A DNA stretch of 64,000 nucleotides, from assembly GCA_964369365.1 (NCBI GenBank), contig CAYJES010000004.1:1682-65681 (forward strand). Direction: 5' to 3'. This stretch comes from an uncultured Lactobacillales bacterium (GTDB lineage: Bacteria; Pseudomonadota; Alphaproteobacteria; CAYJES01). Shown in pieces: positions 1 through 64,000 of this stretch. The position numbers were made by a program, and so were the translations under genes. Numbering within the stretch: the stretch's first letter is position 1; every line of letters begins with the position of its first letter. The notes under the pieces are model-generated. The model did not search any database. It saw nothing but the letters and a program-made list of their open reading frames with translations, and was not told where the DNA came from.

Positions 1-383
1 CTATCTTTTATTTTTGATTTTTTCCTATCTTCAATTATACCTTCAAGTCTTTGCAACCAGTTATTTTTGTTTTTATAATTATCAGAAAAACAAGAAATTT
101 CCCCTGTATGACAAGTTGGTCCCATAGGATTTACCCTAACCAACAATGCATCTTTATCACAATCATATCCAATGTTCACCAACTCCAAAAAATTTCCCGA
201 AGTTTCTCCTTTGAACCATAACTTTTGCCTTGACCTAGAAAAAAAATATGCTTTTTTTGTTGCGAGTGTGGCTTCCAGCGCTTCTTTATCCATATATCCC
301 AACATTAAAACTTCCATAGTATTTTCATTTTGAATAATCGCTGGCACCAAACCTGAAAAATCGAACTTCACTTCATCTATCAT
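1..383 (-). CDS. hisIE: HisIE, bifunctional phosphoribosyl-AMP cyclohydrolase / phosphoribosyl-ATP pyrophosphatase; N-terminal part only, gene runs off the left window edge
   Basis: Not in the ORF track because it is open at the window edge. My translation of the minus strand from ATG 383-381 gives MIDEVKFDFSGLVPAIIQNENTMEVLMLGYMDKEALEATL..FFSRSRQKLWFKGETSGNFLELV..DCDKDALLVRVNPMGPTCHTGEISCF. That is the HisI signature, followed by the start of a HisE-like segment. ATGA start/stop overlap with hisA. Confidence 0.85.
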   Translation of the reverse strand, partial: MIDEVKFDFSGLVPAIIQNENTMEVLMLGYMDKEALEATLATKKAYFFSRSRQKLWFKGETSGNFLELVNIGYDCDKDALLVRVNPMGPTCHTGEISCFSDNYKNKNNWLQRLEGIIEDRKKSKIKD

Positions 384-1126
384 GAGTTTCCTCCTTTTTT
401 TTCAAATAGGTATTGGGTTTCTTTTATATCAATATTTCCTTCCAGCAATGCTTTGCCCACGATTACCCCATGACAACCTATTTTGGATAACATTACTAAA
501 TCATCTAGGCTATTTACTCCGCCAGATGCTTGGACTTTTACATCAAATTGCCTTAACACATCTTCATAAAGTTTAAAGTTCGGACCACTCAGCGCTCCAT
601 CTTTACTGATGTCAGTGATTAAATATTCGATATTTCTGTATTTTTTATAGATATCAATTGCCTCAAACAAATCTGTTTGCGAGTTTTTTTGCCATCCATG
701 AGTTGCTATTTTCCACCCATCTAAGAATCTAACATCTAATGAAATTACAAACCTATCTTCGCCAAATTCATCAATCCAATTTTGCACCATTTCTGGGCTC
801 TTTACTGCCAAAGAACCGATAACTACCCTATTTATACCATTATCAAATAATTTTTTAACCGCTTCTTTATCCCTTATTCCCCCACCTGTTTGAATAGGCA
901 GTTGCGAAAACTTTGCTATATCAATAATAAAATCTTTTTGATTACCGACACCAGGATCTTTTGCCCCATCTAAATCAACAATGTGAATCATCTTCATCCC
1001 ATTTTGCTGGTAATGATTGATTAAATCTACAGGACTATGATTATATTTTGTTTGATTATTAAAATCGCCTTGAAACAACCTTACCACTTCATTTTTTCTT
1101 AAATCTATTGCTGGAATTATTTTCAT
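380..1126 (-). CDS. hisA: HisA, ProFAR isomerase
   Basis: 248 aa. IIPAIDLRKNEVVRLFQGD, IHIVDLDGA, IQTGGGIR, RVVIGSLAV and QASGGV...GVIVGKAL match the HisA barrel and phosphate-binding motifs. 4-nt overlaps with both neighbours. Confidence 0.9.
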   Translation of the reverse strand: MKIIPAIDLRKNEVVRLFQGDFNNQTKYNHSPVDLINHYQQNGMKMIHIVDLDGAKDPGVGNQKDFIIDIAKFSQLPIQTGGGIRDKEAVKKLFDNGINRVVIGSLAVKSPEMVQNWIDEFGEDRFVISLDVRFLDGWKIATHGWQKNSQTDLFEAIDIYKKYRNIEYLITDISKDGALSGPNFKLYEDVLRQFDVKVQASGGVNSLDDLVMLSKIGCHGVIVGKALLEGNIDIKETQYLFEKKGGNS

Positions 1127-1737
1127 AAAACCTCCTTTATTATTTGTTTGATTTCTTTTACCTTTAAATAAACGTCATTTTCAATTTCGCTTTCATCCAG
1201 TAATTCAGTAAAAAAGCTTAATAGAATATTACTTTTATTGTCTTCCGCGATATTTCTCCTTACCTCCATATCATCTTCTAGCTTTTTATAAGAACTTAGC
1301 CCTGATGCCTCGTTTAACATCCCTTCGCGCCTTGCTATCACTGTATTAATGCCTGTGTCCATGAAAATTGTCGGAAACTTATATTTATCCCAAATCTTAA
1401 GCTGTTTTTCCTTTTCTTCATCACTGGCATTTGCCCCCATAACTGTGCATATTCCAGTAATCCAACCGCGATCAAATATTATTAAATCTTTATTCAAATT
1501 GCTTTTTATAACTTCATCAATATAAGAAGTAACTATATTGGTAACGATAGTACTTCCTTGCTCATTTTGACTTAGGGTATACGTTGTTTCACAACCGATA
1601 TATTCACTTGGAAATTTCGCAACAACATCCCTGAACGGAGCCGCTATCACAATATTTTGAGTTTTCTTTTCAAGCAAAGCAATTAATGTAGATTTTCCAG
1701 CGCCTTTTTGTCCTTCTATACAAATTATTTTAACCAT
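1123..1737 (-). CDS. P-loop nucleoside/nucleotide kinase-like protein (thymidylate-kinase-like fold), substrate unknown
   Basis: 204 aa. N-terminal Walker A ICIEGQKGAGKSTL resembles Tmk IEGxDGAGKST, and IIFDRGWITG sits where the Tmk DR(Y) motif lies. Overlaps both neighbours, implying translational coupling. Confidence 0.55.
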   Translation of the reverse strand: MVKIICIEGQKGAGKSTLIALLEKKTQNIVIAAPFRDVVAKFPSEYIGCETTYTLSQNEQGSTIVTNIVTSYIDEVIKSNLNKDLIIFDRGWITGICTVMGANASDEEKEKQLKIWDKYKFPTIFMDTGINTVIARREGMLNEASGLSSYKKLEDDMEVRRNIAEDNKSNILLSFFTELLDESEIENDVYLKVKEIKQIIKEVL

Positions 1738-3415
1738 TGTTTACTCCTAATAATTCAGCCATAATTTTCCATTTTTTATAAGTATTATTTTTAGATCTTT
1801 CCTTAAATACTTTTATATATTCTGGATTATCCCCTATATAATCTAATGTTCCCATCTGATCAGGCGATACCTCTGCACACAATACATCTCCGCCTTTATT
1901 TAAAAAGAAACATGCATCATAAATAGTCAAATCAAATTTATTAAGATATTTTCTTATTTCTATAAAAGCCTTTAAAACTGTCTGCTTTGCTTGCTCAGTA
2001 TCTATAAATCTACTAGCCAACCCTTCTGGCACCATTACATCTTCATGCGGGTTGCTTTGACGCCAATCAAATCGCACATACGGGGCATGCTCTTCCTTTT
2101 CATCCATAAGGTTTGGATACGTATGCTTGCTTGAACCAATGAATGCTGCCTTTACAATAACTTCTAATTGACTAGCTGCGTTCTCTTTTGTCATCAAAAT
2201 ATAATTTTTGTACGTAGCAAGTGTTGACGTATTTACACCCTTTTTTTTTAAATAATCTGATAAATGCTGATTTATCTGTGCCCGCAACAAATGTGTCTTT
2301 GGGGCACTTATTGCCTTTTTTTCAACAAATGAGTAAATAGTTGGGTTAAGCTTGCCTATTAATAAATCTGGATGATTTGATATTTCTCTTAATTGTCTGC
2401 TATCACCATTATGGAACAATTTTAATTTTTTGTATCTTTTCACATTGTCTAAAAGAATTTTTTGTAATCCCGCTAGTTCCGTTTTAACTATTTTCGGCAT
2501 TTGCAAAATAGGTAAATTTTCATTTGAACAAATTACATCTTTAAAAAAAACAATCGCAAAAGAAGGAGTTTTACCAAACAAATTCCCTGGGGTTAAATGT
2601 CCACACCCTCCCATTAATTGATAAAGCTGATTTTCACAAACACCTTTAAAACAAGGTTGTTTCTTTAAATAATCAATAGCATTATCAAAAGCATTCTTCA
2701 TTGACGAATTAATATCATTTCCTGTTCCCACTATAACTATTTGAGAACTGGTTTCAATAATAGGGTAATCAACCTTTTCACATGCAAAGGCTTGCAACTC
2801 TACTGTTGCATCTGCTTCTAGTGCTAGACCAGAGGTTTCTCCATTTGCTTGCCTAAAGTGGACATCTCCTACTCCTAGCAATGCTTTATTGTGACTGTGG
2901 GGTAAATAAATAATTGTTCCTTTATGAAGCTGTGCAAAATCCAAATTACCTCCATATTTTGAACACCTGCCCCCACGCATTGGAACATCATTAATAGTGG
3001 ACATATAACCAATACTTGGTCTAGGCGAAATATATGCATACTCATTAATTTTAATCCGCCCTGCGTCGTCTGGGATATAAATATGAGGATTTCTTACCTT
3101 AACATCATCTTTTTTAAATCCAGTGCTGTATGAATTACATTGATAAATCGCTTTTATTTCAATATCACATATTCGCACAGCAATTGATTGATTTTTTCCA
3201 ACGCCTTTTATCCATATAGGCCCAACACAAGGATGGTTTGATTTTTCTTTTTCAGGGCTATTCATAAAATCATCAAACTCTTTCACTGTTGAAAAAGATT
3301 TGCCAAAGCTGTTTCCTATTTCTATTTTAAACTTATCTCCTGCTCTCACTTCTCCTATAGGAATAGTTGACAGAGTATTTACTGATTTTTTCATATTAAA
3401 TATTTTATTTTGCAT
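1730..3415 (-). CDS. Fusion protein: N-terminal acetamidase/formamidase-family domain plus C-terminal divergent SAICAR-synthetase (PurC)-like domain
   Basis: 561 aa. N-terminal half: HPCVGPIWIKGV and GGNLDFAQLHKGTIIYLP..ALLGVGDVHFRQANGETSGLALEADA match FmdA/AmdA-family motifs. C-terminal ~260 aa: GDSRQLREI, KKKGVNT, LEVIVKAAFIGSSKH and DLTIYDACFFLNKGGDVLCAEVSPDQMGTL parallel PurC GKAKTVY / GIPTQ / VECVVRN.AAGS / LVDFKLEFG..VLGDEFSPDGSRLW. Confidence 0.6.
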   Translation of the reverse strand: MQNKIFNMKKSVNTLSTIPIGEVRAGDKFKIEIGNSFGKSFSTVKEFDDFMNSPEKEKSNHPCVGPIWIKGVGKNQSIAVRICDIEIKAIYQCNSYSTGFKKDDVKVRNPHIYIPDDAGRIKINEYAYISPRPSIGYMSTINDVPMRGGRCSKYGGNLDFAQLHKGTIIYLPHSHNKALLGVGDVHFRQANGETSGLALEADATVELQAFACEKVDYPIIETSSQIVIVGTGNDINSSMKNAFDNAIDYLKKQPCFKGVCENQLYQLMGGCGHLTPGNLFGKTPSFAIVFFKDVICSNENLPILQMPKIVKTELAGLQKILLDNVKRYKKLKLFHNGDSRQLREISNHPDLLIGKLNPTIYSFVEKKAISAPKTHLLRAQINQHLSDYLKKKGVNTSTLATYKNYILMTKENAASQLEVIVKAAFIGSSKHTYPNLMDEKEEHAPYVRFDWRQSNPHEDVMVPEGLASRFIDTEQAKQTVLKAFIEIRKYLNKFDLTIYDACFFLNKGGDVLCAEVSPDQMGTLDYIGDNPEYIKVFKERSKNNTYKKWKIMAELLGVNNG

Positions 3416-4277
3416 AGTTTTTCATTGCCTCCGATAATTTTGCATAACTGTCAAAAATTTGATTTACTGGTTTTTCATGTCTGAATAAGTCCTTAGTTAA
3501 TGAGTTTCCTTCTTTATCTCTTATCCTAGATGAATCTTGAGTATATTCATCAGCAACGACAATCTCTCTTGAATTATCTCCTATAAAAAATCCTGCTTCA
3601 AACTTGCCATCTTCCAATATCCAATCTTGGGACTTTAAAAACTCTGATAAATATTGATTAACTTTGACGGTCAAACTATATAACTCTTCATACTCTTCTT
3701 TATTTTTTAACATTCTACCCTTTAGATGTTCATCTTTAGCATATTTATCAAGGGCAATTATCATATCTAAATTCACCCTTGGATCATCTTTGATTTCTTT
3801 TTCAGGAAGCACTAGTTTAGGAGATATTTTTTTAAGCAAAGAATGGATATGCTTGTTTGTCCGTGAAAGTTGTTGATATGGCAAATAATCAGTTTCATTT
3901 TTCCATTTCACACAAAATTCAACAACAGGAGTATCAAACATTACCCCGCCGTCTAGTAGTGGAATTTTATGGCTATCCACCCAATGTCCGCGCGATACAT
4001 ACCTTGAAATTAATTCCAAAGGAATCATATCCATTTTTTTAACAACTATTCCTTTTTCCTTAAGTGCATCATTTCCTGCTAAATGTGTTTTAATTCCTTG
4101 TTTTTCTAAAAATCTATAGAAATAATAACAAAATTCTTCACGCAGCCTTCCACTCCCTGGAATTGTATCTATTTTACCTCTGCCATGTAATAAATCTTTG
4201 AACACAACAAGCAATTCATCTTCTTTTTCAGTCAAATAAAAATCTTTACTTGAACCTGCAATAACTATCTCTGACAT
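3405..4277 (-). CDS. SAICAR-synthetase (PurC)-family protein, stand-alone
   Basis: ORF 3405..4349 trimmed to ATG 4277, 7 nt after a GGAG. GSSKDFY, EKQGIKTHL, VVKKMDMIPLELISRYVSRG, ILEDGKFEAGFF and REIVVADEYTQDSSRIRDKEG line up with canonical PurC motifs. Confidence 0.75.
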   Translation of the reverse strand: MSEIVIAGSSKDFYLTEKEDELLVVFKDLLHGRGKIDTIPGSGRLREEFCYYFYRFLEKQGIKTHLAGNDALKEKGIVVKKMDMIPLELISRYVSRGHWVDSHKIPLLDGGVMFDTPVVEFCVKWKNETDYLPYQQLSRTNKHIHSLLKKISPKLVLPEKEIKDDPRVNLDMIIALDKYAKDEHLKGRMLKNKEEYEELYSLTVKVNQYLSEFLKSQDWILEDGKFEAGFFIGDNSREIVVADEYTQDSSRIRDKEGNSLTKDLFRHEKPVNQIFDSYAKLSEAMKNYAK

Positions 4278-4279
4278 TT

Positions 4280-5152
4280 TCATTCTCCTTTCTTTTGATA
4301 AAACAACATATTCGGAGTGTAAATTTCTATCCCAACCTCTTCCACACATTCATAAAGTTCCTTCAATAACTTTGATAGCTTTGACGTTTTACAGAAAAAT
4401 TCGAACCTTTCGGCAACCGTTTTTCTCAATTTAAAAGTAATAAGATTTTCATGGTATTTTTTGTATATTTCTAGAAATCTATATTCTGATTTTTCAGGAA
4501 CATGACAAACCAATCTTCGTGCAGTTTTTGCATGAGTATAAGCAACTAAACTTTCTTTGATAAAGTCAATTTCTTTTTTATGAGCCTCGCTCAGACCCTT
4601 TCTTGCAACCAGCACAGGATGAGCATGCTCAATATCTTCTATTATTTCAAGGTTATTAGCGCGCAAAGATGCTCCTGTTTCACAAACATCAACAATACCT
4701 TTTGCAAGTTCAAGCGCAGGATATGCCTCAACGGCTCCAGAAACTTTTAAAATTTTAACACCTTTGATGCCCTTATTTTCAAAAAACTTTCTAGTGATTT
4801 CTGGATATGAGGTTGCGATTACCTGATTTTCAAAATCAGCCAAGACAACTCCTTTAGGAGCAGCCAATACCATTTTATGACAGCCAAAATCAAAATCAAA
4901 AATTATATCTAAGTCACTGCTATGTTCTGTTAACATATTAGTAGTTGTGATACCAATATCAATACCCTTAGATTCAAGACAAAGAGGAATTTCACGACAA
5001 CGTATATAGATTATTTTTAAATCTTTCCAACGTTCAGCGTAACCTACGTTATATCTTTCAGACCTAACAAGAGGAATTTCAGATTCTTTAAAAATATTAG
5101 AAATAGTATGATACATACGATCATTAGTTGGAATGCCAATTTTCAATTGCAT
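4280..5152 (-). CDS. hisG: ATP phosphoribosyltransferase, long form (HisG with C-terminal regulatory domain)
   Basis: ORF 4280..5245 trimmed to MQLKIGIPTNDRM (ATG 5152, GGAG 9 nt upstream); the 31 codons upstream read through the repeated leader. IRCREIPLCLESKGIDIGITTTNML, ATSYPEITRKFFENKGI and AVEAYPALELAKGIVDVCETGASLRANNLE are HisG motifs. Confidence 0.85.
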   Translation of the reverse strand: MQLKIGIPTNDRMYHTISNIFKESEIPLVRSERYNVGYAERWKDLKIIYIRCREIPLCLESKGIDIGITTTNMLTEHSSDLDIIFDFDFGCHKMVLAAPKGVVLADFENQVIATSYPEITRKFFENKGIKGVKILKVSGAVEAYPALELAKGIVDVCETGASLRANNLEIIEDIEHAHPVLVARKGLSEAHKKEIDFIKESLVAYTHAKTARRLVCHVPEKSEYRFLEIYKKYHENLITFKLRKTVAERFEFFCKTSKLSKLLKELYECVEEVGIEIYTPNMLFYQKKGE

Positions 5153-5158
5153 TTTTTT

Positions 5159-5216
5159 CTCCTTTAGCAGAAAGGTTAAAAGCTTGTCTCGGACTGCCCC
5201 CTCAAGACCCAAGCCT
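5159..5216 (-). promoter_or_regulatory. Structured 5' leader, copy A, upstream of hisG; contains the SD
   Basis: 57/58 identical to 6458-6515. RNA sense: AGGCUUGGGUCUUGAGGGGGCAGUCCGAGACAAGCUUUUAACCUUUCUGCUAAAGGAG. Two hairpins with complementary loops; the second pairs with the AAAGG of the SD. Confidence 0.55.
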
Positions 5217-5268
5217 TGCCTGTTAGAGCATTTGAGAAAAAACACTCTAACAGGACATTTTTTTTATA

Positions 5269-6450
5269 TTAGTTACTAGGATTTTCAGCTAGATAGTTAT
5301 CGAAATAACCTTTTATTAAAATCACAGGAGTTCCCTTGTCCCCAGAACCAGAAGTCAAGTCACACAAAGATCCAACAAGGTCAGTAATTTTTCTAGGAGT
5401 TGTTCCCAAAGAATAAGCATCGCCTTCTATTTCCTTATTTCCAATAGCATCTATTATTGCTTGGTGTGGGTTTTGAGTATTGTTATCAGCAACGGCTTTA
5501 ATCTTAATTTCCTTAGGCATTCCAGACAATCCATCAGTATGACCAGGGGAAACAACAGGATCAGCAAATTCCCAAATATGAGTAGCTGGACATTTAAAAC
5601 CGCCATCTCCATATACTAAAACTTCTATTTTTTTGCCAGTTTTCTCTAGCATTTTTTGTTGCAATTGTTTACAAAAATCTTTTGCATTACGAGGAAATAA
5701 TTTTAATGTATTTTCAGTAGAATAGTTAGAGCCAAGCAATCCATACTCACTCCAGCCCCTTTGAGAGCTTTCTGATTTACAAATTTCATCCAAAGCAATA
5801 ACTTTTGCTCCTAATTTTTCTAGCAAGCTTTTATGATAAAAACGTTTGTGAATACTAGACACAACGACTTGATTTGCATATTTTAATACATCTCTTGGGT
5901 TATTTAACATTACAACTTCGATATTAGGATTTACATCTTGATACATCTTAGCATAATCAGCTCCTGTAATAGGATGATGAAACTCGCCAAACTTTTCACG
6001 CATTTCATCTGCTGTCATTATATCTTGATACGGATTAACATCACTAGCCAATAACTTAGCTTCGTCCATAACTGCATTTCCAACTTCATCATCAGGAAAC
6101 GACAAACAAACATAAACTTTGCCCTTCACGCCTCTTGCGATACCTTCTAGGATTTTTGCAAACCTATTACGACTTAAAATAGGAAAAGCAACTGCAACAT
6201 CACCTTCTGGAAATGCGCCAGAAACCTCAGCAGCAACATCGTCCAATGTTACATAGTTTTTTTGTGAACGAGCAAGTAAAGACTCTGTTACACCAATAAT
6301 ATCTCTGTCGTTAAAGCTAAAAGGTTGGTATTCAGACTGGGACGCTTTTATTAATTCATCTGAAATAATATCTATAATATTTGCACCAGCATTAATGATT
6401 GGCATACGCACTCCATAAACAGAAGTACCCACTAAACGAATGTTTTTCAT
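5269..6450 (-). CDS. CofE-family (F420-0:gamma-glutamyl ligase-like) amide ligase with a large internal insertion
   Basis: 393 aa. DRDIIGVTESLLARSQKNYV, YGLLGSNYS, KTGKKIEVLVYGDGGF and SGSGDKGTPVILIKG parallel CofE GDVLVV.S.V.SKAEGR / NAGIDASN / TGK.VGVIITDT.GR / GEGGDGIP.VVVRG. About 130 extra residues lie between the first two motifs. Confidence 0.6.
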   Translation of the reverse strand: MKNIRLVGTSVYGVRMPIINAGANIIDIISDELIKASQSEYQPFSFNDRDIIGVTESLLARSQKNYVTLDDVAAEVSGAFPEGDVAVAFPILSRNRFAKILEGIARGVKGKVYVCLSFPDDEVGNAVMDEAKLLASDVNPYQDIMTADEMREKFGEFHHPITGADYAKMYQDVNPNIEVVMLNNPRDVLKYANQVVVSSIHKRFYHKSLLEKLGAKVIALDEICKSESSQRGWSEYGLLGSNYSTENTLKLFPRNAKDFCKQLQQKMLEKTGKKIEVLVYGDGGFKCPATHIWEFADPVVSPGHTDGLSGMPKEIKIKAVADNNTQNPHQAIIDAIGNKEIEGDAYSLGTTPRKITDLVGSLCDLTSGSGDKGTPVILIKGYFDNYLAENPSN

Positions 6451-6457
6451 TCTTTTT

Positions 6458-6515
6458 CTCCTTTGGCAGAAAGGTTAAAAGCTTGTCTCGGACTGCCCCC
6501 TCAAGACCCAAGCCT
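6458..6515 (-). promoter_or_regulatory. Structured 5' leader, copy B, upstream of the CofE-like gene; contains the SD
   Basis: 57/58 identical to 5159-5216. Same two-hairpin fold. Preceded (RNA sense) by an unrelated hairpin CCCAC-GAGUU-GUGGG at 6517-6531. Confidence 0.55.
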
Positions 6516-6537
6516 ACCCACAACTCGTGGGAATTTT

Positions 6538-7062
6538 TTACTTAATCATATTTTTATCAATCAAGTCATAATTTTCATTATGAACAAATTCTTTCCATCT
6601 TTGGTCTTTGAATGCAATCATGTCACGCACCATAGAACCAGAAAGAAAAGGAAAATCTTGTGTTGTTCTATCGCACAACCTGAAATTAGGGATAATCGAT
6701 CGAAAAGGTTCATACTCTGCGTCTATACCACCGTAAAAAACATCAGGCGCTATATCAATTTTTCGCTCTTGCATTATTTGATTAACCACATTTTGCGGCC
6801 ATGCCCACAAGTTTGTATCATTATCGACCCCTAATATCCATAACCTTTGATACTCTGGTTTATCGCGATACACATTTTGCACCATTTTTTTTCTTATAAA
6901 ATAAGGAAGGGGATTGTCTTTTGTTCCTGTTTCATTTGCATGGTTAATAACAACCGACACAATATCACATTCATCAAACATTTGATTTATTATACGTCCG
7001 TGACCAATATGAAAAGGTTGCGCACTTATAATAGCAAATCCATGTTTATATTTTTGTTCCAT
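6538..7062 (-). CDS. Nucleotidyltransferase of the cytidylyl/adenylyltransferase superfamily, NMN adenylyltransferase-like
   Basis: 174 aa. GFAIISAQPFHIGHGRII is the (H/T)xGH motif and SGSMVRDMI is the ISSTxxR-like C-terminal motif. Size is typical of archaeal-type or NadR-type NMNAT. Confidence 0.65.
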   Translation of the reverse strand: MEQKYKHGFAIISAQPFHIGHGRIINQMFDECDIVSVVINHANETGTKDNPLPYFIRKKMVQNVYRDKPEYQRLWILGVDNDTNLWAWPQNVVNQIMQERKIDIAPDVFYGGIDAEYEPFRSIIPNFRLCDRTTQDFPFLSGSMVRDMIAFKDQRWKEFVHNENYDLIDKNMIK

Positions 7063-7185
7063 AAAAAAATCTCCTTCAAATTATCAAAAAGGAGAGCAAA
7101 CGAATCGCTTGTCATATACAAGCATAAGAGACGGCGACTAACCTTTTTGTGCTTCTGTCCATAGTCCTCGAACACCAAAGCAACT
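7063..7185 (-). promoter_or_regulatory. Long structured 5' UTR of the NMNAT-like gene, with an SD-sequestering helix
   Basis: RNA-sense hairpins: 7150-7182 (UGCUUU-GG-UGUUC / GGACA-GAAGCA) and 7107-7123 (GCUUGU/ACAAGC). The anti-SD UCUCCUU (7089-7095) pairs with the SD AAGGAGA (7070-7076). Unusually GC-rich for this genome. Confidence 0.45.
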
Positions 7186-7188
7186 ACC

Positions 7189-7217
7189 AATCTATATATA
7201 TTTTATTTTCTTGTCAA
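7189..7217 (-). promoter_or_regulatory. Sigma70-like promoter of the his-like operon
   Basis: Minus strand TTGACA (7217-7212), 17-nt spacer, TAGATT (7194-7189). Lies just downstream of the stop of the preceding gene (7226). Confidence 0.5.
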
Positions 7218-7225
7218 TAACTTTT

Positions 7226-7630
7226 TTATTCACGACCATTTATTTGATTAGGCAAATACCGTGCAAGCAAAGGCAAAACCTTGCTTTTTGTCTGAGGATA
7301 ATATTTTTGCATTGTCTCATACGCATTCAATGGCTTGTCTGATTTTGTATATCTTGCACATTCCCAATCAATAATCATTTGTGTATAATCTTTTTCATTT
7401 TTTTCAATGTTGTTTTCAAGGTGATGCCTGCTGTTCGCACGATGGATCTTGCTAATCTCCTTAGGATTTAGCCAAAAACATAAAGCAAGCATAAATATCT
7501 TATCAACATCATGCAAATAACCATCAATTGTATTTTTTCCCAACAATTCTTTTTCAACACATAAAAAAGCTTTTTTATGTTTAAATATTGTTTTTATTTT
7601 TTCATAATTGCTAATCATTCCATACCTCAA
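7226..7630 (-). CDS. DUF5662-like small protein with His/Asp motifs
   Basis: 134 aa. GYLHDVDKIF, HRANSRHHLEN and IIDWECA resemble the HDxSK ... NRHHxE ... pattern I associate with DUF5662. Confidence 0.4.
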   Translation of the reverse strand: MRYGMISNYEKIKTIFKHKKAFLCVEKELLGKNTIDGYLHDVDKIFMLALCFWLNPKEISKIHRANSRHHLENNIEKNEKDYTQMIIDWECARYTKSDKPLNAYETMQKYYPQTKSKVLPLLARYLPNQINGRE

Positions 7631-7822
7631 TCTACAATTTATCGCAAAAATTATACATAAATCACAGAATTAGTCAATATTTTTTTAGATTGAATCAATT
7701 TTGCTATAAAACCAACACATCAGCTTTAAAATATTTTTATTTATAATTATATATTAAATTTCATTTAAGCCATGCAAATCATTATTCAAACAAAACAAAA
7801 AATAAGATAACCAATAAGAATA

Positions 7823-7869
7823 AAAAACCCCAAGGGTGTGTACAATATACATACATAACCGAAGGGGTT
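7823..7869 (-). terminator. Palindromic terminator-like element, copy 1, downstream of the META-domain gene
   Basis: Minus strand AACCCC..(inner stem GUAUGUA/UACACAC)..GGGGUU followed by UUUUUAUUCUUAUU. Related copy at 44364-44410. Confidence 0.6.
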
Positions 7870-7907
7870 ATTTGCAAAGTCTGCATTAATTATCCATTGT
7901 ATGGATT

Positions 7908-8291
7908 TTACATTTTTTCAACAAAGATAAATTCTTCATCCTCATCTGTAATTAAAATTAAATTTTTACCGTCAATTTTATATGAAACTATTTTCGGCAA
8001 CACTTCAAAAAATTCACGTTCAGCATCCATAGCATCAGGAGGTCCCATCATCATAGTAGCACCACCAGGCAAAAGCGTTATTTTGTCACCCTCCACTGTA
8101 TAATTACCAAAATATCTATTTACCACTGCTCCGTGATATTTGCCCTCTTTGACGTTAAAACCTATTGTAATTGGTACTTTATATTGCGAACCTGCTAAGA
8201 GATAATTTTCGCCTAATACAGCATCTTTTTTAACACAAGCCGATAAAGCAACCATTAAGACCATCATTTGTAACATTTTTTTCATTTTCAT
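7908..8291 (-). CDS. META-domain (HslJ-like) lipoprotein
   Basis: 127 aa. Lipobox-type signal MVLMVALSAC, and a pattern of YHGAVVNRYFGNYTVEGDKITL....ATMMMGP...DAEREFFEVL....YKIDGKNLIL typical of META domains. Confidence 0.6.
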   Translation of the reverse strand: MKMKKMLQMMVLMVALSACVKKDAVLGENYLLAGSQYKVPITIGFNVKEGKYHGAVVNRYFGNYTVEGDKITLLPGGATMMMGPPDAMDAEREFFEVLPKIVSYKIDGKNLILITDEDEEFIFVEKM

Positions 8292-8326
8292 TCTCCTTTA
8301 ATTTTGTTAAACATTTTATACATCAC

Positions 8327-9211
8327 TTACGATACATTATATTTTTCAGACTTTTTGCCTGACAATATTGGAATAATACCAAATAATTTTACACTAATCC
8401 TTTTATTAATTGTTATCATTTTTAAAAAAGGAATTACACCAAATAATTTTATAACCAATGTTTTGCTAACTTTACTTGCATATTTTTGATATAACTCAGG
8501 ATGTTTATTTGTTATATAAAAAATTATTGCTTCTCTACGCTTTTTCATTTCTGCTGACTTTGTCTTAGTTATATTTGTTTCATGTCGCCTATACCTAAGT
8601 AAAGCTTCAGGTATATTATAAAATTTAGTATGCTCAATCAAAGAAGCCCAAAGCATATAATCCTCGGCTGGCATATATCCATATTCATATTTTATATTAT
8701 TATCAATTAAAATTGACTTTCTTATCATTACAGATGGGTGTATTAAAGAACTATCATTAACCAAAGCTATTTTAATATCTTCGTCATTTTGCAGAACTTT
8801 AATCGTTTTTTCCCCAGGAAACATAACTGCCCAAGTTCCAACCACTCCATAATCTGAATTTTCATCTAAAAACTGTACTTGTTTAAAAAATCTATCAGGC
8901 ATTGCAATATCATCATGATCCATAACCGCTAAATATTCACCTTTTGATAAATCAATCAACCTATTTCGTGTTCCAGCGATTCCCAAATTTTTTTCATTTT
9001 TGAAATACTTTATTCTTTTATCATCATAACTAGCTGCAATTTCATCAAGAAACGTATTTTCTGGACTGTCATTTAAAATTAAATATTCAAAATCAGTATA
9101 AGTTTGATTTAAAATACTTTCTATTGCCTCTCTCATATGGATTTCTTTTACATTACAAACTGGCATTAACACTGAAATTTTTGGCATATCAATTCCCATT
9201 AAATTAATCAT
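8327..9211 (-). CDS. Family 2 glycosyltransferase
   Basis: 294 aa. ISVLMPVCN, ESILNQTYTDFEYLILNDSP and LAVMDHDDI (DxD). The true start may be MPKISV at 9187. Confidence 0.85.
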   Translation of the reverse strand: MINLMGIDMPKISVLMPVCNVKEIHMREAIESILNQTYTDFEYLILNDSPENTFLDEIAASYDDKRIKYFKNEKNLGIAGTRNRLIDLSKGEYLAVMDHDDIAMPDRFFKQVQFLDENSDYGVVGTWAVMFPGEKTIKVLQNDEDIKIALVNDSSLIHPSVMIRKSILIDNNIKYEYGYMPAEDYMLWASLIEHTKFYNIPEALLRYRRHETNITKTKSAEMKKRREAIIFYITNKHPELYQKYASKVSKTLVIKLFGVIPFLKMITINKRISVKLFGIIPILSGKKSEKYNVS

Positions 9212-12200
9212 TTATTCGATCAACTGGCACATCTTCAATTGCATCAGCACCAGCATCAAGAATTCCTTTTACAGCACCAGGAGTTAAAACCGCCAATGGA
9301 TTAACAGTTATAACAGGAGCATCAATCAATCCCGTTATTCCATAGCTGAAATTTAATAAACCACTACCTTTTTCGCTGCTGAACAATTCTCCTAATAGAG
9401 GTATTTTAGATAAAATACTGTTAAGAGTATAAGCCGGAACAATACTTCCTTTTATATCAATTTCATCTTTGACAAAATCAACTTCCCCCCAAGCTGTCAA
9501 ACCAAATCCAGACCCAGAAGTATGAGCATCAGTTAAAGATACTTTTCCATTTTTGAATTTATAAGGAATGATAAATTCATCCATTTTCACTCCGTTACCT
9601 TCTAATGAATCAACGATCCCAGTAAATGAGGCTAATGACAACAATTGCACCAAAGTAGGAGCTTTTAAAAAATAAAAATCTTCTACTTCAATTTTTCCTG
9701 ATATTTCACCATTTTTATTAATAACGCCATCTATTTTTAATTCACCTCCACGAATATTTCCCATAATTCCAAGAGCACGCAAATTATCACCAGCATCATC
9801 AGAAATCAACAAAAATTGATTTATATCACCATCTTCCAACAATGAAAATTCAGCCTTATTATTGTCTTTACCTACCAACGTTTCTATTTTAATTCTGTCT
9901 GGCAAGGTTTTTGATAGCAAAACGCTTCCAACAACGTTTTTATACCTAGCTCTACGCCCAAATGAAAGAGCATCTAATTCAACATTGAAATTTATATCTG
10001 AATACCCAAAATACATATCAGATTTTTTAATCCCTGATGATAGCAGCTTAGTTTTATTACCGCTTGTTAACGACTTTAAAAATCCTTTCATATCTAAGTT
10101 TTTACCTGAAACTTTACCTTGGATTTTATCATCTATTAAATCAATAATCATACTAGCATCAGTCATTGTGCCTTTTATTTCATAAAAAGCAATCCTAGAT
10201 ACTTCACCATTTTCGTTAAAATCTACCAAACCATTTATATTATTTTCTTTTTTATCGGTAATATTAACGGTTATATATTTTTCTGTTTTATTTACAGGTA
10301 TTCTTAAATTGATAATACCAGGCTTTGCACTATCTTTATACCAACCAATACCCCCTAAATCTAATACAGCATTTACGATATCAAAATTTATTTCCATTTC
10401 GCCTTTTTGGTATTTATCTAATCGTATTGCTGCATGAATAGGAATTTCGCCTTTTATGAAATTGTTTAAAAACTCATATTTGGGATAGTGTTCGCCAATT
10501 AATGAAGAATTAATAATAGTAGTAAGTTCATACACAGAATTATTTTCTTTATTAAAATATTTTGTGAAAATTATATTTGATGCAAGATTACTGATATCTC
10601 CTATACCTGACAAAACAAGCTTTTCATTATTTAATACCAAACTAAATTCAGCATTTTTAATATCTACATCACCAAAAGCATTATTAATATCTGTATTCAT
10701 AATTTTAGCATTAACATCTGCTTTTACTTTATCAACAGATAAATCAACATCAAGAGGAAAAAATAGTTTCAGACTTGTTACCATCTGGCCATTAACGTTT
10801 TTAGGCAAAAGATTTAATTCCTTCATATATTCAAAAGGCTTACTATCCACTACTTCTAATGCTTTTTGTAAATCTCCTTCTATCTCCAACTTAATATCAG
10901 CAAATTCCTGTGGGTCCCTTATATTTGTAAAAGCAAGTGTGCCAGAGGTCATTTTTAATCCGTCCATTCCGCCTTTTTTCACCACCACATCAACTCTGTC
11001 TAATGTAACATGAGCGTGCCCACCAACACCAACTGCTTTTGGCATACCTTCAATATAATCAACAGTTGCATTTTCAACATCAAGCGTCCCATCAATTAAT
11101 TCAGAAACAATTTCTTCTTTTTCATTACCTATAAAAATCATTTTGAATTGAGAGTTGTTATATAATCCACCTGTTATATTTTGATGTAACCATTCTCTAA
11201 CATCAGGACCAATAGATTGCGGCCAATATTTCTTTAAATTCTCATTGGCTAACGATGGCACACCTGCGTCAATTTCTATTCTTAATTGAGCGACAGATTG
11301 GTTTAAAATAAATTCATCCAAGCCTTTTATTGTTATATTTCCAGTTGCAACTCCATCATCCGCTGTTATTTTTATTTTTGGAATATTAAGAGATTTAAGT
11401 CCTTTTTCAAAATCACCTTTTACCGATAAGGTATTAAGGGGGTATATTTCGTTTTCATCTAAAAATGGCAATCTTATAACCCCATTATATCCAAAAAGTT
11501 CAAACGAAGCCTTATCAACAAAAGATAAATCATCTATTTTTTCAAACTTATCAAGCTTTAAAAATGCAAAAAATTTTCCTCCAATAGACATATTAACAAT
11601 ATCTAAAAAAGGATATTTAATTGAATCTTGGAACATATTAGGGTTAAAAGGAGATAATTCAAGCATAGCTTCACAAGTTTTTATATGTCTGTCATATACT
11701 GCATCAAATTTAAAATTAACAGCCTGCACCCCTATCATAGCCATAGCATCAATATTAATACTATACGCCCTATTTCCTTGATTTATATTCATATTAAATT
11801 CTGGAAATTCATAAAACGTATCTTGATATTTCAGTTGGAATTCAGCCTTTTCTATAGCTATACCTTCAAAATACGGATTATGATTACTTGATAAAAATCC
11901 TTTTATAATTTTTCCTATATCAAAATCAGAATTGTTAAATGTGTCGTTTTGAATATTACCAAGCAATCTACCATCATCTGTTAAATGCAGCCTTAAAGAA
12001 GCCATAGGAATTATCACATTTTTAGGAAATAATTCACCTTTTAAAATTGCCTCAAAGCTAAAATCAATAATTATCTCTGGAACTCTTACTATTTGCACAG
12101 AATTGTTATCAAATATATCAATACCAACAAGCCTAACATTAAGGGGTTTATCAAGTGAATCATATTCCAAATATGCTTGCTCTATATCAATTTTAACGTC

Positions 12201-12362
12201 CATTTGTTCAACATTAAGAGCCTCTGCAATATAAGGAATTGCCTTTTGAATTGATATAGGACCGCTATAAAATTTCCACACAGCAAATGAAACAGCAATG
12301 CCAAAAGATATTGCAACTATTTCAATAAAAACAATCAGCGATTTTTTTATTTTCCTAAGCAA
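9204..12362 (-). CDS. AsmA-like / YhdP-family (DUF3971-type) large envelope protein
   Basis: 1052 aa. One N-terminal TM helix, then a long beta-rich body. C-terminus GFGLTAWGEVDF...IKGSIVPAYTLNSILSKIPLLGELF...GSGLLNFSYGITGLIDAPVITVNPLAVLTPG resembles the AsmA/YhdP C-terminal motif. Confidence 0.65.
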   Translation of the reverse strand: MLRKIKKSLIVFIEIVAISFGIAVSFAVWKFYSGPISIQKAIPYIAEALNVEQMDVKIDIEQAYLEYDSLDKPLNVRLVGIDIFDNNSVQIVRVPEIIIDFSFEAILKGELFPKNVIIPMASLRLHLTDDGRLLGNIQNDTFNNSDFDIGKIIKGFLSSNHNPYFEGIAIEKAEFQLKYQDTFYEFPEFNMNINQGNRAYSINIDAMAMIGVQAVNFKFDAVYDRHIKTCEAMLELSPFNPNMFQDSIKYPFLDIVNMSIGGKFFAFLKLDKFEKIDDLSFVDKASFELFGYNGVIRLPFLDENEIYPLNTLSVKGDFEKGLKSLNIPKIKITADDGVATGNITIKGLDEFILNQSVAQLRIEIDAGVPSLANENLKKYWPQSIGPDVREWLHQNITGGLYNNSQFKMIFIGNEKEEIVSELIDGTLDVENATVDYIEGMPKAVGVGGHAHVTLDRVDVVVKKGGMDGLKMTSGTLAFTNIRDPQEFADIKLEIEGDLQKALEVVDSKPFEYMKELNLLPKNVNGQMVTSLKLFFPLDVDLSVDKVKADVNAKIMNTDINNAFGDVDIKNAEFSLVLNNEKLVLSGIGDISNLASNIIFTKYFNKENNSVYELTTIINSSLIGEHYPKYEFLNNFIKGEIPIHAAIRLDKYQKGEMEINFDIVNAVLDLGGIGWYKDSAKPGIINLRIPVNKTEKYITVNITDKKENNINGLVDFNENGEVSRIAFYEIKGTMTDASMIIDLIDDKIQGKVSGKNLDMKGFLKSLTSGNKTKLLSSGIKKSDMYFGYSDINFNVELDALSFGRRARYKNVVGSVLLSKTLPDRIKIETLVGKDNNKAEFSLLEDGDINQFLLISDDAGDNLRALGIMGNIRGGELKIDGVINKNGEISGKIEVEDFYFLKAPTLVQLLSLASFTGIVDSLEGNGVKMDEFIIPYKFKNGKVSLTDAHTSGSGFGLTAWGEVDFVKDEIDIKGSIVPAYTLNSILSKIPLLGELFSSEKGSGLLNFSYGITGLIDAPVITVNPLAVLTPGAVKGILDAGADAIEDVPVDRIND

Positions 12363-13418
12363 TTAAGATACCTTTTGCATGAACACATTTTGCATAAAGA
12401 ACATGGCAAGGAAGCTTACTACAATCGAAATAATAGGCGTTAAAACCCAAGCCCCACCGATATGAAGCAATTTTTTCCATTGTAATCCCTTTCCTTTTTG
12501 AAGCAACGCAATACCAACGATTGCACCAATAATAGCCTCAGCACTAGACACCGGCACCAAAGGAATAGTAGGCAGACCATGTGAATCAAGAAAGTTATAA
12601 AGTGTTTTTGATGAAAATATAAATAAAACAATCGAATGAGAAACCACAACAACAAGGGCGGCAATCGGGCTCATACGTAAAATTCCTTCACCTATTGTAT
12701 CTATTACTTGTCTAGAATAAAAAAGAACCCCAAACATAATTGAAATACCGGCAAGCAAGAACAATTGTTTGTCCCCACCAAAAACATACTTTCCATCAAA
12801 CAAAGATATATCATGGAATGGTACAGATTGCATAAACACACCCATAACATTTGCGACATTATTAGCGCCCAACGCATAAGATCCAAAAATACCGGCAAGA
12901 ATTAAACTAACCCTTGTAAAAGCGTCCAATTTAAACAAAGGCACAGGGAATTTATTTAAATACCATTTAACCCCCATCATCATAAGCATCGAAAATATCG
13001 CAGCAAGCACAGGACTGGTAAACCAACCAATAACAATATGACTAAGCGATGAATAATCAATCGGGGCATCAACAAATAAGCACCACCCCAAAATACTTCC
13101 CACGATTGCTTGAGTTGTTGAAACAGGCATCCCAGATTTCGTCATCAACCAAACAGAAAGCCCAGCAGACCCAGCCACAATAAATGACCCAGCCATAGAC
13201 GAAATTCCACCCAGTTTTCCGATGGTTTCAGACGTGCCACCACCACCAAAAACGCAACCAAGTATAACAAAAATAGAACATAAGATAGTGGCCGTTCTAA
13301 ATTTTATCATTTTGGTACCAACCGCAGAACCAAAAACGTTCGCCATATTGTTACCACCAAGAGCCCACCCCATAAAAATACCGGTAGACAGATAGAAAAA
13401 TATAATTATGCCTTCCAT
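12363..13418 (-). CDS. Inorganic phosphate transporter, PiT family
   Basis: 351 aa polytopic protein. Duplicated signature GGNNMANVFGSAVG and GANNVANVMG. Confidence 0.9.
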   Translation of the reverse strand: MEGIIIFFYLSTGIFMGWALGGNNMANVFGSAVGTKMIKFRTATILCSIFVILGCVFGGGGTSETIGKLGGISSMAGSFIVAGSAGLSVWLMTKSGMPVSTTQAIVGSILGWCLFVDAPIDYSSLSHIVIGWFTSPVLAAIFSMLMMMGVKWYLNKFPVPLFKLDAFTRVSLILAGIFGSYALGANNVANVMGVFMQSVPFHDISLFDGKYVFGGDKQLFLLAGISIMFGVLFYSRQVIDTIGEGILRMSPIAALVVVVSHSIVLFIFSSKTLYNFLDSHGLPTIPLVPVSSAEAIIGAIVGIALLQKGKGLQWKKLLHIGGAWVLTPIISIVVSFLAMFFMQNVFMQKVS

Positions 13419-13421
13419 ATT

Positions 13422-14078
13422 TTACACCAATCTTTTGATTGTGAAAATAGATAATTTATCCGCAACATCTTCGGCACAATTTGCAATATCATCAAGACTG
13501 TCTGCGAATTTTCGCAATTGATTTTTCTCAGGCAATGAAAGTTTGTCAGAGGCATAAATCTCACGGTTTAGTTTTTCACATGCAATATCGCCTTGTTTTT
13601 CAAAAAACATAACTTTATGAAGCGAATTATTTACTTTTTGTGTATTTATAAAAAATGCGCGCGAAGAATTGGTCAAAGATTCAACCGCATTAATCACAAG
13701 TTCTGCAAGTTCATTATACATATCATGGAAATTTTCGGCTATAACCGGCTTTTCAATTGAAAAATCTTTTGATACTTTTTCAAAAATATTCATGCAATTA
13801 TCCAATCCTTCGACCAAAGAAAGTACATCAGACCTTGATTCTGGAATTAAAGTATTGCTATAAAGTTTAGTTTCTAAATGGCGGCGAAGCTGATCATTTC
13901 TGGTTTCATATGCACTAATTTCACGAATTTTTGCTTCGTAATCTTCGCTACAACCTTCTTTCATATAAATTTTAATTGCTTTTTTAAATAAAATTCCAGC
14001 CTCAGAAATGTTGCTCAAAAACTCGTTAACATTTGAATCCAACTCACGAATATTTTTCAATAAATTTAAACCTGCCAT
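13422..14078 (-). CDS. DUF47 / PhoU-like phosphate transport regulator, the usual PiT partner
   Basis: ORF 13422..14093 (GTG) trimmed to ATG 14078, preceded by AAAGGTG. Helical ~220 aa protein immediately upstream of PiT with a 3-nt gap. Confidence 0.7.
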   Translation of the reverse strand: MAGLNLLKNIRELDSNVNEFLSNISEAGILFKKAIKIYMKEGCSEDYEAKIREISAYETRNDQLRRHLETKLYSNTLIPESRSDVLSLVEGLDNCMNIFEKVSKDFSIEKPVIAENFHDMYNELAELVINAVESLTNSSRAFFINTQKVNNSLHKVMFFEKQGDIACEKLNREIYASDKLSLPEKNQLRKFADSLDDIANCAEDVADKLSIFTIKRLV

Positions 14079-14115
14079 TTTAACACCTTTCACTTAATCA
14101 TTAAATATCTTAACA

Positions 14116-14160
14116 ATTATAGCTTTTTTTAGGATTTTTGCCAGTTTTTTTTAGTTATTT
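14116..14160. repeat. Direct repeat, left copy, bracketing the ABC-exporter/CgtA-like cassette
   Basis: 26-nt exact match tttttgccagttttttttagttattt (14135-14160 = 16725-16750), plus a shared attatagc 11-12 nt further left. Covers the stop and last three codons of the gene. Confidence 0.7.
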
Positions 14161-14996
14161 TTAGAATCTTCAATTAATATTTTCAGATCTTTATACTCAG
14201 AATTATGTTTAATCAACAAGGGCCTTATATATTTTTCAAACTCACTTGCCTGATCTACAGTCAAAAGTTTTTTAAACTTTTCTGCAATCTCCGAAATATC
14301 TTTTACTCCAGTATGAGTTTTATCGTCATTTTTAAAATGAAACCAACATATCTCATCAAATGAATGATATTTCATTTCAGTTCTGTCAACCGCAATCGTT
14401 TCCCAAAACAGACTATTTAAAAAAGTTTTAATATTTTCTTTTTTCACAATAAAATGATCAAAAGGCATTCCGTTATATGGAATTGGAGAGAATAAATAAA
14501 GATTACTTTTCCATACAAATGTATTATATCCCATTATCCCATACATAGTTTTTATGTTATCTTTTTCAGACTTTATTTTTGAAAATATTTTCCTTAAATT
14601 TTCGGTAATATAAATCTGATCAGCATCTATTTTTACGACATACTCGTCATCATCGAAAAATTGCAATCCGAAATTATAATATGCCTCCAAAGAATATTCT
14701 TTAGGCAAATCACCTTTTTTAAATGCTACTTGATTAACCACATAAGGATATCCATAAATTTCGCAATTTTTTCTATCCTCACACCACTTTGTTGCATATT
14801 TAATTGACCCATCATCCTTCTCAATTGAATATATCATAACAATATGATCAAAAACCCCGTCAATACTGTCAAGCATCGCCGGCAAGACCTCAATTTCATT
14901 TTTAAATCTTATAAATGCACCAAATTTATCATCTTCCAACGCAAATGCATTATTTGATACAAATATGCATAACATTCCAATTATTATAAATCTCAT
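14151..14996 (-). CDS. CgtA-like (Campylobacter beta-1,4-GalNAc-transferase-type) glycosyltransferase, paralogue 1
   Basis: 281 aa with an N-terminal hydrophobic segment. FGAFIRFKNEIEVLPAMLDSI...DDGS....KWC......YGYPY and YYNFGLQFF..DEYVVKIDADQIY parallel, from memory, CgtA AFIRVKNE..L..LESI...DGS...FC...YPY / YYNY...F....W.IKIDVDHIY. Clear paralogue of 25402..26250. Confidence 0.55.
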   Translation of the reverse strand: MRFIIIGMLCIFVSNNAFALEDDKFGAFIRFKNEIEVLPAMLDSIDGVFDHIVMIYSIEKDDGSIKYATKWCEDRKNCEIYGYPYVVNQVAFKKGDLPKEYSLEAYYNFGLQFFDDDEYVVKIDADQIYITENLRKIFSKIKSEKDNIKTMYGIMGYNTFVWKSNLYLFSPIPYNGMPFDHFIVKKENIKTFLNSLFWETIAVDRTEMKYHSFDEICWFHFKNDDKTHTGVKDISEIAEKFKKLLTVDQASEFEKYIRPLLIKHNSEYKDLKILIEDSKNN

Positions 14997-16663
14997 TATA
15001 TTACAGCAGCCCCTTTTCCATTTTTAAATTCAATTTTTTTATTAACATATTTTAATAGCTCTTTTTCGTGAGAAACTGCTATAATTGTTTTTTCTTTATA
15101 TTCTTCAAAAATAAATTTCCAAATAGACTTTATAGTATTAGCATCTAAATTGTTCGCAATTTCATCAAGGACTAAAACATCTCTATTCAATAACAATCCT
15201 CTGGCAAGATTTATCCTTTGTCTTTCTCCTCCTGAAATTTTTATACCTTTTTCTCCAATATTAGCATTCAAATTACCATCCAGCCTACTTACTAGCTCTT
15301 CTAAACAACATCCTCTTATAACTTTTTCAAAATTTGTTTTTGATATTTTTTTACCCATAACAATATTATCATAAAATGACATATTAAAAAGCTCAACATC
15401 TTGAGAGATGTATATGATTTGATTATCAAAAAAATCTTCAGACAAATCCTTATAATCGATATCATCAAGAAGTATAACACCTGATTTTGGCGAAAATTGA
15501 CGAGTTAAGAGATTTAAAAAGGTAGTTTTTCCATCACCAGATTTGCCAGTTACCGCTATATGGTCTCCTTTTTTAATTTCAAATTCATTAATAATGTGTG
15601 AAAACATAATTCCATCTTTTAAGTAATCGAATTCAGTATTATTAAAAGTTATCTTTTTCCATTTTTTTGTAACTAATTTCAGATCTTTTTTATTAGGTTC
15701 GCTTCCCAAATGCTCATTCAATATCCCATATTCTACTTTAGTTTTGACTATTTCAGACATCAATCCCATGTATGCCAATCCAAAATCAGATATTTTGGGT
15801 TGTATGTATATAATTAAAATAATAATTTCAAGCCCTGAACCAAATTGAACAAATTGATATATAAAATATCCTATTGGAAGTAAAAACAAACAATATATAT
15901 AAAAATCCAATAATCCATACTGCCAAGTATTATAGCGCATTAAATTAATGCCTTTCTTAACAGCATCATCTTTTTTAGGACGTAACATTGTCCATACAAA
16001 AGGTAATAAATTCATTTTTTTTACGGATCTTACATTATATAAAAAATCCAAATAAAACTTATCAAAATCTATTGTTGCTCTGTTATAGTCATCAACAAAT
16101 CCAAGTCTTTTTACATATAAAAACCTTATCATCACTGCAACAATAAATAAACTTATTAAAAAATATGAAAATAAATATATTGAAACATGTAACGTATAAA
16201 ATAAAAAACATAATATCAAAATAAAATTACTTAAATATACAAACGGAATTTTCCATATCCATACCCTAGCCATCTCGCAAACTTTCTCTAAAGCACTAGA
16301 AAAATATCCAACAGAATTATTTATATGCCAATTATATTCTTTATGGTACAATTTTTTATAATAAATTTCTTTGATATTTAAAGGGATAATTTTTCCAATA
16401 TTTTCAATATGAAAACGCCACGAAAAACGTCCTGTCAATAATAATATTCCCAATAATATAAATATATAAAAATTTGATAAAACCATATCCAAATTCTTAT
16501 TATTCACCGATGAAACTATATTTGCCACTACAAGCGATGACGCGAATACTAACAAACCTTCAACAGTCCCAAAAATATAGCTTAAAATAAACTTCAGCCT
16601 TAATTTAGTAGTATCACATGCTAACCAAAATAATTTATGTGCGATTATAATTGTATTAAACAT
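14996..16663 (-). CDS. ABC exporter, fused permease and ATPase (half-transporter)
   Basis: 555 aa. N-terminal multi-TM domain, Walker A GKSGDGKTT, signature ISGGERQRINLARG, Walker B VLVLDE, H-loop AVSHE. 1-nt stop/start overlap with the downstream glycosyltransferase. Confidence 0.85.
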   Translation of the reverse strand: MFNTIIIAHKLFWLACDTTKLRLKFILSYIFGTVEGLLVFASSLVVANIVSSVNNKNLDMVLSNFYIFILLGILLLTGRFSWRFHIENIGKIIPLNIKEIYYKKLYHKEYNWHINNSVGYFSSALEKVCEMARVWIWKIPFVYLSNFILILCFLFYTLHVSIYLFSYFLISLFIVAVMIRFLYVKRLGFVDDYNRATIDFDKFYLDFLYNVRSVKKMNLLPFVWTMLRPKKDDAVKKGINLMRYNTWQYGLLDFYIYCLFLLPIGYFIYQFVQFGSGLEIIILIIYIQPKISDFGLAYMGLMSEIVKTKVEYGILNEHLGSEPNKKDLKLVTKKWKKITFNNTEFDYLKDGIMFSHIINEFEIKKGDHIAVTGKSGDGKTTFLNLLTRQFSPKSGVILLDDIDYKDLSEDFFDNQIIYISQDVELFNMSFYDNIVMGKKISKTNFEKVIRGCCLEELVSRLDGNLNANIGEKGIKISGGERQRINLARGLLLNRDVLVLDEIANNLDANTIKSIWKFIFEEYKEKTIIAVSHEKELLKYVNKKIEFKNGKGAAVI

Positions 16664-16705
16664 TATAAATTAAAATACCTCTCCTTAACGTTTATTTCAG
16701 CTGTG

Positions 16706-16750
16706 ATTATAGCAATATTCGTGTTTTTTGCCAGTTTTTTTTAGTTATTT
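16706..16750. repeat. Direct repeat, right copy, at the 3' end of pepN
   Basis: See 14116-14160. Covers the pepN stop and last three codons. Confidence 0.7.
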
Positions 16751-19233
16751 ATTTTTTTAATTTTGTCTTTTAGTAAAAGAGATGATTTAAGTGCTATTTT
16801 CTCCAAAGACATATTAATTTTATCAGCAAGATTTTTAGGTAAATTGTTATAAATAGCAAAAAAATCCAATAAGATACATGCAATTTGTGGATTTTTTTTA
16901 TCAACTTCTATCACACAATCTGCAAAAAAATCGTAACCCGAACCATCTTTTTTATGAAACACCAAATTATTACTAGCAAATGAACCAAGCAATGCATAAA
17001 CATTATTAGGATTTGCGAATGAAAAATCTTTATGCTTAACCAACCCCTTTACCCTATCCAATGTATCGGGCAAAGGAGACATCGCAACCCCAGAAAACCA
17101 TTTATTTACAACCAAATGATGCGATTTATATGTTTCGTAAAAATCATTTATAACATCTTCTCTTGCTTTGAAATTTTTACCAGTAATAATCACAAAAGCA
17201 TTTAATTTTTCGCTCATATTCGATTTTTTATAATATGTTTCTACAACTTCGTTTTCATATTCATCAAGGTATGACAGATAGTTCAAGGCCAGCACCCTAA
17301 GCTCTACACTTTTACTTTGCCCCAACCATTCAAAAGATGTTTTTAATTCTTTTGAGATGGTTTTAAGGAAATCTTCCCTTAACAGGAATGCTTTTTCAAA
17401 ATCACGTTCAGCAAACAATTCTGATATCGAAGCAACCGATGGCAATGATAGCATTTTTGCTTTTACCTCATCACTTAAATATTTGCTATTAATAACACTT
17501 TTTATAACCTCTATTCCATTTCCAGCGCCACCATCTTTTATACAATTTAAAATATATTTTTGCATTGCTTTATGTCTTGCAAGCGCTATTTTACTAAACT
17601 TTATGATATTTTTATAATCATCATCACTTTGATGTAAAATTACTTGTACTGGTGCTACAAAATCAGGATTAAGACAAAGTAATGGAGCAGAAGTAATATC
17701 TGTAAATGTAAAAGTTTTATATGAATTATCCAAAACTACATCATAATATTTTTCTTTGCCCTTAACTATCAAAGACAGTGAAAAAGGCATAATTAAGTCT
17801 CTATCCTTATTATGCTCTATGCTCAACCTATATAAATTTTTATCAGCATTGTAATTTTCAGTAATTTTTATATTTATATTACCCACAATATCAAACCACA
17901 ATCCAAATTTATCCATATCTATTTTTGTGAATTTTTGAGCTTCTTTTAAAAGTTCTTGATAAGTTACAGCCTTGCCTTTATATTTCACAAAATAACTTCT
18001 GATTGCTTTATTAAACTTTGCCTCGCCAATTAACGTTTCCAACATTTTAAAAACTTTTGCAGCCTTTTCATAAGTGGTCGAATTATATATACTTCTAACA
18101 TTACTATATTGCTTGGCAACAATTGGATGAGCCAAAGACGATGCATCATACTTAAATTGGTGCCCTATCATAATATTTGATTGGTCAAGTTGTGCACCAT
18201 CTTTATCATAGAATGTTTCTGCATATTTTTGTTCACGGTAAACTGTTAAACCTTCTTTTAAGGCGAGGTTAAACCAATCACGTATCGTTATCTTATTCCC
18301 GCTGTAATTATGGAAATATTCATGAGCCACTATTAAATCAACATTTTTATAATCATTAACAGTTGCCGTTTCTTCGTTAACTAGGATATATTTATCATTA
18401 AATATATTAAGGCCCTTGTTTTCACAAGCTCCACTATTAAAATCTTTAATGGCAACTATATTCATATATTTAAGGTCATATTCACAACCAAAATGATCTT
18501 CATCCCATTTCATTGCCCTTTTCAAACAAGATAACGCATATTTTGCATATTCAGTTTTGCCAGGCTCTACATACACTCCAAGCTTAACCTTTTTCCCTGA
18601 GATAGTTTTAAAACTATCCTTTAATACATCAAACTTGCCCGCTATTATTGCAAACAGATAACAAGATTTACGCGATGGATCATTCCACACTACTTGATGC
18701 CTGCCGTTACCTAAAGATTTCTTTGATTTAAAATTACCATTTGATAATAATACTGGATACTTGCTTTCATCTGCTTCTATTGTTACTGAATACCTAGCCA
18801 TTGCGTCTGGTCTATCTGGGAAATATGTAATTCTTCTGAACCCTTCTGTTTCACATTTCGAACATAAAGTATCAGAAGAAACATAAAGCCCTTGCAAATC
18901 TTTATTTTTTTCAGGTGATATTTCCACCCTAGTTACAAGTTTAAATTCTTTCATCGGACAAAGTAAGGTAAGACCTGTATCATCAATTACATAATCTTTA
19001 CCTTGACGTAATTTTTTCTTATTTATTGTAATGGCAAGCAACCTAAGATTTTCACCATTTAAAAATATTTTTTCTTGCTTGTTATATTTAATGTGAAGTT
19101 CTGTTGTTACAATGGTTTTAACCGCATCAAGGTTAAATTTCATATCGACCTTGGCTATTTTATAATCAAGGGGCTTATAATCATCTAAATATGTAACTTT
19201 TATATTTTTCATAGACTTTTTTCTAGTTATCAA
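16741..19233 (-). CDS. pepN: Aminopeptidase N (M1 family)
   Basis: 830 aa. GACENKGLNIF is a GAMEN-motif variant, and HEYFHNYSGN...WFNLALKEGLT is HExxH-18-E. The start could be MKNIKVTYL at 19212. Confidence 0.9.
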   Translation of the reverse strand: MITRKKSMKNIKVTYLDDYKPLDYKIAKVDMKFNLDAVKTIVTTELHIKYNKQEKIFLNGENLRLLAITINKKKLRQGKDYVIDDTGLTLLCPMKEFKLVTRVEISPEKNKDLQGLYVSSDTLCSKCETEGFRRITYFPDRPDAMARYSVTIEADESKYPVLLSNGNFKSKKSLGNGRHQVVWNDPSRKSCYLFAIIAGKFDVLKDSFKTISGKKVKLGVYVEPGKTEYAKYALSCLKRAMKWDEDHFGCEYDLKYMNIVAIKDFNSGACENKGLNIFNDKYILVNEETATVNDYKNVDLIVAHEYFHNYSGNKITIRDWFNLALKEGLTVYREQKYAETFYDKDGAQLDQSNIMIGHQFKYDASSLAHPIVAKQYSNVRSIYNSTTYEKAAKVFKMLETLIGEAKFNKAIRSYFVKYKGKAVTYQELLKEAQKFTKIDMDKFGLWFDIVGNINIKITENYNADKNLYRLSIEHNKDRDLIMPFSLSLIVKGKEKYYDVVLDNSYKTFTFTDITSAPLLCLNPDFVAPVQVILHQSDDDYKNIIKFSKIALARHKAMQKYILNCIKDGGAGNGIEVIKSVINSKYLSDEVKAKMLSLPSVASISELFAERDFEKAFLLREDFLKTISKELKTSFEWLGQSKSVELRVLALNYLSYLDEYENEVVETYYKKSNMSEKLNAFVIITGKNFKAREDVINDFYETYKSHHLVVNKWFSGVAMSPLPDTLDRVKGLVKHKDFSFANPNNVYALLGSFASNNLVFHKKDGSGYDFFADCVIEVDKKNPQIACILLDFFAIYNNLPKNLADKINMSLEKIALKSSLLLKDKIKKINN

Positions 19234-19247
19234 TTATTTATATAATT

Positions 19248-20201
19248 ATGAAGAAAATAAAAACTTTTACAACAATATTATTAATTTTATTTATTTCGGG
19301 ATGTTTTTTCTCTAATGAAACTATATACCTGACTTCTTCCCGTGCCGGAAAAACACAGATTTATTCACAAAACCAAAACCCTTCTGCCTATCCATCAAAA
19401 GGATATATCACAGTTCAAAAAGGCGATACCGTTTATGGATTATCTCGCAAATATAATGTAGGGCTAAGGAACCTCATCTCCACCAACAATTTAAGGGCAC
19501 CATATAAACTTACCATTGGGCAAAAATTGCGTTTGCCGGCCTCTAATTATCATACGGTTGCAAAGGGCGACACTGTATATAGCATTTCACGCAAATATAA
19601 CGTAAATATGCCATCACTTGTTCGAGGGAATAATTTAAAATCTCCATACACTATTGGCATAGGGCAAAAATTGTGGTTACCTTCATCTGTTGTTGCAAAA
19701 TCTACTAGCTATAAAAAACCAACTACTAGCACAACTAAATCCACTAGCAATACCACTAGGTCAAAAACAACTAAAAAGCCTGCAAAAAAACCAGTAGTGT
19801 ACAATGCCCCAAACCGCAGTGGATTTTATTTTGCATGGCCTATCGATGGCAAAATCATCACTCCTTATGGTTCTGTGGGCAAAGGAATGCACAACGACGG
19901 CATTAACATTGCGGGCAAACCAAATCAAAAAGTACTGGCGTCTGAAAATGGTGTCGTTGCTTATACGGGTAATGAAATCGCAGGATACGGCAACTTACTT
20001 TTAATAAAACATGCAGAAGGTTGGATGAGCGCCTATGCCCATAACGAAAAAATACTGGTTAAGAAGGGGCAAAAAGTAACAAAAAAACAACCTATTGCTA
20101 TTGTTGGCAAAACCGGTAATGTTGCAACTCATCAACTACACTTTGAGTTAAGGAGAGATTCAAAACCTATCAACCCTATTTCATATCTTGAAAAGAAATA
20201 A
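19248..20201 (+). CDS. nlpD: LysM/M23 peptidase-family lipoprotein (NlpD-like murein hydrolase activator)
   Basis: 317 aa. Lipobox LFISGC, two LysM repeats (VQKGDTVYGLSRKYNV, VAKGDTVYSISRKYNV), and a C-terminal M23 domain GNLLLIKHAEGWMSAYAHN...GKTGNVATHQLHFELR. Confidence 0.85.
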   Translation: MKKIKTFTTILLILFISGCFFSNETIYLTSSRAGKTQIYSQNQNPSAYPSKGYITVQKGDTVYGLSRKYNVGLRNLISTNNLRAPYKLTIGQKLRLPASNYHTVAKGDTVYSISRKYNVNMPSLVRGNNLKSPYTIGIGQKLWLPSSVVAKSTSYKKPTTSTTKSTSNTTRSKTTKKPAKKPVVYNAPNRSGFYFAWPIDGKIITPYGSVGKGMHNDGINIAGKPNQKVLASENGVVAYTGNEIAGYGNLLLIKHAEGWMSAYAHNEKILVKKGQKVTKKQPIAIVGKTGNVATHQLHFELRRDSKPINPISYLEKK

Positions 20202-20202
20202 A

Positions 20203-20230
20203 AAAAGAGGCAAAAAAAGCCTCTTTTCTT
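20203..20230. terminator. Bidirectional intrinsic terminator between convergent genes
   Basis: AGAGGC-AAAAAAAA-GCCTCT, flanked by an A-run and a T-run. Confidence 0.7.
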
Positions 20231-20253
20231 ATAATTCATTGCCATATTAACAA

Positions 20254-21114
20254 TTACGCTCTAGTATTTACTATATTAAGAGCAACTGTTGCTTTTAATA
20301 AATCATCTTTTGAAACCATTGGCGAAATCATATTTGTGATAACAGCATTAATAAGATTACGTTCTGCTGGCGAATGCATGCTATGACCTGATTCAGGCAA
20401 CATATAAAGTGAAACATTATCAGAAGTCAAAGCTTTTGCGATCCTTGGCGCCTTTGTAGGAGAAACCATTTGGTCCTTTTCCCCATGAATAATAGCCACA
20501 GGACCGTTATAATTGATTGGTCCACGTAAAACAGAATTTTTATCACAATCTTCAAGATATTTCATAGTATAAACCACTGGCAAAGCAGGAGATGCAAGTG
20601 TACCATCACAATCAATTTCTTTCACACCAAGAGCTGCTCTCATTTGTGGATTATTTATTACGAAATCAACTTCTTCTTGATGATCAGGAGCACCACTTAG
20701 CGTAACCATGCCTTTTACTTTATCCCCAACAGCATCAAGTGATTTAATTAAAGGCCAAGCACCCATACTACTTGCAACAGCTACCACATTTTTATCAAAA
20801 ACTTTTATAGCAGAAATAACATCATTAGTAGCAGAAGTCATGTTGAAATCTTTTTCATAAACACCTTCTGACTTACCGTGGCTGTTCATATCAATTGCAA
20901 TATAACCAACCCCTAATTTACTTGCCAACATTTGCATATTCCCAGCATTTGTAAGCTGACCATTATGCAAAGGATTTTTACCAGAAGCAGTTCCATGAAG
21001 AAACAAAATATATGGTTCTTTCCCTTCCATAATATCATAAGAAAGTCTGTGTCCAGATGAACTTTTAATAAATCCTGATCTAATTTCGTTTGTCATATTT
21101 ATATTACCTTTCAA
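20254..21114 (-). CDS. Alpha/beta-fold hydrolase
   Basis: 286 aa. HGTASGK, nucleophile-elbow-like VASSMGAW, IIHGEKDQMV and SGHSMH are in the order expected for an alpha/beta hydrolase triad. Confidence 0.6.
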   Translation of the reverse strand: MKGNINMTNEIRSGFIKSSSGHRLSYDIMEGKEPYILFLHGTASGKNPLHNGQLTNAGNMQMLASKLGVGYIAIDMNSHGKSEGVYEKDFNMTSATNDVISAIKVFDKNVVAVASSMGAWPLIKSLDAVGDKVKGMVTLSGAPDHQEEVDFVINNPQMRAALGVKEIDCDGTLASPALPVVYTMKYLEDCDKNSVLRGPINYNGPVAIIHGEKDQMVSPTKAPRIAKALTSDNVSLYMLPESGHSMHSPAERNLINAVITNMISPMVSKDDLLKATVALNIVNTRA

Positions 21115-21347
21115 TAATTTAATTTGAGTATTTTTACTTTTAACTTAAATACACAACAAATATACACTAAAACAATATTTTTGTCAACATATTATTATAT
21201 TTATTTTTCAAACTATTTTCTAATAATACAACATAACCTATAAATAATTATTTTGAAAATTAAATCAAAAAATGATATATATAATCAACTATAAAATGAT
21301 TAAATTCATTTTAAATCAAACAACAATTAAACTTAGGATTTAAATTC

Positions 21348-22103
21348 GTGAAAAAAACAAATGTAGGAATCATTGGATGTGGCTTTATTGGTGGATCATT
21401 AAAAACTTGGCTAGAAGAACACAACGACGAATGCAACATATTGGTTTCAGATCCTCCCAAAGGATATAATGATGACATGGCAACTGCTGATATAATATTT
21501 ATTAGCATCCATATTCCAACTGAAAAAGACAACATTCAAGATTTGTCTCTTCTTAAGGATATTATAAAAAAATTACCGGACAAGCCTATTTTCATCAGAA
21601 CTACTATTACTCCTGGCACTACAGATTTGCTTAGAAATGAAACAGGAAAAGACATTAATTTTATGCCTGAATTTTTGACCCAAAGAACAGCTTATCAAGA
21701 TTTTTGCACACAACCAATGATTTTTACTGGACATGTCGATTTATTAAAAAGAATATTTAAAACTAAGAAATTCATAGTAACCACATCATTGGAGGCTGAA
21801 ATTTCAAAATACGCTCATAATGTATTTGGAGCATTAAAAGTAACCTACTTTAATGGTATTTACGAATTATGCCAAAAACAAAAGATTAACTATGAAAATG
21901 TCCGCCAAGGTTTACTTTTAAGTGAATATATAAATGACACTCATACAAATGTTCCTGGCCCAGATGGCAAACTTGGATATGGAGGAAAATGCTTTCCTAA
22001 AGATGTGGATGCATTTACATTTTTCTGCCAAAACGATCCTATTTTCAATCTTTTGAAAGAGTTAAAACCGTTGAACACAATATTTAGAAATGATAGCGAA
22101 TAG
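21348..22103 (+). CDS. Short UDP-glucose/GDP-mannose dehydrogenase-family protein lacking the C-terminal domain
   Basis: 251 aa, GTG start. Rossmann NVGIIGCGFIGGS, central-domain ISKYAHNVFGALKVTYFNGIYELC, and catalytic-Cys motif GYGGKCFPKDVDAF. Ends about 30 aa after the catalytic Cys. Confidence 0.5.
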   Translation: MKKTNVGIIGCGFIGGSLKTWLEEHNDECNILVSDPPKGYNDDMATADIIFISIHIPTEKDNIQDLSLLKDIIKKLPDKPIFIRTTITPGTTDLLRNETGKDINFMPEFLTQRTAYQDFCTQPMIFTGHVDLLKRIFKTKKFIVTTSLEAEISKYAHNVFGALKVTYFNGIYELCQKQKINYENVRQGLLLSEYINDTHTNVPGPDGKLGYGGKCFPKDVDAFTFFCQNDPIFNLLKELKPLNTIFRNDSE

Positions 22104-22109
22104 TTATAA

Positions 22110-22685
22110 TTACATACTAGATATTTTCTTAGCAATTATCCCAGACAATTTATAAACCAGCTCACTTTGGCTTTCTACATAATCATGATAAGTAAGACCA
22201 ACATCAGTTTCAAGTGTGATATTATCAAATGAAACAACTTTATCACGACGATTAATTATGCTCCACCACACACGCAGCTCTGATTTTTCGCCTAATCTGC
22301 CATCCATTCTATCAACATTAATCACAACCTTATAATCGGGATTTATCCCACCCATTGAAACAGGTTTAATCTTAGCATTAGGGAGATATGATGACATATT
22401 TTCAGCAACAACACGTTGTAATGAAGTTCTTAATGCCTCAAGCCATCTATTAAATTCAGACATATCATATTCAATATCACTAAGTCCTTTTGTTACAATT
22501 TGTGGTCTATCAATATATCCAGGGATAGTAACATCCACACTTATTTTTGAGCTATTTTTACTAACAGGTTGTACATCTTCATTTTCAATAGAAGTCAACA
22601 AATAAAAACTAGAAGGTGCAGTATTGCCATCAATTACACAACCGCCAAGCCCTATTAACAACACAAATAAAACAAATTTTTTCAT
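22110..22685 (-). CDS. ABC-transport auxiliary lipoprotein (DUF330 / PqiC-like)
   Basis: 191 aa. Lipobox LIGLGGC. Sits immediately after an MCE protein in the Mla-like operon. Confidence 0.65.
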   Translation of the reverse strand: MKKFVLFVLLIGLGGCVIDGNTAPSSFYLLTSIENEDVQPVSKNSSKISVDVTIPGYIDRPQIVTKGLSDIEYDMSEFNRWLEALRTSLQRVVAENMSSYLPNAKIKPVSMGGINPDYKVVINVDRMDGRLGEKSELRVWWSIINRRDKVVSFDNITLETDVGLTYHDYVESQSELVYKLSGIIAKKISSM

Positions 22686-23470
22686 TAATAATTTCCTTTC
22701 CCTTTGCCCAGCAATAACGCTTGTGGGTTACGTTCTATATAATCCGCAAAATTACGCAAAGACCTTGCAGCTCTGCTGATGTTTTGCGCAGCTTTATTAA
22801 GGTTAGCAACCAAACTATTACCCCCACCTACAACTGATGAAGGATTATTTAATTCAACCGAAAACTTAGCCACTTGCTCCAAAATAACAGGAGCATTAGT
22901 ATTCAATGTTTCAAGCAATGTATCAAATTTACGAACAATCTCTCCAAGCGGAAGGTTTTGAATATCTTTAGTAAGTGCACCTAGTTGAGATAACACTGTT
23001 GGAATTTCAAGATATTCAATAGCATCATCATCTTTTCTGAATACTGCTGGGGCTTCTTTATCAAATTCCAATTCAATCATCAATTGCCCAGTCAACATAT
23101 TTTGCGAGGTAAGCTTAGCCCGTAGTCCATTTTTAATCAAATAATCCAAGATATAAACAGTGGTTTTATTTTCAAATTCCTTCCTATCATAAAATGAAGT
23201 TAATTCTGCTACTACTGGAATTTTAAATCCGCCATCTTTCATACTAACATCCAAAGAAATGCTTGTAACTTTTCCTATCGCAACACCATTCAAAACAACC
23301 GGCGAACCCACATTTAATCCTTTTACAGATTCTTCAAAATAAAAAACAACAAGTTCTGATTTATTCACAAACAACTTGTCACCAACCGCATACCCAAGTA
23401 TCGCAAGAAAGAACACTATTCCTGCCAATGTAAAAAGCCCTATTTTTCTGGCATCAGGAGTTTTTCTCAT
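22685..23470 (-). CDS. MCE / MlaD-family substrate-binding protein
   Basis: 261 aa. N-terminal TM helix, MCE core VVFYFEESVKGLNVGSPVVLNGVAIGKVTSISL, helical C-terminus. Confidence 0.8.
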   Translation of the reverse strand: MRKTPDARKIGLFTLAGIVFFLAILGYAVGDKLFVNKSELVVFYFEESVKGLNVGSPVVLNGVAIGKVTSISLDVSMKDGGFKIPVVAELTSFYDRKEFENKTTVYILDYLIKNGLRAKLTSQNMLTGQLMIELEFDKEAPAVFRKDDDAIEYLEIPTVLSQLGALTKDIQNLPLGEIVRKFDTLLETLNTNAPVILEQVAKFSVELNNPSSVVGGGNSLVANLNKAAQNISRAARSLRNFADYIERNPQALLLGKGKGNY

Positions 23471-24222
23471 TATCCATTTCCTCTAGTTAAAAATTTATAT
23501 ACCGTTTCATTTGGTGGATTTTTCAAAAGTTCATTAGGATTACCAAAACCTATGCCTGTTTTTGTATCCACGTCTAAGAATATCGAATTATTTCCAATCG
23601 CAAAAATCGAAGCTAGTTCATGCGTAACCACTACAATTGTTGTTCCCAAGCTTTGATTTATTTCTAATATCAAATCATCTAACCTTTTTGCGCTTATAGG
23701 ATCAAGGCCTGCTGATGGTTCGTCAAAATACACAATTTCAGGATCCAAAGCCAAAGCCCTGGCAAGACCTGCTCTTTTTTTCATACCTCCACTTATTTCC
23801 GATGGATAAAAATCTTCATACCCGCTCAGCCCGACTAACGCCAACTTCAAGCTTGAAATCTCATCTATTTCTTTATCACTATAATCGGTATATTGAGCCA
23901 AAGGCAAAGCAACATTTTCCGCCAAAGTCATAGAGCTAAACAAAGCCCCACTTTGATACAAAATCCCATTACCTTGCATTATTTCGTTTTGTTTTACCTT
24001 GTCTGCGCGCCAAAAATCAACTCCATTAATTAAAACCTCTCCTTTTAAAGGCTCTTTAAGACCTGTTAAAACCTTTAAAAGTGTACTTTTTCCACCACCA
24101 CTTGCTGCCATTATAATAAAAACATCGCCTTTATTAACTGAAAAATTAACATCTCTCATGATAATGTTATCACCGTAAGCTATGGTTAAATCGCTGACTT
24201 TTATTACTGGATTATTCATCAT
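23470..24222 (-). CDS. mlaF: MlaF-like ABC ATPase
   Basis: ORF trimmed to MMNNPVIKV (ATG 24222, ATGA overlap with the mlaE stop). Walker A AASGGGKST, signature ISGGMKKRAGLARAL, Walker B IVYFDEPSAGLDP. Confidence 0.85.
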   Translation of the reverse strand: MMNNPVIKVSDLTIAYGDNIIMRDVNFSVNKGDVFIIMAASGGGKSTLLKVLTGLKEPLKGEVLINGVDFWRADKVKQNEIMQGNGILYQSGALFSSMTLAENVALPLAQYTDYSDKEIDEISSLKLALVGLSGYEDFYPSEISGGMKKRAGLARALALDPEIVYFDEPSAGLDPISAKRLDDLILEINQSLGTTIVVVTHELASIFAIGNNSIFLDVDTKTGIGFGNPNELLKNPPNETVYKFLTRGNG

Positions 24223-25331
24223 ATTCCCACCACCTGAAATATCAATGTTAGAATAGCCGTTGTAATAATGATCCAAACAATAGAAGCAACAACAGCACTG
24301 GTAGCAGCCTTTCCCACACTATCTGCATCTTTACCGCTTTTTATACCGTAATAACAACCGCAAAGTGCGATAACAACACCAAACACAGCTCCATATAAAA
24401 TTCCAATTAAGAAATGCGTAGCCGTCAAAGTCGTAACCGAATAATTCCAATATTCCCCAGGCGCCAAATCCAACATAAAAATACCAACAAATGCGCCACC
24501 TAAAACCCCCATAACATCAGCAAATACGGTAAGTATCGGCATAGTAATGATTAAGGCTAACATCCTAGGCAACAATAAAAAATCAATAACATTAATTCCC
24601 ATTGTTTTAAGTGCGTCAATTTCTTCATTAACTTGCATAGTCCCGATAGTAGCAGCATAAGCAGACCCAGTCCGACCCGCCATTATTATACCAGTCATAA
24701 CCGCACCCATAACCCTAGTCATCGCAATCATAACCAAACTTGCCACAAAAATTTCAGCCCCGAATAATTTCAGTTGCATTGCTCCCACAAATCCAAATAT
24801 TACCCCAACCATGAAACAAATTAATGATACAATGCCAAATGCCTTAAAACTGCAATCTTCTAGGGCGAAAAGAAAATCCAATTTCCTCATAATAGCTCTT
24901 CCTAAAAACAAACGTTTAAGCGAACTTACAACCGTTCTTAAAAACCTTGCCCCAGACATGAAGGCGTCATTTGTCTTTATCATTCCCATACCAAGGTTAT
25001 TAATAAAAGGTAATTTTTCTTGTTTTTTTATTTCTGGATTTCGATTATCGGCAAAGGCTAAATCAAGCAATCGCTTAGCGCCATTTGGAATTTGAGATTT
25101 TATTTCAATTTTTTTATTTTTGCATAATTTGCATATTTCAAACAAAAATACAATAAAAGATATATCCCAATTCTGAGAGGAACTTGCATCAATTTCTATT
25201 TTTTTTATTTTATTTTTTTTGATTAATTCAAATACTTCATCATTATTACTATCGTTTTTTGATGACACCAAGTCACCTAAAAAAACAATTTTTAAAGTAT
25301 CTATATCATTTAAATTACAATTAAATTGCAA
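24219..25331 (-). CDS. mlaE: MlaE-family ABC permease with an N-terminal STAS-like extension
   Basis: 370 aa. C-terminal ~260 aa polytopic with EEIDALKTMGINVIDFLLLPR, typical of MlaE. About 110 soluble N-terminal residues. Confidence 0.8.
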   Translation of the reverse strand: MQFNCNLNDIDTLKIVFLGDLVSSKNDSNNDEVFELIKKNKIKKIEIDASSSQNWDISFIVFLFEICKLCKNKKIEIKSQIPNGAKRLLDLAFADNRNPEIKKQEKLPFINNLGMGMIKTNDAFMSGARFLRTVVSSLKRLFLGRAIMRKLDFLFALEDCSFKAFGIVSLICFMVGVIFGFVGAMQLKLFGAEIFVASLVMIAMTRVMGAVMTGIIMAGRTGSAYAATIGTMQVNEEIDALKTMGINVIDFLLLPRMLALIITMPILTVFADVMGVLGGAFVGIFMLDLAPGEYWNYSVTTLTATHFLIGILYGAVFGVVIALCGCYYGIKSGKDADSVGKAATSAVVASIVWIIITTAILTLIFQVVGI

Positions 25332-25401
25332 GAATAAGCACTCCTAAACCCTATATAAAGATACAAGATTTCATAAAAAAAATAAAGAACTTTTATTTTA
25401 A

Positions 25402-26250
25402 TTATTCCATGTGCAGTTCAACATTTTTGTATGGCAAATTATGTTTTATCAACAATAATCTTATATGCTTTTCAAACAAATCCGATTGTTCTTTTGTAAA
25501 TCCCATAAAATCATTTTCATCTATATGATAAAAACTTATAAACCTATTATTTTCGATATCTCTATAACGTTTCATAAAATGAAACCAATTGATATTTTCC
25601 AAAAGAACTAGTTTCAAATCTTTATTTGCTAAATCAATTGTTTCTGCAAGAAAGCTATTATTAAAACCTTTTATATTTTTTCTTTTAATAATAAAATGGT
25701 CATGATATTTACCTATTATAGGCACATTACGATATAAATAAAATTTATCATGATATGCAAATGAATTATAACCTTGCATCGCATAATAATATTCTGTTTC
25801 ATCATTTTCGTTTTTTCGTATTTCATCAAATGTTTTTTCAAGATTTTCTTTTATATATATTTGGTCGCCGTCAATTATGGTAACGTATTCTTCTGGTTTA
25901 AAAAACTTTAATCCAAAATTATAATATTCAGAAAATGAAAATTGTTTAGGCAAATGACCCGATATTACTTCTTTTTGATGAATAACATATGGATAACCAT
26001 GAATTTCACAATTTTTTTGATTTGCACACCATTTTTTAGCATATGCAATAGAACCGTCGTCCTCTTCGATTGAATGAATCATAACAATATGATCAAAAAC
26101 CCCCTCTATACTTTCCAACATAGCAGGCAAGGTTTTCATTTCATTTTTAAAACGAATAAATGCTGCAAATTTAACATTTGATGCCGGCATAAAAACCGGC
26201 ATCAAACAAACGACTAACAATAAAAAAATTATAGTATAGTATTTTTTCAT
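25402..26250 (-). CDS. CgtA-like glycosyltransferase, paralogue 2
   Basis: 282 aa. FAAFIRFKNEMKTLPAMLESIEGVFDHIVMIHSIEEDDGSIAYAKKWCANQKNCEIHGYPYV and YVTIIDGDQIY. Highly similar to 14151..14996 over the whole length. Confidence 0.55.
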   Translation of the reverse strand: MKKYYTIIFLLLVVCLMPVFMPASNVKFAAFIRFKNEMKTLPAMLESIEGVFDHIVMIHSIEEDDGSIAYAKKWCANQKNCEIHGYPYVIHQKEVISGHLPKQFSFSEYYNFGLKFFKPEEYVTIIDGDQIYIKENLEKTFDEIRKNENDETEYYYAMQGYNSFAYHDKFYLYRNVPIIGKYHDHFIIKRKNIKGFNNSFLAETIDLANKDLKLVLLENINWFHFMKRYRDIENNRFISFYHIDENDFMGFTKEQSDLFEKHIRLLLIKHNLPYKNVELHME

Positions 26251-26272
26251 AAAAATTTATACGACCATTGAA

Positions 26273-27217
26273 TTAATGGACCATTCGACAAATACATCCG
26301 AATTTATAATCATTCCATTTTTCGCCATATGCTATATCATCATTAACAAATTCGCCATTATAATAATAACGCTGAACCCAATCGCAAGAACCATAATCTC
26401 CGGTATATTCAAGATCATAACAATCTTTCCAACCATCAATACCAGGTATAAAAGGAGTTGGCCCTGGTTCTTCTATACATGCCTCATGGGTTGGATTTTC
26501 TTCACAAAAAGCATCTTCATTATACGCTATTTCTGTTTCTTTCGGACATACTGGCAAACCTGGATAACCACAAGTTGGTTTTGTGGATACTTCACTACCA
26601 CCTTTTACAAATTCTTTATTAGCAGCAAAAGAAAAATTTATAATTGCTCCTACATTTTCATCGGTATATACTGATGCACATGTATCAGTAGCCTCGGTTA
26701 TTGTAAAAGACCTTTTAGCAGGAAGGTCGCCAACATTTATACCATTAAAATCTTTACCAAATTTCCAATCATGGGTTAACAAACCAACACATATCGCCTC
26801 TGGCATATATGCAACTGACACCCCCATGCCGCTTGCCAATTCAACAATATTAGAGTCCATATCTTGTTCAGTTTTTGCAAATTCACTCACACCCATAATA
26901 TAAGGAGGATCAATTTCGCTTTTTTCGATAATTTGTGCAGATGGGGAATTTGCATTACCTTGCAACATTTCATTAAATCTTGTGTCGCTATAATACTTTC
27001 CTAAACCATTATAAAATCCTTGTTTTTTATATATTTCTTTTGTGTCATTGGCTAAGGTATAAATAGAATCAATGGTTTTACCCAACCTATATTTTTCCAT
27101 TGCAAGAGTGTATCCAGCATAACCACCAACCGATATAATACCAACAATCGCCAACACTGACAACATTTCGACCATTGAACGACCACTTTGATTTCGTTTT
27201 ATATTTTTACTTTTCAT
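26273..27217 (-). CDS. Prepilin-like protein (type IV pilin / pseudopilin N-terminus) with a large Cys-rich C-terminal domain
   Basis: ORF trimmed to MKSKNIKRNQSGRSMVEMLSVLAIVGIISVGGYAGY (ATG 27217, AAAGGA upstream). Gly followed by Glu at +5 and a hydrophobic helix gives class III signal-peptide geometry. The C-terminal ~100 aa holds 11 Cys. Confidence 0.5.
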   Translation of the reverse strand: MKSKNIKRNQSGRSMVEMLSVLAIVGIISVGGYAGYTLAMEKYRLGKTIDSIYTLANDTKEIYKKQGFYNGLGKYYSDTRFNEMLQGNANSPSAQIIEKSEIDPPYIMGVSEFAKTEQDMDSNIVELASGMGVSVAYMPEAICVGLLTHDWKFGKDFNGINVGDLPAKRSFTITEATDTCASVYTDENVGAIINFSFAANKEFVKGGSEVSTKPTCGYPGLPVCPKETEIAYNEDAFCEENPTHEACIEEPGPTPFIPGIDGWKDCYDLEYTGDYGSCDWVQRYYYNGEFVNDDIAYGEKWNDYKFGCICRMVH

Positions 27218-27288
27218 TAAATATTCCTTTTCTAAACAATAACCATTTATAACAGATATAAAACATTCTGGCAATTATTTTTTTCCAT

Positions 27289-27320
27289 ATAAAAAAAAGC
27301 ACTCATTAAGAGTGCTTTTA
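27289..27320 (-). terminator. Intrinsic terminator after ftsZ
   Basis: Minus strand GCACTC-TTAAT-GAGTGC followed by T8. Confidence 0.75.
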
Positions 27321-27327
27321 AAAAAAA

Positions 27328-28878
27328 CTATCTTCTTAAAAATGTAGGTATTTCAAATCCATCGTCAAAAGAAGAAGAAACACTTCGATCTTCAGGGGTT
27401 ACTGCAAATCCGTTAGCAACCGCAGCCATTTGAGGTTTTTCCTCTATTTTATCACCTCTTGTAATTCCAGTTACTCTTTCAAAAAGACTTGTTCTTACTT
27501 TTTTACTATCTTGATTTTGATTTGATCCATTATCGAAAAAATCATCATTAATTAATTCAACTTCATCTTTTTCATTAATCTCTTCTGATGCTGGAACAAA
27601 GATTACAGGAGGTTTAATCTCGCGACCTATATTCACAATCTTAGGGCTAAATTCTTCATTTTTTACACCTACTCCACCACCTATTGTATTAAAAAAACTT
27701 TGTGCATTAGGCATAGAAGGAATTGCTTCACTTTGTTTTTGATTATCATTAACTTGTTCCATCATTGGTATTTGAGGTTCTGGAACACTTATAGCCATTT
27801 CAGAAATAGGAGCGGCCTGAACAGGTATTTGAATGTTTATAGGTTGCAAATCGTCAAAAGCTTCCTCAGGCTGTTTTTCAACTTTTCGTGGCATACTAAC
27901 ATCTGCGTCACTTTGTTTAAGGCCTGTTGCAACGATAGAAACAACAATATCTTCTTCATCTTCATTATTAAGGCTTGAACCCAATATTATTTCTGCATCT
28001 TCTGATGCTTCTTGTTGGATTCTATTCATTATTTCATCAACTTCATCTAGTTCAACATTTCCTTGAATATTTACAAGAATTTTGCTTGCACCCTTCATAG
28101 ATGAACAATCTAAAAGAGGATTTAGCATCGCACATTCAACCGCTGCAATAGCTCTATCTTCTGTTGTACCAAACCCAGTACCCATCATTGCCATACCGCT
28201 ATTTTCCATAGTAGTTCTTACATCTGAAAAATCTAGATTAATAAGTCCTGGCGATAAAATCAAATTTGTAATACTTTTAACACCATGATATAAAACAGTA
28301 TCAACGCGTTTAAACGATTCTGTAAATTTCATACCTTTTTCAGCTACACAAAATAATTTTTGATTAGGTATAACAATCAAAGAATCAACAGATTGAGCAA
28401 GCTCTAAAATACCAGCTTCTGCTGTTCTCATTCTTTTTGAACCTTCAAACGTAAAAGGTTTAGTTGCAAACGCGACTGTTAAAATTCCCATGTCTTTTGC
28501 AATCTGAGCAACAATAGGTGCAGCCCCTGTACCGGTTCCACCGCCCATTCCGGCTGTTACAAATAACATATGAAAACCTTCAAGAGCTTCTCTAATTTTA
28601 TCTTCTGATTCAATTGCCGATTCGCGACCAACTTCTGGTTTCGCTCCTGCTCCAAGACCAAGAGTTCTTTTTATGCCAAGTTGGATTTTTTGCTCTGTAA
28701 GTGCTGTATTAAGATCTTGAGCATCAGTATTAGCCACGATAAAATCCACCCCAGCTAGCTTCTCTGTAATCATATTATTAACGGCATTAGTTCCAGCTCC
28801 ACCCACGCCAAAAACTGCTATTTTAGGGGTTAAAAATTGCTCAACATTATTATCGGGAACTCCAATTTTCATTTCCAA
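27328..28878 (-). CDS. ftsZ: Cell division GTPase FtsZ
   Basis: 516 aa. GVGGAGTNAVNNM, GGGTGTGAAPIVAQIAK, a long disordered linker, and the conserved C-terminal peptide DGFEIPTFLRR. Confidence 0.95.
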   Translation of the reverse strand: MEMKIGVPDNNVEQFLTPKIAVFGVGGAGTNAVNNMITEKLAGVDFIVANTDAQDLNTALTEQKIQLGIKRTLGLGAGAKPEVGRESAIESEDKIREALEGFHMLFVTAGMGGGTGTGAAPIVAQIAKDMGILTVAFATKPFTFEGSKRMRTAEAGILELAQSVDSLIVIPNQKLFCVAEKGMKFTESFKRVDTVLYHGVKSITNLILSPGLINLDFSDVRTTMENSGMAMMGTGFGTTEDRAIAAVECAMLNPLLDCSSMKGASKILVNIQGNVELDEVDEIMNRIQQEASEDAEIILGSSLNNEDEEDIVVSIVATGLKQSDADVSMPRKVEKQPEEAFDDLQPINIQIPVQAAPISEMAISVPEPQIPMMEQVNDNQKQSEAIPSMPNAQSFFNTIGGGVGVKNEEFSPKIVNIGREIKPPVIFVPASEEINEKDEVELINDDFFDNGSNQNQDSKKVRTSLFERVTGITRGDKIEEKPQMAAVANGFAVTPEDRSVSSSFDDGFEIPTFLRR

Positions 28879-28943
28879 GATTCTCCTTATCTATTTTATA
28901 TATCAACTTTCTATTTGATTTAGTGAAATATAAACTAGAAAAG

Positions 28944-30173
28944 TTAAAAATTCTGTAAGAACCATTTAAATATTTTGGAATTTTTGAATTTTACTTCTTT
29001 TTTCTTTTTAAATTTAGCTGGATTTTCAAGTGCATACTGCAATAATCCGCAACACGTACTAAAACTTCCTGATGATACTTTATTTGGTAATTGATTTATG
29101 TTCATAGGATTTTTTATAACAACTGTCCTATCTAATACAGCAGAGGCAAGTTCTTTTATTCCATGGAGTCCAGCCCCACCACCTGTTAAAATAACTCGAT
29201 TCGCAGGCAATTGAAATAATTGTTTTTCTTTTAAATTATTTTTTATCATTTCAAAAACTTCTTCTACACTAGATGCAATGACATTGGTTAATTCTGATTT
29301 TTTAATACTGATGTATCCGTCTTCTTCTTCATCAGATGGAATATTTATTAATTCATGCCTATCCGCTGAAATTAAAAAAGCACTCCCTTCTGAAATTTTA
29401 AGTTTTTCAGCCTGGGACATACTTATATTTAATCTTTGCGCTATACTTTTCGTGATGTCCACACCACCTATTGGCAAAATATGGGTAAAAATTATTTGAG
29501 AATCAAAAAACATACATATAGAAGTAGTCCCAGCCCCAATATCAATTAAAATTGTACCTAAGTCTTTTTCATAATCGCTAAGACAAGCTAGTGCAGAAGC
29601 ATAAGGAGACGCAACCATTATTGCATTATCAATATGGGTATTTTCCATTACAGTTTCTAGATTTTTTAAGTGCCATTTGTTTGCACTAATAATATGCAAT
29701 TGCACACCCAAATTTCCACCGTACATTCCTCTTGGTTCTTTTACTTGCTCTAAATCATCAATATTATAAGATGTTGGAATGCAGTGAATTATTTTATGGT
29801 TTGGCACATTGAAGTGTGCTGCACAACCTTCTGTTAATCTATTTACATCATTATCACTTATTGGTCGGCCAGATACATCAATTTCCGATGCAAGATTAAC
29901 AGAAGAAACATTATTAACAGCGGCGTTAACCACAACAAGAGAACTTTTAATCCCCCCTGCTTCTGCTTCTGTTTCATCTAGTATTCTTGCAACGCTTTCA
30001 CAAACTTTTTCTATATCTGCTATTTGCCCGTTTTTAAGACCACTTGAACGATGAATTTTATCAGCAACAATTTCCATTTTTCCATCAACAACCTCAGCAA
30101 TTAAGCACGCTATTTTAGACGTGCCGATATCTATTGCTGTTATATAATCTTGATGAAAATTAGGCTTATTCAT
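28944..30173 (-). CDS. ftsA: Cell division protein FtsA
   Basis: 409 aa actin-fold protein. AIDIGTSKIACLIAE, DIGAGTTSI, LTGGGAGLHGI. Position between ftsQ and ftsZ. Confidence 0.9.
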   Translation of the reverse strand: MNKPNFHQDYITAIDIGTSKIACLIAEVVDGKMEIVADKIHRSSGLKNGQIADIEKVCESVARILDETEAEAGGIKSSLVVVNAAVNNVSSVNLASEIDVSGRPISDNDVNRLTEGCAAHFNVPNHKIIHCIPTSYNIDDLEQVKEPRGMYGGNLGVQLHIISANKWHLKNLETVMENTHIDNAIMVASPYASALACLSDYEKDLGTILIDIGAGTTSICMFFDSQIIFTHILPIGGVDITKSIAQRLNISMSQAEKLKISEGSAFLISADRHELINIPSDEEEDGYISIKKSELTNVIASSVEEVFEMIKNNLKEKQLFQLPANRVILTGGGAGLHGIKELASAVLDRTVVIKNPMNINQLPNKVSSGSFSTCCGLLQYALENPAKFKKKKEVKFKNSKIFKWFLQNF

Positions 30174-30175
30174 AA

Positions 30176-30937
30176 TTAACTGTTCTGCCTTTCATTGCTT
30201 GATTTTTGATTAGTTTGAAATTTAATCATTATTTTATCGGGAACCCTTAAATCAATTGTTGAAATTCCTTTATTTAGCAGTGAATTTTCTGCGTCCATAT
30301 CCGCAAGTTCTTCAAGAGCAACATTAGGCATATTTTCTGGCAGTTTAATTTCAATTCCTTTTTCTAAATCATCTAAAACAATATTCCATCTTCTATTGCC
30401 TTCTCTGACCAATGCTTTTACTCTATGCTTTACTTCTGGAAAATGTGAATCTATATATGAAAATAATAAAGGAGCACCACCAGGAGCATTCATACCAATC
30501 ACAATAGGAAGTTTATTAAATTTATTAGCATCTGCTTTTAAAACCTGACCTTCTTCACTTATAATATAATAATTACCTCTATTTTGCCATACAGCAATCG
30601 GAACATGCTCTTCTATTTCCACCACTAATTTATCAGGAAGGATTCTTTTAACTGTTGCTTTTTTGACCCAAGCAAGCTCAGAAAGCCTTTGTTGAGCTGA
30701 ATGTATATCAACTGCGAATATAGGTGTTCCTCTTTTGGCATTAATTATATTTGTTATACTTGCAAAAGTCGTATTTTCACGACCAAACAATTCTATTTCT
30801 TGGATATTAAATCCCATTTCAGACGACTTTTCTATTGCCTTATTCATGTATTCTGATCTGTTAAACAAAAGCACGCCTAACAATACCAAAATAACAATAG
30901 CAATTAAAATTATAACATACCTTAACAATTTTTGCAT
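30176..30937 (-). CDS. ftsQ: Cell division protein FtsQ
   Basis: 253 aa. Single N-terminal TM helix, POTRA-like region, conserved position ddl-ftsQ-ftsA. Confidence 0.8.
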   Translation of the reverse strand: MQKLLRYVIILIAIVILVLLGVLLFNRSEYMNKAIEKSSEMGFNIQEIELFGRENTTFASITNIINAKRGTPIFAVDIHSAQQRLSELAWVKKATVKRILPDKLVVEIEEHVPIAVWQNRGNYYIISEEGQVLKADANKFNKLPIVIGMNAPGGAPLLFSYIDSHFPEVKHRVKALVREGNRRWNIVLDDLEKGIEIKLPENMPNVALEELADMDAENSLLNKGISTIDLRVPDKIMIKFQTNQKSSNERQNS

Positions 30938-31830
30938 ACTGCACTCTCCACCATATATTCTATTATATCTTCGTAACTAATACCTTTTAATTTTGCAATA
31001 TCAGGTATCAAAGATGTATTTGTCATCCCTGGTTGGGTATTAATTTCAAGTAGCGCAAGTTTATCATTTTTTTCATCATACCTAAAATCACACCTAGTAA
31101 TTCCATTACACCCAATCACTTTATGAGCCATTAAAGCATAATTTTCTAACTTTTTTATTACCAAATCAGAAATATTTTCAATTTTTATGTGTTTTGATCC
31201 ACCATCGCTGTATTTAGCATCATAATTATAAAAAATTCTGTCTGTTATAATTTCTGATATACCTAACACGTCATTATTTATAATCCCTACTGTTATTTCT
31301 CTGCCTTCTATATACTCTTCCAGCATCGCTTTTTCAAAATTCCATTTTATATTATCGAAATCTTGTTTTGAACTTATTAAATATATTCCAACAGAAGAAC
31401 CTTCATTAACTGGTTTTAAAATTGCTTTTCCTGATTTATAGTAATTTTTAACATCTTCAAAATTGCCAACGATTCCTTTTGCAGTTGGGATTCCTATTGA
31501 ATTAAATAGTGATTTTGCCTTATCCTTATCCATAGCAATTGATGATGCCAACACCCCAGAATGAGTATAAGGAATGGCCAGCAAATCAAACAATCCTTGC
31601 ACACAGCCGTCTTCACCAAAAGTCCCATGCAAAGCATTAAAAATAACATCAGGATTAAAATCAGAAATTATTTTAATAAAATTAGGAATATCTCTTGTCA
31701 AATCAATTAAACAAGCATCATAGCCGAGCTTAATCAAAGAATTGTAACAATTTTCACCAGTTTTAAGAGAAATTTCCCTTTCATTTGAAAAGCCTCCATA
31801 AACAACTGCAATTTTTTTATTCTTTTTCAT
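30922..31830 (-). CDS. ddl: D-alanine--D-alanine ligase
   Basis: 302 aa. IAVVYGGFSNEREISL, HGTFGEDGCVQGLFDLLAIPYTHSG, LLEINTQPGMT. Confidence 0.9.
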   Translation of the reverse strand: MKKNKKIAVVYGGFSNEREISLKTGENCYNSLIKLGYDACLIDLTRDIPNFIKIISDFNPDVIFNALHGTFGEDGCVQGLFDLLAIPYTHSGVLASSIAMDKDKAKSLFNSIGIPTAKGIVGNFEDVKNYYKSGKAILKPVNEGSSVGIYLISSKQDFDNIKWNFEKAMLEEYIEGREITVGIINNDVLGISEIITDRIFYNYDAKYSDGGSKHIKIENISDLVIKKLENYALMAHKVIGCNGITRCDFRYDEKNDKLALLEINTQPGMTNTSLIPDIAKLKGISYEDIIEYMVESAVCKNC

Positions 31831-31835
31831 TTTTA

Positions 31836-32735
31836 TTAATAACCCAACCTTTTAATTTCCCATTCCAAAGTAATTTTGTGTTGATTATAAACTTTTTCAA
31901 TAATTGCATTTCCCAAATCTTCTATATCTTTTGCTGTTGCATTTCCTTCATTTATTAAGAAATTACAATGTTTTTCTGACACCTTTGCTCCGCCAATTTG
32001 CATACCTTTGCAACCAGCTTCATCAATTAATTTCCAAGCAGGCGCTTCACTAGGGTTTTTAAATGTAGATCCACAAGTTTTAACCCCCATAGGTTGGGTC
32101 GATTTTCTTTTTTCCCTATATTCATCCATTTTATTTTTAATATTTTCCATATCGTCTAAATATCCTTCGAACGCGATATCTACAAACAAAAAATCATCTG
32201 CTATATCAGTTTTACGGTATGAAAATCCCATTTCAGAATTATCATAACTGATATATTTTCCTTGTTTATCAAATCCACTTATTTTGATTGCTATGTCTTT
32301 TATTTCTCTGCCATGACAACCTGCATTCATTCGCACAGCACCACCAACAGTACCAGGAATATCACGCAAAAATTCAAATCCACCAATCCCATTTTCATAA
32401 GCAGTTTTAGCGACAGCAACATTACTTGCGCCACCTCCGCAATAAATCTTGTTACCTTTTACTTTTATATTTGAAAATTCTTTGCCCAGTTTTAATACAC
32501 AACCTTTTATCCCGCCGTCTCGGATTAAAACATTTGAACATCCACCCAACACCAATATTGGGATATTTTTTGCTTCTTTTAAAAAATATTCTATATCTTC
32601 GTTATCTCTAGGATAAAACAAAAAATCCGCATTACCACCAACCCCAAACCAAGTCATATCGGACAAGCCAAAATTTTCGAACACTTGTCCCTTTGTTTGC
32701 GATAATATTTTTTTACATCCGTTTTTATCAAACAT
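31836..32735 (-). CDS. murB: UDP-N-acetylenolpyruvoylglucosamine reductase
   Basis: 299 aa. WFGVGGNADFLF, LGGCSNVLIRDGG, GGAVRMNAGCHG, CGSTFKNP. Confidence 0.9.
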   Translation of the reverse strand: MFDKNGCKKILSQTKGQVFENFGLSDMTWFGVGGNADFLFYPRDNEDIEYFLKEAKNIPILVLGGCSNVLIRDGGIKGCVLKLGKEFSNIKVKGNKIYCGGGASNVAVAKTAYENGIGGFEFLRDIPGTVGGAVRMNAGCHGREIKDIAIKISGFDKQGKYISYDNSEMGFSYRKTDIADDFLFVDIAFEGYLDDMENIKNKMDEYREKRKSTQPMGVKTCGSTFKNPSEAPAWKLIDEAGCKGMQIGGAKVSEKHCNFLINEGNATAKDIEDLGNAIIEKVYNQHKITLEWEIKRLGY

Positions 32736-32737
32736 TT

Positions 32738-33829
32738 TTACTTACTTTCCTTAAGCACAAGTTCAGCTAGTTTTTCATCTGCATTAACCACTCCAAGTGT
32801 AGAAGCATTGTATGCCGCTTCTTGCAAAAACACAGGATTATTCATCAAGTATTCCAATATTTTTTTAACTTCTGATGGGTTAAAATTATCTTCTGCCATT
32901 ATCCAACCTGCGCCTTTTTCTTGGACAAAGGTTGCGTTTTCAATTTGATCACCATCACGTGAAACTTTAAGAGGTATAATAACAGCAGGCCTTCCAATAG
33001 CATTACTTTCTGCAAGGGTAGACGACCCTCCTCGACACATCAATAAATGAGCATTTTCAATTTTCTTTTCCATACTTGCAAAAAAAGTTCCTAATTGAAC
33101 GTTTATTCCTGCTTCTTCATAAACTTTACGCACTTCATCGATTTCTTCTTCTCTACATTGTTGCAAAATATTTATGCGTTTTTTATATTTTTCATCAAGC
33201 AATGATATCCCATACGGTATAACCATACTAAATATCTTAGCACCTTGCGAACCTCCAAAAATTAAAATATTAAACTCGTTGTCTTTTGTTAATTCAGGAT
33301 ATTTTGAATTTGCTTTTGACTTTATTTCTGGGCGTATTGGCATACCTACGTGAACAGTTTTTGCAGATTTAGGAACCTTTTTAGTTTCCACAAATGAAAG
33401 TGCAAGAATTTTTGCAAATTTTACACTAAACCTGTTTGCTCTACCTAATATTGCATTTTGTTCGTGCAGTATAATTGGAATACGTCTCAACATCCCCGCA
33501 ATAACAGTAGGAGCAGAAGCATATCCACCAAATGCAGCAATAGCATTAGGTTTTATTTTGCCAAGAGCGAGAAATGCTTGAAAAATACCGACACACAGAT
33601 TAAATAGCCCAATACATCTTTTTATAATATTGCCACTTGGGCTTGATGCTTTTATTTTATAAATTGGATGTTTTATAAAAATGCCTTTAAATTTAGAACC
33701 TCTTTCATCCGTTATCAGGGCTATTTTATGACCTTTACTTACTAAGTTCTCAGCAAAACTGGCTGCTGGAAACATATGCCCCCCTGTTCCGCCCGTTGTT
33801 ACCACTATTGTTCTTTTATTATTTACCAT
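32738..33829 (-). CDS. murG: Lipid II synthase MurG
   Basis: ORF trimmed to MVNNKRTIVVTTGGTGGHMFPA (ATG 33829, GAGG upstream). FGGSQGA, CRGGSSTLAE. Confidence 0.9.
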   Translation of the reverse strand: MVNNKRTIVVTTGGTGGHMFPAASFAENLVSKGHKIALITDERGSKFKGIFIKHPIYKIKASSPSGNIIKRCIGLFNLCVGIFQAFLALGKIKPNAIAAFGGYASAPTVIAGMLRRIPIILHEQNAILGRANRFSVKFAKILALSFVETKKVPKSAKTVHVGMPIRPEIKSKANSKYPELTKDNEFNILIFGGSQGAKIFSMVIPYGISLLDEKYKKRINILQQCREEEIDEVRKVYEEAGINVQLGTFFASMEKKIENAHLLMCRGGSSTLAESNAIGRPAVIIPLKVSRDGDQIENATFVQEKGAGWIMAEDNFNPSEVKKILEYLMNNPVFLQEAAYNASTLGVVNADEKLAELVLKESK

Positions 33830-33830
33830 A

Positions 33831-34937
33831 TTATACCTCTTTTGTTTTTTTAGTAAGTGCAAGGATAATCCCAATGCCAAATGATACCGCTACCAAAGAT
33901 GAGCCACCATATGAAATAAACGGCAAAGTCATTCCTTTTGTTGGAATCAGGCTAATTGTTGAAGATATATTAACCAACGCTTGAAATCCGAGCTGAGCAC
34001 AAAGACCTGCAACTGTTATAATTGCAAATAAGTTATTATTTGATGCAACCCTATATAAACTATACACCACAACAAAACAGTATATAGCAACAATTAACAA
34101 GCACATTATAAATCCAAATTCTTCAGCTGCTACCGTTAATATAAAATCTGTATGAACATCGGGAACCGTTGCTTTTACACTGCCTTCTCCTGGCCCTCTG
34201 CCAAAAAAACTACCATTTGAAAATGCTTTAATAGCAGAAGTTACCTGATACGTATCCCCACTTTCAGGATTTAAAAATGTATCTATCCTTGTCCTTACAT
34301 GGGAAAATGTAAAATAAGCAATAACCATAAATAATACAGCCCCACCAATCAGAATTCCAACAAAAGCCAAAGACAGTCCAGCAACAAAAAATTGTGCGCC
34401 CCAAGTCAGCGAAATAATAATTGTCATACCTATATCAGGTTGCAATACAAGTAGTGAAACTACAGCCAAATAAAAACCTATTGCGATTTTTACTCCTGGA
34501 AAATCCGGGCGCATACAGCCATACGAAAACGCCCAACCAACCATAACAGCAAAGGCAGGCTTCATAAATTCAGATGGCTGAATACTTATCCCGAAAATAT
34601 TAATCCACCTAGTAGCACCTTTGATTTCTTGCCCCATAAACAAAACAAGTAGCATCAAAAATATGCTTCCAGCAAAAACAAGCAGGCTTAAAAGTCTTAT
34701 TTGACGGTTATTAAGCAAGGATGTTAAAAATATAACCCCCAATGAAATCGGCAAAAACATCAAATGTTTTTTAACAAAGTAATAAGGGCCAACCCCTATT
34801 CTTTCAGCAACAGAAGGCGATGCGGATAACAATAAAACCACACCCAAAACACATAAAGTCATAACGCAAAAAAGGATGAAACCATCTATGTTCCACCACC
34901 ATTTTGCTATTAAACTTTTATCCGATCTTAAAAACAT
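33831..34937 (-). CDS. ftsW: SEDS-family peptidoglycan glycosyltransferase FtsW
   Basis: 368 aa polytopic protein. QPSEFMKPAF, QPDIGMT, PTKGMTLPFISYGGSS. Confidence 0.9.
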   Translation of the reverse strand: MFLRSDKSLIAKWWWNIDGFILFCVMTLCVLGVVLLLSASPSVAERIGVGPYYFVKKHLMFLPISLGVIFLTSLLNNRQIRLLSLLVFAGSIFLMLLVLFMGQEIKGATRWINIFGISIQPSEFMKPAFAVMVGWAFSYGCMRPDFPGVKIAIGFYLAVVSLLVLQPDIGMTIIISLTWGAQFFVAGLSLAFVGILIGGAVLFMVIAYFTFSHVRTRIDTFLNPESGDTYQVTSAIKAFSNGSFFGRGPGEGSVKATVPDVHTDFILTVAAEEFGFIMCLLIVAIYCFVVVYSLYRVASNNNLFAIITVAGLCAQLGFQALVNISSTISLIPTKGMTLPFISYGGSSLVAVSFGIGIILALTKKTKEV

Positions 34938-34944
34938 TAATCCA

Positions 34945-36012
34945 TCACTCCACCGGTCTGTAAATACTAAGTAAAGCTAGTGCAGAAAACAGAATTGAAA
35001 GTATCCAAAAACGGATAACTATTGTTACTTCATGAACCCCTTTTTTCTCGTAGTGATGATGCAAAGGAGCCATAAGGAAAAATCTTCTTTTATTTTTAAA
35101 ATGATAGAAATAAATTTGAATTACATCTGATATACCTTCGATCACAAAAACCCCAGCAAGAATTACTAACAATAATTCTTGTTTTAATAGTATAGCAACC
35201 GCACCCAGCACACTACCCAAAAATAAAGAACCGATATCACCCATAAATACTTTTGCAGGATATGCATTATACCATAAAAAACCTAATAATGCACCGGTAA
35301 CACTTATACAAAAAATCATTATTTCATCGCCATCAATGACTGTTGGCACTTCCATAATAAAAGATGCGCCAAGAAAACTCGCAAACCACGCAATCAGCGC
35401 AAATGTAGCCATAGGGAATAACAAGCTACCTGCTGCAAGCCCATCTAGCCCATCAGAAAAGTTAACAGTATTGCAAGTCGATGCTAAAAGCACCATTGCA
35501 AATATAGCATAATAATAGCCTAAATCAAAACTAACCCCACTGAAAAAAGGCATATGAATTGTGGTAGTAAAATCTGTTGGTTCTAGATAATAAATCCAAA
35601 AGAATAATAAAAGACCTAAAAATCCTTCTAACACCAATCTTATTCTTTTTGAAATTCCCTTAATATCATTTTTACGCAACTTATTAAAATCATCAAAAAA
35701 TCCAATAGCCCCGCCTAGCAAACCTGTAACTAAAATTATATGAATATAAACACTGTCAATTCTATTCCACAATAATGTCGCAACCAATATGGCAAGTATT
35801 ATAATTACACCACCCATTGTTGGTGTTCCTTGTTTGGTTTCAACATGAGTAGCAGGACCATCAGAACGAATTGGTTGACCTTGTTTTTGTATTTTTTTTA
35901 ACCATGAAATAATATATTTCCCAAAAATAAGAGCAACAAAAAAAGCTGTAAAAAATGCCCCAAACGCTCTTAAATATACCATTTCAAAAATTTCTGCAGT
36001 AAAATATAACAT
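34945..36012 (-). CDS. mraY: Phospho-N-acetylmuramoyl-pentapeptide transferase
   Basis: 355 aa. TPTMGG, DDFNKL, NTVNFSDGLDGLA, FMGDIGSL, APLHHHYE. Confidence 0.95.
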   Translation of the reverse strand: MLYFTAEIFEMVYLRAFGAFFTAFFVALIFGKYIISWLKKIQKQGQPIRSDGPATHVETKQGTPTMGGVIIILAILVATLLWNRIDSVYIHIILVTGLLGGAIGFFDDFNKLRKNDIKGISKRIRLVLEGFLGLLLFFWIYYLEPTDFTTTIHMPFFSGVSFDLGYYYAIFAMVLLASTCNTVNFSDGLDGLAAGSLLFPMATFALIAWFASFLGASFIMEVPTVIDGDEIMIFCISVTGALLGFLWYNAYPAKVFMGDIGSLFLGSVLGAVAILLKQELLLVILAGVFVIEGISDVIQIYFYHFKNKRRFFLMAPLHHHYEKKGVHEVTIVIRFWILSILFSALALLSIYRPVE

Positions 36013-36016
36013 TTTC

Positions 36017-37345
36017 TTAATCCTGATTTAATGATTTCAGCCAATCTACTATTAATAACATATTACTTCCTAACGAACCCTTAACAAGAATAACATCTTC
36101 ATTTTCTATTTCGCCATCAAGCAATTCTTTTAACTTTTTTGAATCTTCTGCCCATTCACCTTTTATTTGTTCCGGCAACATATCAAACAAACTTTTGATA
36201 TCATTGCAACAACAATAAACTTTATCAATTTGTGCATTTAATATTTCTGACAACAAACCTTCGTGCAAAGTTTTTGCAAATTCTCCCAGCTCTCTCATCT
36301 CGCCTAATATTGCTACCTTTCTTTTATCTTTATAACTTCCCAGAACTTTAAATGCTGCTGTCATTGAATCTGGATTTGCGTTATAAGCATCATCAATCAA
36401 AGTAAATTCACCAAATTTAGTATTTATTATTTTGGTTTCACCTCTGCCTTTTAATGAATTTAATTTTGAAATTCCTTTAATTGCAGCATTAACATCAACT
36501 CCTAATGCATCAACCGCTCCCAACACCATGACACTATTTAAGGCTTGATGTTCGCCTTTCATCAACAATGAATAACAATATTCTTTACCATTTATTTCAC
36601 ATTTCACATCGCCATTATTATAATTTAGCAATTTTAAATCATTATCATCGCCCAACACCAAAATATTGTTACTATATTCGTTTGCTTTTTCATTGAGTAA
36701 ATTAAAAAATTCTCCTTTTGCAATTACTGCAATCCCGTCTTTATTAAGACCTTGAAAAATTTCCGATTTTGCCAGCGCTATATCATTTGTTGTTTTGAAA
36801 AAACCATGATGAGCTCTGCCTATATTTGTAATAATTGCAACATCAGGTTTCGCAATTTTAGTTAATTGTTCTATTTCACCGGAATGATTCATTCCCATTT
36901 CTAAAATCACATAATCTATATCCAATGGCATGTTAACCAATGTAATAGGAAGGCCTATTAAATTATTCATATTACCTACGGTAGCATAAGTTTTTCCTTG
37001 AATTTCTAGGGCCGCTTTCAATAATTCTTTAGTCGAAGTTTTACCACTGCTGCCTGTAATTCCTATGAACTTAGCTTTTGAAATACTTCTTACATAAATT
37101 GCCAGCTGATTCAAAATCGCAAGAGTATCTTCGACAACAATAAATTTGTCTTTATCAATACCTTCAATTTCTTTTTCTACTATTGCTTTACTTGCACCAT
37201 TTTTAAATGCTTCTTCAAGAAAATCGTGACCATCATGATTTTCGCCTTTTATCGCAATATAAATTTGACCAGGTTTAACTTCACGACTGTCACGTTCAAT
37301 TTTTCCGATACATTCATGCAATTGTTCCATTACGTTATTGTTCAT
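36017..37345 (-). CDS. murF: UDP-MurNAc-tripeptide--D-Ala-D-Ala ligase
   Basis: 442 aa. ITGSSGKTSTKE, EMGMNHSGEI, NIGRAHHG, DDAYNANPDSM. Position between ftsI and mraY. Confidence 0.85.
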   Translation of the reverse strand: MNNNVMEQLHECIGKIERDSREVKPGQIYIAIKGENHDGHDFLEEAFKNGASKAIVEKEIEGIDKDKFIVVEDTLAILNQLAIYVRSISKAKFIGITGSSGKTSTKELLKAALEIQGKTYATVGNMNNLIGLPITLVNMPLDIDYVILEMGMNHSGEIEQLTKIAKPDVAIITNIGRAHHGFFKTTNDIALAKSEIFQGLNKDGIAVIAKGEFFNLLNEKANEYSNNILVLGDDNDLKLLNYNNGDVKCEINGKEYCYSLLMKGEHQALNSVMVLGAVDALGVDVNAAIKGISKLNSLKGRGETKIINTKFGEFTLIDDAYNANPDSMTAAFKVLGSYKDKRKVAILGEMRELGEFAKTLHEGLLSEILNAQIDKVYCCCNDIKSLFDMLPEQIKGEWAEDSKKLKELLDGEIENEDVILVKGSLGSNMLLIVDWLKSLNQD

Positions 37346-39056
37346 TAGCGAAATTAACCTCCATTATATTTTTGCCTATTGTATTTTTATAATCTTCGTC
37401 AGGGCTAACTCCAAGTATAGGAGCAATTCTTTCAATTATCTCACCCGCAGTTTTAGTCGCATTCCAACCAGATGTATTTCCACGCACTCCTTCTATTCTT
37501 TTAGGATCAGCCAATGTAACCACAATACTGTATTTAGGATCGTTCATAGGAAATGCGCCTATAAAACTTGTTCGTAATTTTCCAGATACATAAGCTCCAT
37601 TTTCTATTATACGTGCACTTCCAGTTTTGCCTCCTACTAAATATCCTTCGATATTAGCAGACTTACCGGAACCTTTTGTTACAACTTTTCTCATTAATTT
37701 TCTAAGAATTCTAGACGTTTTATTGGAAATTACTTGAGTGTAATTAAGACTATCTTTCACAGGCACAAGGGTCATTGAATATAACCGGCCTCCATTAACC
37801 ATAGCAGACACAGCGCGCAATACATGCAAAGAAGAAACCGCAACCCCATATCCATAAGAAACAGTAGCAACGTTTATATCCCTCCACACAGTAGGAGTAA
37901 GAGGAGTTGCAGTTTCTGATATTTCCAAATCTATACTATCAAAAAATCCTATTTTTCTTAGAAATTCTTGTTGATAATCTTTTCCAACTGCAAGTGCCAT
38001 TTTAGCAGAACCGATATTAGATGAATAAACCAAAATTTCCTCAACATCTAGCCATTTATTTTTAGCGTAAAAATCAGATATTTTATGACTTGCCATAATA
38101 AAAGGTTTGGTTGCATCGAACCTATCTGTTACTTTTATTTTACCACTTTCAATAGCCATAGCGGTATTAAAAAGTTTAAATACTGACCCTACTTCATAAA
38201 TCCCTAAAGATGCCTGATTGAATAAGTTTTTTGTATCTGCTTTATTAAGTTCATTCGCATCAAAGTCAGGCAAAGACACCATCGCCAAAATTTCACCACT
38301 ATTAACATCCATAACAGCAGCAATAGCGGCAGTAGCGTCATATTCATCCATATCTTTTTTTAGTTGCGAATGAACGGCTTCTTGCACCCGCATATCAAGA
38401 GAAGTTTTTTTGGGTTTCTTACTTTCCATCAACTCTTTATTAAATGATAATTCCAATCCAGCAATACCTTTATTATCAATATCGACATATCCTAAAATAT
38501 GAGAAAAAAGTCTACCTTGAGGATAAACCCGATATTCAGCTTGCTCAAACTTGAACGCAGGATAACCTAATTTATTAATTTCAAATTGCTCACTAGGCGT
38601 AATATTTCTTTTTATATAAACGAAAGAACGCTCAGAATTTAACTTTGTTTGCGTACTTTTCAATTTAAGCTCAGGAAGTATACTTACTAATTCTCTTGCT
38701 GCCTTTTCTGCTTCCTCACTACCCTCTATAAGACTAGCGTCGGCGTAAAAATTTACAACTGGTAAAGATGTTGCAATTATCGTATTGTTCCTATCCACAA
38801 TATCAGAACGCTTCATATGCATACCAATCGGATTCACCTCAAGAGGAGAAGACAAAACAACTGGATTTAAATACACACTTAATTCAAATATCCTAGCAAT
38901 TACAACAATAAAAATAGCTATAAAACAAAATGATATAAAGAATAATCTAGCTTTGGCTTTTTCAACAATTGCATTATTGGCTATACTTGAATTGCGAACA
39001 TCAAAAGATATATCCGCGCCTGTCACATAATGATTGCTTTGCCTTCTTGTTGTCAT
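37335..39056 (-). CDS. ftsI: Division transpeptidase FtsI (PBP3)
   Basis: 573 aa. N-terminal TM helix, SxxK (GSVFKLF), SxN (YSSNIG), KTG (GGKTGSA). Confidence 0.85.
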   Translation of the reverse strand: MTTRRQSNHYVTGADISFDVRNSSIANNAIVEKAKARLFFISFCFIAIFIVVIARIFELSVYLNPVVLSSPLEVNPIGMHMKRSDIVDRNNTIIATSLPVVNFYADASLIEGSEEAEKAARELVSILPELKLKSTQTKLNSERSFVYIKRNITPSEQFEINKLGYPAFKFEQAEYRVYPQGRLFSHILGYVDIDNKGIAGLELSFNKELMESKKPKKTSLDMRVQEAVHSQLKKDMDEYDATAAIAAVMDVNSGEILAMVSLPDFDANELNKADTKNLFNQASLGIYEVGSVFKLFNTAMAIESGKIKVTDRFDATKPFIMASHKISDFYAKNKWLDVEEILVYSSNIGSAKMALAVGKDYQQEFLRKIGFFDSIDLEISETATPLTPTVWRDINVATVSYGYGVAVSSLHVLRAVSAMVNGGRLYSMTLVPVKDSLNYTQVISNKTSRILRKLMRKVVTKGSGKSANIEGYLVGGKTGSARIIENGAYVSGKLRTSFIGAFPMNDPKYSIVVTLADPKRIEGVRGNTSGWNATKTAGEIIERIAPILGVSPDEDYKNTIGKNIMEVNFANEQ

Positions 39057-39061
39057 ATTAC

Positions 39062-39370
39062 CTAAAAACTAGCCTTTCTCAAACCGTTATCATGCCTTGA
39101 TAAATCACTTAAATTAATTATTTGATACGGCTTTATTTCTTGCAGTTTTGTGAATTTTTTTGCAAACTTCCTCAATCGACCAGGATCGGTAAGGTGAGTA
39201 AGCTCGGCTTTTAAAATATGAATTTCTTTTTGGTTTGAAATAATTTCAGACCTTAATCTATAAAGCTCTTCTTGCTTTTGCACCACCTCATACTTAACAA
39301 CAAACATGGTAATACAAGCAGTCATCACCATTATAAAACAAGTAAAAATTAAAAAGAATTTCTTTGTCAT
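39062..39370 (-). CDS. ftsL: FtsL-like small bitopic division protein
   Basis: 102 aa. One TM helix followed by a coiled segment. Conserved slot between rsmH and ftsI. Confidence 0.55.
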   Translation of the reverse strand: MTKKFFLIFTCFIMVMTACITMFVVKYEVVQKQEELYRLRSEIISNQKEIHILKAELTHLTDPGRLRKFAKKFTKLQEIKPYQIINLSDLSRHDNGLRKASF

Positions 39371-40287
39371 AATTTCTCTGCCACCCTTAATTTTGCACTT
39401 CTAGACCTAGGATTAGCAAGTATTTCATCATCACTTGCAATTACAGGCTTTCTTGTTATTATTTTCAAATCTGCGTTATTTTCCACCAATTTAGGCAAAT
39501 ATCTCGAAACACCATTGTCTTTGCCTGATTTCAAATTAAAAAAGTTCTTAACTATTCTATCTTCAAGCGAATGAAAAGAAACCATAGCAAGCCTGCCACC
39601 ATTTTCAAGCAAAGTAAGAGAATTAGTAAGCAACTCTTCAACTTCTTGCAATTCTTGATTTACATAGATACGAAGCGCTTGAAAAGTCCTAGTTGCAGGA
39701 TGAATTTTGCCCTTACTAGGCATACATTTTGTAACAATATCTGCAAGCTCTAACGTCGTTTCAATTTCTTTTTCTTTACGTTTATTGACAATAGCCCTCG
39801 CAATACGCCTTGAAAGTCTTTCTTCGCCATATTTATAAATTATATCAGCTATTTCATTTTCTTCATAAGTATTAACAACATCATAAGCAGAAACTTCGTT
39901 AATCCCCATCTCCATTGACAAAGGACCTTCTTTATTGAATGAAAATCCTTTATCTGCATTATCAAGCTGCATTGAAGACACTCCTAAATCACAAACAATA
40001 CCAGAAACTTTTTCTACATTAAGCGATGATAAAACATCAGCAATGTTAGAAAATTTATCAGATACGAATTCAAACCTATCTTTATATTTAATTTTAAATA
40101 TTTCTGCCGTTTCTTTTACGATATCGTCTCTGTCTATTGCAATGACCTTACAATCGCAAGTATCAAGCATTAATTTTGTGTATCCGCCTGCACCAAATGT
40201 ACAATCGACATAACACAGCCCTTGCCTAAGATTAAGTGAGGCAACGACTTCATTTGCTAGCACTGATATGTGGTGATTTTTTTCCAT
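39367..40287 (-). CDS. rsmH: 16S rRNA m4C1402 methyltransferase RsmH (MraW)
   Basis: ORF trimmed to MEKNHHISVLANEV (ATG 40287). DCTFGAGGY, DLGVSSMQLD, SFHSLEDRIVK, NPRSRSAKLR. Confidence 0.9.
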   Translation of the reverse strand: MEKNHHISVLANEVVASLNLRQGLCYVDCTFGAGGYTKLMLDTCDCKVIAIDRDDIVKETAEIFKIKYKDRFEFVSDKFSNIADVLSSLNVEKVSGIVCDLGVSSMQLDNADKGFSFNKEGPLSMEMGINEVSAYDVVNTYEENEIADIIYKYGEERLSRRIARAIVNKRKEKEIETTLELADIVTKCMPSKGKIHPATRTFQALRIYVNQELQEVEELLTNSLTLLENGGRLAMVSFHSLEDRIVKNFFNLKSGKDNGVSRYLPKLVENNADLKIITRKPVIASDDEILANPRSRSAKLRVAEKL

Positions 40288-40412
40288 TATATCACCCCAC
40301 AACAATCCAGCGTAAATTACGCTTTGATATCGACATTTCTATTCATATTTCCATAAATTCTATTATGGTTAACCCATAATTATAAGGCTATATAAAAATA
40401 GTTAATATCGGG

Positions 40413-41645
40413 TTAAGTCAGAAGGGTTTTTTCATAAATTTTGCTTAATCTTTTTCCAATAATTTCCCAATTAAAATTATCTTCTATATTTTCTCTGCTT
40501 CTTGCAGAAAGTCTTTTATTTAGTGACTTATCAGCTATAATTCGATTAACGGCTTCTGATATTCTTGCCACAAATCCATCTTTATCTGATGGTTCAAAAG
40601 GAAAATTAGGACTTAGCCCTGGCTCTATCAAAAAGCCGCATTCTCCATGCTTTATTATATCTCTAACACAACCAAGAGATGTAGACACAAATGGGGTTCC
40701 ACACGCCAAAGCTTCAAGCACATAGATAATTGACGGATCACAAATAAAAGGAAAACAAACAGCGCTAGCATGAGAGTAAAGGACTCTTCTATCATGAACA
40801 TCAACCTCCTCTTCGATTGATATAACTGCAACTCTAGTTTTTCTTAATCTGTCTAACCTTGAATTATAAAATTCTTTTATTTCTCTGCCTTCTGGAAATT
40901 TTATTGCAAAAACAACTTGAGATGTTATTACCAATCTTTCAGCGACTTTTATCGCATAAGATAAATCATCTAACTTATCTATCCTGCCTATAATACAAGC
41001 ATAAGGAATATCAGGATTAATTCCATATTTTTTCAATACAGTAGTGGAATAACTTGGCGCAAACTTTTTTATGTCTATTCCTTTATATACTTTATAAATT
41101 TTATTTTTATCAATTTTCGTATAATAAGTAAGTATATCTTTTTTAACCATTTCGCAATCAACAATAATTACATCAGCCATCTCTATAGCCAACTTTTCTA
41201 AAGTTATATACTGTTTATAAACTGCCTCATCCAATGTGGATTCCAAAAAAGAATCCTTTAATATCAATCCATTGACACTAACAACAAACTTTTTACCAAA
41301 AAATAACTTGGCAAGTATCCCTTCGAAATAAGCACCTCCGTGATGAGTATGAACTATGTCACAATCTTTTACTTTTTTCCTTATATTATTAATTACGATT
41401 TTCATATCATACGAAAGATTTTGTTTTAATAAGGAAAAATCAACTCCACTATCTAATTCACTGATAAATTTATCAAAACCAAAATTTGCTGAGATATCTA
41501 ACCTTTCAACATCAACATCTATTACGATTTTATCGTCAATTCCTTGCTTTAGATAAGCTATATTATTAGGTGTCATTGACAAATTGCGGATTATATCTTC
41601 TTTGACTATTGCTTTTATTTTTATTTCTTGGTTATTGTATGTCAT
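40413..41645 (-). CDS. Group 1 (GT4-type) glycosyltransferase
   Basis: 410 aa. C-terminal FPFICDPSIIYVLEALACGTPFVSTSLGCVRDIIKHGECGFLIEPG matches the GT-B EX7E region. Confidence 0.8.
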   Translation of the reverse strand: MTYNNQEIKIKAIVKEDIIRNLSMTPNNIAYLKQGIDDKIVIDVDVERLDISANFGFDKFISELDSGVDFSLLKQNLSYDMKIVINNIRKKVKDCDIVHTHHGGAYFEGILAKLFFGKKFVVSVNGLILKDSFLESTLDEAVYKQYITLEKLAIEMADVIIVDCEMVKKDILTYYTKIDKNKIYKVYKGIDIKKFAPSYSTTVLKKYGINPDIPYACIIGRIDKLDDLSYAIKVAERLVITSQVVFAIKFPEGREIKEFYNSRLDRLRKTRVAVISIEEEVDVHDRRVLYSHASAVCFPFICDPSIIYVLEALACGTPFVSTSLGCVRDIIKHGECGFLIEPGLSPNFPFEPSDKDGFVARISEAVNRIIADKSLNKRLSARSRENIEDNFNWEIIGKRLSKIYEKTLLT

Positions 41646-42176
41646 TTAGAAAAACCTTCCTAAATCTTGATAATTCATATCGGCCAAGCCATAAAGAATA
41701 CTAGATCCATCTTCTGACAATTTTAAAACAGCATATCTGGCCCGCATATAATGCTGAGAAAGTCCAGCCTCCCTGAAATAAAATTTTTCAGATCCAAAAG
41801 CAATCCTAACAATTCCCTCGCTTTGGAAAAAACCAGAAGGACGTTTTACATTATAACGCATTACAAACTCACCAATTTCAACAGGCCTATCATCACTTAA
41901 AAATCTGCTATATATTACAACTTTATTAATATCACTTGAAACTACTATCTCACCTTCGTTTTTATCAAAATTAGTATCTGGAATAATATTTTCATAACGT
42001 ATTTTCATATATCCATTGCCTTTAAAATCTGATTCTTCCGCAAAATATAGTGGCACAAGAACTGTCCTACCGTTATTTACAATATGATTAAGCGTTATAA
42101 TTTTTATATTTATAGCAAGCAAAGTAATAACAGCACCGCCCCAAAAAAATAAATTATAATAAAATTTATTTTTCAT
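41646..42176 (-). CDS. GDYXXLXY-domain membrane-anchored protein
   Basis: 176 aa. N-terminal TM helix. GNGYMKIRY is a variant of the GDYxxLxY motif. Late ARYAVLKLSEDGSSILYGL segment. Confidence 0.6.
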   Translation of the reverse strand: MKNKFYYNLFFWGGAVITLLAINIKIITLNHIVNNGRTVLVPLYFAEESDFKGNGYMKIRYENIIPDTNFDKNEGEIVVSSDINKVVIYSRFLSDDRPVEIGEFVMRYNVKRPSGFFQSEGIVRIAFGSEKFYFREAGLSQHYMRARYAVLKLSEDGSSILYGLADMNYQDLGRFF

Positions 42177-43182
42177 ACGTTTTCTCCTTAAACGTCAAAG
42201 CGACGCCGGCAAGCACAATTCCTAACAATAAAAAAGCCCCGCTTATGTATTCTGGATTTATTGCAGAAAATGCTGTCATTAAAATTATATATAAAACACA
42301 AAAGAAAGCGCCGAACACAAACATCACAAAAGAATTTAAAACATATCCTAAAAGCAATATTGCACAAGAAAATCCTACCCCATAAGAACCTAACAACGTT
42401 ATTACAAATAACATTAATGGGAACACAATAAATTTCAATAACTGATCTTTTGATTTATATAATAATGATAAACCAGCCAATATAAATACTATAAGTGATA
42501 TAACATATTTTAAAATCTGACCTTCATTATCAAATCCATTATTAATAGTTTGAAATAACAAAACCGCTGCTATAAAAATAATTATTGCTTTTGCCATTGA
42601 ATATAAATTCATGTATTTCAATGGAAATAAAGATATGACAACAGCAAATAAAAACATCGCCCCAAGACCATATTCTACTGCATTCATATTATGCTCAAAA
42701 GCAAAAGCTGCTAAAATAAAACAAACGACAATTGTTCCAAAATAATGATAAATTTCACTGTTAAACACGTTGTAAGTTGCAATTAAAAACGCAAAAGAAA
42801 TCAATCCAACATAAAGCAACGAACCATTTTCTAATCCTCCATCAGCACCCAACACAAAAATGCTAAATCCAAAAATTGATAAAATCATCGTGATATATTG
42901 GGTAATAATACTTTTAGAATTATTTAAAAAGTAAGCAAGCATCAAAAAAGCAATACCTGCTCCTGAAATCCATTTTGTTGGATAGCTATATCCGACAATC
43001 CCAGATACTATCACAACCATTAAAAAAGCTGTTATAAAAAAAGTATTTATAATACATATTATTTTAGGAGTGAAAGGAAGCGTATTTTCATCTTTTTTTT
43101 GCTCTTTATACTTTTCTATTTTTTCTAAGATTTCACATCTATCAAGAAAAAAGCTTTTTAATATGTCACGTATTGTCATCAT
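42166..43182 (-). CDS. Polytopic membrane protein, DUF4401-like
   Basis: 338 aa, about 9-10 TM helices. Called mainly from its position between DUF2157-like and GDYXXLXY genes, the recurrent three-gene arrangement. Confidence 0.45.
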   Translation of the reverse strand: MMTIRDILKSFFLDRCEILEKIEKYKEQKKDENTLPFTPKIICIINTFFITAFLMVVIVSGIVGYSYPTKWISGAGIAFLMLAYFLNNSKSIITQYITMILSIFGFSIFVLGADGGLENGSLLYVGLISFAFLIATYNVFNSEIYHYFGTIVVCFILAAFAFEHNMNAVEYGLGAMFLFAVVISLFPLKYMNLYSMAKAIIIFIAAVLLFQTINNGFDNEGQILKYVISLIVFILAGLSLLYKSKDQLLKFIVFPLMLFVITLLGSYGVGFSCAILLLGYVLNSFVMFVFGAFFCVLYIILMTAFSAINPEYISGAFLLLGIVLAGVALTFKEKTYEK

Positions 43183-44210
43183 ACCATTAATCCTTTTTCT
43201 TTTCGTTTATACAAAAGTAATGAAATTTTTGCTAACGCAGAACTGAACACAAATATTTGAACTGCTATTACCCCTAATGCAACCATTAAAAACATATAAA
43301 TATCTCTTATATATATATCTAATAAATCAATCGTAATTTTAGTTGTAATTGCTAATATATAAAGATAACTTAAAGTAGCTATAATAACCAATGCATTATA
43401 TTTAGGATATTTAGAGTAATAAAACCAAGAAAATAATATTGCAATAACAGCAAAAAACAGAACTTCAAATGACATAATTTCACCAAGACACACTCTATAC
43501 ATTGCCACCGCTAATGCAGATATAAAGCTTATCAACAACAAAAACATCCACAAATAAAACCTTCTTTTCTTTAGAAATAAATCAGTCATAACCTCTACTG
43601 CCACCAATAAAGCAAGGTTAAAAACACAAAGAGATAGCAATAAATATTGCCATGTAATGACCCCATTTGATATACCGTATTGATAACCCCACAAAACAAC
43701 AGCATAATTAATAAGAGACACCAAAAAACACCACAAAAGCGAACTTCTTAAACAAAGAGCCCACAAAATGAACAAAGCCGCCCATTCAGTATACATAGAC
43801 CAGCTTTCTCCTATTAAAGGATACCTCATATTTATAATATATAACATTAATCCAATATTAAAAATAGCAGCCACGATAAATAGCCTGCCTACTATTTTTC
43901 TGGTTCCTATAAAATGACTAGCAACGACAGAGACAATAAACAACAATTGACACAGCAATATTTTATAAAAAAATTGATAACTATCCCAATTTGTATAGAA
44001 ATAATTAAAGGCACTATAAAAAATAGAAATTACAGCAAAAATCATAAATGTAACGTAAAACATTTTATTCCAATAACGAGCATCCTTCATTAACGATAAT
44101 GCATTTAAAAAGTCCTTAGACCTTAAAATCCCAAGTTTGCAAAGTCCTCTTAACCCATCTGGGGTTGCAGGACTATCCAACCTTAATTTTGCTTTATTAA
44201 ATAAATCCAT
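43179..44210 (-). CDS. Polytopic membrane protein, DUF2157-like
   Basis: 343 aa. Short soluble N-terminus, then about 9 TM helices. First gene of the trio, with overlapping stops and starts. Confidence 0.45.
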   Translation of the reverse strand: MDLFNKAKLRLDSPATPDGLRGLCKLGILRSKDFLNALSLMKDARYWNKMFYVTFMIFAVISIFYSAFNYFYTNWDSYQFFYKILLCQLLFIVSVVASHFIGTRKIVGRLFIVAAIFNIGLMLYIINMRYPLIGESWSMYTEWAALFILWALCLRSSLLWCFLVSLINYAVVLWGYQYGISNGVITWQYLLLSLCVFNLALLVAVEVMTDLFLKKRRFYLWMFLLLISFISALAVAMYRVCLGEIMSFEVLFFAVIAILFSWFYYSKYPKYNALVIIATLSYLYILAITTKITIDLLDIYIRDIYMFLMVALGVIAVQIFVFSSALAKISLLLYKRKEKGLMV

Positions 44211-44325
44211 TTCAAACTTTCATAATTTTTACCATAATTATAATAAACAACAGTTATAAAAACGCAAGAGAGAAATTGCATCCTCTCAATTTTGCAACAT
44301 TATCACAATCATTCTCTGAGTTTTT

Positions 44326-44410
44326 TCAAAAATCCCGCGAATGAAGGGATTAATAGGATATAAGGAAAATCCCAAGGAAGTGTACTATAGATACATGACC
44401 GAAGGGATTT
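44326..44410 (-). terminator. Tandem terminator-like hairpins; the first (44364-44410) is copy 2 of the palindromic element at 7823-7869
   Basis: Minus strand AAAUCCC...GGGAUUU (44410-44364), then AAUCCC-UUCAUUCGC-GGGAUU (44351-44331) followed by UUUGAAAAAA. Lies downstream of the FlhB-C-like gene. Confidence 0.5.
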
Positions 44411-44430
44411 ACCCGCAACATCCGCAGTAA

Positions 44431-44724
44431 TCACCCATTATATGAATTTTTCAATTCTGCGTTTTGCTTATATATGTAAGAAAGGATTTCAGCAACTGCT
44501 GAAAATGCTTCTATTGGGATTTCTGAGTTCAAGTCAATCGCTTCTAGGATTTGAACTAAATCGCTATCTTCTTTTATAGGGATATCGTTGCCTATTGCAA
44601 GCTCTTTTATTTTATCTGCAATATATCCTTTGCCCTTTGCTACAACTTTAGGCGCATTATCATTTTCTTGGCTGTATTTCAGAGCAACAGCTTTTTGCGT
44701 TAACTTTTTATTCATAATTGGCAC
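44431..44724 (-). CDS. Stand-alone FlhB C-terminal-domain-like protein (EscU/YscU/HrcU family fragment)
   Basis: 97 aa. KAVALKYSQENDNAPKVVAKGKGYIADKIKELAIGNDIPIKEDSDLVQILEAIDLNSEIPIEAFSAVAEILSYIY matches the FlhB region after the NPTH autocleavage site. Confidence 0.75.
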   Translation of the reverse strand: MPIMNKKLTQKAVALKYSQENDNAPKVVAKGKGYIADKIKELAIGNDIPIKEDSDLVQILEAIDLNSEIPIEAFSAVAEILSYIYKQNAELKNSYNG

Positions 44725-44774
44725 ACCTTTTGCAATATATATTTTCAGATTAATTTTATTATAGGATAAAACAA

Positions 44775-45221
44775 ATGGATTTGCAAAACATAACTTTATT
44801 TAAAATGGCTAACAAAAGTATGCAGTGGGCTAATCAAAGGCAAAAAGTTGTATCTCAGAATATTGCCAACATTAACACACCTGACTACAGACCTTCTGAA
44901 TTAAAACCAGTTTCTTTTGCAAGAGAACTTAACCAAAAAAAGACAGTTATGGCAGTTACAAATCCATCTCATCGCACTGAAGAATCTGTTAATGTTTCTA
45001 TGCAAACTAGGGCTGGAGGTCATATCCCATCTAAATACAGGCCTGAATCTTTCCGCACTTACGAAAACAGAAAAAGTTATGAAACTTCACTAGACGGTAA
45101 CGGCGTAGTATTAGAAGAAGAAAGCATGAAATTATCAGAAAACAGATCAATGCATGACAGAGCAGTAACAATTTATTCAAAATACAACTTGATGCTTCAA
45201 ACATCACTTGGTCAACAATAA
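44775..45221 (+). CDS. flgB: Flagellar proximal rod protein FlgB
   Basis: 148 aa. Rod N-terminal motif VVSQNIANINTPDY. Immediately upstream of flgC. Confidence 0.85.
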   Translation: MDLQNITLFKMANKSMQWANQRQKVVSQNIANINTPDYRPSELKPVSFARELNQKKTVMAVTNPSHRTEESVNVSMQTRAGGHIPSKYRPESFRTYENRKSYETSLDGNGVVLEEESMKLSENRSMHDRAVTIYSKYNLMLQTSLGQQ

Positions 45222-45245
45222 TATATATAGGGAGAGTAAAATAAA

Positions 45246-45656
45246 ATGGACGCACTAAAAGCAAGCTCTACAATCGCAGTATCGGGAATGAAAGCACAAG
45301 CAACAAGATTACGTACAATTTCACAAAATATGGCTAATGCGGATAACACAGCGACAAAGCCAGGTGGAATTCCTTATCGCAGGCAAGCGGTTACTTTCAT
45401 AAATGTGTTTGACCCAAAAATTGGTGCAGATGTTGTAAAAGTAGGTAGCGTAGTTAAAGATATGTCACAAATGCAACGCGAATATGATCCAAACAGCCCA
45501 GCCGCAGACGACCAAGGCTACGTTTTAAAACCAAACGTACAAATTCCAATTGAACTTATGGATATGAAAGAAGCGGAAAGAAGTTATGAAGCAAACCTCA
45601 ACGCATATTCAACTGCAAAAGATATGAATTCAAGAACTCTTGAAATGCTAAAATAA
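45246..45656 (+). CDS. flgC: Flagellar proximal rod protein FlgC
   Basis: 136 aa. RLRTISQNMANADNT and C-terminal GYVLKPNVQIPIELMDMKEAERSYEANL. Confidence 0.9.
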   Translation: MDALKASSTIAVSGMKAQATRLRTISQNMANADNTATKPGGIPYRRQAVTFINVFDPKIGADVVKVGSVVKDMSQMQREYDPNSPAADDQGYVLKPNVQIPIELMDMKEAERSYEANLNAYSTAKDMNSRTLEMLK

Positions 45657-45672
45657 TTAACATAACAACAAA

Positions 45673-45707
45673 ACAGCCCTAACTATAAAACCGTAGGGCT
45701 GTTTTTT
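45673..45707. terminator. Bidirectional intrinsic terminator
   Basis: ACAGCCCTA...TAGGGCTGT followed by T6 on plus and by TTTTGTTGTT on minus. Confidence 0.75.
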
Positions 45708-45721
45708 AATGCAAATCATTA

Positions 45722-46960
45722 TTAAGCTTTTGTATGTGTCATTTTATCCAAAACAAGTCTAGCTTGAATTTTTTTATAAATACCATCTATATCTTTATTT
45801 TTTATATCTTTTTGAGAAATTGTTAAATGCTTAGAAAGAATTTTTATAACATCATCAATTTCTTTATCTGATGCACCAAAAGGGTTAATATTAAATTTAT
45901 CTTTTAGTATATTAAGCCCATCAACAACATGCTTTATTGTTTTATCATCTTCAACATGACTTAATATAGTTTTATACAACTTCATATCAATATCTCCTTT
46001 TGCCAAGGCAAGAGAAGCTGTTTCAATAGGTTTATATTCATCAAAATCTCTCATCTCCATTCCAAGAGATACTAATTTTTCAATCTTTTCTCCATCATTA
46101 TCATCAACAGCTTCTTTGAACCTGTACAAGAAAGCTGCTCTTTCAACATTTTTCAAACTTTCTAATTGAGATGCTTCCAAAATTTTTAACAGTTTATCAT
46201 CAGCAATAGATTCACGCAAAATTGCAGCAAGTTTAAATTCGTCTAAATTAAGAGTATCTTTTACATCTTTTAACTCCTCATCAAAATCATTCAAAGCGTC
46301 TTGCTTGTTTTCAATTAACTCTTCCATATCTTCTACTTTTTCTTCCCAAAATTCTTCTATCAAATCTTCTTGCTTTTCTTTGATAGAAGCCATTTCCTCA
46401 GAAAAAGTCCAACGAGTTATATCAAGCTCTTCTATCACATAATCGTTTCGTAAAAACTGAGCATTTAACTCTTCTTTCATAGGAACAATAACTTTTTCGT
46501 CACCTACAAGCATTTTTTCAACCCCATATATATAAGGAGTGTTATCAGAATAATAATCATCTACTACTTCAAATAAATTTTCCATTTTTTCAGTATCGAT
46601 ATTTTTCATATCAATATTATGCTGACTGTTAATAGAGTTACTCCAGATCATAAGATTAATTGGACTGATATTACCATATTGTCTTGTAGCATTCCATTTA
46701 TCAAAATCATCGCCCCATTTAATTTTAGATTTTTTCCAAGACTTTGCCTTTCCAGAAAAAGCTTTTGATTTCACAGCTGAACCAATTTTCCCGACTTTTA
46801 CAGATGAACCGCCAAATTTAGCTCCTCCTGACGAACGACTAACACTAACCCTTGCACCCTTTGCATCTGCATCGTGCACATCTACGCTTACGGCTGCGCC
46901 ACTTAATAATGATGTCATTCCAGCTATTACCGAAATTTTTTTCAAAATTTTCTTATCCAT
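45722..46960 (-). CDS. Hypothetical secreted protein, acidic and helical
   Basis: 412 aa. Signal-peptide-like MDKKILKKISVIAGMTSLLSGAAVSVDVHDADA, a basic Gly/Ser/Lys-rich stretch, then a Glu/Asp/Lys-rich helical region. No family recognised. Confidence 0.6.
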   Translation of the reverse strand: MDKKILKKISVIAGMTSLLSGAAVSVDVHDADAKGARVSVSRSSGGAKFGGSSVKVGKIGSAVKSKAFSGKAKSWKKSKIKWGDDFDKWNATRQYGNISPINLMIWSNSINSQHNIDMKNIDTEKMENLFEVVDDYYSDNTPYIYGVEKMLVGDEKVIVPMKEELNAQFLRNDYVIEELDITRWTFSEEMASIKEKQEDLIEEFWEEKVEDMEELIENKQDALNDFDEELKDVKDTLNLDEFKLAAILRESIADDKLLKILEASQLESLKNVERAAFLYRFKEAVDDNDGEKIEKLVSLGMEMRDFDEYKPIETASLALAKGDIDMKLYKTILSHVEDDKTIKHVVDGLNILKDKFNINPFGASDKEIDDVIKILSKHLTISQKDIKNKDIDGIYKKIQARLVLDKMTHTKA

Positions 46961-47122
46961 TAACCCTATCCTTTCAATTTAATATTTTATAAATAATTAA
47001 CATAAACTATATCTCCGCATTCCAATTTTGTCAATATTTTTTTTAGAAATTTAATTTGCAAAACAGTTAATAATTTGTTACAATCTGCAATAGTTATTTA
47101 AAAAACAACAAGGAATTTAATT

Positions 47123-47476
47123 GTGGCAATTGACATAAACTCGGCTTTAAATGCTTATAACATGTCTCTTAATAGAGCTAAAAAATCTATTAATACTGGG
47201 GTTGTCGATTCTGAATTAAAAGCAATTACTCCTGTTAAACCTGTTAATTCTGATGATGACAATTCTTTTTACGGAATTATAAAACAATCAGTGCAAAGAG
47301 CAGAATCAATCAACAGAAAAGCAGAAGATTTATCAAAGCTAGCTATTGCAGGTCAAGCAGACATGAGAGAGGTCGCCTTGGCTGTGACCCAAGCAGAAAC
47401 TTCACTTAAAACTATTATCGGAATGAGGGATAAATTCCTTACTGCTTACAAAGAAATCCTTAATATGCCAATGTAA
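47123..47476 (+). CDS. fliE: Flagellar hook-basal body protein FliE
   Basis: 117 aa, GTG start. C-terminal DMREVALAVTQAETSLKTIIGMRDKFLTAYKEILNMPM matches the FliE signature. Confidence 0.8.
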   Translation: MAIDINSALNAYNMSLNRAKKSINTGVVDSELKAITPVKPVNSDDDNSFYGIIKQSVQRAESINRKAEDLSKLAIAGQADMREVALAVTQAETSLKTIIGMRDKFLTAYKEILNMPM

Positions 47477-47576
47477 TTGGATTATTTTATTAAGAAAGCT
47501 TAGAACTATCTTTTTACTTGATAGTTTTTTTTATTTTATTACAATACCAATAACTTAAAATTTGTTGAGAATAATA

Positions 47577-48434
47577 ATGAACAATACAAACACAAAAAAA
47601 AGAATTTTAAAATATACATTCCGCACTTTGCGCGTTCTTTTAATCGCACTTGTTATATATCTTATTATGTTGTTTTTTGCACAAAAAGCGATAATTTATC
47701 CTGGTGCATTTTTTGACAACCCTAATTTATCTGAAAATACTGTACTACAACTTGAACCTATCAACTTAAAATCAACAGACAACAACCCTGTTTTACTTTA
47801 TAAATTGGCAGGCAAAAAAGAAAACAATAAAGCACTATTGATATTTCACGGAAATGCGGACAGCGCCACAAACATTATGAACCGCTTATATAATCCATAT
47901 GTTTTACACAATGGTTATGACATATATGGTATAGAATATAGAGGATTTCAAGGAATGCCGGGGCTTCCATCAGAAGAAACTTTACTAGAAGATAGCAAAA
48001 CTGTTTTAAATTATATAAAAGAGCAAAAAAAATACGAAACACTTGTTTATTATGGACATTCATTGGGGACTGGGATTGCAGTTAATTTGGCAGGTTATTA
48101 TATCCCAGACGGATTGGTGCTAGAGGCCCCGTTTTCTTCGCTAAAAGATATGGCAAGCTCACTTTATCCATTTATTCCAAGAATGTTAATCAATTTAATG
48201 GTTGTGGAAAGTTACGATTCGTTTAAAACACTACAAACAATCGAAGTCCCTAACTTATTAATTTTAAATGCAAAAGACGATCATGTAATCCCTTACAAAC
48301 AAGGTCAATCATTATATGACATTGCAATATCTCCGAATAAAATATTCAAAAGTTATGATAAAGGTGGACACAGCGATATCTATCTCTTCAATGACACCAG
48401 CACTTTACGTGATTTTTTACTTAAGATAAATTAA
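47577..48434 (+). CDS. Alpha/beta-fold hydrolase with an N-terminal membrane anchor
   Basis: ORF trimmed to ATG 47577. FHGNADS, nucleophile elbow YYGHSLGTGIA, NAKDDHVIPY, GGHSD. Confidence 0.7.
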   Translation: MNNTNTKKRILKYTFRTLRVLLIALVIYLIMLFFAQKAIIYPGAFFDNPNLSENTVLQLEPINLKSTDNNPVLLYKLAGKKENNKALLIFHGNADSATNIMNRLYNPYVLHNGYDIYGIEYRGFQGMPGLPSEETLLEDSKTVLNYIKEQKKYETLVYYGHSLGTGIAVNLAGYYIPDGLVLEAPFSSLKDMASSLYPFIPRMLINLMVVESYDSFKTLQTIEVPNLLILNAKDDHVIPYKQGQSLYDIAISPNKIFKSYDKGGHSDIYLFNDTSTLRDFLLKIN

Positions 48435-48454
48435 TTATAAAAAGGTTATTATAA

Positions 48455-49948
48455 ATGTTTAACTCGCTTTCAAATCGTTTAGGAAAAGTTTTTGATTCTC
48501 TTGCTAGACGTGGAATTTTAACAGAAACCATGGTTGATGAGGCTATGCGCGAAATTCGTATAGCATTATTAGAAGCTGATGTTTCATTGCCCGTTGTAAA
48601 AGAATTCGTTGCAAAGGTAAAAGAACAAGCGATAGGCGAAAAAGTAATAAAAGCAATCAAACCATCTGAACAAGTTGTTAAAATCGTACACGATGCCTTG
48701 ATTGAGACTTTGGGTGGCGACCACTCAGAACTAAGCTTTAACACCAATCCCCCATCAATTTATATGATGTTAGGATTACAAGGTTCTGGTAAAACGACAT
48801 CTTCTGCTAAACTTGGTAAATTTTTACAAGACAAACAAAACAAAAAAGTTTTAACTGCATCTGTTGATATATACAGGCCAGCAGCAAAAGAACAACTAGC
48901 AATTGCATGTAAATCTGCTGGTGTAGACTGCGTTGATATTGTGGAAAACGAAAAACCACTTGCAACAGTAAAGCGTGCGCTTAATCAAGCAAAAATCGAA
49001 GGATATGATGTTTTGATCATCGATACAGCAGGAAGGTTGCAAATCGACAATGAATTGATGAATGAGTTAAAAGAATTAAAAACCTTTTTAAATCCGATAG
49101 AATCTTTATTAGTAGCAGACAGTTTAACAGGTCAAGAAGCAGCAAACATCGCAAAAACTTTTAACGAAGAAATCGGTCTTAGCGGTATTATTTTAACCAG
49201 AATAGATGGTGATGGCCGTGGCGGTGCTGCGCTTTCTATGAAATCTATTACTGGCAAACCTATTAAATTCATTGGTACAGGTGAAAAGGTATCGGATTTT
49301 GAAATCTTTTACCCAAAACGTTTGGCAGGCAGAATTTTGGACATGGGTGATGTGGTTTCATTGGTTGAAAAAACCATGGAAAACCTAGACCATGAACAAG
49401 CGGAAAAAACAGCCAAAGCAATGCTAAAGGGCAAATTCACGCTGGAAGATATGCTAGCACAATTAGGTCAAATGCAAAAAATGGGAGATTTAAGTAGTAT
49501 CGTTGGGATTTTACCTGGCGCGTCTAAGATAAAAGATAAACTAGCTAGCGCAAACATTGATGACAGAATGATAAAACGTCAAGAAGCAATAATTTTATCA
49601 ATGACTATTAAAGAACGTAGAAACCCAGATATAATAAAAGCAAAACGAAAAATCAGAATAGCAAATGGCTCAGGCGTCCAAGTCCAAGACGTAAACAAAC
49701 TTTTAAAACAATTCGATCAAATGAAAGACATGATGAAAAAAATGAAATCAGGTGGGTTATTCGGCAAATTGCTTGGCGGAATGGGTGGCATGGGCGGAAA
49801 AATGCCTGACATGTCTGCACTTTCAGATATGAAAGGAATGGGAGATATGTCTATACTTGAAAATATGAACCCAAATGCCCTACCCGATTTTGATAAATTA
49901 AAAGATATGGATTTTTCAAAAATGGGGCTACCATTTAACAAGAAATAA
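48455..49948 (+). CDS. ffh: Signal recognition particle protein Ffh
   Basis: 497 aa. GLQGSGKTTSSAKL, DTAGRL, LTRIDGDGRGGAALS, and a Met-rich M domain with a GGMGGMGGKMPDM tail. Confidence 0.95.
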   Translation: MFNSLSNRLGKVFDSLARRGILTETMVDEAMREIRIALLEADVSLPVVKEFVAKVKEQAIGEKVIKAIKPSEQVVKIVHDALIETLGGDHSELSFNTNPPSIYMMLGLQGSGKTTSSAKLGKFLQDKQNKKVLTASVDIYRPAAKEQLAIACKSAGVDCVDIVENEKPLATVKRALNQAKIEGYDVLIIDTAGRLQIDNELMNELKELKTFLNPIESLLVADSLTGQEAANIAKTFNEEIGLSGIILTRIDGDGRGGAALSMKSITGKPIKFIGTGEKVSDFEIFYPKRLAGRILDMGDVVSLVEKTMENLDHEQAEKTAKAMLKGKFTLEDMLAQLGQMQKMGDLSSIVGILPGASKIKDKLASANIDDRMIKRQEAIILSMTIKERRNPDIIKAKRKIRIANGSGVQVQDVNKLLKQFDQMKDMMKKMKSGGLFGKLLGGMGGMGGKMPDMSALSDMKGMGDMSILENMNPNALPDFDKLKDMDFSKMGLPFNKK

Positions 49949-49950
49949 AC

Positions 49951-50126
49951 TAGAGAGTTTAACGTTTATATTGTTTATTTTTTTATGAAGGATTTTAATT
50001 TTTGATTTTTGCTTTTTTATGAGGGCTAGCGCCCCTAACCGAAGAGAAAAGCAATAGAGCAAAAATACTCTAAAAAACGATTATAAAACTATTCAATATA
50101 ATCGTTATACTCTCTAATAAAAAAGG
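49951..50126. repeat. 176-bp element bounded by 23-nt imperfect terminal inverted repeats (MITE-like or long structured 3' UTR)
   Basis: 49951-49973 TAGAGAGTTTAACGTTTATATTG versus the reverse complement of 50104-50126, 21/23 match. Internal GC-rich hairpin GGGC-TAGC-GCCC flanked by TTGCTTTT/AAAAGCAA, and a 10-bp palindrome AACGATTATA/TATAATCGTT. Confidence 0.5.
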
Positions 50127-50129
50127 ACA

Positions 50130-50158
50130 GCCTTAACTGTCCTTTTTTATTCTTTAAA
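50130..50158. terminator. Bidirectional intrinsic terminator
   Basis: A5-GGACAG-CCTTAA-CTGTCC-T6. Confidence 0.75.
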
Positions 50159-50167
50159 CACTTAACA

Positions 50168-50461
50168 TTATCTAGTATTTTGAAGATATACAGCTCTCGC
50201 AGCAGCATTTTCAAGAACAGCTCTCCAATTTCTAGGAGTTTCTAAAACAATACATTTTCCGTCTATATTATCTGCATACTTAACTGCTTCTTTATTTCCA
50301 GAGTTTTCTAAAATTTGTCTGATATCTATATTATGACAATTTTTATCAATAATTGCTCCAGCAATAATTCTTGCAACTTTACTAGGAACTTTATTTTCTC
50401 TTAATTCTGCAAGAACTGTTTCATTAAAAATTTCTTTTTTTACTTTATATTCGTTTCCCAT
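50168..50461 (-). CDS. Hypothetical small protein
   Basis: 97 aa. GGGAAG-type purine-rich tract upstream, no family recognised. Co-oriented with 50476..50700. Confidence 0.5.
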   Translation of the reverse strand: MGNEYKVKKEIFNETVLAELRENKVPSKVARIIAGAIIDKNCHNIDIRQILENSGNKEAVKYADNIDGKCIVLETPRNWRAVLENAAARAVYLQNTR

Positions 50462-50475
50462 AATCTTCCCCTAAA

Positions 50476-50700
50476 TTAGTATGATCTACCGAGCATTGCT
50501 CTTGTAACCATCGAAATATGATTAGGATATTCAGAGTTTTTCTTAGCATTACGAGCAGCGATAAGCAAAGATCTAGTATCTTCGTCTTTTTTCATTTCTT
50601 TTTTTATAGCAGGGATAAGTTCAGCAGGAACTTTACCATCGCCTAAATCTTTTTCTATTAATTTATTGCTTATTTCCATTGTTTTTTTATAAATATCCAT
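50476..50700 (-). CDS. Hypothetical small protein
   Basis: 74 aa. AAGGAG SD 7 nt upstream of the ATG. Shares a short GKVPAELI / NKVPSKVARI motif with its neighbour. Confidence 0.5.
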   Translation of the reverse strand: MDIYKKTMEISNKLIEKDLGDGKVPAELIPAIKKEMKKDEDTRSLLIAARNAKKNSEYPNHISMVTRAMLGRSY

Positions 50701-50832
50701 TTTATTACTCCTTAAATAAATTTAAAATGCTTCTTTTTTTTAAATTATCATAAAAAAATATCATACTAAAATGATAATCACACAATACACTATCAATTTT
50801 ATTTTGTCAACATATTTTTTTATTTTTTTTAT

Positions 50833-50861
50833 TTGACATTTACGTATTGATAATATATAAC
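50833..50861 (+). promoter_or_regulatory. Sigma70-like promoter of the rpsP operon
   Basis: TTGACA (50833-50838), 17 nt spacer, TATAAC (50856-50861). Confidence 0.5.
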
Positions 50862-50891
50862 ATACCTACATTTTAATCAGATAAAGTTATT

Positions 50892-50970
50892 TTATACAAG
50901 CTCCGCAAGGGGTACGTTTGTCGGCGAAGGTACGCTCACAGGCGCAAAAGTTGTATATTGTCTTTTTTTG
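50892..50970 (+). promoter_or_regulatory. GC-rich structured element in the rpsP 5' leader
   Basis: Outer stem UAUACAA (50893-99) / UUGUAUA (50951-57) encloses CUCC-GCAA-GGGG, GUAC...GUAC and CGCU-CACA-GGCG, followed by UUGUCUUUUUUUGUUUU. Confidence 0.4.
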
Positions 50971-51017
50971 TTTTGGTTAAAAAGTAATTTAATTAACGAA
51001 TAAAGAGGTATAAAAAT

Positions 51018-51485
51018 ATGGCAGTACATATAAGATTATCAAGAGGCGGAGCAAAAAAAGCTCCATTTTACAAAATAGTAGCGGCTGATTCTCGCTCTCC
51101 TCGTGATGGTAAATTTATTGAAAGATTGGGACATTTTAACCCAATGCTTCCAAAAGATCACAGTGACCGTTTAGTTATGAACACTGAACGCGTTAAATAT
51201 TGGGTTGGCGTTGGTGCGAAACCTTCTGATAGAGTTACAAAAATGATGGCAGAAGTTGGACTTTGTGAAAAACCTGCAATTCCTGCACAAACTAAGAAAT
51301 CACAACCAAAAGCAAAAGCTCAGGAAAGAATGAAAGTTCTTGCAGAAAAAGAAGCAGCTAAATTAGAAGCGGCTGCTGCTGCAAAAGCTGAAGCAGAAGC
51401 AGCAAAAGCAGCTCCTGCAGTAGAAGAAACTCCTGCTGAAGTTGAAGCGCCTGCTGAAACAACAGAAGAAGCAAAAGCTGAATAA
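51018..51485 (+). CDS. rpsP: 30S ribosomal protein S16 with an Ala/Glu/Lys-rich C-terminal extension
   Basis: 155 aa. [42 protein letters not shown]. Confidence 0.95.
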
Positions 51486-51508
51486 TCTGGAAAAGGTAAT
51501 AAACCCAA

Positions 51509-52063
51509 ATGACAAGCAGAAATAAAAACACAATGAATGATACAAACATGGTACTTGTTGCTCGTGTTACTTCTGCGCATGGCATTAGGGGTTTGGTAAA
51601 AGTGCAAAGTTTTACTTCTATCCCAGAAGATTTTGCAAACTATTCACCATTATTTGATGAAAATGGTAAAGAGGTTGATATCAAAATATCGGGCGAGGCA
51701 AAGGGTATGTTTTTGGCTCAAGTAAATGGAATCACCACTCGCAATGACGCAGAAGATATCAAAGGGTTAAGCATCTATGCTAACCGTGATAGCTTAGGCG
51801 ATTTAGAAGACGGTGAATTTTTCCTAAATGATATTGTTGATCTTGATATAGCGGATAGTGAAGGCAAAATTTACGGGACAGTTGAAAAAGTTGTTAATTA
51901 TGGATCTTGTGATTTACTTCAAGTAAAATCAAAATCAAACAAAACATTTCTTGTACCAATGATAGAAGAACATGTTGAATTAATTGATTTTGATAATAAT
52001 AAGGTCATAGTTCATGGGGTAAAACAACTTATGGAACTAGGGGGAATAAAGGATGACATCTAA
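51509..52063 (+). CDS. rimM: 16S rRNA processing protein RimM
   Basis: 184 aa. VARVTSAHGIRGLVKV, FLVPMIEEHVELIDFDNNKVIV. Conserved slot rpsP-rimM-trmD. Confidence 0.85.
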   Translation: MTSRNKNTMNDTNMVLVARVTSAHGIRGLVKVQSFTSIPEDFANYSPLFDENGKEVDIKISGEAKGMFLAQVNGITTRNDAEDIKGLSIYANRDSLGDLEDGEFFLNDIVDLDIADSEGKIYGTVEKVVNYGSCDLLQVKSKSNKTFLVPMIEEHVELIDFDNNKVIVHGVKQLMELGGIKDDI

Positions 52064-52745
52064 TTTAAATGTCAAAATTTTAACTCTATTCCCAGACGTT
52101 TTCCCAGGGGTATTAGCAAGTTCGATAAGTGGAAAGGCTTTAAAGGCTGGAACCTTATCAATCGAAGCAATTAATATTCGCGACTATGCAACTGATAAGC
52201 ACAAAACTGTTGATGACACTCCATTTGGTGGTGGGGCTGGCATGGTTATGAAACCAGATGTAATTGCATCTGCGATTCGTTCTAATCATAAAACTGGCAA
52301 ATTGATATACTTAACACCACGTGGAAAAACTTTTAATCAAGCTATGGCTTATGAATTGGCAAATGAAAATAATTTAACAATTCTTTGCGGTCATTATGAA
52401 GGAATAGATGAAAGAATACTAGATACTTTTGATATCGAAGAAATTAGTGTTGGCGATTTTATTTTATCAGGTGGCGAAGTTGCATCATTATTAATGCTTG
52501 ATGCAATTATAAGGCTTATCCCTGGCGTAATTGGCAAAGAAGAAAGTCATTTGGAAGACAGTTATTCTTCTGGACTTTTGGAATACCCACAATATACTAA
52601 ACCAAGTGTATGGGAAGACAAACAAATTCCAGAAATTTTATTATCGGGTCACCACGAAAACATTAAAAAGTGGCGTCATGAAAAAGCATTAGAAATTACC
52701 AAACAAAGAAGACCAGATTTATACGAAAAGTTTTTAAAAAATTAA
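52053..52745 (+). CDS. trmD: tRNA (guanine37-N1)-methyltransferase
   Basis: 230 aa. ILTLFPDVFPG, DDTPFGGGAGMVMKPD, LTILCGHYEGIDERI, ISVGDFILSGGE. Confidence 0.95.
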   Translation: MTSNLNVKILTLFPDVFPGVLASSISGKALKAGTLSIEAINIRDYATDKHKTVDDTPFGGGAGMVMKPDVIASAIRSNHKTGKLIYLTPRGKTFNQAMAYELANENNLTILCGHYEGIDERILDTFDIEEISVGDFILSGGEVASLLMLDAIIRLIPGVIGKEESHLEDSYSSGLLEYPQYTKPSVWEDKQIPEILLSGHHENIKKWRHEKALEITKQRRPDLYEKFLKN

Positions 52746-52769
52746 AAAAATAAGAGAAAGGAAACTAAA

Positions 52770-53189
52770 ATGAAAAACCAGATTATTGCAGATATAGAAA
52801 AAGGCGAAATCGACAAAGTATTGGCAAACAGAGATGTTCCAAGCTTTGGTCCTGGTGATACTTTACGCGTACATAACCGCGTAGTAGAAGGTGCGGGCAA
52901 AGAACGTATCCAGGTTTATGAAGGCGTTTGTATTGCAAGAAACAATGACGGATCAAATTCAAGCTTTACTGTACGTAAAATTTCTTTTGGTGAAGGTGTT
53001 GAAAGGGTATTCCCATTATTTTCACCACGTATCGCTAAGATCGAAGTAAGCCGTAAAGGTAAAGTAAGACGTGCGAAATTATATTACTTACGTCAACGTT
53101 CTGGTAAATCTGCACGTATCACAGAAGATACTTCAGAATTACGCAACAAAAAAGCAAAAGAAGCAACAGCAAAAGCTGAAAACGCATAG
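52770..53189 (+). CDS. rplS: 50S ribosomal protein L19
   Basis: 139 aa. [62 protein letters not shown]. Confidence 0.95.
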
Positions 53190-53215
53190 TTAGCAATCTT
53201 ATGCAAACAAATAAA

Positions 53216-53247
53216 AAGGGACAGTGTTAAAACTGCCCCTTTTTTTC
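53216..53247 (+). terminator. Intrinsic terminator after rplS
   Basis: GGGACAGT-GTTAAA-ACTGCCCC followed by T7. Confidence 0.7.
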
Positions 53248-53304
53248 TTTGTAAAATCGAAAATAACACTTGTTTTTAGGGTAAAAATATTCATAATGTA
53301 AGTT

Positions 53305-54270
53305 ATGAAATTAAAGACCTTCACAGCCCAAAGTATGGCAGAAGCAATGGAAGCCGCAAAACAAGAATTCGGTTCAGATGTATTAATTGTATCATCTGAA
53401 CGCGACGGTCTTGGCGGTGGCGTGCGCATTACCATAGCAATAGAAGAACAAGGGGTCAGCGAAAAGGAAATTGAACAAGCATTATTTGGCGAAACCATTG
53501 ATGAGACATCTAGCGAAATAAGCGAAGTTTTACATTATCACGCCATCCCAGATGTTTTGTGTGAACGCATAACAATGCATGCAAACAAAAGTCAATCTGA
53601 TGATATAGCTGAAGCGTTAAGTTACAGCTTTAATGAAATTTTACGTTTATCTGAGATAAAGCCTATTAAAAATAAAATTATTATGGCGGTTGGCCCTGCA
53701 GGTTCTGGGAAAAGTTCTATAATTGCAAAAATGGCAACACTTGCAAAGTTAAAAGGTCAAGTACCAGGAATTATATCAACAGATACTTATCGTGCTGGCG
53801 CTAATGCGCAACTACAAGCATTTTCAAAAATATTAGGATCTAACCTTATAACAGTTCAAACTCCTGATGAAATCATAGATGCAACAAAAAAATTATTTGA
53901 ATTAAGTGATGTAATTTTTATTGATACTGCTGCAGTCAATCCATATTCTGACAAAGACTTGATAAAGATGAGCGAATACATAAATATTTTACCAAACATC
54001 GAACCATTACTAGTGTTTGAGACAGGACGCGATACAGAAGAAACAGTTGAACAGCTTTGCATTTTTGCAGAAAACGGTGTTACCAGCTTATCTGCAACAA
54101 AACTTGACACAACTAAAAGATTGGGCGGAATTATCGCGGGTACTTATCATTCAAATTTAAATTTAAGAGATTTTTCAATAAGTAGTAGTATTGCAGGCTC
54201 TTTAAAACCTGTAACTGCCGACTTATTAACCAAACTATTATTGCCCGTTGGGTTTTTAAATAAGGAGTAA
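53305..54270 (+). CDS. flhF: Flagellar SRP-type GTPase FlhF (short form)
   Basis: 321 aa. MAVGPAGSGKSSIIAKMA, STDTYRAGANAQLQAFSKILG, IFIDTAAVNP, SATKLDTTKRLGG. Followed by a MinD/ParA-type partner. Confidence 0.8.
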   Translation: MKLKTFTAQSMAEAMEAAKQEFGSDVLIVSSERDGLGGGVRITIAIEEQGVSEKEIEQALFGETIDETSSEISEVLHYHAIPDVLCERITMHANKSQSDDIAEALSYSFNEILRLSEIKPIKNKIIMAVGPAGSGKSSIIAKMATLAKLKGQVPGIISTDTYRAGANAQLQAFSKILGSNLITVQTPDEIIDATKKLFELSDVIFIDTAAVNPYSDKDLIKMSEYINILPNIEPLLVFETGRDTEETVEQLCIFAENGVTSLSATKLDTTKRLGGIIAGTYHSNLNLRDFSISSSIAGSLKPVTADLLTKLLLPVGFLNKE

Positions 54271-54274
54271 ATTA

Positions 54275-55027
54275 ATGGCAAGAAATGCAAATATAATCGC
54301 AGTAGCATCTGGAAAAGGAGGAGTTGGAAAAACTTGGTTTTCAGTTACATTATCTCATGCCTTAGCTAAAATGGGTGAAAAGGTTCTGTTGTTTGATGGC
54401 GATTTCGGTTTGGCTAATATTGATATTCAACTTGCCCTTATGGCGAAACATGATATTGCATCGGTTTTAACAAACAAAATCACATTAAATCAAACTATTA
54501 CCCATTATAAAGCGGGAGGTTTCGATATAATCCCAGGCAGATCTGGTTCGGGTAGTTTAGCACAAATACCACCTAATAGACTGCAATTATTATTGGAAGA
54601 TTTACATGCCCTAGCCCCAGATTATGACAGGGTCATAGTTGATTTGGGAGCAGGTCTTGAAAAATCAGTAAGAATGTTTGCTGGATCTTCTGGTAACCTT
54701 ATTATTGTTTGTTCAGATGAACCTTCTTCTATGACTGATGCTTATGCCTTTATTAAAATCATGACTTTGACAAAAGCTCCTGCAAAAATAAAAATAGTTA
54801 TCAATTCTGCTAATTCAACTCGTGAAGGTGAAAAAACTTATAATACAATATCAAAAGCGTGTAAGGAATTTTTAAAAATTGATCCTCCTCTGCTTGGCGT
54901 TATCAGAAGGGATACCCAAGTTCGTGATGCTATACGAAATCAAGCAACCATAATTACTCGCTCTCCTAATGCGATTGCTGCTGAAGATGTGCTGACTATT
55001 GCCTCAAACATCACAAGCGGATTATAA
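54275..55027 (+). CDS. flhG: MinD/ParA-family ATPase FlhG (FleN-type)
   Basis: 250 aa. Deviant Walker A IAVASGKGGVGKTWFSVTLSHALA, FDGDFGLANIDIQL. Immediately after flhF. Confidence 0.8.
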   Translation: MARNANIIAVASGKGGVGKTWFSVTLSHALAKMGEKVLLFDGDFGLANIDIQLALMAKHDIASVLTNKITLNQTITHYKAGGFDIIPGRSGSGSLAQIPPNRLQLLLEDLHALAPDYDRVIVDLGAGLEKSVRMFAGSSGNLIIVCSDEPSSMTDAYAFIKIMTLTKAPAKIKIVINSANSTREGEKTYNTISKACKEFLKIDPPLLGVIRRDTQVRDAIRNQATIITRSPNAIAAEDVLTIASNITSGL

Positions 55028-55045
55028 AGTAAAAATAGGATATCA

Positions 55046-55084
55046 TAAAAAAGAGCTAGACTTTTGCCTAGCTCTTTTTTTTTA
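55046..55084. terminator. Bidirectional intrinsic terminator between flhG and ctrA
   Basis: A6-GAGCTAG-ACTTTTGC-CTAGCTC-T10. Confidence 0.75.
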
Positions 55085-55095
55085 TTATGTACTTA

Positions 55096-55773
55096 TCATT
55101 TTGGATCTTGCAAAATATATCCACGACCAAAAGCAGTTTTAATATAACTATCACCGCCGGTTGCTTTTTTAAGTTTTGCACGTAGTTTATGAATAAACAC
55201 ATCTATGATTTTAGCTTCTGGTTCATCCATTCCGCTGTAAAGATAGTTCAAAAATTGCTCTTTACTAAGCGTTGAACCTTTACGAAGAGAAAGTAATTGA
55301 AATATAGCATATTCTTTACCAGTAAGGTGCAAAGGTTTACCAGAAACAGTAACTGTTCTTGTATCCATGTTAAGTTCAACTTTACCAGTTTTAATCACAG
55401 ATTCAGCATGACCTTGCGTACGTCTGATTATTGCGCGAATCCTAGCAAGTAATTCTTCTTTTTCAAAAGGTTTAGTTAAATAGTCATCAGCCCCAGAAGT
55501 AAGTCCTTTTACTTTTTTATCAAGACCGTCAAGACCAGATAATATAATAATAGGAGTTTTTACTTTTGAATTACGAATTTCTTTAAGAACTTGATAACCA
55601 TCCATATCTGGCAAAATTAAGTCCAAAACGATTAAATCATAATCATAAATCTTACATAAATCAATTCCATCTTCACCCAATGTTGCAGTATCAACAACAA
55701 TGTTTTCTTTATTAAGAATCATCTCAATACCTTGGGCCATTACGCGATCATCTTCGATTAAAAGAATTCTCAT
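55096..55773 (-). CDS. ctrA: Cell-cycle response regulator CtrA (OmpR family)
   Basis: 225 aa. Near-colinear with the Caulobacter CtrA sequence as I recall it: [107 protein letters not shown]. Confidence 0.85.
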
Positions 55774-55789
55774 AAAATATATCCTCCAA

Positions 55790-55804
55790 TTAAAAAAATA
55801 TTAA
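55790..55804. promoter_or_regulatory. Candidate CtrA box (TTAA-N7-TTAA) in the ctrA / fliI divergent intergenic region
   Basis: TTAA AAAAATA TTAA at 55790-55804. Such strings also arise by chance in AT-rich DNA. Confidence 0.25.
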
Positions 55805-55890
55805 TATTTAGGTTAACAATACGTTGTATTTAATCTATAATCAAGTACAATATGTTGTAAAAGTTAATTTTTTTTAATAAATGGCAGAAA

Positions 55891-57213
55891 ATGGGCAATT
55901 TGATAACAGATATAGAACAAGATTTAAACTCGATTCCTGATATAACCATCTATGGCAAGGTCAGTTCTGTAAAAGGTTTGTTAGTAGAGATGGAGTCGAC
56001 ATCTGCTGCGGTATTGTCAATTGGTTCTTATTGCAAAATTGAAGCTGCTGATGGAAAAATTGTACCTTGTGAGGTTATTGGATTTAATCCCGATTCTATT
56101 TTATTAATGCCATTTACTTCTGTTGATGGGATAGCACCAGGTTGCAGAGTAGATATTTCATCGAATAGAGCTGTTATTTACCCTGATGTTTCATGGCTTG
56201 GCAGGGTCATTAATGCTTTTGGCGAACCTATAGATGATAAAGGCCCACTTACAAAAGGCCCTATTGCAATTCCAATTCGCAATAGCCCTCCTCCTGCCCA
56301 CAAAAGAAACAGAGTAAGGGGAAAAGTTGATTTAGGTGTAAAAGCAATGAACACATTCTTAACTCTTTGTAAAGGGCAAAGAATGGGGATTTTTGCTGGA
56401 TCTGGAGTTGGAAAATCATCTCTTATTTCAATGATGGCGAAACATACAGATTTAGATATAGCAGTGGTAGGATTAATTGGAGAGCGCGGCAAAGAAGCAA
56501 GAGAATTCTTAGAAGACGATTTAGGTGAAGAAGGCGTTAAAAAAAGCGTGGTTGTCCTTGCCACATCTGACGAAAGTGCTTTAATGAGAAAACAAGCCGC
56601 CTATATGACTATGGCTGTTGCTGAATATTTCCGTGACTTAGGCAATGATGTTTTATGCATGATGGATAGTGTTACTCGTTTCGCAATGGCACAAAGGGAA
56701 ATTGGATTATCTGCGGGCGAACCTCCTGCTTCCAAAGGTTACACCCCATCGGTATTTGCTGAACTTCCAAAATTATTAGAGCGCGCAGGACCAAGCACTG
56801 GAAAAGGTTCAATTTCTGGGCTTTTTACTGTATTGGTAGAAGGCGACGATCACAACGAACCGATATCAGACGCGGTAAGAGGCATCCTTGATGGGCACGT
56901 TATTTTGGATAGATCAATAGCTGAACGAAACCGCTTTCCTGCTATAAATATACTTCGCAGTATTTCAAGAAGCTTACCCGCTGCTAATGCTCCTAATGAA
57001 AATGCTCTTATTAATAGGGCAAGAAAAATACTATCAGTTTATGATAATATGGCAGAATTAATCAGGCTAGGAGCATATCGCGCAGGATCAAATCCAGAAG
57101 TCGATGAAGCAATCATCTTTTTTCCAAAAATAGAAGAATTTATAGCCCAAGAAAAAGATAAAGGTATAACTATCGAAGAATCTTATAAACTGCTAACAAA
57201 AGCATTGGCATAA
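55891..57213 (+). CDS. fliI: Flagellum-specific ATPase FliI
   Basis: 440 aa. Walker A GIFAGSGVGKSSLISMM, Walker B VLCMMDSVTRFAMAQREI, PAINILRSISR. Confidence 0.95.
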   Translation: MGNLITDIEQDLNSIPDITIYGKVSSVKGLLVEMESTSAAVLSIGSYCKIEAADGKIVPCEVIGFNPDSILLMPFTSVDGIAPGCRVDISSNRAVIYPDVSWLGRVINAFGEPIDDKGPLTKGPIAIPIRNSPPPAHKRNRVRGKVDLGVKAMNTFLTLCKGQRMGIFAGSGVGKSSLISMMAKHTDLDIAVVGLIGERGKEAREFLEDDLGEEGVKKSVVVLATSDESALMRKQAAYMTMAVAEYFRDLGNDVLCMMDSVTRFAMAQREIGLSAGEPPASKGYTPSVFAELPKLLERAGPSTGKGSISGLFTVLVEGDDHNEPISDAVRGILDGHVILDRSIAERNRFPAINILRSISRSLPAANAPNENALINRARKILSVYDNMAELIRLGAYRAGSNPEVDEAIIFFPKIEEFIAQEKDKGITIEESYKLLTKALA

Positions 57214-57219
57214 TAAAAA

Positions 57220-57639
57220 ATGAGCAAAACTCTTCCCACACTAATCAGGATAAGCAAATTCGAATTGGATGAAAAACAACGCGCATTATCGGATTTATTA
57301 CGAGCAAGAGACGAAATCCTGCGCCAACAACAAGAACTTGAAGATAAAAAAAAGAAAGAAGATGAGGCAGTTAAGGCAAATCCTGAACTTCACGAATATT
57401 ACTCAGGATTTTTAAATGCATATCTTGATAAAAGAAACAATCTAAGAAAAGCGCTAGAAGATATTGATTTAATCATCGAACAGGCTCGTGAAGTTTTAAG
57501 AGAAGCATTCCAACAACACAAAACATATGAAATAACTCATGAAAACATCACAAAAAAAGAAAAGCAAGAGCTAGAACAAAAAGAACAAAAAAATGCTGAT
57601 GAAATGGCATTAAATTTTCATAAAGCTACCCTTCTCTAA
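57220..57639 (+). CDS. fliJ: Flagellar export chaperone FliJ-like coiled-coil protein
   Basis: 139 aa, all-helical and charged. Directly after fliI with a 6-nt gap. Called mostly by position. Confidence 0.55.
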   Translation: MSKTLPTLIRISKFELDEKQRALSDLLRARDEILRQQQELEDKKKKEDEAVKANPELHEYYSGFLNAYLDKRNNLRKALEDIDLIIEQAREVLREAFQQHKTYEITHENITKKEKQELEQKEQKNADEMALNFHKATLL

Positions 57640-57808
57640 TTTGGTTTGATTATTTATCTTTTATAACTTGAAGAAAATATTATTATTATTATTTTTATTT
57701 ATTATCAAATGATAATGATTAAAAATCATGAGATTTAATCCTGCTATAAATGGAAAAGAAGTAATCAAATTAGAGAGGGGTAGCGATTAAGTTAGCAACT
57801 AAATTATT

Positions 57809-59914
57809 TTATTTGATTGGTATTTCAAATTCTATCTTAGTGCCTTCACCAAGCTTGCTGGAAATATTAAACATACCATCATGCAGCTCAATTAATTTCA
57901 AAACAATACTCAGACCGAGACCTGTTCCTTTATAATCTTTTGATTGCGCCGATTCGACCTGACCAAATGGCTCTAAAATTTTCTTTAAGTTTGCCTCACT
58001 TATACCAATTCCTTTATCAGCAATAGAAAACTTCATAATTCCTTCTTTTTCACGTACTGAAAGTTTTATTTCTCCATTTTGCGGGGTAAATTTTATCGCA
58101 TTTGATAACAAATTAAGCAAGATTTGTTTTAATAATTTTTCATCAGCATTAATCATAATATCTTCAGCAGGCAAATCTGTTACAAACCTACGTTCCTGAG
58201 CCCCAGGATATGCAAGAGTAATATTAAGCGTTTCTTCCAAAACATGAAACAAAGACAATTCTGATTTATTGATTTGCATTTTACCTGCTTCAATTTTGGA
58301 AATATCAAGCACATCATTAATAAGTGATAACAAATGCTCACCACTTTTATAGATAAGGTTTGCATATTCTTTATATTTAGGTTGCAATTCACCAAACATC
58401 TCAGCTTGTTGAATTTCTGCAAACCCTAGTATTGCATTAAGTGGTGTCCTAAGCTCATGGCTCATACTAGATAAAAATTCAGATTTAGTTTTGTTAGCAT
58501 TTTCAAGCTCTTCTTTTGTTTTTCTTAATGTCAAATTAAGTGTTATTAAATCTTGATTTCTGTTAGATATACTGGCTTCCCCTTGCCTTCTACTCAACAA
58601 CTCTCTATAAATAAAACACAAGAATAATGACAAGAATAAAACGAATAATATCGGGAAAATTCTGAAATGCATCAAAGAAATTTTCCATGAAAAATAATCT
58701 AAATCCATACCAAATACAGCAACAACATTTCCAGTTTCATTACTTTTAATCGGAACTAATATCGTTGTCCAAATTCCAGATTTATCAATAAATGGAGAAT
58801 AAACTTTACTTACCCCAGTTCTGAATATATTTTTAATTTTTACTTCAAAACTTTGTATATCTTGCAAATTTTCAATTGTTGAAGCAGACATAGGGTTATA
58901 TATTTTATATCTATCAGGCTCCATCTCCATAATGTATCTTATTTTTCCGTTTTTTTCCCACGTTGCAAGATAAAACAACATGATATCAGTTTGCGATGCA
59001 GTTATTTGCTTTAATCGTTGTTCAACCATATTTTTACTTCTCTCAGCATCTTGAGCTGATAAAGTTATCATCTTGTCTATATAAACAGAACTAAGTGTTG
59101 CAAGGGCCAAATTTGCCCTATTCTCTAAGTTAGTAATTTTTTCTCTTTCTGCAAGTTTTGATACAAAATCAACAGAAGCCCAGCCAGCACAAATAGATAA
59201 AATAAAAGTAATCGCAAGAATATGTTTTGGAAAGTTAGATGAATCTTCAAGAAATTCAGAACTGACCTCATTATTTAAATGTATCCAAATGCAATAAGCA
59301 GCAATAACAGCAGAAACAAGCTTAATATAAATAGGAATAACAAAAAGATAATCAATGTATCCAGATAACAATTGACGCAACGGGAACGTTGGAAAAAAAC
59401 AAAACGTTACCACATAAATACTGCTGAAAATCAGCCCTAAAAGCCCCGTAAAAGACTGCTTTCTTTTCACATGTCGTTTTATCAACACTAAAAACGCAGT
59501 TATTGTTACTGCTATACAATATGCTTGGGTAAAGTAAACAAGCCAATCTAACTTATTAATAGCTCCAACTATAGCAAGCGCAGTAACAATTGATAAATAA
59601 AATCCACCTCTTATATAAAGTACTGTTTTTTTGTTTTTGATCGAATGTAAAAATGCTTCAAGTAATACAGAAAAAGCAATTAAAATAAGAGGAACTCTTA
59701 AAAATTCAAGTTTAATATGAGGTGGAATGTAAATAAAGAAAATATCCAGCAAATATAAAATTGCTTGTAAAACCAAAAACATAACAACATATTTATACGG
59801 ATGTCGATTAATTTTATCTAATTTTACCAAATTATCAATAGTAACAGCAACCGCAATAAGGATTATGCAGATGAATAAATAAAGAAAATCAAAGTTATTA
59901 TAAAAAAATTCCAT
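57809..59914 (-). CDS. Membrane sensor histidine kinase (multi-TM N-terminus, HisKA + HATPase_c, no receiver domain)
   Basis: 701 aa. About 8 N-terminal TM helices, an extracytoplasmic or linker segment, one further TM helix. H-box SHELRTPLNAILGFAE, N-box LLSNAIKFT, G1 DKGIGI, G2 GTGLGLSIV. Confidence 0.85.
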   Translation of the reverse strand: MEFFYNNFDFLYLFICIILIAVAVTIDNLVKLDKINRHPYKYVVMFLVLQAILYLLDIFFIYIPPHIKLEFLRVPLILIAFSVLLEAFLHSIKNKKTVLYIRGGFYLSIVTALAIVGAINKLDWLVYFTQAYCIAVTITAFLVLIKRHVKRKQSFTGLLGLIFSSIYVVTFCFFPTFPLRQLLSGYIDYLFVIPIYIKLVSAVIAAYCIWIHLNNEVSSEFLEDSSNFPKHILAITFILSICAGWASVDFVSKLAEREKITNLENRANLALATLSSVYIDKMITLSAQDAERSKNMVEQRLKQITASQTDIMLFYLATWEKNGKIRYIMEMEPDRYKIYNPMSASTIENLQDIQSFEVKIKNIFRTGVSKVYSPFIDKSGIWTTILVPIKSNETGNVVAVFGMDLDYFSWKISLMHFRIFPILFVLFLSLFLCFIYRELLSRRQGEASISNRNQDLITLNLTLRKTKEELENANKTKSEFLSSMSHELRTPLNAILGFAEIQQAEMFGELQPKYKEYANLIYKSGEHLLSLINDVLDISKIEAGKMQINKSELSLFHVLEETLNITLAYPGAQERRFVTDLPAEDIMINADEKLLKQILLNLLSNAIKFTPQNGEIKLSVREKEGIMKFSIADKGIGISEANLKKILEPFGQVESAQSKDYKGTGLGLSIVLKLIELHDGMFNISSKLGEGTKIEFEIPIK

Positions 59915-60007
59915 GTTGTTTTTAGCTTCTTTTTGTATTAAGGTTATTAATTATATATAATAATTTCAATTTTTACTATGATTTTTTTAATTAAAAAGGA
60001 AAAATAA

Positions 60008-60304
60008 ATGGACACTATCATAATTCCAGCGTTAAAAGTTACATTATGGGCACTTTCATTTTACATTAATATTATTATTATTGCTGTAATTTTTGATTGG
60101 TTAAAAGCGTTTAATGTAATCAACAGTTATAACAAATTTGTATGGGCAGTAGGCAGTTTTTTATATAACATCACAGAACCAGCGTATAAACGGATAAGAA
60201 GAGTTATTCCGCCAATAGGTGGAATAGACTTATCTCCATTAATTTTAATTCTTGCAATTTATTTTGTCCAAGAGGTTATAACCCAAATTTTATTTAAAAT
60301 ATGA
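60008..60304 (+). CDS. yggT: YggT-family membrane protein
   Basis: 98 aa. RRVIPPIGGIDLSPLILILAIYF is the YggT motif. Confidence 0.75.
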   Translation: MDTIIIPALKVTLWALSFYINIIIIAVIFDWLKAFNVINSYNKFVWAVGSFLYNITEPAYKRIRRVIPPIGGIDLSPLILILAIYFVQEVITQILFKI

Positions 60305-60582
60305 TAAAACTTTTTATAAAAGTAACGCCAAACAGCAAGAAAATTGGGTTTAATGGTGTGATAGAAGTTGAAGGAAAATCATATCTTAAGCTAGGCATAA
60401 AATCACCGCCAATAGACGGAAAAGCAAATGAAGCAGTCATAAAATTCATAAGCGAATATTTTAATATATCAAAAGGCTTAATAACTATAACTTCTGGATT
60501 GACTAGCAAATATAAAGCTGTTACAATTGCCCAGGAAAATCAAGAAATAACAACAAAGATAAAGACACTTTTAAACCAATGA
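60301..60582 (+). CDS. DUF167 (YggU-like) protein
   Basis: 93 aa. PIDGKANEAVIKFISEYFNISKGLITITSGLTSKYKAV. 4-nt overlap with yggT. Confidence 0.7.
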   Translation: MIKLFIKVTPNSKKIGFNGVIEVEGKSYLKLGIKSPPIDGKANEAVIKFISEYFNISKGLITITSGLTSKYKAVTIAQENQEITTKIKTLLNQ

Positions 60583-61448
60583 TTATAAATGGAACAGCAG
60601 AAGCAAAAAAAATCCGAACCAGGCTAGAGGGTTTTATAAAAAGCAATCATATAACCCCTACCCTAGCAATCATCAGGATAGGTAACGATGAAGCATCAGG
60701 AATTTATATTAAATTCAAAGAGCAATATGCAAATGAAATTGGCATAAAAACTATTATAACTCATTTAGACGAAACAGCATCAACCAATGAATTAATTGAC
60801 ATTATAAATAACTTTAATGATGATATTTCTGTAAATGGAATTATCGTGCAAATGCCTTTGCCAAACCATATTGATAAAGAACTTATTGTATCTGCAATAT
60901 CTCCTATAAAAGATGTTGATGGATTTCATCCTGAAAATTTTGGCAAACTAAGCCTTGGGCTTAATGGCATGGTATCGTGCACTCCTATGGGTTGTCTTCA
61001 TTTAATCAAAACAATAATCCCAGACATTTCAGGACTAAACGCGGTTGTCATTGGACGTTCTATTATTGTAGGAAAGCCAATGTCATTAATATTACTAAAC
61101 GAAAATGCAACCGTAACAACGTTACATTCACAATCAAATGATATTGCAACTTATACCAAAACAGCAGACATCATTGTTGCGTGCACTGGGTATGCAAAAT
61201 TAATAAAAAAAGACATGGTAAAAGACGGAGTTATCCTTATTGATGTTGGCGTAACCAGAACAACAGATGGAAAAATCATAGGCGACAGCGACTTTGATGA
61301 AATAAAGGACAAGGCTTTGGCTATTACTCCTCCTATTGGTGGGGTTGGACCTATGACAATTGCAATGTTGCTTTACAATACTGTAAAAGCATATTCAAAA
61401 CAAAACAACATTTCTGGTTTCAATGAAAAATATTCTAAATTTATATAA
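60579..61448 (+). CDS. folD: Bifunctional methylene-THF dehydrogenase / methenyl-THF cyclohydrolase
   Basis: 289 aa. GIIVQMPLP, DVDGFHPENFGKL, VVIGRSIIVGKPM, GGVGPMTIAML. Confidence 0.95.
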   Translation: MIINGTAEAKKIRTRLEGFIKSNHITPTLAIIRIGNDEASGIYIKFKEQYANEIGIKTIITHLDETASTNELIDIINNFNDDISVNGIIVQMPLPNHIDKELIVSAISPIKDVDGFHPENFGKLSLGLNGMVSCTPMGCLHLIKTIIPDISGLNAVVIGRSIIVGKPMSLILLNENATVTTLHSQSNDIATYTKTADIIVACTGYAKLIKKDMVKDGVILIDVGVTRTTDGKIIGDSDFDEIKDKALAITPPIGGVGPMTIAMLLYNTVKAYSKQNNISGFNEKYSKFI

Positions 61449-61466
61449 TAACCGAGGGAAACGATT

Positions 61467-61886
61467 ATGGAAGAAATTTTATTAAACATGACACTTAGGC
61501 AAAAAACTGCCTTTTTAGTATGCCTTTCTCAACTTACTTCAGAAGAATTAATGGATGAAGAGGTTGAATACATCATTGATTTAGCATTAATGTGCAATTA
61601 TCCAGAAGACAAGTTCGAACTTATTTTCAATCCGATAGAAGAAAAAGACATGATTGAAATGCTACAAGACTTGTCAGATCCTTTGGTTGCAAAAATTTTA
61701 ATAAGAGAACTATTTTATCTTGGTTACGCTGATAACGAGCTTTCTGATGCTGAAATTATTTTTATTATGAGGGTAGCAGAAGCAGTTCGTCTACCAGTAG
61801 AAGAAGTTGAAAAAATCAGCGATTGGGTATCTGTTGGTTTGGAATGGGAAAAGCTGGGCGATGAATTATTTGGTAAAGGTATATAG
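61467..61886 (+). CDS. TerB-like domain protein
   Basis: 139 aa. LGYADNELSDAEIIFIMRVAEAVRLP resembles the TerB/DjlA-N repeat. Weak call. Confidence 0.35.
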   Translation: MEEILLNMTLRQKTAFLVCLSQLTSEELMDEEVEYIIDLALMCNYPEDKFELIFNPIEEKDMIEMLQDLSDPLVAKILIRELFYLGYADNELSDAEIIFIMRVAEAVRLPVEEVEKISDWVSVGLEWEKLGDELFGKGI

Positions 61887-61895
61887 GCTTTATTA

Positions 61896-62390
61896 ATGAA
61901 GAGGTTAAATATATTGATGAAACACTTATTTTTATTTTTATTTTTGTTTTTGGTTGGATGTGGGTTCACTCCACTTTACATATCACAAGAAATGAATGAA
62001 AAAGCGGCTATGATAGAAATTTCACCTATTGACGGTGCATTAGGTCAACAATTAAGAAGCAATCTTGAACATCGCTTTAACCCAAGTGGAGTTGTGTTTG
62101 AAAAACCATACAGACTAAATATAACATTAAAAGAAACAGAAGTTTCAAAACAAGGTATTCGTCAAGATGATACAGCAACTCGTATCACAATTTCACTAAC
62201 TGGGAATTACACTCTTTATTATAATAACGAAAAAGTATTAAGTGAAAAATCATATTTTTTATCTTCATACAATATTTTGCAAGATCCTTATTCTTCTTAT
62301 GTATCCCACAAAGACACGCTTAAACAGCTAACGGATTTGGTTGCTGATGACATTGCGCTTAGGATCGGGTTATATCTAAAGGATAATTAA
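61896..62390 (+). CDS. lptE: LPS-assembly lipoprotein LptE
   Basis: 164 aa. Lipobox plus the typical start LVGCGFTPLY. Adjacent to holA and leuS. Confidence 0.6.
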   Translation: MKRLNILMKHLFLFLFLFLVGCGFTPLYISQEMNEKAAMIEISPIDGALGQQLRSNLEHRFNPSGVVFEKPYRLNITLKETEVSKQGIRQDDTATRITISLTGNYTLYYNNEKVLSEKSYFLSSYNILQDPYSSYVSHKDTLKQLTDLVADDIALRIGLYLKDN

Positions 62391-63403
62391 TGGCAAAGAT
62401 AAATCAAGCAGGATTCGAAAAATTAAAAAACAACCTTCCAAGCAACGTAAAAGTATTTTTAAGTTACGGTAATGACGAAGGTTTAGTTTATGAATCAGCG
62501 GAATTTATTGCAAAAAAAATAAATCCTGACCTAAACGACCCATTTAATGTAGAACAACTGACAACCGCCCAAATAAAGGAAGATGCTGGAATTTTATATA
62601 TGGCAGCAACTTCAACTTCGCTTATGGGGGGCAGAAAATTAATAATTGTAAAGGGCGCAACCGATGTAATCACCCCTGCTGTAAAAGATTACCTAACAAC
62701 TGACACCGATTCTTTTTTGGTTATGTTTGGCGAAGGATTAAACACAAAATCAACCCTAGTAGCATTAGTAGAAGGTTCAGATTTTGGTATAGGGTTAGGT
62801 TGCTACGCTGATGATATTGGAGCATTGCGCCAGTTAATTTCACAAATGCTTAGCGATAATGGTATAAAATTTGACAACGACACAGTACAATTTTTAACCA
62901 GCAAACTGGGTGCAGACAGGAAAATGACCCGTTCCGAAATGGATAAATTAATAACCTATATCGGTGATGAAAAACTTTTAACCATCGAAATGGCACAAGC
63001 TTGTATTGATGACGCTTCTGCTGTTTCATTTGAAAATTTGACCGATGCTATATACGGAAAAAATCCTAAAAATTTATCATCAGCCTTACAAAAGTTGTAT
63101 GGGGAAGGCGAAAGTGAAATCGCAATATTAAGGATTGTAACTGCATTTTTCAAAAAACTTCTCCCTGCCTATAAAAGTTTAGAAAAAAACAGCAGTATTG
63201 AAATCGCAATTAACAACATCAAGCCTAAACCTTTTTATAAACAAGCTGATAAAATAAAAGCTCACCTTACAAAATGGGATTTTGTTAAGGTTAATAGAGC
63301 GCTTGAAATCTTACTAGAAGCAGAGGCAAACTGTAAAACAACTAATTATCCTGTATCGTTAATTTGTGAAAGAGCGTTGCTTCAAATAATTAACCTCAGA
63401 TAA
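62390..63403 (+). CDS. holA: DNA polymerase III delta subunit
   Basis: 337 aa. VFLSYGNDEGLV start and helical C-terminal domains. Conserved lptE-holA neighbourhood. Confidence 0.75.
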   Translation: MAKINQAGFEKLKNNLPSNVKVFLSYGNDEGLVYESAEFIAKKINPDLNDPFNVEQLTTAQIKEDAGILYMAATSTSLMGGRKLIIVKGATDVITPAVKDYLTTDTDSFLVMFGEGLNTKSTLVALVEGSDFGIGLGCYADDIGALRQLISQMLSDNGIKFDNDTVQFLTSKLGADRKMTRSEMDKLITYIGDEKLLTIEMAQACIDDASAVSFENLTDAIYGKNPKNLSSALQKLYGEGESEIAILRIVTAFFKKLLPAYKSLEKNSSIEIAINNIKPKPFYKQADKIKAHLTKWDFVKVNRALEILLEAEANCKTTNYPVSLICERALLQIINLR

Positions 63404-63487
63404 AAATCTTGAATTGATTTTTTATAATAAATAGTGCAAACTATCAAAATAAAATAATAAACTTTAACCTTTAAAAGAGAATGAAAA

Positions 63488-64000
63488 ATGGCAGATTATA
63501 ATCATATTGAAATTGAATCTAAATGGCGTAAACATTGGCAAGACGAAAAATTATTTAAAACCCATGATGATAAAGAGGCAATGGAAAAGCCTAAATATTA
63601 TGTTCTTGATATGTTCCCATACCCAAGTGGCGACGGTCTGCATTTGGGTCATTTAGAAGGTTATACAGCAACCGATATTATCGCTAGATATAAAAGGATG
63701 AAAGGCTTTAACGTACTTCACCCTATGGGTTGGGACGCTTTTGGACTTCCTGCGGAAAGATATGCGACTAGGGTTGGCGAACATCCATCTGTAATTACTA
63801 AGAAAAACTGTAATCGTTTTCGTTCTCAACTTCAAGACATGAGCTTTTCTTATGATTGGGACAGGGAAATCAGTACAACTGACGAAGGTTATTATAAATG
63901 GACGCAATGGATTTTCACAATAATGTTGGAACGTGGGCTTGCCTATGAAGTCGAAGCTCCTGTTAACTGGTGCCCTGCCCTATCTTCTGTACTTGCAAAT
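63488..64000 (+). CDS. leuS: Leucyl-tRNA synthetase, N-terminal part, runs off the right edge
   Basis: Not in the ORF track. My translation from ATG 63488 gives [25 protein letters not shown]...[55 protein letters not shown], with a HIGH-type motif. Confidence 0.9.

Follow-up and report, generated by a model that had tools for sequence, protein, structure and literature searches.

A rare gene set that links early histidine biosynthesis to PurC-family proteins and probably yields a modified nucleotide in host-dependent bacteria

The window, i.e., the whole 64,000-nucleotide stretch of DNA analyzed in the current study, carries a gene set that, judged from protein comparisons, is rare and recurs in host-dependent bacteria, where it probably serves to make a hitherto undescribed modified nucleotide from ATP. 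The data support a conserved module in which PRFAR is produced and passed on to PurC-family proteins according to the logic of coformycin and pentostatin biosynthesis; they likewise support that the gene set is neither a histidine operon nor housekeeping purine synthesis. Such a diversion of the histidine pathway, with extra enzymes lacking a described counterpart, had already been postulated in a sequence-only reading, and both proposals were upheld; that reading as a whole was supported in part. No published description of the cluster was found in the literature. The more specific view of an operon dedicated to producing a modified nucleotide of the purine type, branching off the histidine pathway at PRFAR with coformycin-like logic, has in our assessment about an even chance of being correct.

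RESULTS

Positions 1 to 7630 of the window comprise co-directional minus-strand genes for a DUF5662-like ORF, an NMNAT-like protein, a CofE-like protein, HisG, PurCl, the fusion protein FmdA::PurC2, a P-loop kinase, HisA, and HisI(E). The ORF calls confirmed every gene named in the sequence-only reading, and the claimed order of HisG, HisIE, and HisA with two PurC-like proteins is real. Stops and starts overlap by 4 to 11 nt throughout HisG to HisI, which fits translational coupling, but the "tiny gaps or overlaps" formerly described do not extend to the CofE-like gene, which is separated by 87 nt from the NMNAT-like gene and by 116 nt from the HisG gene. A 63-nt leader occurs in duplicate, with a single copy per gap (5154..5216 and 6453..6515, minus strand), and ends with a Shine-Dalgarno motif plus the start ATG of HisG and the CofE-like gene, respectively. 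The copies are 98% identical according to a repeat search, an exact 36-mer within them occurs twice (0 expected), and the leader is 97% conserved in the sister contig L066.

The sigma-70-like hexamer pair TTGACA-17-TAGATT at 7189..7217 (minus strand), previously named as the one promoter, exists and matches 10/12 positions, but promoter-like sites are no more frequent than in shuffled sequences (33 observed versus 36.7 expected), and a better match (11/12) is located at 7677-7650. The latter lies upstream of a small ORF of 134 aa (7226..7630, minus strand), whose protein had no match in the Pfam search and is weakly DUF5662-like via its 45% identical homologue in the L007 cluster (DUF5662 match, 1e-5). 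Since this homologue sits inside the L007 cluster, directly after the kinase, and since the promoter-like site at 7677-7650 is the stronger one, the unit, of which all eight formerly described genes are present, probably includes the ORF as a ninth gene. A Pfam scan of 38 window ORFs (about 16 ORFs in the 22- to 64-kb region lay outside it) detected neither hisD, hisC, hisB, hisH, or hisF nor a short-chain dehydrogenase (SDR), in agreement with the claim that no such histidine genes are interleaved and that the window lacks a reductase.

Three of the four early histidine activities formerly claimed were confirmed in the window. HisG (ATP phosphoribosyltransferase, 290 aa; 4280..5152, minus strand, with the ATG at 5152 as start and a GTG at 5245 being less likely) matches PF01634 (1.4e-35) and exceeds the TIGR00070 cut-off (133 versus 75.75). 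HisA (ProFAR isomerase, 248 aa; 380..1126, minus strand), whose start and the kinase stop overlap, matches His_biosynth (7e-73) and TIGR00007 (253.3, cut-off 228.95). The ORF of HisI(E) (3..383, minus strand) starts at 383 and runs off position 1 after the N-terminal 127 aa, which form the PRA-CH cyclohydrolase domain (7e-34). It shares 54 to 58% identity with PRA-CH+PRA-PH proteins of 202 aa from L003, L007, and L022, and the HisE (PRA-PH) half is accordingly predicted beyond the window edge. As in early histidine biosynthesis (hisG-hisIE-hisA), HisG, HisA, and the PRA-CH domain meet curated family thresholds and are, by sequence, bona fide family members. The differences from that pathway are the absence of hisH, hisF, hisB, hisC, and hisD from the window cluster and all relatives and, in HisG, the lack of a HisG_C regulatory domain detectable by Pfam profiles, its C-terminal approximately 85 aa not being recognizable. 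HisG_C was the only one of the expected profiles without a match; HisG, SAICAR_synt, FmdA_AmdA, F420_ligase, and CTP_transf_like were all found.

Both PurC-like proteins appear to fall outside housekeeping PurC, as anticipated. PurCl (290 to 292 aa; 3405..4283, minus strand, alternative start 4277) is a divergent SAICAR-synthetase-like ligase (SAICAR_synt, 3e-31) that retains all catalytic and contact residues of E. coli PurC (contact residues listed in PMC3261824), namely K13, R94, K123, D175, K177, E179, D191, R199, K211, D212, and R215. It differs from SAICAR synthetase in scoring below the purC equivalog cut-off (TIGR00081, 101.6 versus 189.9), in an insertion of 40 to 70 aa, and in an altered K11/S100/Asp-loop region. 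Only three representatives were detected at E<=1e-30 among 1.84e9 proteins, forming a tiny clade (neighbor-joining [NJ] support, 74/100). The fusion protein FmdA::PurC2 (561 aa; 1730..3415, minus strand) combines an N-terminal acetamidase/formamidase fold (residues ~1-300, nt ~2516-3415; FmdA_AmdA, 8e-17) with a C-terminal noncanonical PurC fold (residues ~317-561, nt 1730-~2465; SAICAR_synt, 1.5e-7). Its sequence matches PDB entries 2ii1, 2f4l, and 2yzl, and its AlphaFold model (pLDDT 86, pTM 0.80) aligned in Foldseek with acetamidases (TM 0.85) and PurC (TM 0.80); merely nine homologues were present among 5.8e9 proteins. PurC2 had no match to the purC equivalog model and, unlike SAICAR synthetase, has entirely lost the ATP-Mg residues: the window protein shows K177C, E179F, and D191A, and 123/124 PurC2 sequences show K177C, E179F/M, and D191G/A/S. 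PurC2 represents a separate clade (NJ support, 100/100).

Fusion proteins of about 1,250 aa with the architecture kinase::PurC2::HisA::HisI::HisE::HisG occur in at least five lineages and connect PurC2 with PRFAR, which HisA produces, and with a subsequent phosphorylation; FmdA and PurCl are not among their domains. PurC2::Gmk fusions exist as well. In one organism, an SDR gene is located directly upstream of one such 1,250-aa protein, with a TIR protein also adjacent. No actinomycete name was found among the 120 PurC2 matches listed. The P-loop nucleoside/nucleotide kinase of the window (204 aa; 1123..1737, minus strand) fits none of the families Tmk, dNK, and Gmk; its weak dNK, AAA_28, and Tmk matches were all below the cut-offs. 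Its orthologues are found at the corresponding place in the clusters of L003, L004, L007, L022, and L035; in L023, L041, L042, and L029, they are replaced by Gmk or Gmk fused to PurC2. The non-orthologous replacement between window-type, Gmk, and AAA_18 kinases suggests that a kinase step is required.

The core of HisG, HisA, HisIE, PurCl, FmdA with PurC2 (fused or separate), and kinase shows conserved synteny across about 12 independent lineages (loci L002-L004, L006, L007, L022, L023, L035, L037, L041, and L042). Codon differences from the sister contig L066 (synonymous/nonsynonymous, 65/19, 63/35, and 83/19) show purifying selection. The hosts are represented by uncultured Alphaproteobacteria MAGs, the CPR groups Peribacteria and Uhrbacteria, and contigs with ATP/ADP translocases (TLC). 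In these approximately 12 lineages, hisH, hisF, hisB, hisC, and hisD were never seen in the core clusters, and a reductase was located neither in nor beside them.

DISCUSSION

Coformycin and pentostatin are produced by Streptomyces, Nocardia, and Actinomadura with the HisG homologue PenA, host HisI, HisE, and HisA, the SAICAR-synthetase homologues CofB/PenC, which make 8-ketocoformycin-5'-phosphate, and the SDR CofA/PenB. In Cordyceps, pentostatin synthesis depends on Cns3, a nucleoside kinase::HisG fusion. Ren et al. (2020, PNAS) reportedly described that early histidine steps feed the HisA product to the PurC-family protein. The window cluster resembles these systems in its dedicated HisG copy, the lack of continuation to histidine, and, by pathway logic, the transfer of the HisA product to a PurC-family protein. 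It differs in having its own HisA and HisIE, two distinct PurC-family proteins instead of one, with one fused to a formamidase-fold hydrolase, and a kinase in place of a phosphatase, and in lacking the SDR and a partner nucleoside pathway; it occurs in AT-rich proteobacterial or CPR hosts of symbiont-like character rather than in actinomycetes. The 1,250-aa metagenomic proteins extend the kinase-HisG architecture of Cns3, whereas the window kinase is a separate gene and Cns3 is devoid of PurC-like, HisA, and HisIE domains. The published route likewise starts from ATP or dATP and PRPP, passes through the early histidine reactions, and delivers the HisA product to a PurC-family protein (PMC11611020; PMC12648386). 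Formycin clusters, with their ForC/ForA/ForB logic, offer a further parallel, since PurA-like genes recur in the related clusters in the manner of ForA.

In the favored pathway, HisG, HisI(E), and HisA, assigned from family membership above curated cut-offs, would convert ATP and PRPP via PR-ATP, PR-AMP, and ProFAR to PRFAR. Gene fusions and synteny suggest PRFAR as the substrate of PurC2, which would rebuild the imidazole-4-carboxamide/formimino portion to give a new nucleoside 5'-monophosphate. A PurC fold without the Lys, Glu, and Asp of ATP-Mg chemistry and with a gained invariant Cys may, by analogy, have a CofB/PenC-type role, with which the PurC2 fusions to HisA, HisI, HisE, HisG, and kinase, one beside an SDR, agree. 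More speculatively, the fused FmdA amidohydrolase could add amide hydrolysis and PurCl, catalytically intact by its residues, an ATP-dependent re-ligation, e.g., from carboxamide to carboxylate and then to an acyl-phosphate or a new amide. These steps, which are without parallel in the actinomycete pathway, might replace or precede the missing reductase step. The dedicated kinase would finally phosphorylate the product, which would therefore remain a nucleotide (NDP/NTP) rather than a released nucleoside. As for the NMNAT-like, DUF5662-like, and CofE-like genes of the window lineage, they may either modify the product further (e.g., by adenylylation or glutamylation) or be unrelated passengers.

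Relatives in settings resembling biosynthetic gene clusters (BGCs) support this pathway, i.e., L001, with MatE, acyltransferases, a methyltransferase, HAD hydrolases, and also ASL, and Bradyrhizobium L008, with a cassette of Lys-N6-monooxygenase, cupin, and MetRS-like genes. The same cassette adjoins the CofB-like PrfP in formycin/pyrazofurin clusters (bioRxiv 10.1101/728154). Counting against it are the absence from FmdA/PurCl-type clusters, including that of the window, of the reductase that defines the end of coformycin/pentostatin synthesis, with a single SDR adjacency elsewhere, and PurC2 fusion proteins that work without FmdA and PurCl.

Furthermore, the recurrent PurA-like, Gmk, and TLC neighbors and the occurrence in tiny CPR genomes fit nucleotide salvage no less well than a secondary metabolite. 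Primary purine interconversion or salvage in host-dependent bacteria, in which imported ATP passes through HisG, HisIE, and HisA, and FmdA/PurC-like enzymes recover AICAR/IMP with onward flow to GMP/GDP, would take the place of deaminases, HisHF, and the folate-dependent PurH. We regard it as rather unlikely. In its favor, clusters reside in CPR genomes, and ATP/ADP translocases lie inside or beside the operon in L023/L039, L029, and L042; PurC2 has guanylate kinase as a neighbor or fusion partner; PurA-like genes are a recurrent feature (L004/L024, L029, L042, L044, and L045); a PRPP synthetase adjoins the L035 cluster; and the window cluster lacks both reductase and exporter. In addition, the C2 carbon of ProFAR/PRFAR should already be at the formate level, so closure to IMP would proceed without a redox step. 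However, purH, guaA, guaB, and purB are absent from all clusters, save the ASL in L001, and salvage leaves unexplained why an amide hydrolase would be needed alongside an ATP-dependent ligase. It is also at odds with standalone PurC2 genes of free-living bacteria with full metabolism (Bradyrhizobium, Devosia, and Nostocales), which are paired with HAD phosphatases in BGC-like settings, with the exporter and tailoring genes of L001, and with the PurC2 fusion protein beside SDR and TIR.

A new dinucleotide or glutamylated cofactor, for which a PRFAR-derived nucleotide would be adenylylated by the NMNAT-like protein and extended by the CofE-like ligase in analogy to NAD and F420, appears improbable. 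The NadM-type NMNAT-like protein (174 aa; 6538..7062, minus strand) has an intact H-x-G-H motif, matches CTP_transf_like (1.6e-7), TIGR00125 (31.5, cut-off 27.7), and, at about 1e-3, PDB entries 1f9a and 2qjo, and has a 51% identical orthologue that immediately precedes HisG in L007. Like the DUF5662-like ORF, it is conserved near HisG in the window, L066, and L007. The CofE-like protein (393 aa; 5269..6450, minus strand; PF01996, 2e-48) shares the 63-nt leader with HisG and is 95% identical between the window and L066, with 83 synonymous and 19 nonsynonymous codon differences that indicate purifying selection. Nevertheless, about 10 other core-keeping lineages lack both genes, the NMNAT-like gene being common to the window, L066, and L007 only. 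The NMNAT equivalogs stay below their cut-offs, the CofE equivalogs reach only 43.6 and 33.1 (cut-offs 274 and 181), and PDB CofE matches appear only at E=0.04. The NMNAT-like gene could also serve ordinary NAD salvage; a Nudix gene is located nearby in L007. Contrary to its former inclusion among the pathway extras, the CofE-like gene, present only in the window organism and its close sister, lies outside the conserved pathway and is a lineage-specific insertion that separates the NMNAT-like gene from HisG. An ordinary, rearranged histidine operon fragment beside housekeeping purC genes is highly improbable: HisG and HisA do pass equivalog cut-offs and PurCl keeps the PurC catalytic residues, but this reading is disfavored by the purC score of PurCl below the cut-off, the lack of any purC match for PurC2, the loss of Lys177, Glu179, and Asp191 from PurC2, a HisG without recognizable histidine-sensing HisG_C domain, and the recurrence of the same gene set without hisB/C/D/F/H across phyla, including CPR.

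With respect to the host, the proposed alphaproteobacterial origin is weakly supported: the best match of the window Ffh is to alphaproteobacteria (54.9%), slightly above gammaproteobacteria (52%), and the nearest cluster relatives stem from MAGs titled uncultured Alphaproteobacteria.

Gene content of the operon

Nine ORFs, all on the minus strand and in one direction, occupy positions 1-7630 of the window, and curated profile searches upheld nearly all of the families that the sequence-only reading had named. HisG (4280-5152, minus strand) scored 133 with TIGR00070 (cutoff, 75.75) and HisA (380-1126, minus strand) scored 253 with TIGR00007 (cutoff, 229), but a HisG_C domain, which that reading had put forward for a profile check, was not detected in the window HisG. 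The ORF at 383-<1 (minus strand) encodes a PRA-CH (HisI) domain (7e-34); since the HisE half lies beyond window position 1, HisE is deduced from homologues only. A histidine operon test thus finds hisG, hisI, hisE (from homologues), and hisA present and functional-looking. hisH/hisF (IGP synthase), hisB, hisC, and hisD were absent both from the 38 window ORFs that the Pfam scan covered and from about 12 related clusters. The same 38 ORFs contained no adh_short match, in agreement with the earlier statement that the window has no reductase, and a dehydrogenase was likewise absent from all related core clusters examined.

The standalone SAICAR-synthetase-like protein PurCl (3405-4283, minus strand) belongs to the SAICAR_synt family, with a TIGR00081 score of 101.6 that is under the cutoff of 189.9. 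The ORF at 1730-3415 (minus strand) encodes a fusion of an FmdA_AmdA domain (FmdA) with a second SAICAR_synt domain (PurC2), and no purC model matched it in the NCBIfam search. Its AlphaFold model (pLDDT, 86; pTM, 0.80) matches acetamidase/formamidase structures (TM, 0.85) as well as PurC structures (TM, 0.80). The P-loop kinase (1123-1737, minus strand) has weak dNK/Tmk/AAA_28 similarity only and did not reach the thymidylate kinase equivalog level (TIGR00041, 23.5 versus 83.25). For the NMNAT-like nucleotidyltransferase (6538-7062, minus strand), only the generic model TIGR00125 passed (31.5; cutoff, 27.7), and the NMN adenylyltransferase (NadM/NadR) equivalog level was not reached (PRK01153, 37.4 with a cutoff of 127; TIGR01527, 31.3 with a cutoff of 181). 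The CofE-like protein (5269-6450, minus strand; F420_ligase superfamily, PF01996, 2e-48) also remained below its equivalog level (NF009809, 43.6 with a cutoff of 274; TIGR01916, 33.1 with a cutoff of 181), and because PDB CofE matched at an E value of 0.04 only, the assignment holds at the level of Pfam superfamily membership alone.

HisG, HisI(E), and HisA are part of one translationally coupled unit. The description of the genes as separated by tiny gaps or overlaps is accurate from HisG to HisI, where overlaps measure 4-11 nt, but not for the two upstream junctions of 87 and 116 nt. Similarly, the promoter-like site to which the operon had been ascribed is present, although sites of this kind are no more frequent than in shuffled sequences, and a better one was found ahead of ORF 7226-7630. 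Given this site and a homologue of the ORF inside a related cluster, the unit probably begins there. The G+C content along the window is 27-36%, and the cluster is not distinct from its surroundings.

Two different PurC-like proteins

PurCl and PurC2 were mapped on the numbering of E. coli/Klebsiella PurC, using the contact residues listed in PMC3261824. In PurCl, residues K13, R94, K123, D175, K177, E179, D191, E192, R199, K211, D212, and R215 are kept in 44/44, while K11 and S100 are altered and 40-70 aa are inserted. PurC2 instead has Cys177, Phe/Met179, and Gly/Ala/Ser191 in 123/124 (nine fused and 114/115 standalone) and a unique H-x-PYVRFDWR motif. The ATP/Mg and CAIR contacts (K13, R94, D175, K177, E179, D191, R199, and R215) are therefore complete in PurCl but not in PurC2. 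Since these contact residues are all kept, PurCl probably works as a genuine ATP-dependent carboxylate-amine ligase whose substrate has changed. Judged by its residues, PurC2 cannot use canonical ATP-Mg chemistry, as K177, E179, and D191 are missing.

The proposed comparison of both proteins with genuine PurC gave a divided answer. In the neighbor-joining tree, PurC2 is a separate clade (100/100), and the fused PurC2 domains are in turn a clade within the standalone ones (100/100), whereas PurCl is a long-branch clade (74/100) that emerges among ordinary PurC. A profile search yielded about 355 PurC2 clusters, every one of which is either nameless or labeled "PurC." For this family, the PDB yielded PurC and no CofB/PenC, the SAICAR-synthetase homologues of the coformycin and pentostatin pathways, and the search of a plasmid collection gave only genuine purC.

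A rare core module in distant lineages

Homologues of the fusion are scarce, numbering just nine in 5.8 billion protein clusters. When 1.84 billion representatives were scanned exhaustively with HMMER, only three matched PurCl at an E value of <=1e-30, and the next scores fall to ordinary PurC with 30-35% identity. Related contigs were obtained via the fusion and PurCl proteins and by genome and metagenome scans, and the core of HisG, HisA, HisIE, PurCl, FmdA, PurC2, and kinase recurs in them: in a MAG titled uncultured Alphaproteobacteria (L007), further MAG assemblies (L002, L003, and L022), the CPR lineages Peribacteria (L004/L024) and Uhrbacteria (L006), and metagenome contigs (L023/L039, L035, L037, L041, and L042). 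FmdA and PurC2 are mostly fused, with split versions in L006, L023, L037, L041, and L042. Lineage-specific additions to this core are PurA-like genes (L004, L029, L042, L044, and L045), ATP/ADP translocases within or beside the operon (L023, L029, and L042), a PRPP synthetase (L035), and a methyltransferase (L023); moreover, a guanylate kinase replaces the P-loop kinase or is fused to PurC2 in L023, L041, L042, and L029.

The close sister of the window contig, L066, has 88.5% identical DNA and an unchanged gene order, including the CofE-like gene, and the large excess of synonymous over nonsynonymous differences between the two points to purifying selection on these genes. The CofE-like gene is confined to this pair, and L007 is the only other cluster with the NMNAT-like and DUF5662-like genes. 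In L066 (3241-4490), the FmdA and PurC2 halves are frame-shifted at the linker, owing either to a sequencing error or to a genuine split of the kind listed above. An alphaproteobacterial MAG (L005:10145-11422) has the fusion gene only as a copy truncated at the N terminus, in surroundings that lack the rest of the cluster; this copy is probably a decaying remnant. In L007, the region upstream of the NMNAT-like gene (396-6068) encodes a radical-SAM protein with DUF512 and PDZ domains, a second one with SPASM, a Nudix hydrolase, and two further ORFs of unknown type, and these genes may extend the L007 cluster.

PurC2 fusions and their neighborhoods

Single proteins of ~1250 aa among the PurC2 clusters and in metagenomes combine P-loop kinase, PurC2, HisA, HisI, HisE, and HisG in this order (L059:1919-5620; L061:9185-12937, which equals L065 and L060; L063:9245-12955), and related fusion loci are L058:991-2898 and L062:683-2758. 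Shorter forms also occur, namely, kinase::PurC2, PurC2...HisG, and PurC2::Gmk. These fusions are strong evidence that PurC2 acts on the HisA product, with the kinase acting next to it. The contigs with ~1250-aa fusions are AT rich (29-36% G+C).

Directly upstream of the L061 fusion are genes for an SDR (8178-9188) and a TIR-domain protein (7697-8263). The SDR completes the trio of HisG, PurC-like protein, and SDR found in pentostatin/coformycin clusters (PMC11611020), but this is one independent case. Together with the fusions to HisA/HisIE/HisG, this neighbor lends indirect support to PurC2 as the candidate counterpart of CofB/PenC. The SDR association was rejected as a general feature, since the three SDR-bearing loci represent one identical sequence, and as a BLAST query the L061 SDR had no match in the window or the other clusters.

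In free-living bacteria, standalone PurC2 is accompanied by a small P-loop kinase (L013 and L031) or a HAD phosphatase (L008, L017, L020, and L050), and its partner in L019 looks Ham1-like by eye. The locus L008:2837-13497 of Bradyrhizobium genosp. A BDV5028, to which L009-L012 and L015 are similar, harbors standalone PurC2 and a HAD hydrolase together with a Lys N6-monooxygenase, MFS, PhyH, cupin, MetRS-like protein, aminotransferase, and P450. Its Lys-N6-monooxygenase/cupin/MetRS-like cassette is the one that forms N-N bonds in formycin/pyrazofurin-type clusters, where it adjoins the CofB-like PrfP (bioRxiv 10.1101/728154). The shared neighbor provides a lead. The L008-type locus may represent a rhizobial biosynthetic gene cluster (BGC) for a nucleoside that is as yet undescribed. 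Another BGC-like relative, devoid of his genes, is present in L001 (GCA_011392945.1, WUUC01099226.1; 357-15293). It has three SAICAR_synt genes, PurCl and the FmdA::PurC2 fusion among them, in addition to class II aldolase, aminotransferase, adenylosuccinate-lyase-like, and NAPRTase-like genes, MatE, two BAHD-type transferases, three HAD hydrolases, and a methyltransferase.

A putative pathway and competing explanations

By family membership, the histidine enzymes convert ATP and PRPP via PR-ATP, PR-AMP, and ProFAR to PRFAR, the HisA product. In the role ascribed to CofB, PurC2 would then turn PRFAR into a new nucleoside monophosphate, from which the kinase would yield the diphosphate. CofB is said, in 2020 work of Ren and colleagues, to make 8-ketocoformycin-5'-phosphate with loss of ammonia and erythronate-4-phosphate. 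More speculatively, the FmdA domain might hydrolyze an amide or amidine of an intermediate, imidazole-4-carboxamide being the obvious candidate; the FmdA family also includes a lactamase (2wkn). PurCl might re-activate or re-ligate the carboxylate left by FmdA.

The scheme resembles coformycin/pentostatin biosynthesis at the entry, where a dedicated HisG homologue supplies the HisA-product branch point, and PurC2 is likened to CofB/PenC by their described role. In contrast, the SDR CofA/PenB, which reduces the 8-keto intermediate there, has no counterpart among the 38 scanned ORFs or in the related core clusters, and a kinase stands in place of the reductase and phosphatase. The window cluster carries two SAICAR_synt-family proteins, and FmdA and PurCl set its type apart from both the actinomycete pathway and the ~1250-aa fusion proteins.

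Alternatively, the cluster might serve salvage and supply host-dependent bacteria with IMP/GMP made from ATP. This explanation is favored by the CPR hosts and by neighbors such as the translocases, Gmk, PurA, and PRPP synthetase, but it accounts neither for FmdA and PurCl nor for the BGC-like relatives L001 and L008, and we regard it as possible but rather unlikely. A more far-reaching version of the new-nucleotide pathway is doubtful: host-dependent bacteria, both CPR episymbionts and intracellular bacteria with translocases, would turn imported host ATP into a ring-remodeled purine nucleotide, e.g., a coformycin-type transition-state analogue as di- or triphosphate, and return it via the adjacent ATP/ADP-translocase-type antiporters, thereby blocking AMP/adenosine deaminases or otherwise steering the host adenylate pool. 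If so, PurC2, a PurC fold with Cys for the catalytic Lys, would represent a novel class of enzymes with PRFAR as the substrate. Cofactor synthesis, for which the NMNAT-like and CofE-like genes are the sole basis, is improbable as both are lineage specific. An ordinary his/pur operon is hardly credible in view of the profile scores, the residues, and the repeated lack of the later his genes.

Further candidates were discarded. A defense system was rejected because PADLOC gave nothing beyond a match of the P-loop N terminus to VakA (5e-7 over 44 residues), a phage origin because PHROGs returned only generic purC, kinase, and cytidylyltransferase families, and no literature support was found for a ZTP-alarmone role of PurC2 and kinase.

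Novelty and relevance

To our knowledge, coformycin/pentostatin biosynthesis is the single known route from a histidine intermediate to a nucleotide natural product. It leads to clinically used adenosine-deaminase inhibitors. The literature search revealed no paper on the present gene set, in which a coformycin/pentostatin-type entry point is seen outside actinomycetes and fungi. The hosts are rare, mostly uncultured, host-dependent lineages. The module is conserved across phyla and comprises three uncharacterized enzymes, PurCl, the FmdA domain, and PurC2, together with the kinase; two PurC subfamilies are uncharacterized. Its chemistry is testable. Solving the pathway would clarify the function of a family of PurC paralogues whose >350 sequence clusters are now labeled "SAICAR synthetase" or "hypothetical" in databases, explain why minimal-genome symbionts retain half a histidine pathway, and probably provide a new nucleotide, be it an enzyme inhibitor or part of a new salvage route.

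Host and further features of the window

The alphaproteobacterial affiliation proposed for the host is weakly supported by the best match of Ffh (54.9%), as gammaproteobacteria are close (52%). The window also encodes dcw, Mla, YhdP, FolD, and a FliI-type ATPase. At about 44000-48500, the gene orientation changes from nearly all minus to mostly plus strand. The sign of the GC skew flips at about 47-48 kb, a pattern to be expected near a replication origin. The 251-aa ORF at 21348-22103 contains only the central and part of the N-terminal domain of a UDP-glucose/GDP-mannose dehydrogenase and may be a truncated gene.

Within the operon, a 63-nt direct repeat (98% identical) is located at 5154-5216 and 6453-6515, where the copies immediately precede the start codons of HisG and the CofE-like gene, respectively, and contain the Shine-Dalgarno sequences. 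A riboswitch was rejected because the leader has no Rfam match and its G+C-rich hairpin is no more stable than shuffled sequences. Both copies are 97% conserved in L066, compared to 88.5% for coding DNA, and the repeat might either control the translation of both genes as a common element or be a scar left when the CofE-like gene was inserted.

Follow-up and report, generated by a model that had tools for sequence, protein, structure and literature searches.

Why should two consecutive and otherwise unrelated cistrons of a bacterial operon begin behind nearly the same leader? In the 64-kb stretch of DNA analyzed here (the window), a repeat search recovered a 63-nt direct repeat, 62/63 identical (5154-5216 versus 6453-6515), and within it the 58-mers (57/58 identical) that an initial annotation had noted as a leader in front of two successive cistrons. 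The sole mismatch is plus-strand A5166 versus G6465 (RNA U and C, respectively). The coding (minus) strand carries both copies, their 3' end AAAGGAG standing 6-7 nt before an ATG, respectively that of HisG (5152-5150) and that of a CofE-like protein (6450-6448). As that annotation had it, the flanks and downstream genes of the copies are mutually unrelated and each copy is preceded by a distinct hairpin. The repeat, hereafter element B, is ~50% GC as against 32% for the window, and its 25-nt core, with up to 3 mismatches allowed, occurs exactly twice in the 64 kb and never in 100 shuffles. We propose that element B is a predicted riboswitch-type translational OFF switch matching no catalogued RNA family, a reading to which we assign a probability of roughly 0.55. 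The features are collected in Table 1.

Table 1. Features of the operon, its two leader motifs and their substructures (window coordinates).
Feature	Position	Strand	Basis or remarks
Promoter-like TTGACA-17-TAGATT for the operon	7189..7217	-	10/12 match
Leader motif A, before NMNAT-like gene	7060..7184	-	CM R2 43.9 bits, E 9.5e-8
Motif A core hairpin	7181-7151	-	P1 GCUUU/GAAGC, GG bulge, P2 UGUUC/GGACA, loop GAGGACUAU
Motif A UAGUC	7141-7137		Inside GGUUAGUCGCC; can pair with core loop; by-eye register
Motif A SD-sequestering hairpin	7096-7070	-	CUCUCCUU/AAGGAGA, then U7 and ATG 7062-7060
NMNAT-like nucleotidyltransferase gene, 174 aa	6538..7062	-	HxGH motif; Pfam CTP_transf_like
Hairpin directly upstream of copy 2	6517..6531	-	RNA sense CCCACGAGUUGUGGG; just past NMNAT-like stop codon
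Element B copy 2, P1 5' end to just before CofE-like ATG	6451..6516	-	62/63 repeat; CM R1 62.9 bits, E 3.5e-13
Copy 2 hairpin 1	6479..6515	-	MFE fold, RNAalifold consensus, compensatory changes (six P1 pairs and P2 closing pair)
Copy 2 stems	P1 6515-6509 with 6485-6479; P2 6506-6502 with 6490-6486		GG bulge 6508-6507
Copy 2 hairpin 1 loop, 11 nt	6501-6491	-	AGGGGGCAGUC
Copy 2 loop-loop (kissing/pseudoknot) strand GGCAG	6493..6497	-	Pairs with CUGCC 6469-6465; duplex estimate -6.8 kcal/mol
Copy 2 hairpin 2	6458..6474	-	Anti-SD CCUUU 6474-6470, loop CUGCC 6469-6465, AAAGG 6464-6460 overlapping SD AAGGAG (6463-6458)
CofE-like (F420_ligase family) gene, 393 aa, behind copy 2	5269..6450	-	Pfam PF01996, 2.2e-48
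16-bp hairpin directly upstream of copy 1	5219..5254	-	Past CofE-like stop codon
Element B copy 1, whole, before HisG	5153..5217	-	62/63 repeat; CM R1 65.9 bits
Copy 1 hairpin 1	5180..5216	-	P1 5216-5210 with 5186-5180; GG bulge 5209-5208; P2 5207-5203 with 5191-5187
Copy 1 hairpin 1 loop	5202-5192	-	GGCAG at 5198-5194
Copy 1 hairpin 2	5159..5175	-	CCUUU 5175-5171, loop CUGCU 5170-5166, AAAGG 5165-5161 overlapping SD AAGGAG (5164-5159)
His-like module behind copy 1	1..5152	-	HisG 4280-5152; PurC-like 3405-4349; formamidase/PurC-like fusion 1730-3415; P-loop kinase-like 1123-1737; HisA 380-1126
HisI(E) N-terminus of the his-like module		-	Runs off window edge

The operon that houses these leaders, which like motif A and element B is nowhere described in the literature we searched, combines enzymes of uncertain kinship. 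The NMNAT-like protein gives weak, below-cutoff matches to the NCBIfam NMNAT models, its only PDB relatives being the MJ0541 NMNAT and NadM-Nudix, and the CofE-like protein falls far under the CofE equivalog cutoff; CofE-like genes adjoin nadE-pncB-nadD-pncA in L009 and L059. In L006, L019, L057 and L009-type loci the operon also has a PnuC-family gene, 2-3 cistrons further downstream and never directly behind element B; the window operon has none. Element B itself recurs in ~40 related MAG and metagenome loci of uncultured gut Alphaproteobacteria, a narrow distribution confined to one clade. In 35 species-representative gut/rumen alphaproteobacterial genomes there is one copy per locus examined (3-8 kb around the match, and 3-11 kb per genome over the whole set of loci), in the same orientation and slot, in the interval separating the NMNAT-like gene from the following cistron, and with constant spacing to the Shine-Dalgarno sequence (SD) and ATG. 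The following cistron mostly encodes a CofE-like protein; the window, L045 and L055 have HisG behind the element, and the L019 type, in which the CofE gene has been deleted, has a DUF5662-like gene there; the element is retained in L058 despite deletion of the NMNAT-like gene. CofE-like homologues outside the company of an NMNAT-like neighbor (L007, L008, L009, L059) have neither motif A nor element B. Element B sequences track the host lineage and not the downstream gene. The usual home of the element is the NMNAT-like/CofE-like junction, with the HisG copy representing a lineage-specific recruitment. The two window copies are apparently the product of duplication or gene conversion within the window lineage: a resident element would have been duplicated or homogenized when the CofE-like cistron came between the NMNAT-like gene and the B-HisG module.

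The varied gene modules behind element B across genomes, and the near-identical window copies amid unrelated flanks, are also what one might see if the repeat were a DNA-level feature devoid of RNA function, such as a REP/MITE-like repeat, an attC-like recombination or cassette junction, or a duplication scar. However, the covariance-model search advocated by the initial annotation recovered both window copies and, beyond the one per locus, no extra copy in ~430-450 kb of related loci or elsewhere in the window, and neither viral contigs nor a plasmid collection yielded a match. Nor did the dispersed repeat that the annotation had set against its own idea materialize: homologous operons carry the element, singly, in a constant operon slot at a constant distance to the SD and ATG. 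An integron attC was rejected on three grounds: no GTTRRRY core is visible, the operon neighborhoods have no integrase, and the fold needs mRNA-strand G·U pairs. An IS3-type transposase fragment adjoins the element only in the degraded L011 locus. Together with the compensatory substitutions that keep the RNA fold, described below, these observations make a DNA-level origin exceedingly improbable.

At the RNA level, element B forms two hairpins joined by an A/U-rich linker variable in both length and sequence. Hairpin 1 comprises a P1 of 7-8 bp, a two-nucleotide bulge (GG in 38/39 copies), a 5-bp P2 (UCUUG/CGAGA) and a loop of 10-12 nt; the tiny 3' hairpin 2 pairs an anti-SD CCU with the AGG of the SD, which is thereby only half-paired. 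The two loops, with the consensus UAGGGACAGU and ACUGUCA, are connected by a loop-loop helix of 5-6 Watson-Crick pairs, GRCAG(U) with (A)CUGYC; the sixth of these, U30-A58, is unpaired in 5/39 sequences (the window lineage and L013/L026), so only five are counted secure. Both hairpins and the loop complementarity had been drawn in the initial annotation just as folds and energies now place them, and the C-to-U difference does keep the loop pairing as a G·U wobble, seen at col23-63 in copy 1 only. Its hairpin 2 needs amendment: the CCUUU/AAAGG stem is present in the window, but the conserved core is the 3 bp of CCU/AGG (in 38-39 of 39 unique copies), the extension to 5 bp being specific to the window lineage.

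Single-sequence folding energy lends the fold no support, with unremarkable z-scores of +0.6 to +1.0 for the isolated element; hence, the case rests on covariation, for which copy 2 was aligned with 37 other unique copies. Across 39 unique sequences, 98.4% of the cells are paired, as against ~40% when the partners are slid. Compensatory changes are seen in 7/13 P1/P2 pairs, six of them in P1. Double changes affect nine pairs of the element, which 0/500 shuffles reach, although the sequences are related and drawn from one clade, so that shuffle statistics overstate their independence. At the loop-loop pair col24-62, 31 unique sequences have A-U and the other 8 have G-C, with no exceptions, and the G-C state appears in 3 separate clades of the neighboring-protein tree, indicating at least three independent switches. 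RNAalifold, unaided, predicts hairpin 1 and the SD hairpin. Divergent copies found via proteins extend this record: L057 closes P1 with A-U, L001 and L055 close P2 with A-U and G·U, respectively, and L058 has U-A in place of the P2 U·G pair. Covariation is thus seen in the long stem as well as in the loop-loop contact, a check that the initial annotation had suggested, and none of its refuting conditions open to computation was borne out; the SD hairpin shows no true covariation, its CCU/AGG being invariant and the AGG being conserved anyway as the SD. As for P2, most sequences were collected with a pattern that fixed it together with part of the loop, additional loci coming from metagenomes and protein-anchored look-ups independent of the DNA pattern. 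Its sequence was nevertheless identical in 6/6 matches of a P2-free search, several of which repeat loci already in the set. Such invariance hints that P2 is kept constant by more than base pairing, much as aptamer cores are.

The U·G pair of P2 (17-32), present in 38/39 copies, and the G·U pairs are valid on the mRNA strand only and become C·A mismatches on the other; the fold is thus specific to the mRNA strand. The same wobbles would be mismatches in an antisense (plus-strand) small RNA running over the ribosome-binding site and ending at the hairpin and T-run after each copy. We deem such a transcript very unlikely to be the functional one, even though both flanking hairpins of the window are followed by plus-strand T-runs and the one at 6517-6531 scores as an intrinsic terminator on the plus strand only. 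The plus-strand T-run is not conserved, and the counterpart of this hairpin in L004 scores as a terminator on the sense strand, its U-tract being the P1 5' strand. Shuffled sequence yields promoter-like matches at least as often; the site ahead of the operon has a counterpart in L004 (4229-4256). The base of the other flanking hairpin, 5219-5254 (CCUGU...ACAGG), matches a hairpin after the NMNAT-like gene in L055. Element B itself is not flagged as an intrinsic terminator; the flagged structures are the separate upstream hairpins, in the window on the opposite strand only.

A further structured RNA precedes the first gene of the operon. The segment 7150-7182, which the initial annotation had proposed to add to the two copies in a covariance model, is no third copy: it forms the core of motif A, another conserved leader, which reproduces the layout of element B: P1, GG bulge, 5-bp P2 and an AGGG loop kissing a small hairpin. 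Its 3' end departs from that of element B: a terminator-like hairpin there both occludes the SD and is scored as a terminator. Its covariation is stronger than that of element B, with 7/10 stem pairs showing compensatory changes and the loop-loop GGC/GCC turning to GAC/GUC in two lineages; the loop-loop scoring covers A20-U only, on a MAFFT alignment. The loop GAGGGC could also pair with the anti-SD strand GCCUUU in 98% of cases, but both sides are invariant and this pairing hence has no support; we prefer the P2-loop/P3-loop pairing, with its two compensatory cases. Covariance models do not demonstrate homology between the two motifs, in that R2 never matches element B and R1 matches one motif A copy at 25.6 bits. 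One aptamer layout joined to different expression platforms is typical of riboswitches. Among the generic attributes of such regulators, a conserved structured aptamer backed by covariation is in evidence here; another, an expression platform able to alter expression, is predicted in the form of SD sequestration for element B and an SD/terminator hairpin for motif A.

The initial annotation could place the leader in no riboswitch class, and Rfam 15 (4227 models, which take in every named riboswitch class, ribozymes and leaders) likewise returned no match in the whole window at the gathering threshold. At E<=10, window 5100-7250 and L004:4200-5010 gave only chance-level, irrelevant matches (the BMV3 pseudoknot on the wrong strand, snoRNAs and traJ_5); ZTP, preQ1, SAM-II/V, THF-II and guanidine-II/III/IV, and the pistol, hatchet and twister ribozymes, are absent from these lists. 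A tRNA/tmRNA search found none, and a CsrA site was rejected, the loop GGA being missing in the window variant (the loop reads GGGGGC). The NAD+-II riboswitch (pnuC motif), of ~50-60 nt and a predicted OFF switch with a pseudoknot at or over the ribosome-binding site, resides in the 5' UTR of pnuC (NR transporter) genes of Streptococcus (PMC7749635). Element B resembles it in its small size, its layout of P1, internal bulge and second helix, and its association with NAD-type genes, here the upstream NMNAT-like gene and, in relatives, the PnuC-family transporter of the operon. It differs in its taxa (gut Alphaproteobacteria versus Streptococcus), and neither motif scores against the NAD+-II Rfam model at E<=10. 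In NAD+-II structures the P1a terminal loop is variable and the pseudoknot is made by the 3' tail; in element B the terminal loop is conserved, and its kissing partner is the loop of another hairpin.

A broader likeness is to preQ1-I/II, SAM-II, SAM-V and SAM/SAH, the SD-sequestering H-type pseudoknots in which the aptamer is fused to the expression platform. In these, as in element B, a loop pairs with a 3' segment abutting or including the SD, and the predicted outcome is OFF. Element B departs from them in an additional SD/anti-SD mini-stem, which renders the contact loop-loop instead of loop-tail, and in having no sequence or covariance-model match to them; its linker, variable in length and sequence, makes an A-minor/triplex tail of the H-type kind unlikely. 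Guanidine-II (mini-ykkC) and guanidine-IV (mepA; PMC7736828) also have two loop-pairing hairpins that set the state of the platform. Both are ON switches and guanidine-II has ACGR tetraloops, whereas element B uses 5-6 pairs to close the SD; with loops reading UAGGGACAGU (AGGGGGCAGUC in the window) and ACUGUCA, not ACGR, and no Rfam match, membership in guanidine-II was rejected. Lastly, ribosomal-protein leaders and the thrS operator share with element B the principle of a structured element at an internal cistron start occluding the ribosome-binding site. Those, however, mimic the natural RNA target of the protein and accompany genes for RNA-binding proteins, and this operon shows no evident protein of that type.

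Briefly, we advance the following mechanism for element B as an OFF switch. A cis-acting mRNA leader of ~60 nt, it would gate translation of the cistron directly behind it. The 3-bp SD hairpin, at ~-1 kcal/mol, would be too weak alone, and the loop-loop complex (~-6 to -8.5 kcal/mol) would keep the SD closed. The invariant unpaired nucleotides (the GG bulge, the AGGG of the loop and the AA before CCU) might form the pocket for a small ligand that stabilizes this complex, so that a single element would serve as both aptamer and expression platform, a design known from other riboswitches whose pseudoknots sequester the SD. It would act together with motif A upstream of the first gene. We infer translation control, and a metabolite rather than a protein as its signal. 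As to the putative ligand, we would guess at a nucleotide-like product or intermediate of the NMNAT-like/CofE-like/PnuC-like/HisG pathway, possibly NAD-related.

The same architecture could, in principle, operate without any signal input, as a constitutive device for fixed lower translation, insulation of the ribosome-binding site, or RNase processing and transcript stability in concert with the preceding hairpin. Energy estimates suggest that the kissing complex is fairly stable alone, and the 6-bp form could assemble without a ligand. Moreover, the element is intercistronic and always right after a stable hairpin, which in L004 scores as a leaky intrinsic terminator, and this placement within the operon fits a processing or stability role as well. 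Yet, while the flanking proteins are only 51-71% identical, ~25 unpaired and helix nucleotides are near-absolutely conserved, exceeding what a generic tuner or hairpin needs; the element was also recruited before a second, unrelated module, and its companion motif A has the classic aptamer-plus-terminator design. We accordingly rate a constitutive role as quite improbable.

Somewhat more deserving of attention, though still unlikely in our estimation, is a translational operator with the same fold and SD logic, in which the effector is a macromolecule, either an RNA-binding protein or a trans-acting sRNA; candidate autoregulators would be the NMNAT-like, CofE-like or DUF5662-like proteins encoded by the operon. 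An invariant P2 beside a freely variable P1 fits sequence-specific recognition of a helix by a protein, the element is invariably found in the company of one small set of genes, and it matches no known riboswitch class. Against this, motifs A and B, with their like layout but unlike sequence, would call for two recognition modes or a reader of shape only. The operon proteins have no recognizable RNA-binding domain, and the element is kept both without CofE (L019 type) and without the NMNAT-like gene (L058), so that neither protein is strictly needed in cis.

Returning to the riboswitch reading, a more ambitious proposal, which we put forward tentatively and hold to be less than an even bet, is that motif A and element B represent two versions of a single, so far undescribed class of kissing-loop riboswitches sensing a nucleotide-like metabolite of an uncharacterized pathway of gut Alphaproteobacteria. 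That pathway would involve NMNAT-like adenylyltransferase, CofE-like ligase, DUF5662-like, PnuC-like, deoxyribosyltransferase-like and radical-SAM proteins, with HisG-HisIE-HisA and PurC-like enzymes as the alternative module. The metabolite could be a relative of NAD, or a dinucleotide or cofactor not yet described, and, were the two motifs indeed a single class, the identity of the ligand would also reveal the product of the pathway.

New riboswitch classes now come mostly from uncultured lineages, and each of them marks a metabolite worth sensing. In the present case, the enzymes of the operon bracketed by the two covarying motifs fit no assigned pathway: NMNAT-like and CofE-like proteins, and HisG/HisIE/HisA as a histidine-type front end joined to PurC-like ligases. 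Were a ligand to be identified, it would tell what this pathway makes in widespread, uncultured Alphaproteobacteria of animal guts, and the compact, ~60-nt kissing-loop design would join the known, engineerable riboswitch architectures. Finally, the window presents a sensor cassette copied before a newly adjoined gene module, a clear example of regulon growth.

The genes around element B, the GC-rich mRNA leader repeated in a window of ~32% GC, all lie on the minus strand and read as a single operon. The initial annotation's near-identical leader before two consecutive cistrons is borne out: a repeat search recovers the copies as 62/63 identical, and their 25-nt core occurs exactly twice in the window as against never in shuffles. 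Both copies end in AAAGGAG; the start codon of the cistron behind, HisG or CofE-like, is an ATG 6–7 nt further on. The hairpins reported ahead of each copy are likewise present and unrelated to each other. A-runs precede them on the mRNA strand, and hence they resemble intrinsic terminators of the plus strand; one of the two in the window is flagged as such, and no plus-strand gene runs into either. In relatives, the equivalent hairpin resembles a leaky sense-strand terminator, the U-tract being the 5' strand of helix P1 of B.

Locations of the features in the window and in related loci (L numbers)
Feature	Location	Strand	Remark
Promoter-like site	7217-7189	minus	operon start
Motif A	7184-7060	minus	leader of NMNAT-like gene; covariance model R2
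Motif A elsewhere	L001:188-307; L004:4261-4380; L029:7856-7977		and ~30 other loci
NMNAT-like nucleotidyltransferase	7062-6538	minus	first gene
Hairpins before B	6517-6531; 5219-5254
B copies	6453-6515; 5154-5216	minus
CofE/F420-ligase-like protein	6450-5269	minus	second gene
HisG	5152-4280	minus	third gene
PurC-like; formamidase/PurC-like fusion; P-loop kinase-like; HisA		minus	after HisG, in this order
HisI(E)		minus	last gene; only start present, cut by window edge
Unusual his-like module	1-5152; L045:1094-4180; L055:150-3562	minus (window)
Direct repeat D1	14574-14873; 25819-26118
GC-skew switch	~44000-50000		
Operon decay	L019:379-445; L011:4829-5047; L058:1762-1920		first type also in L027, L044, L046, L051
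CofE-like gene beside NAD salvage cluster	L009:7182-11185; L059:4256-7179
Paired CofE-like paralogues	L010:817-4050

Over the window as a whole, strongly negative GC skew in the first ~48 kb gives way to positive or neutral values (cumulative minimum at ~46–48 kb), a switch that could mark a replication origin or terminus, or a change in gene orientation. The 300-nt direct repeat D1 (71% identical, 11.2 kb apart) is probably paralogous coding sequence.

The structure of B was modeled from 39 unique copies (alignment A4). Hairpin 1 comprises a P1 of 7–8 bp, a 2-nt bulge (GG in 38/39), a 5-bp P2 (UCUUG/CGAGA) and a loop of 10–12 nt; a variable A/U linker then leads to a mini-hairpin, CCU/AGG, whose AGG is part of the Shine-Dalgarno sequence (SD) AAGGAG. 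The two loops pair via GRCAG (often with a further U) in loop 1 and (A)CUGYC in loop 2. Paired cells amount to 98.4% under this model versus 32–44% with partners slid by 1–3 columns, and two-sided changes occur in nine pairs, which none of 500 shuffles reached. Six P1 pairs covary, one with five pair types. Copies reached via protein look-ups contribute additional changes: the P1 closing pair goes from G-C to A-U in L057; the P2 closing pair is A-U in L001 and G·U in L055, while L058 replaces a P2 U·G with U-A and has the bulge CG. The loop-loop pair of columns 24–62 is A-U in 31 sequences, G-C in 8 and broken in none; on the tree of the adjacent NMNAT-like protein, the sequences with G-C occupy three distinct clades, implying at least three double substitutions. 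The sole difference between the window copies preserves a G·U in the same loop-loop helix, and the wobble pairs in B indicate that the fold is specific to the mRNA strand. Unguided RNAalifold predicts both hairpin 1 and the SD hairpin. Together with the covariation, this upholds in essence the fold first drawn by eye, except that the conserved SD stem is just 3 bp (matching additional U and A residues extend it to 4–5 bp in the window, L001 and L055) and that no more than five loop-loop pairs can be counted on.

When 185,579 species-representative genomes were scanned by pattern, 39 loci matched, 35 of them truly; these 35 are all gut or rumen MAGs from animals or humans and nearly all labeled Alphaproteobacteria. 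The B sequences stem from one clade, most having been gathered by a pattern fixing part of the core. Four loci were false matches in which the 3' half of B is absent. Each of the 35 loci (3–8 kb) has one copy, in constant slot and orientation. Protein-anchored look-ups in other metagenomes found B with CofE-like homologs (67–71% amino-acid identity), in a ~90-nt gap between the NMNAT-like and CofE-like genes. The covariance model of B, R1, detected no further copies in ~430 kb of loci or the rest of the window, and viral contigs and plasmids gave no match. With this single-copy, fixed-slot distribution over the loci covered, B is no dispersed repeat of the kind that, by the initial annotation, would have refuted its idea. 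B is absent with CofE-like genes that have no NMNAT-like neighbor in L007, L008, L009 and L059; the L008 protein clusters with Synergistaceae-labeled homologs. In L010, two CofE-like paralogs flank the NMNAT-like gene, and B precedes only the downstream one. The operon and RNA motifs of the alphaproteobacterial MAGs recur in L026 (labeled Lachnospiraceae) and L044 (labeled Gastranaerophilaceae), L044 being identical to L019, L027 and L046 across B; both are probably mis-binned contigs.

HisG of the window type is rare, with three relatives in 5.8 billion proteins. The nearest (70% identity) is that of L055, ordered NMNAT-like–hairpin–B–HisG–PurC-like–formamidase/PurC-like and lacking CofE; L045 is ordered NMNAT-like–B–HisG–HisA–HisIE–PurC-like. 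Both window copies are nearest the L055 copy (84.7%) as against 71% to the CofE-linked L001 copy, and at other loci as well B tracks the host lineage rather than the downstream gene. Further, the hairpin before the window HisG copy has its base in common with that of L055. Hence, we propose that a CofE-like cistron, together with a duplicate of the B already there, came to occupy the space after the NMNAT-like gene, ahead of an existing B–HisG module; alternatively, gene conversion might have homogenized both copies. B also persists in loci with other rearrangements: those of the L019 type, which have lost CofE (DUF5662-like, PnuC-like, deoxyribosyltransferase-like and radical-SAM genes then follow B), and L058, which has lost the NMNAT-like gene. 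Judged from such gene orders, B behaves as a portable regulatory cassette. In the decaying operons, the CofE-like gene is a short N-terminal remnant in the L019 type and L011, and L011 also has a fragment of an IS3-type transposase directly adjoining B; the RNA motifs are intact in all these lineages, L058 included. In the his-like module, PurC (SAICAR-synthetase)-like genes (one or two), the formamidase/PurC-like fusion and the P-loop kinase-like gene are interspersed among HisG, HisA and HisI(E); no HisF/H/B/C/D genes were seen in its window, L045 and L055 stretches.

The stretch 7150-7182, which the initial annotation would have added to a covariance model of the two copies, proved to belong to another RNA, conserved and strongly covarying, termed motif A; it forms the core of that motif, which R2 finds once each in 44 of 53 sources (the window and 43 loci). 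Its 5' part consists of the helices P1 and P2 (the latter 5 bp) separated by a GG bulge that never varies, with the 9-nt loop GAGGGCWAU; next come GAC-UUGGCCA-GUC, folded as a small hairpin, then a hairpin that varies and a 3' hairpin (CCUUUC-GAAA-GAGAGG), and finally U7 and AUG. Compensatory changes affect 7/10 P1/P2 pairs. Pairing (GGC/GCC) is possible between the P2 loop and that of the small hairpin; in the two lineages with A for the loop G, the window and L058, the partner has U for C. The SD lies within the last hairpin, which is scored as an intrinsic terminator and so has the look of a terminator and an SD sequestrator at once. Motif A, which has no Rfam match, itself appears to be a candidate riboswitch. 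A and B have a common layout of P1, GG bulge, P2 (5 bp, a U·G adjoining the closing pair), AGGG loop and a contact between loops that involves a mini-hairpin further downstream; they are joined to different expression platforms. As R1 and R2 do not demonstrate homology, we term them architecturally parallel.

No Rfam 15 family matches B or A, and literature searches found no description of either or of the operon. B is functionally akin to SD-sequestering pseudoknot and kissing-loop riboswitches, and by gene context nearest to the NAD+-II riboswitch, given the NMNAT-like gene and, in relatives, the PnuC-like gene in its operon; membership tests placed it in none of these. It is a candidate for a new riboswitch class. 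The NAD-type gene context includes L009 and L059, which lack both motifs: there the CofE-like gene adjoins, convergently, an NAD salvage cluster (nadE, pncB, nadD-like and pncA, with an NrtR-like regulator also in L009), a hint that this family is linked to NAD.

Briefly, we advance the following mechanism for B. The SD mini-hairpin alone contributes ~-1 kcal/mol in the consensus (-2.7 in the window), and the loop-loop duplex roughly -6.4 to -8.5 kcal/mol more by a nearest-neighbor estimate taking no account of loop geometry; on these values, occlusion of the SD should hinge on the kissing complex, which would close it. The invariant unpaired nucleotides (the bulge, the AGGG of the loop and the AA before CCU) are the prime candidates for a binding pocket. 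P1 drifts freely, whereas the P2 sequence is kept even in the six further loci from a metagenome scan that left P2 free, pointing to constraint beyond pairing. A protein as the effector of B is a less likely but live alternative, and a constitutive, signal-free role a slightly less likely one. On the comparative evidence, the likeliest reading is that B unites aptamer and expression platform in one piece; ON logic is possible, and in the favored version translation of the downstream cistron would be OFF when ligand stabilizes the complex.
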